Shown piece by piece: positions 1 through 18,328 of a stretch of DNA of 18,328 bases. The notes below the pieces were generated by a model. It was not told the DNA's origin. It saw only the letters and a list, made by a program, of their open reading frames with translations, and searched no databases. This DNA is from a bacterium (lineage in GTDB: Bacteria; UBA8248). Where the stretch lies: positions 1 to 18,328 of the forward strand of contig CBDBBI010000009.1 of the NCBI GenBank assembly GCA_965202625.1. The letters are read 5' to 3'. Position 1 is the stretch's first letter. Each line of letters begins with the position of its first letter. Made by a program: the position numbers and the translations under genes.

Positions 1-348
1 GTCTGGGCGGATCAGCGCAACCACTCCGAGAGCGAGGGCCAGCGACGCATGAACGCCCTCTCCGAGGGCGGCTCCCCCTGGCTGACGGACACCCTCTGGA
101 TGGGGGTGAACAAGGTGCGTTCGGGTGCCGCCGCCACCCTGGTGGGCACGCCCGAGATGGTGGCCGACGCACTCAGGGAATACGTCGCTCTGGGCGTTGG
201 GAACTTCATCCTCTCCGGCTGGCCGCATCTGGAGGAGGCGGAGATTTTCGGTCGTGAGGTCATGCCGCTGTTGAAGGACACCCGGCCCGCACGACTCGCC
301 TATGCGGACGGGGCGGGTGCGTCCCCCGCCCTTTCAACGAAAGGATGA
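1..348 (+). CDS. LLM-class flavin-dependent monooxygenase (SsuD/alkanesulfonate monooxygenase-like), 5'-truncated by the window edge
   Basis: Frame is open from base 1 (VWADQRNHSESEGQRRM...). The C-terminal motifs LWMGV..VRSGAAATLVGTPEMVADALREY..LG...FILSGWPHLEEAEIFGREVMPLL resemble the SsuD-type C-terminus. Confidence 0.85.
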   Translation, partial: VWADQRNHSESEGQRRMNALSEGGSPWLTDTLWMGVNKVRSGAAATLVGTPEMVADALREYVALGVGNFILSGWPHLEEAEIFGREVMPLLKDTRPARLAYADGAGASPALSTKG

Positions 349-351
349 ACG

Positions 352-1011
352 ATGGGCTACCGCGTTTTCGACAGCGAGGAGATGGATCACCAGCAAACCT
401 ATCGCCTGCTCATCGGCTCCGTCGTCCCCCGGCCCATCGCCTGGGTGAGCACGATGAGCGCGGCGGGTGTGCCCAATCTCGCCCCTTTCAGCTTCTTCAC
501 CATGGTCTCTCACTATCCGCCCATGGCGTCCATTTCCGTCGGCGAGCGCGAGAAGAAGCCCAAGGACACCGCGCGCAACATTATGGAGACGAGAGGCTAC
601 GTCATTCACACGGTGACGAACGGCTGGGAGGAGGCGATGAACCAGAGCGCGGGGAATTACGCTCCCGAGGAGAGCGAGTTTGAGGCCGTCGGCCTCGAAA
701 CCCTCCCCTCCGACCTGGTGGACGCCCCGCGCCTCAAGAACGCGCCCGTGGCGATGGAGTGCCGCTTCGAGCGGATGATTCCCTTCGGCGATGAATGGGT
801 GACGCACCTGATCATCGGAGAGGTACTCAGGTGGCACGTCCGGGAGGATTTGATGCGGGAGGGCAAATACATCGACCCGGCGAAACTCGGGCCGGTGGGC
901 AGGCTGGGCGGCCCGAGATACTGTCGGACGGGGGAGATTTTCGAGATGCGCCCTCCCTACGTCATGCCGGACAGGGCACACCCCAACGATCCCGCCCGGA
1001 ACGACGTCTAG
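352..1011 (+). CDS. Flavin reductase family protein (DIM6/NTAB-like, FMN-binding split barrel)
   Basis: Motifs LLIGSVVPRPIAWVST, NLAPFSFF, KPKDTARNI, ESEFEAVGL, PVAMECR and VGRLGGPRY are typical of this family. Starts 3 nt after the monooxygenase stop. Confidence 0.9.
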   Translation: MGYRVFDSEEMDHQQTYRLLIGSVVPRPIAWVSTMSAAGVPNLAPFSFFTMVSHYPPMASISVGEREKKPKDTARNIMETRGYVIHTVTNGWEEAMNQSAGNYAPEESEFEAVGLETLPSDLVDAPRLKNAPVAMECRFERMIPFGDEWVTHLIIGEVLRWHVREDLMREGKYIDPAKLGPVGRLGGPRYCRTGEIFEMRPPYVMPDRAHPNDPARNDV

Positions 1012-1156
1012 AGCTGCGGATGAGAGTCCCTGTGCAATTCGACTTTGCGGAAAAGGCGCATTCGCACCCGACAGCCTCTGGGCGAGGCGTCTGATGGGCG
1101 AGAACCCCACGCGGGCCGACGCGCCCGAGAATGCGCAAACACCGCAGAGGAGCGCC

Positions 1157-1807
1157 ATGAACGACGATCTGCTTCGGAAGATGGCGGCAGAAGATCTGGA
1201 TGCGGCACGCGTCGCGCGCGACCCGATCACACAGTTTCGCCGCTGGTACGCCCAGGCCCAAAGCGCGGGAATTCACCGCGAAGACGCGATGACGCTCGCC
1301 ACCGTCCAGCCGGACGGTGCTCCCGCCGCCCGGATCGTCCTGTATAAGGATCCGGAAACTCTGGGGGTCGATGCGCCGGGCTTTCTCTTTTTCACCAACT
1401 ACGAGAGCGACAAGGCCGCACACCTGGAGGGCGACCCCAGAGCCGCCCTCGTCTTTCACTGGAAAGAGGCGGGCCGGCAGGTGCGCGCCGAGGGCGTGAC
1501 CGAAAAACTGCCCGCCGAAATCTCGGACGCGTATTTCGCCTCCCGCCCGCGCGGCAGCCAGACAGGTGCGTGGGCCTCCCCCCAGAGCCGCGCGATACGC
1601 GACAGGGCGTTTCTTGAGCGAGGCGCGCGCGAGGCGGAGGAGAAATACGCGGGCCGCGCGGTACCGAGGCCGCCGGGCTGGGGCGGCTACCTCCTCACCC
1701 CCCGTTCGGTGGAGTTCTGGCGGCACAGGGACAGCCGCCTCCACGACCGCGTGCGCTACGCCCTGGAGACGGACGGCGGCTGGCGGATAGAGCGCCTCGC
1801 CCCGTGA
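1157..1807 (+). CDS. pdxH: Pyridoxine/pyridoxamine 5'-phosphate oxidase
   Basis: Motifs AMTLAT, ARIVLYK, FFTNYESDKA, RQVRAEG, YFASRPRGSQ.GAWASPQS, WGGY, VEFW..R.SRLHDR and W.IERLAP. ATG 1157 follows GAGGAG (1147-1152); the ORF track gives an alternative upstream ATG at 1094. Confidence 0.95.
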   Translation: MNDDLLRKMAAEDLDAARVARDPITQFRRWYAQAQSAGIHREDAMTLATVQPDGAPAARIVLYKDPETLGVDAPGFLFFTNYESDKAAHLEGDPRAALVFHWKEAGRQVRAEGVTEKLPAEISDAYFASRPRGSQTGAWASPQSRAIRDRAFLERGAREAEEKYAGRAVPRPPGWGGYLLTPRSVEFWRHRDSRLHDRVRYALETDGGWRIERLAP

Positions 1808-1877
1808 GGGACTATCCCTTTATGCGCTGCACCCTGCAGACAAAGAACAAAATCAAACATGCGGTATATCCGCGCAC

Positions 1878-1905
1878 TTGACAAACACTATATCTTTTGT
1901 AGTAG
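1878..1905 (+). promoter_or_regulatory. Possible sigma70-like promoter for cassette 1
   Basis: Perfect TTGACA at 1878-1883 in an AT-rich intergenic stretch. The -10 match (TAGTAG, 1900-1905, 16-nt spacing) is poor. Confidence 0.3.
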
Positions 1906-2016
1906 CCATGTGATTTCGCGGTGTAGTTTCGCTTTTGGGATTGCGCTCAAATCTTGAAAGACAAAGACGAGCAACGCCAACCTCAATCAGAAAATTGCTG
2001 GCCGGCGAGCGAAAAT

Positions 2017-2439
2017 ATGAACGGCACAGAGAAGGTCATCAAACACCTGGAAATGACCCAAGCCATTATCAACCGTTTGGGCAACAACTCCTTTCTCGTG
2101 AAAAATTGGAGCATGACTGTCATTGTCGCCGCCATAGTCTTGACTGCAAGGAGCGAGATGCTAAACCCGTTTATTGTTCTTCTCCTTATTCCACCCGTTA
2201 TAGGGTTCTGGTGGCTGGACGGATATTTTCTCTGGCAGGAAAGACTTTTCCGGCAAGTATATGACGAGATCAGGGTGCAATCCGATACAGATTTCAAGAT
2301 GGACGTGATGAAACATGGAAACAAACCGAAATGTAGTCGCTCATCCGCTATTTTCTCTCAAACTCTTTTCATTTTTTATTTGGTGGAGTTTTTCTTCATT
2401 TTTCTAGTGTTCGCAATAATTTATTGTGGAGGAGCATGA
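2017..2439 (+). CDS. Small membrane protein with about 3 TM segments, TIR-associated (putative defence effector)
   Basis: KHLEMTQAIINRLGNNSFLVKNWS...FWWLDGYFLWQERLFRQVYDEIR with three hydrophobic segments. AT-rich and directly upstream of the TIR gene. ATG 2017 preferred; the ORF extends to TTG 1954. Confidence 0.75.
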   Translation: MNGTEKVIKHLEMTQAIINRLGNNSFLVKNWSMTVIVAAIVLTARSEMLNPFIVLLLIPPVIGFWWLDGYFLWQERLFRQVYDEIRVQSDTDFKMDVMKHGNKPKCSRSSAIFSQTLFIFYLVEFFFIFLVFAIIYCGGA

Positions 2440-2467
2440 GAATATGGGTGAGATAAGGAAAACCGTC

Positions 2468-2965
2468 ATGCAAAAAAGACAAGTGTTCTACAGTTTTGAC
2501 TATAAGTCAGACAGTTGGCGTGTGGCCCAAGTGCGCAATATAGGCGTTCTTGAGGGAAACAAAACCATAACGGATAACGATTGGGAGGAAGTCAAAAAAG
2601 GCAGCAAAAACGCTATAAAACGATGGATTGACAAGCAAATGGAGTATAGATCTTGCACTGTTGTTTTGGTTGGAACAAATACCGCAGGTAGAGAATGGAT
2701 TGACTATGAAATAATACATTCATGGGAACAGGGTATGGGCGTCGTGGGTATCCATATTCATGGGTTAGAAGATAAGCAAGAATATCGTTCGGGAAAAGGG
2801 CGAAATCCTTTTGATTCTCTGTCTTTCCAAAACGGAAAGAAGTTATCTCATTTGGTCAAATGTTATGATCCAAGAGGAAGTAATAGCAAACAAGTATATG
2901 CCTGGATTTCAACGCATTTATCAAATGTAGTGGAAGAAGCAATCAAGATAAGGAAAACAAATTAA
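2468..2965 (+). CDS. TIR-domain protein, Thoeris ThsB-like (MTH538/DUF1863 type)
   Basis: KRQVFYSFDY..DSWRVAQVRN, DNDWEEVKK, IKRWIDKQM..RSCTVVLVG..TA.R.WIDYEI..SW..G.GVVGIHIHGL; the putative catalytic Glu in WIDYEI is intact. AAGGA at 2455-2459 precedes ATG 2468; the ORF track starts at 2426. Confidence 0.9.
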   Translation: MQKRQVFYSFDYKSDSWRVAQVRNIGVLEGNKTITDNDWEEVKKGSKNAIKRWIDKQMEYRSCTVVLVGTNTAGREWIDYEIIHSWEQGMGVVGIHIHGLEDKQEYRSGKGRNPFDSLSFQNGKKLSHLVKCYDPRGSNSKQVYAWISTHLSNVVEEAIKIRKTN

Positions 2966-3010
2966 GTGAACAAGCCAGCAAAACGTGACAGGGCTTGCGG
3001 TTCACAAACC

Positions 3011-3336
3011 TGCAAACCCCCCCTCAAACCTTCACGCCCCCGATGCCCCATGAGGTGTCCTTCGCCGTGACGAAGACGTAGTCCGCATCGCCCAGAATTT
3101 CGCAGGAATGCACCGCGTTCGCCGGAATGTGGGCGATGTCGCCCGGAGCGAGCGTCCCCGTCTCCTCGCCTATCTTCATGCGCGCGGCACCGAGGCCGCT
3201 CGGCTGGTGCGGCTACCTCCTCGTGCCCCGTTCTGTGGAGTTCTGGCGGCACAGGGACAGCCGCCTCCACGACCGCGTGCGCTACGCCCTGGAGACGGAC
3301 GGCGGCTGGCGGATAGAGCGCCTCGCCCCGTGAGGG
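3011..3336. repeat. Chimeric repeat copy 1: cupin 3' end (minus strand) fused to pdxH 3' end
   Basis: 3024-3192 matches 6775-6943 (cupin 3' end including its stop). 3181-3336 matches 1655-1810 (pdxH 3' end including its stop), and the last 102 bp are identical to 1709-1810. The two halves overlap at CGCGCGG(C/T)ACCG, 3181-3192. Confidence 0.95.
3181..3333 (+). pseudogene. pdxH: pdxH 3'-terminal fragment (about 50 codons)
   Basis: Translates ...[47 protein letters not shown], near-identical to the C-terminus of the intact pdxH; the 5' part of the gene is absent. Confidence 0.85.
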
Positions 3337-3441
3337 GGGGCGGCGCGGCTCATATCCGTATTGAATCCATGACGTGGGTGCCGTAAGCTGGGCGCGCCGC
3401 ATCAGCAGCGACGTCTGGGCACCGGAATGTGAGGTGATGAT

Positions 3442-4974
3442 TTGAGCGATTCGCCTGTGCAAGGCTCCGTCAAGCTCGATGTGAAAAATTTCGGACCCAT
3501 TGCCGATGCCAAAATTGATCTGCGTCCTTTGACCGTGTTCGTGGGACCAAGCAACACGGGCAAATCCTATCTGGCGATTCTGATATATGCCTTGCACCGG
3601 TTTTTCAGTCGTCATCTTGATGGCCTGGGTCTGCCTGGCTTCCGACACTTTCCATTAGGTTACGACCTATTTGTGGACGACGAGGAGAATCAACCCACCA
3701 AGGAAACTTTGGATGAGTTTCTCGACTGGGCGAAGCGGACGTTTGGGGACGAGGAAGCGTTGTCAAATGAGAAAAGCATTCTTATCCCCGATCCCATCGC
3801 AGGTTGGGTTCGTTCAGCGCTCACCAGTCTTGACGCGCGGGGCGGCGATCTCGGCGATGAAATCAGCAGGTGCTTCGGCGTTAACGAGGCAAAAGAATTG
3901 ATTCGGAAAGGGGGAAGTGCCCGGAACCCGCAGGTCGTTCTACGAAGGGGCGTCTCGGACGATGCCGATCCTTTCGTCCAAGAGCTGAGCATCCACGCGA
4001 AAAAGCCCGCGCTCAAGACGACGATTCCCGAAAATATGCCTATACGGCTCAAAACTGATGATCCGTCATTGAGTAAATTCGGCCACTCCTACCGCAGGAT
4101 GATGCCTATGCGGGATGAGGAGCAGGAATTAACGGCCCGGCGGCTGATAGCGAATTTAAGCGACTTCACTGCAAATCAGGTCTTTGGGCAGGTTTTTGGC
4201 CCCCTGCGTCTTCCGGCCTTCTATCTTCCCGCCGACCGTACAGGCGTCATGCACGCCCATCGCGTGGTCGTAAGCGCCTTGATCGAGCGCGCCACCAGGG
4301 CGGGTCTGCATCAGGATACCCCCATTCCCATGCTCTCGGGCGTTCTGGCGGACTTCCTCAAACAACTGATTGCGCTCGACAGTGGGCCGTCTGGGCGCGA
4401 ACCTCAAAACCCTCTCGACAAGGGAATCGAAAAATTCATCCTCGGCGGAGAAGTGAACGTCAAGAAAACGGAAACCGGCTACCCGCGCTTCACCTATCGG
4501 CCGGAGAAATGGGAGGCCGACCTTCCATTGATGAACGCCTCGTCCATGGTGGCGGAACTCGCGCCGGTGGTGCTGTATCTGCGCTACGTGGTGAGACCCG
4601 ACAACGTGCTGATCATTGAGGAACCAGAATCGCACCTGCATCCCGCCATGCAGGTCGAATTCACACGGCAAATCGCGGCGCTCGTCCGCGCGGGCGTTCG
4701 GGTGCTCCTCACGACGCACAGCGAGTGGGTACTGGAAGAACTCGCCAACATCGTGCAGTCATCGAACCTGCCTAAAGATGGCGACGTCGATCTACGACCT
4801 GATGATGTGGGTGTATGGCTATTTCAGCCAAAGAACCGCCCAAGGGGTTCGATCGTGAAGGAAATCCCCCTGGATGATTCGGGGCTTTTCCCGTCTGGTT
4901 TTGATGACGTCGCCGCCGCGCTCCACAATGACTGGGCCGATATTTCCAGCCAGATTGGAGAAGAAAGCGGGTGA
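3442..4974 (+). CDS. ABC-type/AAA ATPase (AAA_15/AAA_21-like, defence-associated)
   Basis: N-terminal VKNFGPI, Walker A GPSNTGKS, LPADRTG, degenerate signature NASSMVAEL, Walker B/D-loop LIIEEPESHLHP and H-loop LLTTHS. GAGGTG at 3431-3436 precedes the TTG start. Confidence 0.9.
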   Translation: MSDSPVQGSVKLDVKNFGPIADAKIDLRPLTVFVGPSNTGKSYLAILIYALHRFFSRHLDGLGLPGFRHFPLGYDLFVDDEENQPTKETLDEFLDWAKRTFGDEEALSNEKSILIPDPIAGWVRSALTSLDARGGDLGDEISRCFGVNEAKELIRKGGSARNPQVVLRRGVSDDADPFVQELSIHAKKPALKTTIPENMPIRLKTDDPSLSKFGHSYRRMMPMRDEEQELTARRLIANLSDFTANQVFGQVFGPLRLPAFYLPADRTGVMHAHRVVVSALIERATRAGLHQDTPIPMLSGVLADFLKQLIALDSGPSGREPQNPLDKGIEKFILGGEVNVKKTETGYPRFTYRPEKWEADLPLMNASSMVAELAPVVLYLRYVVRPDNVLIIEEPESHLHPAMQVEFTRQIAALVRAGVRVLLTTHSEWVLEELANIVQSSNLPKDGDVDLRPDDVGVWLFQPKNRPRGSIVKEIPLDDSGLFPSGFDDVAAALHNDWADISSQIGEESG

Positions 4975-5447
4975 AGGGCCTCGTGGATGCAGTTCGGGCA
5001 GAGGTTTCTCCGCAATGTCTTTCAAGGAATTGCCGCAGGGATGGTTGTGGCGTATCCCTTCAAGGTGCGCCGTCGCCACGCTTGATCATCGATTTTGACA
5101 AACCGGGCTCGCCCCTCGACAAGAATCAGAAACGTCCCGACTACCTGTTCATCGCCGAAAGCGGCAGCGATTCTTCATGGGTCGCGCCGCTGGAACTCAA
5201 GAAAGGTCGGTTGGACGTCAGCCAAGCCATTGCACAACTTCAAGCAGGGGCGCGCGCCGCCGAGGGGGTTGTTCCCGAAAATGCAGCGGTCAAGTTTCGT
5301 CCCGTCGTCGCCCATAAGGGCGTGAGAACATCGGAAATCAGGGCACAGAGGAAAAATGGAAGCGGAAAAATACGTTTCCGCGGGCGAAGTGAAGCCTTAC
5401 GATGGCTCAGATGCGGCTCTAAATTGACCGATAGACTGAGATCATAG
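4971..5447 (+). CDS. Small basic protein with a PD-(D/E)XK nuclease-like motif, partner of the ATPase
   Basis: KRPDYLFIAE...WVAPLELKKG...AIAQLQAG fits PD...ExK. The GTG start overlaps the ATPase stop (GTGA), suggesting translational coupling. Confidence 0.7.
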   Translation: MKGLVDAVRAEVSPQCLSRNCRRDGCGVSLQGAPSPRLIIDFDKPGSPLDKNQKRPDYLFIAESGSDSSWVAPLELKKGRLDVSQAIAQLQAGARAAEGVVPENAAVKFRPVVAHKGVRTSEIRAQRKNGSGKIRFRGRSEALRWLRCGSKLTDRLRS

Positions 5448-5484
5448 GGAAAATGAATCCGCCAACGAAAATCTGAGAGCGGAG

Positions 5485-5708
5485 TGCAAACCCCCCTCAA
5501 ACCTTCACGCCCCCGATGCCCCATGAGGTATCCTTCGCCGTGACGAAGACGTAGTCCGCATCGCCGAGAATTTCGCAGGAATGCACCGCGTTCGCCGGAA
5601 TGTGGGCGATGTCGCCCGGAGCGAGCGTCCCCGTCTCCTCGCCTATCTTCATGCGCGCGGCACCGAGGCCGCCGGGTTGGGGCGGCTACCTCCTCGTGTC
5701 CCGTTCGG
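5485..5708. repeat. Chimeric repeat copy 2: cupin 3' end fused to a truncated pdxH fragment
   Basis: 5497-5665 matches 6775-6943 and 5654-5708 matches 1655-1709. Has the same CGCGCGGCACCG junction as copy 1 and the same TGCAAACCCCCC(C)TCAAAC left edge. Confidence 0.95.
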
Positions 5709-5820
5709 GAGCCGCTGGGCTTGAACGTTACGATGGAGCGCGCCAAAGAGGTCAAGGTAGAGCGGGCATCAGAGGTGAGATAGAATAGGAATATGATTTT
5801 GCAATAAAGGAGATAGCATA

Positions 5821-6759
5821 TTGCCGATCTTTGATACCTTTTCGAGACGAAAACGCCGAGCCGAACAAACAGAAGCCGACGTGTATCAATACGATGATAT
5901 CCCCGAAAAACTGCGATTTCAGGTGTGTCGCATCTTCAGCAATTCAATCGGAGCTTACAGGGCATATGAGCAATTTGATCAGAATAATGCACTTTGGCAT
6001 AACATTGCTGAAACGGTGGCGCAGGAGTTAGGTCGGAGAACACTTGCTGATGGAAATGACCCGAAAGAGGATTGTCTCTATTTTTTGCAACAAGAGCAGA
6101 ATACCGACCATTGGCTGGACTTGGTGGAAATCTCAGCATTAGCTATCGACAAAATTTGCCGAGGCCCAAAATACGATGAATATTTTCGGGAGCGCAAGGG
6201 CATCACGCAAACAGCGGACGACGCAATACAAGAACTGAATTTTCGATTCAAAGAAGCAAGGCTTGGTTATCGGTATGAGAATGGTCAGATCATTCAGATT
6301 GACAACGACCTGCTCCATGCCGAAGTCACGAAACCCGCCCTTCAACTGTTATCCGATCCCCGCTTCAAGGGGGCGGAAGAAGAGTTCCGAGAAGCGCACG
6401 AGCATTACCGCGTTCACAAATATGAAGATTGCATTACGAACGCGCTCAAAGCGTTCGAGAGCACGCTGAAAACGATCTGCGACTTGAAAGAATGGGAATA
6501 CTCAAAAAAATCTACAGCTTCTAATTTACTAAAAATAGTTTTTAGAGAAAAATTAGTCCCCGACTATCTAGACAATTCGTTCACACAGTTAGCCGCAACG
6601 TTGCAGTCGGGCCTGCCAAAGGTGCGCAACGAAGCGGGCGGTCATGGACAAGGCACAGGTCTTCGAGAAACACCCGATTACATCGCCGCTTACGCCCTAC
6701 ACCTAGCCGCAGCCAAGATCGTGCTCTTGGTTCGTGCGATGCAAGCAACCGAAAAATAG
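5821..6759 (+). CDS. Abortive-infection-like protein: AbiJ-type N-terminal domain plus C-terminal HEPN/Abi_C-like domain (STM4504/CBY_0614-like)
   Basis: N-terminal IFDTFSRR...DVYQYDDIPEKLRFQV, central AIQELNFRFKEARLGYRYENGQII, and C-terminal GAEEEFREAHEHYR...ALKAFESTLKTIC...RNEAGGHGQG (R-x5-H). AAGGAG at 5807-5812; lower GC than the flanks. Confidence 0.8.
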   Translation: MPIFDTFSRRKRRAEQTEADVYQYDDIPEKLRFQVCRIFSNSIGAYRAYEQFDQNNALWHNIAETVAQELGRRTLADGNDPKEDCLYFLQQEQNTDHWLDLVEISALAIDKICRGPKYDEYFRERKGITQTADDAIQELNFRFKEARLGYRYENGQIIQIDNDLLHAEVTKPALQLLSDPRFKGAEEEFREAHEHYRVHKYEDCITNALKAFESTLKTICDLKEWEYSKKSTASNLLKIVFREKLVPDYLDNSFTQLAATLQSGLPKVRNEAGGHGQGTGLRETPDYIAAYALHLAAAKIVLLVRAMQATEK

Positions 6760-6774
6760 TGAGATCCTCCCCCC

Positions 6775-7515
6775 TCACGCCTTCACGCCCCCGATGCCCC
6801 ATGAGGTATCCTTCGCCGTGACGAAGACGTAGTCCGCATCGCCCAGAATTTCGCAGGAATGCACCGCGTTCGCCGGAATGTGGGCGATGTCGCCCAGGGC
6901 GAGCGTCCCCGTCTCCTCGCCTATATTCATGCGCGCGGCACCGCTCAGGACGATCGCAAATTGCTCGTTGGGGTGGGAGTGGGCCTCGGCGCGTCCTCCC
7001 GCGGGAATCCGCATCTTCCCAAAGATGACGCGCGCACCCGTCACCCACGCCCCCTCGGTCGGGCTGTAGGTCTCGCCCGCCAGCTCCTTGTCCATCGCCT
7101 CGGTGTCATAGAAATAGGGGATGCGCCCCGCACCCCCGCTTTCCCCGCGCCCGGCGGCACGCCCCATCTCGGCGGGCGTTCCCTCAATGCCCGCGGCCGT
7201 GTCCTTCGCCACGATGAACTCATAATCCGCATCGTCCAGCACCTCGGCCTCGTGCACGGCACCAGCGGGCCGGTAGGCGATGTGGCCGGGCGTGAGAACC
7301 CCGCTCTCGCCCTCCACGTTCAGGCGGACGCTTCCGGCGAGGCAGTAGCCGAACTGCTCGTTCGGGTGGGAGTGCGCGCTTGAGCGCGTGCCGGCGGGCA
7401 TCCGCATCTTGCCGAAAATGATCCGCTCCCCCCGCACCCACGCCCCCTCGGTCGGGCTGTATGCCGCCCCCGCAAGGTTCTTCTCCATCTCGCTCGTCCT
7501 GTAGAAACAAGGCAT
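6775..7515 (-). CDS. Bi-cupin protein (two tandem cupin domains)
   Basis: Two copies of YSPTEGAWV.G.R.IFGKMR.PAG.R..AHSHPNEQF...L.G and G.IA..PA.AVH (cupin motifs 1 and 2). ATG 7515 has an upstream GAGGGAG; the ORF track extends to 7644. Confidence 0.88.
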   Translation of the reverse strand: MPCFYRTSEMEKNLAGAAYSPTEGAWVRGERIIFGKMRMPAGTRSSAHSHPNEQFGYCLAGSVRLNVEGESGVLTPGHIAYRPAGAVHEAEVLDDADYEFIVAKDTAAGIEGTPAEMGRAAGRGESGGAGRIPYFYDTEAMDKELAGETYSPTEGAWVTGARVIFGKMRIPAGGRAEAHSHPNEQFAIVLSGAARMNIGEETGTLALGDIAHIPANAVHSCEILGDADYVFVTAKDTSWGIGGVKA

Positions 7516-7808
7516 CGCGCTCCCTCTCTTTCTTGAAAGATGGCGTCCACTCCGCGCCTGGCGCCATAATTTCCCGAAACCGCGCGGCGACAGAGGGACT
7601 ATCGCGCATCCGCGCGGGTCGGGCAAGTTTCGGGCGGTACCCAAGGGGTGCGGCGATGCGGGCGCATTGCATACCCCCTGTTTTCGCTATACATTCACAC
7701 CGCCTCTCTTATGACGTGAAACCAGGGATTCTTCATGGACGCCGGCGGGAAAGCCGTGTTCCCCGCGCGCGCGTCCAGCACACAGCGAACAGAAAAGGAG
7801 ACGACGCG

Positions 7809-8468
7809 ATGATGCGAACCAGCGACGAGATACCCTACAGCGAGCACAACGCGCGCCGAATGCGGCGGGCCTGGACGTGGCGCGAGCAGAGCAGGAAAGC
7901 CGGGTCGGACGAGGAGAAATTCCTTTTTCTGTGGATCGCCTTCAACGCGGCCTACGGCGATGAGCCGACGGGCAGATACGAAGACGCTCCCACCGAGAGC
8001 ATGAAGATCACCGAATTTCTACGGGAGATCATCAAGCGCGATGCGGGGGAAACGATAAGAACCATTCTCTGGGAGACGTATTCGGGGCCGATTCGCATTC
8101 TTCTGGAGAATCACTACGTCTTCAGGCCGTTCTGGCAATACGTGCGCGGCGAGCCTATGGGAGAGGGGTGGCGCAGGCGCTTCGAATCCAGAAAAGAGCG
8201 CACGAGAAGGTCCATCGGAACCGGAGACGTGCACGCCGTGTTCAGGGAAGTGTTCGGGCGGCTGTATCAACTGCGCAACCAGGTGTTCCACGGAGGCGTG
8301 ACTTTCGGCGAAGGATGGGGCCGGACCCAGCTCAGGGATGGTGCCCGCATCATGGAGAAAATCGTTCCGGCGATTCTCGACGTCATGCAGGCCGACATCG
8401 AGAAAAACCCCGACTCGGAGGTTTGGGGAAAAGTCGCCTATCCCCGAGTCGGCGAGAGTCCCTCTTAG
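7809..8468 (+). CDS. HEPN-domain protein (Apea-like)
   Basis: FLFLWIAFNAAYG and LYQLRNQVFHGG (R-x4-H HEPN motif). AAGGAG at 7795-7800 precedes ATG 7809/7812; the longer 7461 start overlaps the divergent cupin gene and is unlikely. Confidence 0.8.
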   Translation: MMRTSDEIPYSEHNARRMRRAWTWREQSRKAGSDEEKFLFLWIAFNAAYGDEPTGRYEDAPTESMKITEFLREIIKRDAGETIRTILWETYSGPIRILLENHYVFRPFWQYVRGEPMGEGWRRRFESRKERTRRSIGTGDVHAVFREVFGRLYQLRNQVFHGGVTFGEGWGRTQLRDGARIMEKIVPAILDVMQADIEKNPDSEVWGKVAYPRVGESPS

Positions 8469-8540
8469 GACGCCGGCGCATCACTCGCCGAAGACGATGC
8501 TTTGTCGTTGCGAAACAAACAACCAAAAAGGAGAAAAAAG

Positions 8541-10046
8541 GTGAAGAAACGCATGGGGACGTTTTCAGCAGTGCTTTTTCTGTTGCTCGCCCTTGCACCA
8601 TCCGCGCCCGCTCTGGCGGCGCAGGTCTCGTGCAAAGAGTGGAACACTCGGACGTTCTTCAAGCGCGCTTCGGCGGCGGACGTCTCCCGCTGTCTGAAGG
8701 CCGGAGCGAACGTGAACGCGCGGGACAAGGACAGATGGACGCCCTTGCACATGGCGGCGGGGTTCAATACGCCCGGTGGCGCGGCCGCGCTCATCAAGGC
8801 CGGAGCGGACGTGAACGCGCGGAACAAATGGGGATTGACGCCCCTGCACCTGGCGGCGGCACAGTTCAGCAAGACGCCCGGTGTCGTAGCAGTGCTCCTG
8901 AAGGCCGGAGCGGACGTGAACGCGCAGGACGAGAAGGGAAGGACGCCCCTGCACCTGGCGGCGCAGTTCAGCAAGACGCCCGGTGTCGTGGCAGCGCTCG
9001 TAAAGGCTGGAGCGGACGTGAACGCGCGGAACGAGGTCGGAGCGACGCCCCTGCACCTGGCGGCGGCATTCAGCGAAACGCCCGGTGTCGTAGCGACGCT
9101 ACTGAAGGCCGGAGCGGACCTGAACGCGCGAACCAAGGACGGAGCGACGCCCCTGCACCTGGCGGCGACGAAAAGCGAGACGCCCGGTGTCGTAGCGGCA
9201 CTCGCGAGAGCCGGAGCGGACCTGAACGCGCGGAGTGAGGACGGATGGACGCCCCTACACGCGGCGGCGGCGCAAAGCAAAACGCCCGGTGTCGTGGCGG
9301 CGCTCCTGAAGGCCGGAGCGGACGCGAACGCGCGGGGCAAGGACGGATGGACGCCCCTGCACGCGGCGGCGGTGTTCAGCAAGACGCCCGAAGTCGTGGG
9401 CGTGCTCCTGAAAGCCGGAGCGAACGTGAACGCGCGGGACGAGGACGGATGGACGCCCCTGCACGCGGCGGCGCAGAACAGCAAGACGCCCGGTGTCGTG
9501 GCGGCGCTCCTGAAGGCCGGAGCGGACGCGAACGCGCGGGGCAAGGACGGATGGACGCCCCTGCACTTGGCGGCGGAGAACAAGACGCCCGGTGTCGTGG
9601 CGACGCTCCTGAAGGCCGGAGCGGACCTGAACGCGCGGGACGAGGACGGATGGACGCCCCTGCACGCGGCGGCGCAGAACAGCAAGACGCCCGGTGTCGT
9701 AGCGGTGCTCGTAAAAGCCGGATCAGACCTGAATGCGCGGGACACTAAATACGGATGGACGTCTCTGCACTGGGCGGCGGCATTCAGCCAGACCCCCGAA
9801 GTCATGGCGACGCTCCTGAAGGCCGGAGCGGACGTGAACACGCGGGACGAGGACGGAGCGACGCCCCTGCACTGGGCGGCGGGGCTTAACAAAACGCCAG
9901 GTGTCGTGGAGGCCTTGCTGAAGGCCGGAGCGAACCCGGCGGCAAAAGACAAAGAAGGCAAAACGCCGTGGGATTACGCGAAAGAAAACGCCGCGCTCAA
10001 GGGAACGAAAGTCTATTGGCGACTGAACGAGGGGAGGTTCAAATAA
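8541..10046 (+). CDS. Secreted ankyrin-repeat protein ANK1 (signal peptide, Cys-pair N-cap, 12 repeats, C-cap)
   Basis: AAGGAG RBS and GTG start; (M)KKRMGTFSAVLFLLLALAPSAPALA-AQ signal; 12 NAR.x.GxTPLHxAA...TPGVVAxLLKAGAD repeats; GKTPWDYAKENAALKGTKVYWRLNEGRFK cap. Confidence 0.93.
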   Translation: MKKRMGTFSAVLFLLLALAPSAPALAAQVSCKEWNTRTFFKRASAADVSRCLKAGANVNARDKDRWTPLHMAAGFNTPGGAAALIKAGADVNARNKWGLTPLHLAAAQFSKTPGVVAVLLKAGADVNAQDEKGRTPLHLAAQFSKTPGVVAALVKAGADVNARNEVGATPLHLAAAFSETPGVVATLLKAGADLNARTKDGATPLHLAATKSETPGVVAALARAGADLNARSEDGWTPLHAAAAQSKTPGVVAALLKAGADANARGKDGWTPLHAAAVFSKTPEVVGVLLKAGANVNARDEDGWTPLHAAAQNSKTPGVVAALLKAGADANARGKDGWTPLHLAAENKTPGVVATLLKAGADLNARDEDGWTPLHAAAQNSKTPGVVAVLVKAGSDLNARDTKYGWTSLHWAAAFSQTPEVMATLLKAGADVNTRDEDGATPLHWAAGLNKTPGVVEALLKAGANPAAKDKEGKTPWDYAKENAALKGTKVYWRLNEGRFK

Positions 10047-10194
10047 AGCGAGCCTCGCAAGGAGGGCGCCGCAGACGCCTTTGCGAATGCGATTCCTCTC
10101 CCCCCCGCCCGGCGGTTTCATGGTGCTGGCGCATCGCCCGCGGGAGACGATGCTTTGTCGTTGCGAAACAACCAACCAAAAAGGAGCCAAAAAG

Positions 10195-12321
10195 ATGAAG
10201 AAACGCATGGGGACGTTTTCAGCAGTGCTTTTTCTGTGCCTCGCCCTTGCACCATTCGCGCCCGCTCTGGCGGCGCAGGTCTCGTGCAAAGAGTGGAACA
10301 CCTGGGTGTTCTTCAAGCGCGCCGGCGCGGCGAACGTTTCCCGCTGCCTGAAGGCCGGAGCAAACGTGAACGCACGGAATGAGTACGGAACAACGCCCCT
10401 GCACCAGGCGGCGGAGCACAGCAAGACGCCCGGTGTCGTAGCGACGCTCCTGAAAGCCGGAGCAGACGTGAACGCGCGGGGTCAGCTTAGAAAGACGCCC
10501 CTGCACACAGCGGCGCCCTGGAATACACCCGAAGTCGTGACGACGCTCCTGAAGGCCGGAGCGGACGTGAACGCGCGGAACGAGTTCAGATGGACGCCTC
10601 TGCACGCGGCGGCACAGTTCAGCAAGACGCCCGGTGTCGTGGCAGCGCTCGTAAAGGCTGGAGCGGACGTGAACGCGCGGGACAAGTACGGAACAACGCC
10701 CCTGCACATGGCGGCACAGTTCAGCGAGACGCCCGGTGTCGTGGCGGCTTTGCTGGATGCCGGAGCAAACCCGGCGTTAGAAGACAGAGAAGGCAAAACG
10801 CCGTGGGATCATGCGAAAAACAACGCCGCCCTTGAGGGGACGGACGTCTATGGGCGGCTGAAAGAGCGGTTCAATGTTCTGGCGGCGCGGATCTCATGCG
10901 AAAAATGGAACACTGGGCTGTTTTTCAGGCGCGCTACCGTGGCGGACGTTTCTCGTTGTATTGCGGCCGGAGCGGATGTGAACGCGCGGGTTAAGGGCTA
11001 TGGAACGACACCCCTGCACTGGGCGGCACAGTGGAACAAAACGCCCGGAGTCGTGGCGGCTCTCCTGGACGCCGGAGCGAGCGTGAGCGCGCGGACCAAG
11101 GACGGAATAACACCCCTGCACCTAGCAGCGACGCACAGCAAGACGCCCGGTGTCGTAGCAGTGCTCGTAAATTCCGGAGCGGACCTAAACGCGCGAGATA
11201 TTAAATACCGAACAACGCCCCTGCACGCGGCGGCGCGGCACAGCACGCCCGATGTCGTGGCGGCTCTCCTGAAGGCCAGGGCGGACGTGAACGCGCGGGG
11301 CAGGTCCGGATGGACGCCTCTGCACGCGGCGGCAGGGTTCAGCAAGACGCCCGAAGTTATAGACGCTCTCCTGAAGGCCGGAGCGGACGTGAACGCGCAG
11401 GACGAGAAGGGAGAGACGCCCCTGCATACGGCGGGGAGTTTTGGGTTCAGCAAAATGCCCGAAGTCGTGGCCGCGCTCGTAAAGGCTGGAGCGGACGTGA
11501 ACGCGCGGGACAAGAAGGGAGGGACGCCCCTGCACACGGCGGCACAGTGGAGCAAGACCCCCGAAGTCGTGGCGGCGCTCGTGAAGGGCGGGGCGAACGT
11601 GAACGCGCGGGACAAGAAGGGATTTACGCCCCTACACAGGGCGGCGATGTTCAGCGAGACGCCCGGTGTCGTAGCGGCACTCGCGAGAGCCGGAGCGGAC
11701 ATGAACGCGCGGACCGAGAACGGAGGGACGCCCCTGCACTACGCGGCGGCGAAGAGCAAGACACCCGGTATCGTAGCGGTGCTCCTGAAAGCCGGAGCGG
11801 ACGTGAACGCGCGGGCCGAGGACGGATTGACGCCCTTGCACGCGGCGGCGTTGAACAGCAAGACGCCCGGTGTCGTGGCCGCTTTGCTGGACGCCGGCGC
11901 AGATATGAACACGCGGGACGAGGACGGAGCGACGCCCCTGCACTACGCGGCGGCGAAGAGCAAGACACCCGGTATCGTAGCGGTGCTCCTGAAAGCCGGA
12001 GCGGACGTGAACGCGCGGGCCGAGGACGGATTGACGCCCTTGCACGCGGCGGCGTTGAACAGCAAGACGCCCGGTGTCGTGGCCGCGCTCGTAAAGGCCG
12101 GAGCGAAGCTGGACGCGCGGACCGACTTCGGATGGACGCCCCTGCACGTCGCGGCGGGGTTCAGCAAGACGCCCTCTGTCGTGAAGGCTTTGCTGGATGC
12201 CGGCGCTAATCTGGCGACAAAAAGCAAAGCAGGCAAAACGCCGTGGGATTACGCGCAAAAAAACGCCGCCCTCAAGGGAACGAAAGTCTATTGGCTGCTG
12301 AACGATGCGCGGTTCAAATAA
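10195..12321 (+). CDS. Secreted ankyrin-repeat protein ANK2, in-frame fusion of two units (4 + 12 repeats)
   Basis: Signal peptide, N-cap, 4 repeats, internal C-cap (GKTPWDHAKNNAALEGTDVYGRLKERF), second N-cap (ISCEKWNT...SRCIAAG), 12 repeats and terminal cap. Confidence 0.93.
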   Translation: MKKRMGTFSAVLFLCLALAPFAPALAAQVSCKEWNTWVFFKRAGAANVSRCLKAGANVNARNEYGTTPLHQAAEHSKTPGVVATLLKAGADVNARGQLRKTPLHTAAPWNTPEVVTTLLKAGADVNARNEFRWTPLHAAAQFSKTPGVVAALVKAGADVNARDKYGTTPLHMAAQFSETPGVVAALLDAGANPALEDREGKTPWDHAKNNAALEGTDVYGRLKERFNVLAARISCEKWNTGLFFRRATVADVSRCIAAGADVNARVKGYGTTPLHWAAQWNKTPGVVAALLDAGASVSARTKDGITPLHLAATHSKTPGVVAVLVNSGADLNARDIKYRTTPLHAAARHSTPDVVAALLKARADVNARGRSGWTPLHAAAGFSKTPEVIDALLKAGADVNAQDEKGETPLHTAGSFGFSKMPEVVAALVKAGADVNARDKKGGTPLHTAAQWSKTPEVVAALVKGGANVNARDKKGFTPLHRAAMFSETPGVVAALARAGADMNARTENGGTPLHYAAAKSKTPGIVAVLLKAGADVNARAEDGLTPLHAAALNSKTPGVVAALLDAGADMNTRDEDGATPLHYAAAKSKTPGIVAVLLKAGADVNARAEDGLTPLHAAALNSKTPGVVAALVKAGAKLDARTDFGWTPLHVAAGFSKTPSVVKALLDAGANLATKSKAGKTPWDYAQKNAALKGTKVYWLLNDARFK
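11727..12086 (+). repeat. Recent internal duplication in ANK2 (156 bp identical, 204-bp period)
   Basis: 11727-11882 is identical to 11931-12086 (TPLHYAAAKSKTPGIV...NARAEDGLTPLHAAALNSKTPGVVA). Confidence 0.85.
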
Positions 12322-12567
12322 AGGGCGCAGCGTAGCCGGACAAAAACATTGCATGGCCCTGGAAAAGCCGTTTTTCGGGGCGTGAAGGGCATTGCAAAAG
12401 CCGTTCAAAGCAGGGCGTCACGCGTGATGGAACCGCAGACGCCTTTGCAAATGCGATATTTCGCATTCTCTCCCATTCGTCGGGGTTTGGCTGGACCGGC
12501 GCATCGCCCGCCGAAGACGATGCTTTGTCGTTGCGAAAGAAACAAACAACCAAAAAGGAGCAAAAAG
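12322..12567 (+). repeat. Long-type intergenic repeat of the ankyrin array (also 16068-16335 and partial 16876-16995)
   Basis: AGGGCGCAG.GTAGCCGGACAAAAACATTGCATGGCC...AAAAGCCGTTCAA.GCAGGGCGTC follows ANK2, ANK6 and ANK7. A medium type follows ANK1 and ANK4 (10047-10194, 13836-13986) and a short type follows ANK3 and ANK5 (12976-13034, 14881-14939). Confidence 0.85.
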
Positions 12568-12975
12568 ATGAAGAAACGCATGGGGACGCCCCTGCACTTG
12601 GCGGCGGTGAAAAGCAAGACGCCCAGTGTCGTGGCAGCGCTCCTGAAAGCCGGAGCGGACGTGAATGCGCGGGACAAGTACGGAATAACACCCCTGCACC
12701 TAGCAGCGCGGTTCAGCAAGACGCCCGGTGTCATAGCGGCTCTCCTGAAGGCCGGAGCAGACGTGAACGCGCGGACCAAGAGGAAAGTGACGCCCCTGCA
12801 CATGGCAGCGTGGGGCGGCAAGACCCCTGAAGTCGTGGCGGTGCTCCTGAAAGCCGGCGCAAACCCGGCGGCAAAAGACCAAACAGGCAAAACGCCGTGG
12901 GATTACGCGAAAGAAAACGCCGCCCTCAAGGGAACAAAAGTCTATTGGCGGCTGAACGAGGGGCGGTTCAAATAA
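12568..12975 (+). CDS. Ankyrin-repeat protein ANK3 lacking signal peptide and N-cap (3 repeats plus C-cap)
   Basis: Same RBS and leader as its paralogs, then MKKRMGT joined directly to PLHLAAVKSK; frame intact to the shared C-cap. Confidence 0.85.
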   Translation: MKKRMGTPLHLAAVKSKTPSVVAALLKAGADVNARDKYGITPLHLAARFSKTPGVIAALLKAGADVNARTKRKVTPLHMAAWGGKTPEVVAVLLKAGANPAAKDQTGKTPWDYAKENAALKGTKVYWRLNEGRFK

Positions 12976-13034
12976 AGGGCGCCTTGAGACGATGCGATGG
13001 CGTTGAGAGCAAGCAACAAAAGAGGAGCAAAAAG

Positions 13035-13835
13035 ATGAAGAAACGCATGGGGACGTTTTCAGCAGTGCTTTTTCTGTTGCTCGCCCTTGCACCATCCGCG
13101 CCCGCTCTGGCGGCGCAGATCTCGTGCGGAGTATGGAACACTGAGGCGTTCTTCGAGCGCGCCTCGGAGGAGGACGTTTCCCGCTGTCTGAAGGCCGGAG
13201 CGGACCTGAACGCGCGGGATACTATGTACGGATGGACGCCCCTGCACCTGGCGGCGATGCACAGCAAGACGCCCGTTGTCGTGACCGCGCTCGTAAAGGC
13301 CGGAGCGGACGTGAACGCGCGGGACTTTGACGAAATGACGCCCCTGCACTACGCGGCGCGGTTCAGCAAGACGCCCGTTGTCGTGACCACGCTCGTAAAG
13401 GCCGGAGCGGACCTGAACGCGCGGAGTAATAGTCTATACGGAGAGACGCCCCTGCACCTGGCGGCGGAGTTCAGCGAGACGCTCGGTGTCGTGGAGGCAC
13501 TTCTGAAGGCCGGAGCGGACGTGAACGCGCGGAACGCGAAGGGATTGACGCCCCTGTACGCGGCGGTGGGGTCCAGCAAGACGCCCGGTGTCGTGGCCGC
13601 GCTCGTAAAGGCCGGAGCGGACGTGAACGCGGGGGATACTAAATACGGATGGACGTCCCTGCACTCGGCGGCGCAAAGCAAGACGCCCGGTGTCGTGGCG
13701 GCTTTGCTGGACGCCGGAGCGAACCCGGCGGCAGAAGACAATGCAGGCAACACGCCATGGGATTACGCGAAAGGAAACGCCGCCCTCAAGGGAACGAAAG
13801 TCTATTGGCGGCTGAACGAGGGGAGGTTCAAATAA
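13035..13835 (+). CDS. Secreted ankyrin-repeat protein ANK4 (5 repeats)
   Basis: GAGGAG RBS, signal peptide, ISCGVWNTEAFFERA N-cap, 5 repeats and C-cap. Confidence 0.92.
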   Translation: MKKRMGTFSAVLFLLLALAPSAPALAAQISCGVWNTEAFFERASEEDVSRCLKAGADLNARDTMYGWTPLHLAAMHSKTPVVVTALVKAGADVNARDFDEMTPLHYAARFSKTPVVVTTLVKAGADLNARSNSLYGETPLHLAAEFSETLGVVEALLKAGADVNARNAKGLTPLYAAVGSSKTPGVVAALVKAGADVNAGDTKYGWTSLHSAAQSKTPGVVAALLDAGANPAAEDNAGNTPWDYAKGNAALKGTKVYWRLNEGRFK

Positions 13836-13986
13836 AGCACGCCTCGCAAGGAGGGCACCGCAGACGTCTTTGCAAATCCGATATTTCGCATTCTCTCCCA
13901 TTCGTCGGGGGTTTTGAAGGGGCCGGCGCATCGCCGGGAATGAGGCGATGACCTTGAGAAGCAAACAAACAAAAAGGAGCAAAAAG

Positions 13987-14880
13987 ATGAGGAAACGCAT
14001 GGGGACGTTTTCGGCGGCGCTTTTTCTGTTGCTCGCCCTTGGGCCATCCGCGCCCGCTCTGGCAGCGCAGATCTCGTGCGGAGTATGGAACACTGAGGCG
14101 TTCTTCGAGCGCGCCGGCGCGGCGGACGTTTCCCGCTGTCTTGCGGCCGGAGCGAACGTGAACGCGCGGGGCCAGATTAGAGAGACGCCCCTGCACCTGG
14201 CGGCGGCGAAAAGCAAAACGCCCGAAGTCGTGACGACGCTCCTGAAGGCCGGCGCGAACGTGAACGCGCGGAACGAGTTCGGATGGACACCCCTGCACAC
14301 GGCGGCAAAGTGGAGCAAGACCCCCGAAGTCGTGACGACGCTCGTAAAAGACGGAGCGGACGTGAACGCGCGGAACGAGTTCAGATGGACACCCTTGCAC
14401 GCGGCGGCACAGTGGAGCAAGACCCCCGAAGTCGTGGCGGTGCTCGTGAAGGGCGGGGCGAACGTGAACGCGCGGAACGAGATCGGATGGACGCCCCTGC
14501 ACGCGGCGGCAGGGTTCAGCGAGACGCCCGGTGTCGCGGCAGTGCTCGTCAACGCCGGAGCGGACCTGAACGCGCGGGACGAATGGGGAGAGACGCCCCT
14601 GCACTACGCGGCGGCGCACAGCAAGACGCACGGAGTTATAGCGGCTCTCCTGAAAGCCGGAGCAGACGTGAACGCGCGGAACGAGAAGGGATGGACGCCC
14701 CTGCACACGGCGGCGGAGTTCAGCCAAACACCCGGTGTCGTAGCGGCTTTGCTGGACGCCGGAGGGGACCCGGCGGCAAAAGACAAAACAGGCAAAACGC
14801 CGTGGAATTACGCGAAAGAAAACGCCGCCCTCAAGGGAGGGGACGCCTATTGGCGGCTGAACGATGCGCGGTTCAAATAA
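13987..14880 (+). CDS. Secreted ankyrin-repeat protein ANK5 (6 repeats)
   Basis: AAGGAG RBS, MRKRMGTFSAALFLLLALGPSAPALA signal, N-cap start shared with ANK4, 6 repeats and C-cap. Confidence 0.92.
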   Translation: MRKRMGTFSAALFLLLALGPSAPALAAQISCGVWNTEAFFERAGAADVSRCLAAGANVNARGQIRETPLHLAAAKSKTPEVVTTLLKAGANVNARNEFGWTPLHTAAKWSKTPEVVTTLVKDGADVNARNEFRWTPLHAAAQWSKTPEVVAVLVKGGANVNARNEIGWTPLHAAAGFSETPGVAAVLVNAGADLNARDEWGETPLHYAAAHSKTHGVIAALLKAGADVNARNEKGWTPLHTAAEFSQTPGVVAALLDAGGDPAAKDKTGKTPWNYAKENAALKGGDAYWRLNDARFK

Positions 14881-14939
14881 AGCGCTCCTTGAGGCGATGC
14901 GATGACGTTAAGAACAAACAACCAAGGAGGAGCAAAAAA

Positions 14940-16067
14940 ATGAAGAAACGCACGGGGACGTTTTCAGCAGTGCTTTTTCTTTTGCTCGCCCTAATGGTCG
15001 GCTGTGCTGCACCCCCTCGGGCGACGCAGCTCCCTCTGGCGGCACAGGTCTGGTGCGAAGGATGGAACACCAAGGCGTTCTTCGAGCGCGCTTCGGCGGC
15101 GGACGTTTCCCGCTGCCTGGAGACCGGAGCGAACGTGAACGCGCGGGACGAGAACGAATTGACGCCCCTGCACACGGCAGCGGTGTTCAGCAGGACGCCC
15201 GAAGTCGTAGCCGCGCTCGTGAACGCCGGAGCGGACGTGAACGCGCGGGCCAAGAGGGGATTGACACCCCTGCACGCGGCAGCGGTGTTCAGCAGGACGC
15301 CCGAAGTCGTGGCAGTGCTCGTGAACGCCGGAGCGGACGTGAACGCGCGCAGCGAGGATGGATGGACGCCCCTGCACGCGGCAGCGGCGAAAAGCAAGAC
15401 GCCCGGTGTCGTGGCAGCACTCGTGAAGGCCGGAGCGGACACGAACGCGCGGGACGAGAAGGGAATGACGCCCCTGTACACGGCGGTGATAGTCAGCCAG
15501 ACGCCCGAAGTCGTGGAGGCTTTGCTGGACGCCGGAGTGGACGTGAACGCGCGGGCCAAGGGCAGAATGACGCCCCTGCACCTGGCGGCGGGGTTCAGCA
15601 AGACGCCTGAAGTCGTGGCAATGCTCGTGAACGCCGGAGCAAACGTGAACGCGCGAAACGAGGATGGATGGACGCCCTTGCATGCGGCGGCGTTGAAAAG
15701 CAAGACGCCGGGTGTCGTAGCGGTTCTCGCGAGAGCCGGAGCGGACGTGAACGCGCGAAACGAGAATGGATTCACGCCCCTGCACGCGGCGGCGGCGGCG
15801 AACAGCAAGACGCCCGGTGTCGTGGCAGCACTCGTGAAGGCTGGAGCAGACGTGAACGCGCGGGGAACTAAATACGGAATGACGCCCCTGCACCTGGCGG
15901 CGGCGAACAGCAAGACGCCCGAAATCATAGCGGCTTTGCTGGATGCCGGAGCGAACCCGACGGCAAAAACCCAAGCAGGCAAAACGCCGTGGGATTACGC
16001 GAAAGAAAACGCCGCGCTCAAGGAAACGAAAGTCTATCGGCGGCTGAATGATGCGCGGTTCAAATAA
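14940..16067 (+). CDS. Ankyrin-repeat lipoprotein ANK6 (8 repeats)
   Basis: GGAGGAG RBS; MKKRTGTFSAVLFLLLALMVG-C lipobox-like Cys22; N-cap, 8 repeats and C-cap. The ORF-track start at 14283 is off-frame read-through from within ANK5. Confidence 0.9.
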   Translation: MKKRTGTFSAVLFLLLALMVGCAAPPRATQLPLAAQVWCEGWNTKAFFERASAADVSRCLETGANVNARDENELTPLHTAAVFSRTPEVVAALVNAGADVNARAKRGLTPLHAAAVFSRTPEVVAVLVNAGADVNARSEDGWTPLHAAAAKSKTPGVVAALVKAGADTNARDEKGMTPLYTAVIVSQTPEVVEALLDAGVDVNARAKGRMTPLHLAAGFSKTPEVVAMLVNAGANVNARNEDGWTPLHAAALKSKTPGVVAVLARAGADVNARNENGFTPLHAAAAANSKTPGVVAALVKAGADVNARGTKYGMTPLHLAAANSKTPEIIAALLDAGANPTAKTQAGKTPWDYAKENAALKETKVYRRLNDARFK

Positions 16068-16335
16068 AGGGCGCAGTGTAGCCGGACAAAAACATTGCAT
16101 GGCCTGGAAAAGCCGTTTTTCGGGGCGTGAACGGCTTGTGAAACGGCCTTGAAAGGGCGTTGCAAAAGCCGTTCAAAGCAGGGCGTCACGCGTGATGGAA
16201 CCGCAGACGCCTTTGCGAATGCGATATTTCGCATCCTCTCTCCCGTTCGGCGGGGTGTTTGGATAGCGCCGGCGCATCGCCCGCCGGAGGCGAGGCGATG
16301 ACGTGAAGAGCAAGCAACAAAAGAGGAGCAAAAAG

Positions 16336-16875
16336 ATGAAGAAACGCATGGGGGAGCAGGTCTCATGCGAAGAATGGAACACAGAAGCATTCTTCAAGCA
16401 CGCTTCGGCGGCCGACGTTGCCCGCTGCCTTGCTGCCGGAGCGGACGTGAACGCACGGGGCAAGGCCGGATGGACGCCTCTGCACTGGGCGGCGGAGCAA
16501 AGCGAGACGCCCGAGGTCGTAGCCGCGCTCCTGAAAGCCGGAGCGAACGTGAACGCACGGGACAAGAATGGATGGACACCCCTGCACCGGGCGGCGAGGT
16601 TCAACCAGACGCCCGGTGTCGTAGCGGCACTTGTAAAGGCCGGAGCGGACCTGAACGCGCGGGATACTAAATACGGAGAGACGCCCCTGCACACGGCGGC
16701 ACTCAGCGAGACGCCCGGTGTCGTGGCAGCGCTCCTGAAAGCCGGAGCGGACGTGAACGCACGGGACGAATGGGGAATGACGCCACTGCACGCGGCGGAG
16801 GAGTGGAACAAGACTCCCGGAGTTATAGCGGTGCTCCTGAAGGCCGGAGCGAAGGTGGACGCGCGGTTCAGATAA
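16336..16875 (+). CDS. Ankyrin-repeat protein ANK7 lacking signal h-region and C-cap (4 repeats)
   Basis: MKKRMGEQVSCEEWNT (hydrophobic core deleted), 4 repeats, and ends AKVDARFR* without the TPWDY cap. Confidence 0.85.
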   Translation: MKKRMGEQVSCEEWNTEAFFKHASAADVARCLAAGADVNARGKAGWTPLHWAAEQSETPEVVAALLKAGANVNARDKNGWTPLHRAARFNQTPGVVAALVKAGADLNARDTKYGETPLHTAALSETPGVVAALLKAGADVNARDEWGMTPLHAAEEWNKTPGVIAVLLKAGAKVDARFR

Positions 16876-17001
16876 AGGGCGCAGCGTAGCCGGACAAAAA
16901 CATTGCATGGCCTGCAAAAGCCGTTTTTCGGGGCGTGAACGGCTTATGAAACGGCCGTGAAAGGGCGTTGCAAAAGCCGTTCAAGGCAGGGCGTCGGGCG
17001 C

Positions 17002-18240
17002 CTACACCACGACGTGTTCGCGCGCGGGTTCGCCCAGGTGCGTCATGCCCGTCTCGGTGACGAGGACGGTGTATTCCGCGTGGACGCCGCCCTCGCCGAA
17101 CCTGCCGGAGGGCAACTCCACCGAGAGCACGGCGCCGGCGGGCAGCGGAATGTCCGAATCTGGAGGCAGAAACGGGTCGTCGAGCTTGACAGGCTCGCTC
17201 AGCGTCCAGGGCAGCTCGCGCGCCTCGATTCCGATGGTGTGTCCGCAGAAGGAGCCGTTGTAGCGGGGCAGCCCGGATTTTCTTGCCGCCGCGACCGCCG
17301 CGCGAAAAATAGCGGAGGGCCGCACTCCCGCCCTGATCGCGCCCAGGGCGGCCTCGAGCCCCGCCTGAATCGCGCGCCACTGCGCCTTGCGCTCCGCGTT
17401 CGGCTCGCCGAACGAACCGCAGCAGCCCACGTCCGCGCAGTAGTGGTTCAGCCGCATTCCGGCGTCAAAGAAAAAGCCGTCGCCTGGTGCGAACCTCCTG
17501 TCAGAGGGCGGAAAAATGGAGGCCGAGCGCCTGCCGCCGCCCAGGTGAAACCAGCTCCACTTCCCGCCGCCCTCAGCGACGGTCCGATAATAACGGCGCG
17601 CCGCCTCGCGCTCGGTGCGCCCCGGGGCCATCTCCGCATGGAAGGCGGCGACCGCCCGCTCGTTCAAAAGCGCGGCGGCCCGCATCCGCTCGACCTCCTC
17701 CGGCGTCTTTTGCAGGCGAATGAGCCGAAACAAATGGGAGGCGTCCAGAAAAGACGCGCCCGGCACAGCCGCCTCGGCGCGCGCGCGCGTGCTGGGGCGC
17801 ACCCCCTCGCCGTCGAGTGCCACCCTGCCGCTCGATAGGCCCCGCTCCCGCAAAACTCTGAGAAGCGCGTCCGTCGCACTCCCCTCGCGCGGGGCGTCCT
17901 CGGCGATGAGGGATACGTAATTCCTCTCCTCCTCGTTGGCGCCTCTCTCGCCGGGCGGCACGTCGAGTGCCGAGCGGGGGCCATACCCCCGCACGTCCTC
18001 TATCCATGAACCCATGGCCGCGTAGTAGGTCTCGTCCTGCCGGGAGAGTATGAGGGCGGGCGGAGAGTCCTGATTCCGAAAGAACAGGGCGAAGGTCTCC
18101 GTCACAGCGTCTCCGTAGGTCTCCTGTGCCCACCCTTGAAAGCCGGAGAGATAGAGGACGTTGTGCCGCGTCGTCGCTATCAGCGCGTCGAGGTCGAACC
18201 TCTCCATGAACCCAAGGGCGCGTTCCCGGTGAAAGAGCAT
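17002..18240 (-). CDS. M24 family (Xaa-Pro peptidase/creatinase-like) metallopeptidase
   Basis: N-terminal LDALIATTRHNVLYLSGF, IRLQKTPEEVERMRAAA, and pita-bread metal ligands FDAG...YCADVG, GHTIG, LSVE and GVHAEYTVLVTETG. ATG 18240 has an upstream GAGG; the ORF track starts at TTG 18252. Confidence 0.9.
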   Translation of the reverse strand: MLFHRERALGFMERFDLDALIATTRHNVLYLSGFQGWAQETYGDAVTETFALFFRNQDSPPALILSRQDETYYAAMGSWIEDVRGYGPRSALDVPPGERGANEEERNYVSLIAEDAPREGSATDALLRVLRERGLSSGRVALDGEGVRPSTRARAEAAVPGASFLDASHLFRLIRLQKTPEEVERMRAAALLNERAVAAFHAEMAPGRTEREAARRYYRTVAEGGGKWSWFHLGGGRRSASIFPPSDRRFAPGDGFFFDAGMRLNHYCADVGCCGSFGEPNAERKAQWRAIQAGLEAALGAIRAGVRPSAIFRAAVAAARKSGLPRYNGSFCGHTIGIEARELPWTLSEPVKLDDPFLPPDSDIPLPAGAVLSVELPSGRFGEGGVHAEYTVLVTETGMTHLGEPAREHVVV

Positions 18241-18328
18241 GGTCTGCCTCAAATAAAGAGAAAAGGACGGGGGAATCCCTTTTGACTCAGGCGTTCAGCC
18301 TCCCCTCCTGTCCCGCACTTGCCCCCCT

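Follow-up and report, generated by a model that had tools for sequence, protein, structure and literature searches.

Three unrelated cargoes and two chimeric junctions are enclosed by the convergent genes pdxH (1094-1807, + strand) and bicupin (6775-7515, minus strand) in an uncultured sponge-associated symbiont. The stacked three-cargo array, with chimeric scars between its members, is confirmed as a real feature of the window, that is, of the whole 18,328-nt stretch of DNA analysed. As the best explanation, the slot between the stop codons of pdxH and the bicupin gene is normally occupied by a single cargo, gained horizontally and in most cases a defence system, and three such cargoes are stacked here. 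We propose, with a probability of about 0.6, that the cargo alleles were stacked by an illegitimate joint at a microhomology combined with a homologous crossover, in the manner of homology-facilitated illegitimate recombination (HFIR), and that the repeats formed in this way then allow whole units to be gained or lost.

Three cargoes between two intact core genes

From pdxH to cupin, the cargoes are a PDC-M50-like TM protein with a ThsB-type TIR protein, a PD-T4-4-like AAA_15 ATPase with a small protein, and an AbiJ/HEPN protein. Both core genes are whole, and the scars between the cargoes read cupin-3'/pdxH-3'. The genes are as follows.

1094-1807, +: pdxH (pyridoxamine 5'-phosphate oxidase), intact left flank; Pfam PNPOx_N 2.6e-26, PNP_phzG_C 1.2e-18
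1954-2439, +: cargo 1a, small membrane protein, PDC-M50A-like; PADLOC PDC-M50A 4.6e-36
2426-2965, +: cargo 1b, ThsB-type TIR protein (PDC-M50B / ThsB); Pfam ThsB_TIR 1e-26, PADLOC ThsB 6.1e-70, PDC-M50B 2.2e-62
3442-4974, +: cargo 2a, AAA_15/AAA_21 ATPase, PD-T4-4_A-like; Pfam AAA_15 8.5e-23, PADLOC PD-T4-4_A 5.8e-35
4971-5447, +: cargo 2b, 158-aa partner protein, possible PD-(D/E)xK nuclease predicted from residues and fold
5821-6759, +: cargo 3, AbiJ-type HEPN protein; Pfam AbiJ_NTD4 5.5e-23, DUF7014 1.1e-35, PADLOC PDC-S32 1.4e-13
6775-7515, -: bicupin gene, intact right flank; Pfam Cupin_2 1.8e-28 in two stretches

The gene order and the TM+TIR, ATPase and AbiJ/HEPN identities given in a first-pass annotation of this DNA agree with the Pfam and PADLOC matches, while its 'PD-ExK' label for the small protein of cargo 2 is only weakly based. 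Cargo 1 contains both a PDC-M50A membrane protein and a PDC-M50B / ThsB TIR protein, and is thus assigned as PDC-M50 / Thoeris-like. An assignment as canonical Thoeris was rejected, since no ThsA was found adjoining cargo 1. No Pfam family matched the membrane protein, whose gene has a GC content of about 0.42-0.47 versus 0.64-0.72 in the flanks.

The PD-T4-4_A match of the cargo 2 ATPase is split into two stretches, the better one covering residues 333-439. Orthologues of this ATPase (55-61% identity) are located in the same pdxH/cupin slot of six species, and in every one of the six a homologue of the 158-aa protein follows it. The 158-aa protein itself has no Pfam or PADLOC match, PD-T4-4_B included. 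Its invariant residues are D41, D43, D57, E75 and K77, and the Foldseek matches of its AF2 model (pLDDT 78) are weak, none reaching E<=0.001, and mostly to restriction-type nucleases. The invariant D..ExK residues and these weak fold matches suggest a possible PD-(D/E)xK nuclease. Cargo 3 combines an AbiJ N-terminal domain with a C-terminal HEPN-type domain (AbiJ_NTD4, DUF7014), as expected of AbiJ; the match to the Pfam HEPN family itself (0.0011) is below the family cut-off.

Chimeric junctions with one common breakpoint

The two junctions, J1 (3018-3336, ~319 nt) and J2 (5491-5708, ~218 nt), both read cupin-3'/pdxH-3' with one common breakpoint, and their sizes are close to the earlier estimates of about 325 and 225 bp. 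The repeat search placed the cupin 3' end in a family of three copies (D16: 3015-3233, 5488-5706, 6766-6984) and the pdxH 3' end in a family of two (D19: 1655-1810, 3181-3336). The exact copies and the related features are listed below.

1655/1667-1810, +: left homology arm, last 144-156 nt of pdxH (repeat D19)
1655-1666, +: microhomology CGCGCGGTACCG in pdxH, matching CGCGCGGCACCG in cupin (6932-6943)
3018-3192, -: J1 cupin 3'-end fragment, 175 nt, last 54 codons plus stop 3024-3026; 169/175 to the intact end; tblastn aa 192-245, 96%
3193-3336, +: J1 pdxH 3'-end fragment, 144 nt, stop 3331-3333; 137/144 to pdxH 1667-1810
5491-5665, -: J2 cupin 3'-end fragment, 175 nt; 173/175 to J1 by repeat comparison
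5666-5708, +: J2 truncated pdxH fragment, 43 nt, breakpoint same as J1; 38/43 to pdxH, 37/43 to J1
5708-5783, +: J2 decayed higA remnant, by blastn to higA genes of seven related loci
6769-6943 (+ strand numbering): right homology arm, last 175 nt of the cupin gene (repeat D16)

As judged by sequence comparison, repeats of 144-175 nt at 95-99% identity are far beyond chance. The cupin part of J2, like that of J1, is identical to the intact gene end at 169/175 positions. All seven differences between the J1 fragment and pdxH are within its first 60 nt, and the conserved WGGY reads WCGY in the fragment. In the higA remnant of J2, 24 nt from the 5' region of higA are fused to the gene's final ~36 nt and its stop codon (translation EPLGLNVT joined to MERAKEVKVER.. 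and a stop); the remnant resembles the higA-AbiJ arrangement of a related species, G018.

Both junctions join cupin to pdxH at CGCGCGG(C/T)ACCG, with ...GCGCGCGGCACCG running into AGGCCGC... in each. This 12-mer is the only match with at most one mismatch between the last 400 nt of pdxH and of cupin. Shuffled gene ends gave a 12-mer match with at most one mismatch in 176/300 trials, so the microhomology itself is unremarkable and only the position of the breakpoint on it counts. In each scar the end of the right flank comes before that of the left; if two copies of the locus had undergone an unequal or illegitimate crossover, this permuted order would be expected. We infer that the junctions arose by an illegitimate join at the microhomology rather than by homologous recombination. 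A junction at a short microhomology between unrelated sequences, one of the marks of HFIR, is found both here (12 nt with one mismatch) and in G018, where the join falls on TTCGCC(T/G)G.

Such a scar is also the classic joint of a tandem duplication. The segment from the pdxH 3' end through the cargo to the cupin 3' end could have been duplicated in situ through the microhomology and brought to three units by unequal crossing-over, with the cargoes replaced later by allelic exchange through the arms on either side. This route would account for the shared breakpoint, for the 173/175 identity of the two cupin parts and for an ACC>GTG triplet common to J1 and J2 that is in neither intact pdxH allele. 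One breakpoint common to both junctions is indeed explained more simply by a single origin with amplification, or by spread of the scar, than by recurrent joins at one microhomology. However, J1 and J2 form a mosaic, differing at only 2/175 positions in the cupin part and at 6/43 in the pdxH part (Fisher p=0.0009), and the higA remnant of J2 is absent from J1. The route also calls for at least two separate replacements of cargo on top of a duplication and an amplification, and its interim identical multi-kb repeats would be unstable. We consider it unlikely.

Coexisting haplotypes and support for the assembly

A second haplotype of the locus is present in the same genome on another contig (C10:2490606-2473814), and over its first 1500 nt it matches the window at 100% identity. 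J1 is present in it at 97% identity and precisely the 1278-nt AbiJ unit is missing, the two alignments overlapping on the 175-nt repeat. The window contig (C9) and C10 diverge by 5-7% across the locus; therefore, neither haplotype is the direct parent of the other. In run X1, from an independent study, a 908-nt contig joins position 1808 to 3360, leading from pdxH into the ATPase leader without the TM+TIR unit and J1, and there is no cover over 5601-6720. The suggestion of the first-pass annotation that strains vary by whole units is thus partially supported: C10 lacks the AbiJ unit and X1 lacks unit 1, and the units are bounded by repeats. The locus reveals immune diversity at the strain level within the sponge symbiont population.

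Support from sequencing runs was judged from Logan contigs. The window, 18 kb long, is a short alternative haplotig from a bin whose contamination is 4.69%, and at least seven of the nine small contigs duplicate parts of C10. An assembler could in such a setting have concatenated strain alleles of one locus into an array that exists in no cell, and among the Logan contigs listed, none crosses J1 or J2 with as much as 31 nt on each side. X6 record 29, the best of them, covers 5643-6773 with 0 mismatches and reaches only 23 nt to the left of the J2 join. This same contig nevertheless runs from J2-type cupin past the join and, by way of the pdxH piece, higA remnant and AbiJ, as far as the stop codon of cupin. 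In X3 and X6 every one of the 30 bins has cover. Between the sequences joined in the scar there is just a 12-nt match with one mismatch, which is not enough to create a graph link. J1 is found in two independently assembled copies with 3% divergence (C9 and C10), and the architecture recurs, with other breakpoints, in a different assembly, that of G018. Taken together, an assembly artefact is very improbable.

A genus-wide slot of variable content

The convergent pdxH and cupin genes were found in synteny in 21/21 same-genus loci examined (related species, including G008, with G004 left out), and the bicupin orthologues share 72-81% identity in 20 species. The two genes are not adjacent in four loci from other genera of the family. 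Examination of this interval in related genomes had been proposed as a check, and it is not invariant: both content and length vary among the 21 loci, from 70 nt (empty) to 2954 nt. The GC content of the interval is 0.45-0.56 versus 0.62-0.70 in the flanks in most loci.

The slot is empty in two loci and contains HigBA only in three, homologues of the ATPase and the 158-aa protein in six, AbiJ in one, a retron RT_VI in two (1e-93), Shedu SduA in one (2e-154), an AriAB-like (PARIS-like) system in one (7.6e-30) and PDC-S34/HAD in two (2.4e-124 for G014), among others. Recognised or candidate defence cargo (RT_VI, SduA, AriAB-like, PDC-S34, AbiJ/PDC-S32, and the homologues of the ATPase and the 158-aa protein) occupies 13/21 loci. 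The other contents are DctP in G001 and G008, unknown genes in G007, G012 and G018, and HigBA only. No integrase or transposase was found among the ORFs scanned in the slots of the relatives. The site thus shows the marks of a hotspot, namely the same two flanking genes, variable defence-enriched content and no mobility genes in the occupied site. The earlier description of a defence hotspot stands as a genus-wide, variable and defence-rich site, but not as a purely defensive one, since DctP and unknown genes also occur.

The reading of the three cargoes as alternative occupants of one slot, stacked in tandem, is upheld by the relatives. In six other species the slot is taken up solely or mainly by the ATPase pair, AbiJ occupies the slot in G018 (66% identical to cargo 3), and the X1 contig has the ATPase cassette directly after pdxH. 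Scars are found in only 2/22 species, the source species (G000) and G018. Stacking without scars is also seen, with HigBA and the ATPase pair in G010 and G017 and higA and the ATPase pair in G011.

An independent scar in a related species

In G018 (L027) the order is pdxH>, higA>, AbiJ, <cupin-3' (103 nt) joined to higA-3' (104 nt)>, a 334-aa gene, and <cupin. By its sequence, this cupin-3'/higA-3' junction is an independent second case of scar formation. Its cupin fragment is 93% identical to the gene of G017 and 86% to that of G018 itself; the higA fragment shows 91-94% identity to G011 and G021 and 84% to the host's own. Both arms are nearer to alleles of other species than to the host's own genes, which indicates that they arrived with foreign DNA and speaks against duplication in situ. 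A flank fragment of foreign allele type, a further mark of HFIR, is therefore found in G018, and in part in G000, where the junction copies carry alleles absent from both intact genes.

Parts of a site-specific recombination system were searched for in the window. No integrase or transposase Pfam domain was found in the 20 ORFs scanned, tRNA and Rfam searches gave 0 matches each, and an inverted-repeat scan of 1780-7000 found four short pairs, none at a shared cassette-border position, and no attC-like palindrome. The first-pass annotation had likewise seen no integrase, transposase, tRNA or attC-like site. Direct repeats of a gene's 3' end bound each cargo, much as in islands that integrate into and restore gene ends, and tandem accretion is known for such elements. 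Integrase-less islands of the CIME type could have accreted at an att site in the cupin or pdxH 3' end and been mobilised in trans by a recombinase encoded elsewhere. However, no integrase was found in the 18-kb window, the repeats of 144-175 nt end at a chimeric two-gene join and not at a common core, and the borders of the cargoes fall at the core-gene stop codons. In G018 the junction involves other genes and other positions, and the empty sites of G015 and G009 show no att-like duplication. An origin by accretion at an att site is accordingly given very little credence.

Proposed mechanism of stacking

In the proposed HFIR-like stacking, DNA of a related strain with another cargo in the same slot would recombine homologously on one side, within the body of pdxH or cupin. 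The other side would be joined illegitimately at a short microhomology, donor far flank to recipient near flank. Insertion of a circularised fragment by a single crossover would give an identical product. The product is the arrangement observed, in which a permuted scar separates the old and new cargo and the core genes are whole. The ATPase pair was probably in residence first; TM+TIR would have been added on the pdxH side, giving J1, and higA-AbiJ on the cupin side, giving J2, either via a second join at the same microhomology or by recombination with a scar-bearing donor. The 144-175-nt direct repeats may then serve as arms through which RecA-type recombination adds, removes or exchanges whole units, which fits the one-, two- and three-cassette haplotypes observed. 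How the DNA entered, in what order the events took place and any recombination at the present day are what we infer from this pattern. Genes for ComEC and DprA are present in the genome, as they are in 10-11 of 14 control genomes.

HFIR has been proposed for T6SS immunity-gene arrays and Rhs orphan strings in the portions of PMC5361080 consulted, and a single crossover of circularised DNA is reported to duplicate the homologous end in an excerpt of PMC3240628. It is conceivable, though doubtful, that flank-gene chimeras are a general, self-propagating module boundary, the two arms of a scar letting alleles be added, swapped or looped out, and that they are a main route to defence islands free of mobile genetic elements. 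If so, a single-slot hotspot would become an expandable cassette array that needs no recombinase of its own, scars would be expected at many core hotspots in many phyla, and such scars would date and order acquisitions.

Comparison with known systems

The array is a variant form of two types of locus already known, core defence hotspots and orphan arrays built by HFIR, and its permuted flank-gene scars set it apart. The available sections on P. aeruginosa cDHS1/cDHS2 (PMC10250203) and E. coli hotspot #37 (PMC10121019) describe core genes on both sides and variable defence-rich content, as seen here. In these sections many occupied sites have no detectable mobile gene, exchange via homologous recombination in the flanks is proposed, and the assembly and exchange of defence islands free of mobility genes is an open question. 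Unlike the hotspots as described there, the pdxH/cupin site has scars, permuted fragments of both flanking genes that indicate an illegitimate join and record every stacking event, and its slot, bounded by two stop codons, is tiny (0-3 kb per cargo). In a limited literature survey on defence islands, illegitimate recombination and hotspots, extending to parts of the sources, no description of flank-gene scars in defence hotspots was found.

The V. cholerae T6SS orphan immunity arrays and the orphan Rhs/CDI strings, as covered in the same portions of PMC5361080, are likewise built by sequential addition of modules, with old modules and displaced 3' ends kept. HFIR with one homologous anchor is proposed there, and a comparison with integrons is also drawn. 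In those arrays part of a functional gene is pushed aside by the incoming module, and the orphans are incomplete systems (immunity genes, toxin tips). Here the flanking genes are intact, each unit of the stack is predicted to form a whole defence system, and both flanks contribute to the chimeric scar.

The array shares with integron cassette arrays a one-directional row of unrelated, small, promoter-proximal cargoes with a recurring boundary element. No IntI, attI or attC hairpins were found here, in contrast to integrons; the boundary consists of host gene ends, and the enzymes would be those of general host recombination. The label 'integron-like' in the first-pass annotation holds as an analogy only, because these defining parts, IntI and attC among them, are absent.

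This locus illustrates how a cell can assemble a defence island through recombination of its own, with no enzyme from a mobile element, and it keeps footprints of the process: flank fragments joined at a microhomology, foreign-type arms, and coexisting strains with one, two or three units. A right-flank end followed by a left-flank end inside a hotspot is a searchable signature, which enables a test across genomes of illegitimate and homologous recombination in island assembly. Short-junction tandem duplications and amplifications are well known in bacteria, where the repeats can expand or contract by homologous recombination. The present array resembles them in its join at a ~12-nt microhomology and in its permuted order, the end of the right flank preceding that of the left. 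Unlike in such duplications, the cargo here changes from unit to unit, and the alleles of the arms have different origins.

Organization of the pdxH/cupin locus

The genome (G000) is assembled in 10 contigs (3.09 Mb), and the window is the complete 18,328-nt contig C9. Three cargoes, separated by two chimeric junctions (J1 and J2), lie between pdxH and a bicupin gene:

1-348, +: end of a luciferase-type monooxygenase gene
352-1011, +: flavin reductase
1094-1807, +: pdxH
1954-2439, +: cargo 1, small membrane protein, TM (PADLOC PDC-M50A, 4.6e-36)
2426-2965, +: cargo 1, ThsB-type TIR protein (ThsB, 6.1e-70; PDC-M50B, 2.2e-62)
3018-3336: J1
3442-4974, +: cargo 2, AAA_15/AAA_21 ATPase (PD-T4-4_A, 5.8e-35, partial)
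4971-5447, +: cargo 2, 158-aa protein, p158, overlapping the ATPase gene (no family)
5491-5708: J2
5821-6759, +: cargo 3, AbiJ-type protein (AbiJ_NTD4, 5.5e-23; DUF7014, 1.1e-35; PDC-S32, 1.4e-13)
6775-7515, -: bicupin gene
7809-8468: conserved 219-aa gene (no family)
beyond the 219-aa gene: long series of ankyrin-repeat genes

The GC content of the cargoes is 0.39-0.60, compared to 0.64-0.72 in the flanks. Promoter and terminator scans stayed at shuffle level, with 3 promoters found versus 3.4 expected and 5 terminators versus 6.9. The predicted fold of p158 gave no Foldseek match at E<=0.001, and the protein atlas places p158 in unnamed clusters only; its identity as a nuclease is a lead. 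It is noted that the 219-aa protein, for which no Pfam or PADLOC family was found, also adjoins the bicupin in at least nine related species, with 44-63% identity.

Of the 20 window ORFs scanned, none matched a recombinase or transposase family, and searches of the window returned no tRNAs, no Rfam matches and no palindromes common to the cassette borders. The pdxH/cupin array is not an integron. A site-specific recombinase acting in trans was weighed as an alternative, and we give it very little credence.

Structure of the chimeric junctions

The first-pass annotation had described repeats fused from the 3' ends of the flanking genes, and this picture was borne out by a repeat search and by alignments. 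The terminal 175 nt of the cupin gene (6769-6943, in + strand reading) are found again at 3018-3192 and 5491-5665; these copies share 173/175 positions with each other and 169/175 with the intact end. For pdxH, the terminal 144 nt including the stop codon (1667-1810) reappear at 3193-3336 with 137/144 identities, and 43 nt of pdxH are left in J2 (5666-5708), followed by a decayed higA remnant at 5708-5783. Both junctions are thus cupin-3' to pdxH-3' fusions, joined at the identical place (...GCGCGCGGCACCG running directly into AGGCCGC...). Homology ends exactly at the stop codons of pdxH and cupin, so that a cassette comprises all the sequence between them.

The breakpoint coincides with a microhomology between pdxH (CGCGCGGTACCG, 1655-1666) and cupin (CGCGCGGCACCG, 6932-6943). 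When the last 400 nt of both genes are compared, no other 12-mer match with one mismatch or none occurs. A match of this quality also arises in 176 of the 300 shuffles, so that finding one is unremarkable, though the breakpoint lies on it. In a comparison of the two junctions, the cupin parts show 2/175 mismatches and the pdxH parts 6/43 (p=0.0009), which indicates that neither junction is a plain copy of the other. The pdxH piece of J1 reads WCGY, versus WGGY in the window's own pdxH and in all 21 related pdxH genes examined. Judged from their sequence, the junction fragments are not functional genes.

A pdxH position with T or V was considered as an ancestry marker and found uninformative, the relatives having mostly K there. 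A 20-nt junction pattern was scanned for exact matches; given the size of the collections, the pattern was too short and its GC content too high, and the scan gave chance matches only (48 metagenome and 41 genome loci), none of the 89 loci having further similarity to window 1000-7700. Additional strains were thus not recovered by this route.

Strain variation and reality of the array

C9 is an alternative haplotype of C10:2490606-2473814; at least seven of the nine small contigs of this genome are alternative haplotigs of this kind. The first 1500 nt of C9 are 100% identical to C10, and divergence starts within the 3' end of pdxH. Across the cargoes the identity is 68-100% per 100-nt window, with protein identities of 92.5% (TM), 78% (TIR), 88% (ATPase) and 92% (p158). 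C10 carries pdxH, TM+TIR, J1 (97% identical), ATPase+p158 and cupin, without the 1278-nt unit composed of the pdxH piece, higA remnant, AbiJ and cupin-3'; the two flanking C9/C10 alignments overlap on the single 175-nt cupin end of C10. Derivation of C10 from C9 by direct deletion was considered and rejected, as the SNPs in the 175-nt repeat and beyond give no hybrid of J2 on the left and C9 cupin on the right.

Logan contigs of four sequencing runs were aligned to window 1-8400. In a run from another study (X1), a 908-nt contig joins 1808 to 3360, pdxH being followed directly by the ATPase leader, with neither TM+TIR nor J1 after pdxH in this strain. Uncovered parts in X1 and in a second run, X2, were left out as evidence, as was a G put in behind 5666 in one X2 contig. 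The C9, C10 and X1 forms together indicate that arrays of one, two and three units co-exist in sponge-associated populations. Since the two-unit array with J1 occurs in two alleles several percent apart, the scar is not a fleeting intermediate.

Support for the array comes from assembled contigs, not from the read level, and among the Logan contigs listed none covers a junction together with 31 nt to its left and right. Against an assembly artefact, the ends of pdxH and cupin have too little common sequence for a graph link, and J1 was assembled twice, in diverged form. A 1131-nt contig of run X6 (record 29, 0 mismatches) starts in 23 nt of J2-type cupin, crosses the join and continues over the pdxH piece, higA remnant and AbiJ as far as the cupin stop, and the same architecture is found in a different assembly, that of G018 (see below). 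We consider an artefact very unlikely.

Several other features of these assemblies should be mentioned. The pdxH copy of C10 is one C short in a C-run (about 2488905-2488960, corresponding to window 1700-1710), which splits the frame at about residue 203; either a genuine pseudogene or a homopolymer error in the assembly may account for this. Two further small alternative haplotigs of G000 hold strain-variable defence loci: a full-length Cas12c (PADLOC E=0) with Cas1 in C6 (L123:1560-6543), and a complete type I restriction-modification system in C7 (L124:3211-9896). TIR-gene contigs in runs X3 and X6, with loose ends at 2215 and 2955, run on both sides into unrelated AT-richer sequence, which suggests that the same samples hold a related TM+TIR system, be it in a different genomic context or in a different organism.

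A defence-rich hotspot across the genus

Full-length bicupin orthologues are present in 20 of 22 same-genus genomes; the orthologue of G008 is half-length and G004 has a paralogue match only. pdxH and cupin are convergent neighbours in 20/20 fetched loci and in G008, and are not neighbours in the four loci taken from other genera of this family. The interval measures 70-2954 nt; it is empty in G015 (70 nt) and in G009 (207 nt).

Table. Occupants of the pdxH/cupin interval in related genomes.
Empty: G015, G009
HigB/HigA only: G022, G013, G021
ATPase + 158-aa homologues (55-61% and 53-59% identity): G003, G016, G002, G010, G011, G017; three of the six also with higA or higBA
HTH + retron-type RT_VI (1e-93): G001, G006; also DctP in G001
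AriAB-like ATPase (7.6e-30): G020
PDC-S34/HAD-like: G014 (2.4e-124), G005 (Pfam only)
Shedu SduA (2.3e-154): G019
SEC-C-motif protein: G012
Unknown 366-aa gene: G007
DctP + HigBA: G008
higA + AbiJ + unknown 334-aa gene: G018

Recognised or candidate defence cargo occupies 13 of 21 loci. The hotspot is defence-rich, yet its contents are not solely defence genes. DctP, a TRAP-type solute-binding protein, lies in the slot of two species (L011:14844-16025 in G001, 2e-18; L118:13903-14946 in G008, 2e-19), so the hotspot takes non-defence cargo as well.

A second and independent scar was found in G018 (L027), in the order pdxH>, higA>, AbiJ, <cupin-3' (103 nt) joined to higA-3'> (104 nt), a 334-aa gene on the minus strand, and <cupin. 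The join is placed on TTCGCC(T/G)G. Its breakpoints differ from those in G000, and its left partner is higA, the left neighbour in that clade, which indicates a separate event of the same kind. The cupin fragment has 93% identity with the G017 gene versus 86% with G018's own, and the higA fragment is 91-94% identical to those of G011 and G021 versus 84% to its own. The arms, being nearer to foreign alleles, came in with foreign DNA, and this argues for import over in-situ duplication.

Proposed mechanism of array growth

We propose that such arrays grow by homology-facilitated illegitimate recombination (HFIR). A scar in which the end of the right flank is joined at a microhomology to the end of the left flank would result when two copies of the locus undergo one illegitimate crossover. 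Provided that the second exchange takes place by homology, within the body of pdxH or cupin, a single step would yield intact pdxH, donor cargo, scar, resident cargo and intact cupin. HFIR has been put forward in PMC5361080 to explain T6SS immunity arrays and strings of Rhs orphans. The same product could alternatively arise from a circularised fragment inserted by a single crossover, which, according to PMC3240628, duplicates the homologous end. ComEC and DprA, both common genes, are present in the genome.

With HFIR as the preferred process, the likely history is that TM+TIR and higA-AbiJ were added to a resident ATPase pair. The latter would be the original cargo, since it occupies the slot more often in the genus than any other cargo, has a leader resembling that of G002 and directly follows pdxH in X1. 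TM+TIR would have joined on the left side, producing J1, and higA-AbiJ on the right side, producing J2. The common breakpoint of J1 and J2 could mean that the best microhomology was used twice, or that a scar-bearing donor recombined via its cupin part. The repeats had been suggested earlier to act as homology arms, an idea that is retained here as the second of these two explanations. Duplication and amplification in situ, followed by cargo replacement, would also fit the common breakpoint, but it requires more steps and agrees poorly with the mosaic arms and with the observations in G018; we regard it as unlikely.

The pdxH/cupin site falls within the working definition of core defence hotspots without mobility genes (PMC10250203, PMC10121019), and the mechanism proposed here is the one suggested for T6SS/Rhs orphan arrays. 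What is new is that defence systems, complete and unrelated to each other, are stacked with chimeric scars of the flanks between housekeeping genes that are both intact; no description of this was found in the literature searched. The array provides direct sequence evidence for how a defence island free of mobile genetic elements can grow, and the chimeric flank scar is a signature that can be searched for elsewhere.

The ankyrin-repeat region

The region 8502-16875 contains at least seven ankyrin-repeat genes built of 102-nt (34-codon) units, and each repeat family comprises 36-53 copies. The length of this array differs between C9 and C10, and for C9 8992-12995 there is no collinear counterpart with >=88% identity. 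A conserved 83-nt leader, ending in a AAAAAGGAG-type ribosome-binding site, precedes ankyrin genes at 8444-8526, 10097-10179, 12467-12549 and 16240-16322. A 53-nt repeat lies behind ankyrin genes at 12358, 16103 and 16911, with an inverted pair at 16128/16936.

Follow-up and report, generated by a model that had tools for sequence, protein, structure and literature searches.

Among the "eukaryote-like" features of sponge symbionts, ankyrin proteins are the best known, and they have mostly been counted and seldom dissected. Ankyrin-containing eukaryote-like proteins (ELPs) of sponge symbionts and phages were reportedly described by Nguyen et al. in 2014, Reynolds and Thomas in 2016, and Jahn et al. 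in 2019. Like the sponge-symbiont ELPs, the proteins of the gene array analysed here are ankyrin proteins from sponge-associated bacteria of several phyla, occur in many copies per genome, and are thought to bind host proteins. The array family differs from the ELPs in being a defined subfamily with its own N-cap and C-cap, which forms tandem arrays with a homogenised 34-residue framework, site-specific variation, and structural differences between strains. A literature search for the caps, tandem arrays, and site variation of this subfamily found none in print, and the supplementary tables of sponge metagenome-assembled genomes (MAGs) may already list the genes as ELPs. Phagocytosis is altered by ankyrin and other eukaryote-like proteins from sponge symbionts, as stated in passages of PMC13747020, which describes assays with amoebae or sponge cells.

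By analogy, the closest parallel to the array is the high-internal-conservation (HIC) ankyrin, TPR, and WD repeats of fungal NOD-like receptors (NLRs) (Dyrka et al. 2014, PMC4986451). Sections of that study describe repeats that are far more alike than usual, are polymorphic in number and arrangement between strains, and diversify in the germline by recombination among repeats and loci, and the array appears to resemble them in these respects. According to the same sections, the fungal repeats vary, and show signs of positive selection, at roughly five concave-face positions in the beta-hairpin and the inner helix (PMC4986451). Unlike the fungal receptors, the array genes are bacterial and encode exported, stand-alone binding modules without a NACHT or NB-ARC domain (Pfam), and their diversity is spread over many genes, not over alleles of one gene. 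The type IV-secreted Ank effectors of Legionella and Coxiella are also bacterial ankyrin proteins and act on eukaryotic hosts. These Dot/Icm effectors lack a Sec signal and have ankyrin repeats joined to other domains, unlike the array proteins. All NCBIfam models of Ank effectors (T4SS_Ank*) scored far below their cut-offs, the best being T4SS_AnkY with 111.3 bits against 600.

The array occupies positions 8541–16875 of the window, the 18,328-nucleotide stretch of DNA that was analysed, and consists of seven tandem ankyrin genes, g1 to g7, all on the + strand. The 54 repeats in units of 33–36 residues given in the preliminary description were confirmed by a recount, with 12, 16 (4 + 12), 3, 5, 6, 8, and 4 TPLH-type cores in g1 to g7. 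In Pfam, all seven proteins hit nothing but ankyrin families (E-values 5.7e-26 to 1.2e-152), so that the assignment is far beyond chance; the Ank or Ank_2 scores of all seven (89.6–497 bits) exceed the cut-offs of 21.1 and 27.3. Gene g1 (8541..10046) starts with GTG and encodes 501 residues that include a signal peptide, a Cys-Cys N-cap, 12 ankyrin repeats, and a C-cap. Gene g2 (10195..12321, 708 residues) contains two modules fused in one frame, of which the first has a signal peptide, N-cap, four repeats, and a shortened C-cap, and the second an N-cap, 12 repeats, and a C-cap. The truncated gene g3 (12568..12975, 135 residues) has neither signal peptide nor N-cap; its start region MKKRMGT runs directly into the PLH of a repeat, and the gene has three repeats and a C-cap. 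Genes g4 (13035..13835, 266 residues) and g5 (13987..14880, 297 residues) each encode a signal peptide, N-cap, and C-cap, with five and six repeats, respectively. Gene g6 (14940..16067, 375 residues) combines a lipoprotein-like signal (LALMVGC) with an N-cap, eight repeats, and a C-cap. The last gene, g7 (16336..16875), has an N-cap and four repeats and ends in DARFR without a C-cap, and the hydrophobic core of its signal peptide is deleted (MKKRMGEQVSC).

The start codon of each of the seven genes is preceded at 7–8 nt by GGAG. A 210-nt cassette of leader, signal, and N-cap (family D14), represented by positions 8516..8725 of the + strand, heads g1, g2, g4, g5, and g6 in copies of 60–90% identity. 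An intergenic element of about 250 nt at 12322..12567 (+ strand) ends in a conserved leader and ribosome-binding site. Its second full copy, also with leader and ribosome-binding site, is at 16068..16335 on the same strand, and partial copies are located upstream of g2 and g5. Searches for sigma-70-like promoter sites (none found) and terminator-like sites (6, against 13.7 expected from shuffles) are uninformative for the phylum of the host.

The caps have the signatures Cys-x2-W-N-T-x2-F-F ... Cys at the N-terminus and TPWDY...LKGT..Y.RL..RFK at the C-terminus, and neither is covered by a Pfam or NCBIfam model. The two-Cys N-cap is present in seven copies in six genes, two of them in g2, and the C-cap in g1 to g6, again with two in g2. 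The claim that dedicated caps bracket the repeats therefore holds for five of the seven genes and fails for g3, which lacks the N-cap, and g7, which lacks the C-cap. Both N-cap cysteines are conserved without exception in an alignment of 21 proteins and likely form a disulphide in an extracytoplasmic compartment. Signal peptides with a hydrophobic core followed by an ALA-type cleavage motif were identified in g1, g2, g4, and g5, and a lipobox-like MVGC in g6. The proteins had been described as exported, which is upheld by the Sec or lipoprotein signals of these five genes and not by g3 and g7, which have no export signal. Recombination has truncated both of these genes, which may be no more than dead remnants. 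No NCBIfam family matched g5 above the cut-off, and three flanking open reading frames (ORFs) had no hits. In PADLOC, g5 matched only generic ankyrin-containing models (PDC-M72A, Ankyrin, and MzaA), over the repeats, and an assignment of g5 to a defence system was not adopted.

The AlphaFold2 model of g5 has a pLDDT of 92.3 and shows residues 30–297 as one solenoid, with paired helices in every repeat and helical, confidently predicted caps. A Foldseek search of the PDB with this model placed DARPins and ankyrin-1 at the top (TM 0.75, rmsd 2.1–2.7), the best match being a DARPin with 42% identity, and the two were also the best matches by sequence. The model thus supports the proteins being capped ankyrin solenoids, and the DARPin-like architecture that had been proposed for them stands. 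The array proteins share with DARPins and ANK-N5C an N-cap, internal repeats of identical framework, and a C-cap, as these designs are portrayed in parts of PMC8683736 and PMC4308713. They differ from DARPins in being natural, in the 34-residue repeat, the inter-helix loop of which is longer by one residue (our own count), and in caps that are unrelated in sequence to the GABP-derived ones, with two cysteines in the N-cap. The Gly- and Pro-free randomisation rules of DARPins do not apply to the array.

The variation among the 54 repeats falls mainly on seven beta-turn and helix-1 positions, as the preliminary description had proposed, and is not evenly spread. The entropy is 2.42, 1.97, 3.09, 2.98, 2.70, 3.35, and 2.59 bits at ankyrin positions 1, 2, 3, 5, 10, 13, and 14, respectively, and at most 1.70 bits in the other well-occupied columns. 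The pattern is unchanged over the 137 unique repeats of the whole genome. In DARPins, positions 2, 3, 5, 13, 14, and 33 are randomised. The ANK-N5C library randomises positions 2, 3, 5, 10, and 13, in addition to 33, according to the library description within PMC4308713, and all five are among the seven top-entropy columns of the array. Positions 2, 3, 5, 10, 13, and 14 make up six of these seven columns. The proposed coincidence of the variation with the randomised positions of DARPins is thus correct for the five ANK-N5C positions and incorrect for position 33, which is a nearly invariant Arg in the array (50 of 54 repeats); position 1, in turn, is variable in the array. Aromatic residues constitute 19.2% of the variable positions against 0.2% of the framework, and Trp alone 8.8%, with Trp at position 5 in 43 of 137 repeats and Phe at position 14 in 42 of 134. 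Variation at these positions is general in natural ankyrin repeats and is the basis of engineered libraries, as explained in a portion of PMC4308713, and therefore the pattern by itself is not unusual.

The mean identity of the repeats is 66%, with 78% in the framework and 20% at the variable sites, whereas the repeats of ordinary bacterial ankyrin proteins used for comparison are 37–43% identical. The array remains below the definition of HIC repeats found in PMC4986451, in the sections that bear on it, of more than 85% identity across at least 100 residues. Repeats are as alike within genes (0.663) as between genes (0.659). The best single pair of repeats is 91% identical, and the best pair of 300-nt blocks 88% identical in nucleotides.

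The window represents one form of a chromosomal locus, as a variant contig, and the C10 haplotype is the other form. In this single pair of haplotypes, the array differs between strains by a swap of g1–g3 and by a deletion fusion in g7, in agreement with the expectation that arrays vary among populations. The g1–g3 genes are replaced in the C10 haplotype by a different two-module gene, and the length of the region is 4 kb in one haplotype and 2.1 kb in the other. The 30 repeats of g1–g3 that were compared have only 0.78–0.91 nucleotide identity to any repeat of the C10 haplotype, and the first approximately 450 nt of g1 still align to it with 93% identity. Gene g7 is the product of a 1.2-kb deletion that fused it to the final gene of the array, which is longer in the C10 haplotype, and this final gene is the origin of the last repeat of g7. 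The segment from g4, the repeats of which are nearly identical in the C10 haplotype, to repeat 3 of g7 is 99.9% identical in both forms, and positions 13160–16752 (about 3.6 kb) differ at four sites. The flanks are 92–95.5% identical. Since identity reaches 99.9% in the shared part and the flanks differ by about 5–7%, no point-mutational hypervariability is seen between the strains. The window contig could be partly chimeric, because it originates from a metagenome assembly of repeats. The four runs compared in the repeat region are all represented by short-read contigs. The many joints inside the ankyrin region were dropped as evidence of rearrangement, as their source may be another organism or one of the four ankyrin loci elsewhere in the genome.

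The genome contains about 140 repeats spread over five loci. In five genomes of the same genus, the syntenic locus is devoid of ankyrin genes, and the family members that these genomes do have carry different framework signatures. The N-cap profile matched 17 of 18 congeners, 25 N-caps in this genome, and 1,675 representative clusters; the C-cap, like the Cys-bearing N-cap, was found in many metagenome proteins. The capped family is present in MAGs of several phyla, some of which bear names that we take to be those of sponge-derived bins. The RecA of the host is closest to that of Nitrospinota MAGs. The first named relatives of the ankyrin gene are Alphaproteobacteria MAGs, which were dropped as kin of the host in favour of the named RecA relatives. 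Pieces of the window flanks were recovered with 0–19 differences per about 300–700 nt from two runs of a second study that are labelled sponge metagenome in the run records, which is in line with the sponge-symbiont setting suggested earlier. The nine runs listed as containing window sequence include no RNA data set.

Based on these observations, a mechanism can be proposed for the origin and function of the array. We estimate a probability of roughly 60% that the array comprises recently expanded, lineage-specific, Sec-exported, and capped ankyrin binders, which likely act as a repertoire at the bacterium–host interface. The host would be a sponge-associated bacterium, and an intact gene consists of a signal peptide or lipobox, a two-Cys N-cap, a variable number of 34-residue repeats, and a C-cap. 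New variants may arise in the germline by two routes. Recombination between the 102-nt repeats and between genes would result in duplication, deletion, gene fusion, and the loss of signals or caps. In addition, some six surface positions in the beta-turn and helix 1 would undergo amino-acid replacement no more slowly than under neutrality, with a preference for Trp, Phe, Tyr, and charged residues. The framework is probably held by purifying selection, which would keep it equally alike within and between genes. The proteins would most likely be a repertoire of protein binders facing the host, which fits the eukaryote-like ankyrin proteins of sponge symbionts that alter phagocytosis. The description of the array as "antibody/VLR-like" overreaches, since it implies a machine for assembly or mutation. 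The 99.7%-complete genome has no reverse transcriptase, and no recombinase family was matched by the flanking ORFs of the window scanned against Pfam or PADLOC; the diversity is thus ascribed to ordinary germline paralogy plus recombination.

The location at which the proteins act is the point on which a second reading departs. It holds that the array resembles a poly-immunity locus and that the proteins stay in the periplasm, where they would bind and neutralise entering foreign proteins, such as host lysozymes and other lytic factors, competitor toxins, or phage proteins, or pass them to proteases. We regard this reading as rather unlikely, even though several observations are in its favour. 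The array proteins have Sec or lipoprotein signals, yet no secretin was found in the 99.7%-complete genome, which does have BamA. The proteins would therefore be left in the periplasm, "exported" may mean periplasmic only, and host contact would need another step, possible examples of which are vesicles, lysis, or phagosomal attack. The two conserved cysteines of the N-cap fit an oxidising compartment. One paralog fuses an ankyrin array with PG_binding_1 (peptidoglycan-binding) and Trypsin_2 (trypsin-like protease) domains, a combination that suggests activity within the envelope. The flanks of the array encode PNPOx, defence genes, a cupin, one ORF without assignment, and an M24 peptidase, and directly next to the array is a defence island that varies between strains and includes ThsB, a PD-T4-4_A-like ATPase, and an AbiJ-like gene. 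Ankyrin repeats are also recorded as immunity proteins (Imm-ank) of polymorphic toxin systems in poly-immunity loci (PMC3482391). Against the periplasmic role, the window contains no toxin gene and its scanned flanks no toxin domain, no member examined has a cognate partner gene beside it, and a search of the 99.7%-complete genome for a type VI sheath gene found none. In the entries of PMC3482391 that concern them, Imm-ank proteins adjoin the nuclease toxin domain Tox-AHH. This toxin is taken to act in the cytoplasm, whereas the array proteins are exported. The spread of the capped family over MAGs of several phyla, some of them apparently sponge-derived, is at least equally compatible with a host-related role.

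We consider it doubtful that the repeats at the five loci serve as a germline cassette pool that is reshuffled into new exported binders against foreign proteins that reach the envelope. Reassortment would then take place on the time scale of strain divergence, and the targets might include host lytic factors, phage proteins, and the toxins of competitors. One member is already joined to a periplasmic protease. If true, the pool would be a bacterial, extracytoplasmic counterpart of the recognition diversity of fungal NLRs or VLRs.

The array may alternatively be a young tandem duplication of ordinary ankyrin paralogs without repertoire function, the framework of which is kept for folding and the variable sites of which drift. 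The rates of substitution bear on both sides of this explanation, which we find improbable. By the Nei-Gojobori method over all pairs of repeats, dN is 0.93 in the variable columns and 0.14 in the framework, where dS is 0.32. Parsimony on the 137-repeat tree gave an omega of 0.57 for the framework and of 2.27 for the a-priori positions 2, 3, 5, 10, and 13 when compared with the dS of all sites; relative to the dS of the same codons, the value for these positions is 1.29 (range 1.2–1.4). The tree was built from 102-nt units and is weak, and recombination violates its assumptions. Of the variable positions, only 10 (p = 2e-5) and 5 (p = 0.04) passed a per-site test. As the rate at the variable sites is only 1.3–2.3 times the synonymous rate, selection for diversity is suggested by the sequences and not proven. 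Drift is also consistent with the remnant-like appearance of g3 and g7, with the near-invariance of the shared part of the array between the two strains, and with the fact, noted in part of PMC4308713, that natural ankyrin repeats as a whole vary most at these very positions. However, neutral drift would not yield the observed share of Trp and other aromatics at the variable sites, and dN at six sites is 2–3 times the mean synonymous rate. Moreover, the family is kept in nearly all congeners and expanded in this genome, and the framework identity across genes, together with the lineage-specific signatures, needs homogenisation or very recent expansion.

Targeted hypermutation, in which the variable codons would be rewritten by a diversity-generating retroelement or similar machinery, is suggested by the pattern of a fixed scaffold with few hypervariable codons alone and has a negligible probability. 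RVT_1 reverse transcriptase had no match in the 99.7%-complete genome while control genomes gave matches, and a diversity-generating retroelement was therefore rejected. In addition, a template/variable repeat pair is absent, the differences in the variable codons are among 137 germline copies and not between one template and one target, and the shared 3.6 kb of the array contains only four differences between strains.

The locus defines a subfamily of ankyrin proteins with its own caps that is present in many metagenome proteins. The diversity of the array is organised like an engineered library of binders, and co-occurring strains differ by whole genes and products of recombination, not by point mutations. 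The Sec export of the proteins in a genome without a secretin raises a puzzle. The locus supplies testable candidates for contacts between particular symbiont proteins and particular host or foreign proteins, and it offers naturally stable, putatively disulphide-capped ankyrin scaffolds to compare with designed ones.

The array consists of seven open reading frames on the + strand (8541-16875), the products of which match only ankyrin families in Pfam (E-values 5.7e-26 to 1.2e-152). Gene starts are fixed by a common 18-nt start region with GGAG located 7-8 nt upstream. The product of an intact gene begins with a basic N-terminus and a hydrophobic core, continues with an ALA-type cleavage motif, and then has an N-cap (Q-V-S-C-x-x-W-N-T-x-x-F-F-x-R-A-x-x-x-D-V-S-R-C), ankyrin repeats, and a C-cap (G-K-T-P-W-D-Y-A-K-E-N-A-A-L-K-G-T-K-V-Y-W-R-L-N-E-G-R-F-K). 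The first gene, g1 (8541-10046), starts with GTG and contains twelve TPLH-type cores. In g2 (10195-12321; sixteen cores), two modules of this kind are fused in one frame. The start region of g3 (12568-12975; three cores) runs directly into a repeat, without signal and N-cap. The genes g4 (13035-13835) and g5 (13987-14880) contain five and six cores, respectively. In place of the cleavage motif, g6 (14940-16067; eight cores) has a lipobox-like LALMVGC, and g7 (16336-16875; four cores) lacks both the C-cap and the hydrophobic signal core. The 54 cores, the units of 33-36 residues (mostly 34, with a period of 102 nt in the DNA), and the caps bear out the counts and motifs of the preliminary description. 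Export signals are carried by five of the seven genes, g3 and g7 being the exceptions. An intergenic element of approximately 250 nt, present in two copies (12322-12567 and 16068-16335) and in partial copies preceding g2 and g5, has a short GC hairpin with a T run behind it, and its 3' end is the common leader. The element may be a promoter carrier duplicated along with each gene.

The AlphaFold2 model of g5, calculated from an alignment with 20 relatives, has a mean pLDDT of 92.3. Residues 30-297, including both caps, form a single confident helical solenoid, and residues 1-29, which constitute the signal peptide, are of low confidence. The best fold matches in the PDB are DARPins, with 6mol_A first (42% identity, TM 0.75), and ankyrin-1, and the sequence search concurs. 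All 21 proteins of the alignment, which come from several sources, have both N-cap cysteines.

Variation among the 54 aligned repeats is concentrated in the beta-turn and first helix, as had been proposed from the sequence. Ankyrin positions 1, 2, 3, 5, 10, 13, and 14 have entropies of 2.42, 1.97, 3.09, 2.98, 2.70, 3.35, and 2.59 bits, whereas the remaining well-occupied columns do not exceed 1.70 bits. Five chromosomal loci contain 91 further repeats with the same scaffold, and the 137 unique repeats of the genome display the same pattern (2.40, 1.95, 3.12, 3.19, 3.33, 3.32, and 3.15 bits). All five positions randomised in the engineered library ANK-N5C (2, 3, 5, 10, and 13), described as selected for high entropy in natural repeats and location on the binding surface (PMC4308713), are among the seven variable columns. 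The variable positions of the array are thus contact positions, as the earlier interpretation held, yet natural ankyrin repeats generally vary there too. Less usual in comparison with other ankyrin repeats are the tight framework, the lack of gene-specific repeats, and the aromatic-rich variable sites. The repeats share 66% of their residues overall (78% in the framework and 20% at variable sites), compared with 37-43% in two ordinary bacterial ankyrin proteins. Identity is nearly the same within genes (0.663) and between genes (0.659). Aromatic residues make up 19.2% of the variable sites (tryptophan 8.8%) and 0.2% of the framework.

Selection for diversity at the groove positions is suggested by the substitution rates. 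Nei-Gojobori estimates over all pairs of window repeats gave dN 0.93 and dS 0.63 for variable columns, and dN 0.14 and dS 0.32 for the framework. In a parsimony count on a FastTree phylogeny of the 137 repeats, the ratio of per-site dN to the mean synonymous rate was 2.0-3.0 at positions 1, 3, 5, 10, 13, and 14, near 1 at position 2, and far below 1 at most framework sites. The ANK-N5C set, defined a priori, has an omega of 2.27 against all-site dS but only 1.29 if dS is taken from these codons themselves, and the framework omega is 0.57. A per-site binomial test is significant at only two variable positions, 10 (p = 2e-5) and 5 (p = 0.04), and also at framework column 48 (Val/Leu/Pro/Ala), near the end of helix 2 (p = 5.5e-5). 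These estimates are affected by the weak tree of 102-nt units, evident recombination, and multiple hits that inflate synonymous counts in fast codons. We conclude that change at the groove positions keeps pace with the neutral rate or exceeds it, with a bias to aromatic and charged residues. This agrees with selection for a diversity of binding surfaces without proving it. Reverse transcriptase (RVT_1) was not found in the 99.7%-complete genome, which excludes a retroelement mutator and indicates that the diversification of repeats is germline.

The 3.09-Mb assembly comprises one 2.92-Mb contig (C10) and nine small contigs, and the window is the entire small contig C9. Its collinear counterpart on the large contig is C10:2473814-2490606, on the opposite strand; collinearity of this kind with C10 holds for seven of the nine small contigs (84-99.8% identity), and contigs of one public run extend beyond both window ends without mismatch. 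Therefore, C9 most likely represents the same locus from a co-occurring strain. The seven collinear contigs appear as haplotigs of co-occurring strains, in agreement with the 4.69% contamination estimate; of the others, C3 matches the chromosome over approximately 1.9 kb only, and C4 has no match of at least 1.5 kb. The g1-g3 region spans 4 kb in C9, whereas C10 has 2.1 kb with one two-module gene. The best nucleotide identity of the 30 g1-g3 repeats to any repeat of the C10 form is only 0.78-0.91, and g1-g3 are genes different from those of C10, not the same cassettes reshuffled. At the 3' end, g7 is longer in C10, which also has one more gene; a deletion has fused these two in the g7 of the window. 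In this one haplotype pair, the array is thus not invariant, and the two forms differ in gene content and by recombination. From within g4 to repeat 3 of g7 (13160-16752), there are four differences between the two forms (99.9% identity), and the flanks are 95.5%, 93.0%, and 92.4% identical. The higher identity of the shared middle suggests a recent exchange between strains, although an assembly chimera could produce the same pattern.

Proteins named as Nitrospinota/Nitrospinae MAGs share 88-90% identity with the RecA of the genome. The spread of the capped proteins was counted with a 35-residue N-cap profile, which matches 25 times in this assembly (18 times on C10, 7 times on C9), 1-14 times in each of 17 of the 18 same-genus genomes, and in two of twelve genomes outside the family. 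Among 1.84 billion representative clusters, 1,675 match at E <= 0.001 and 259 at E <= 1e-10. Of the best 120 homologs of g5, 59 have the N-cap motif, 20 of them in more than one copy, and the 20 homologs inspected include proteins named from cyanobacterial MAGs. The same caps occur at loci of MAGs labelled Alphaproteobacteria and Gemmatimonadetes. One of these loci, in a MAG labelled Alphaproteobacteria (L008, 4480-12782), has a tandem array of its own, independent of the one here, in which at least six ankyrin genes have caps and signals; its framework, GHAEAIGALLDAGADPGAR, is unlike that of the window but likewise homogenised, and the variable positions are the same. Congeners have distinct framework signatures, with TPA where this genome reads TPG or TPE. 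In five same-genus genomes, the 17 kb adjoining the M24 peptidase gene contain no ankyrin gene; the remaining flanking genes also align in four of the five, with a gap of 309-850 nt at the array site. The array-free syntenic locus and the spread of the family indicate that the array is a young, lineage-specific expansion of an old, widespread family.

Neither secretin (PF00263) nor type VI sheath protein (PF05943) was found in the 99.7%-complete genome, and BamA/Omp85 is present, so that the Sec signal would deliver the proteins to the periplasm, with a membrane as the destination of g6. A two-repeat family member at approximately 988.4-989.5 kb of C10 (L002, 2431-3456, + strand) has a lipobox LTGC and a long, low-complexity C-terminal tail of RQRERIKQRERA repeats followed by GEATGTGEA repeats. 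Another paralog, at approximately 1168.7-1170.9 kb (L004, 1234-3363, - strand), combines a signal peptide, N-cap, eight repeats, and C-cap with PG_binding_1 and Trypsin_2 domains. A short way upstream of the array lies a strain-variable defence island (1810-6770). It contains a ThsB-type TIR gene within a low-GC patch (2426-2965; PADLOC 6e-70), a PD-T4-4_A-like AAA_15 ATPase gene (3442-4974) overlapped by a small ORF (4971-5447), and an AbiJ/PDC-S32-like gene (5821-6759); a ThsA partner was not seen. Positions 5666-6768 are missing from the C10 haplotype, and a contig of run X6 connects 1808 to 3360, bypassing the ThsB gene. The last ORF before the array (7461-8468, + strand) has a HEPN-like R-x4-H motif (RNQVFH) and no match in Pfam, NCBIfam, or PADLOC; it is conserved in the same place in four congeners, with 67-73% nucleotide identity.

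A periplasmic repertoire protecting against incoming foreign proteins is the main rival reading and would agree with the missing secretin, the paralog in which ankyrin repeats are joined to peptidoglycan-binding and trypsin-like protease domains, the adjoining island with its ThsB, ATPase, and AbiJ-like genes, and ankyrin immunity proteins on record (PMC3482391); we consider it possible but doubtful. Neutral paralogy is distinctly unlikely, given the aromatic bias at variable sites and the retention of the family.

In its mode of evolution, the array most closely resembles the high-internal-conservation repeats of fungal NLRs, as described in PMC4986451, from which it differs in falling below the 85% identity criterion and in having no NOD domain. 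In our search of published accounts, outside supplementary tables, we found no ankyrin arrays of sponge symbionts described as hypervariable at specific sites, as capped, or as polymorphic between strains. Among the nine public runs listed, none of which is of RNA, four from one study contain 51-78% of the sampled words, and two from a second study, labelled sponge metagenome, contain 12-18% and flank pieces that differ at 0-19 positions. Eukaryote-like proteins of sponge symbionts are reported to enable bacterial escape from phagocytosis (PMC13747020), and on this model we propose, with a probability of approximately 0.6, that the array encodes an exported repertoire of ankyrin binders that would act on host proteins. 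The host step is what we infer; the original observation is confirmed, and its interpretation is supported in part.
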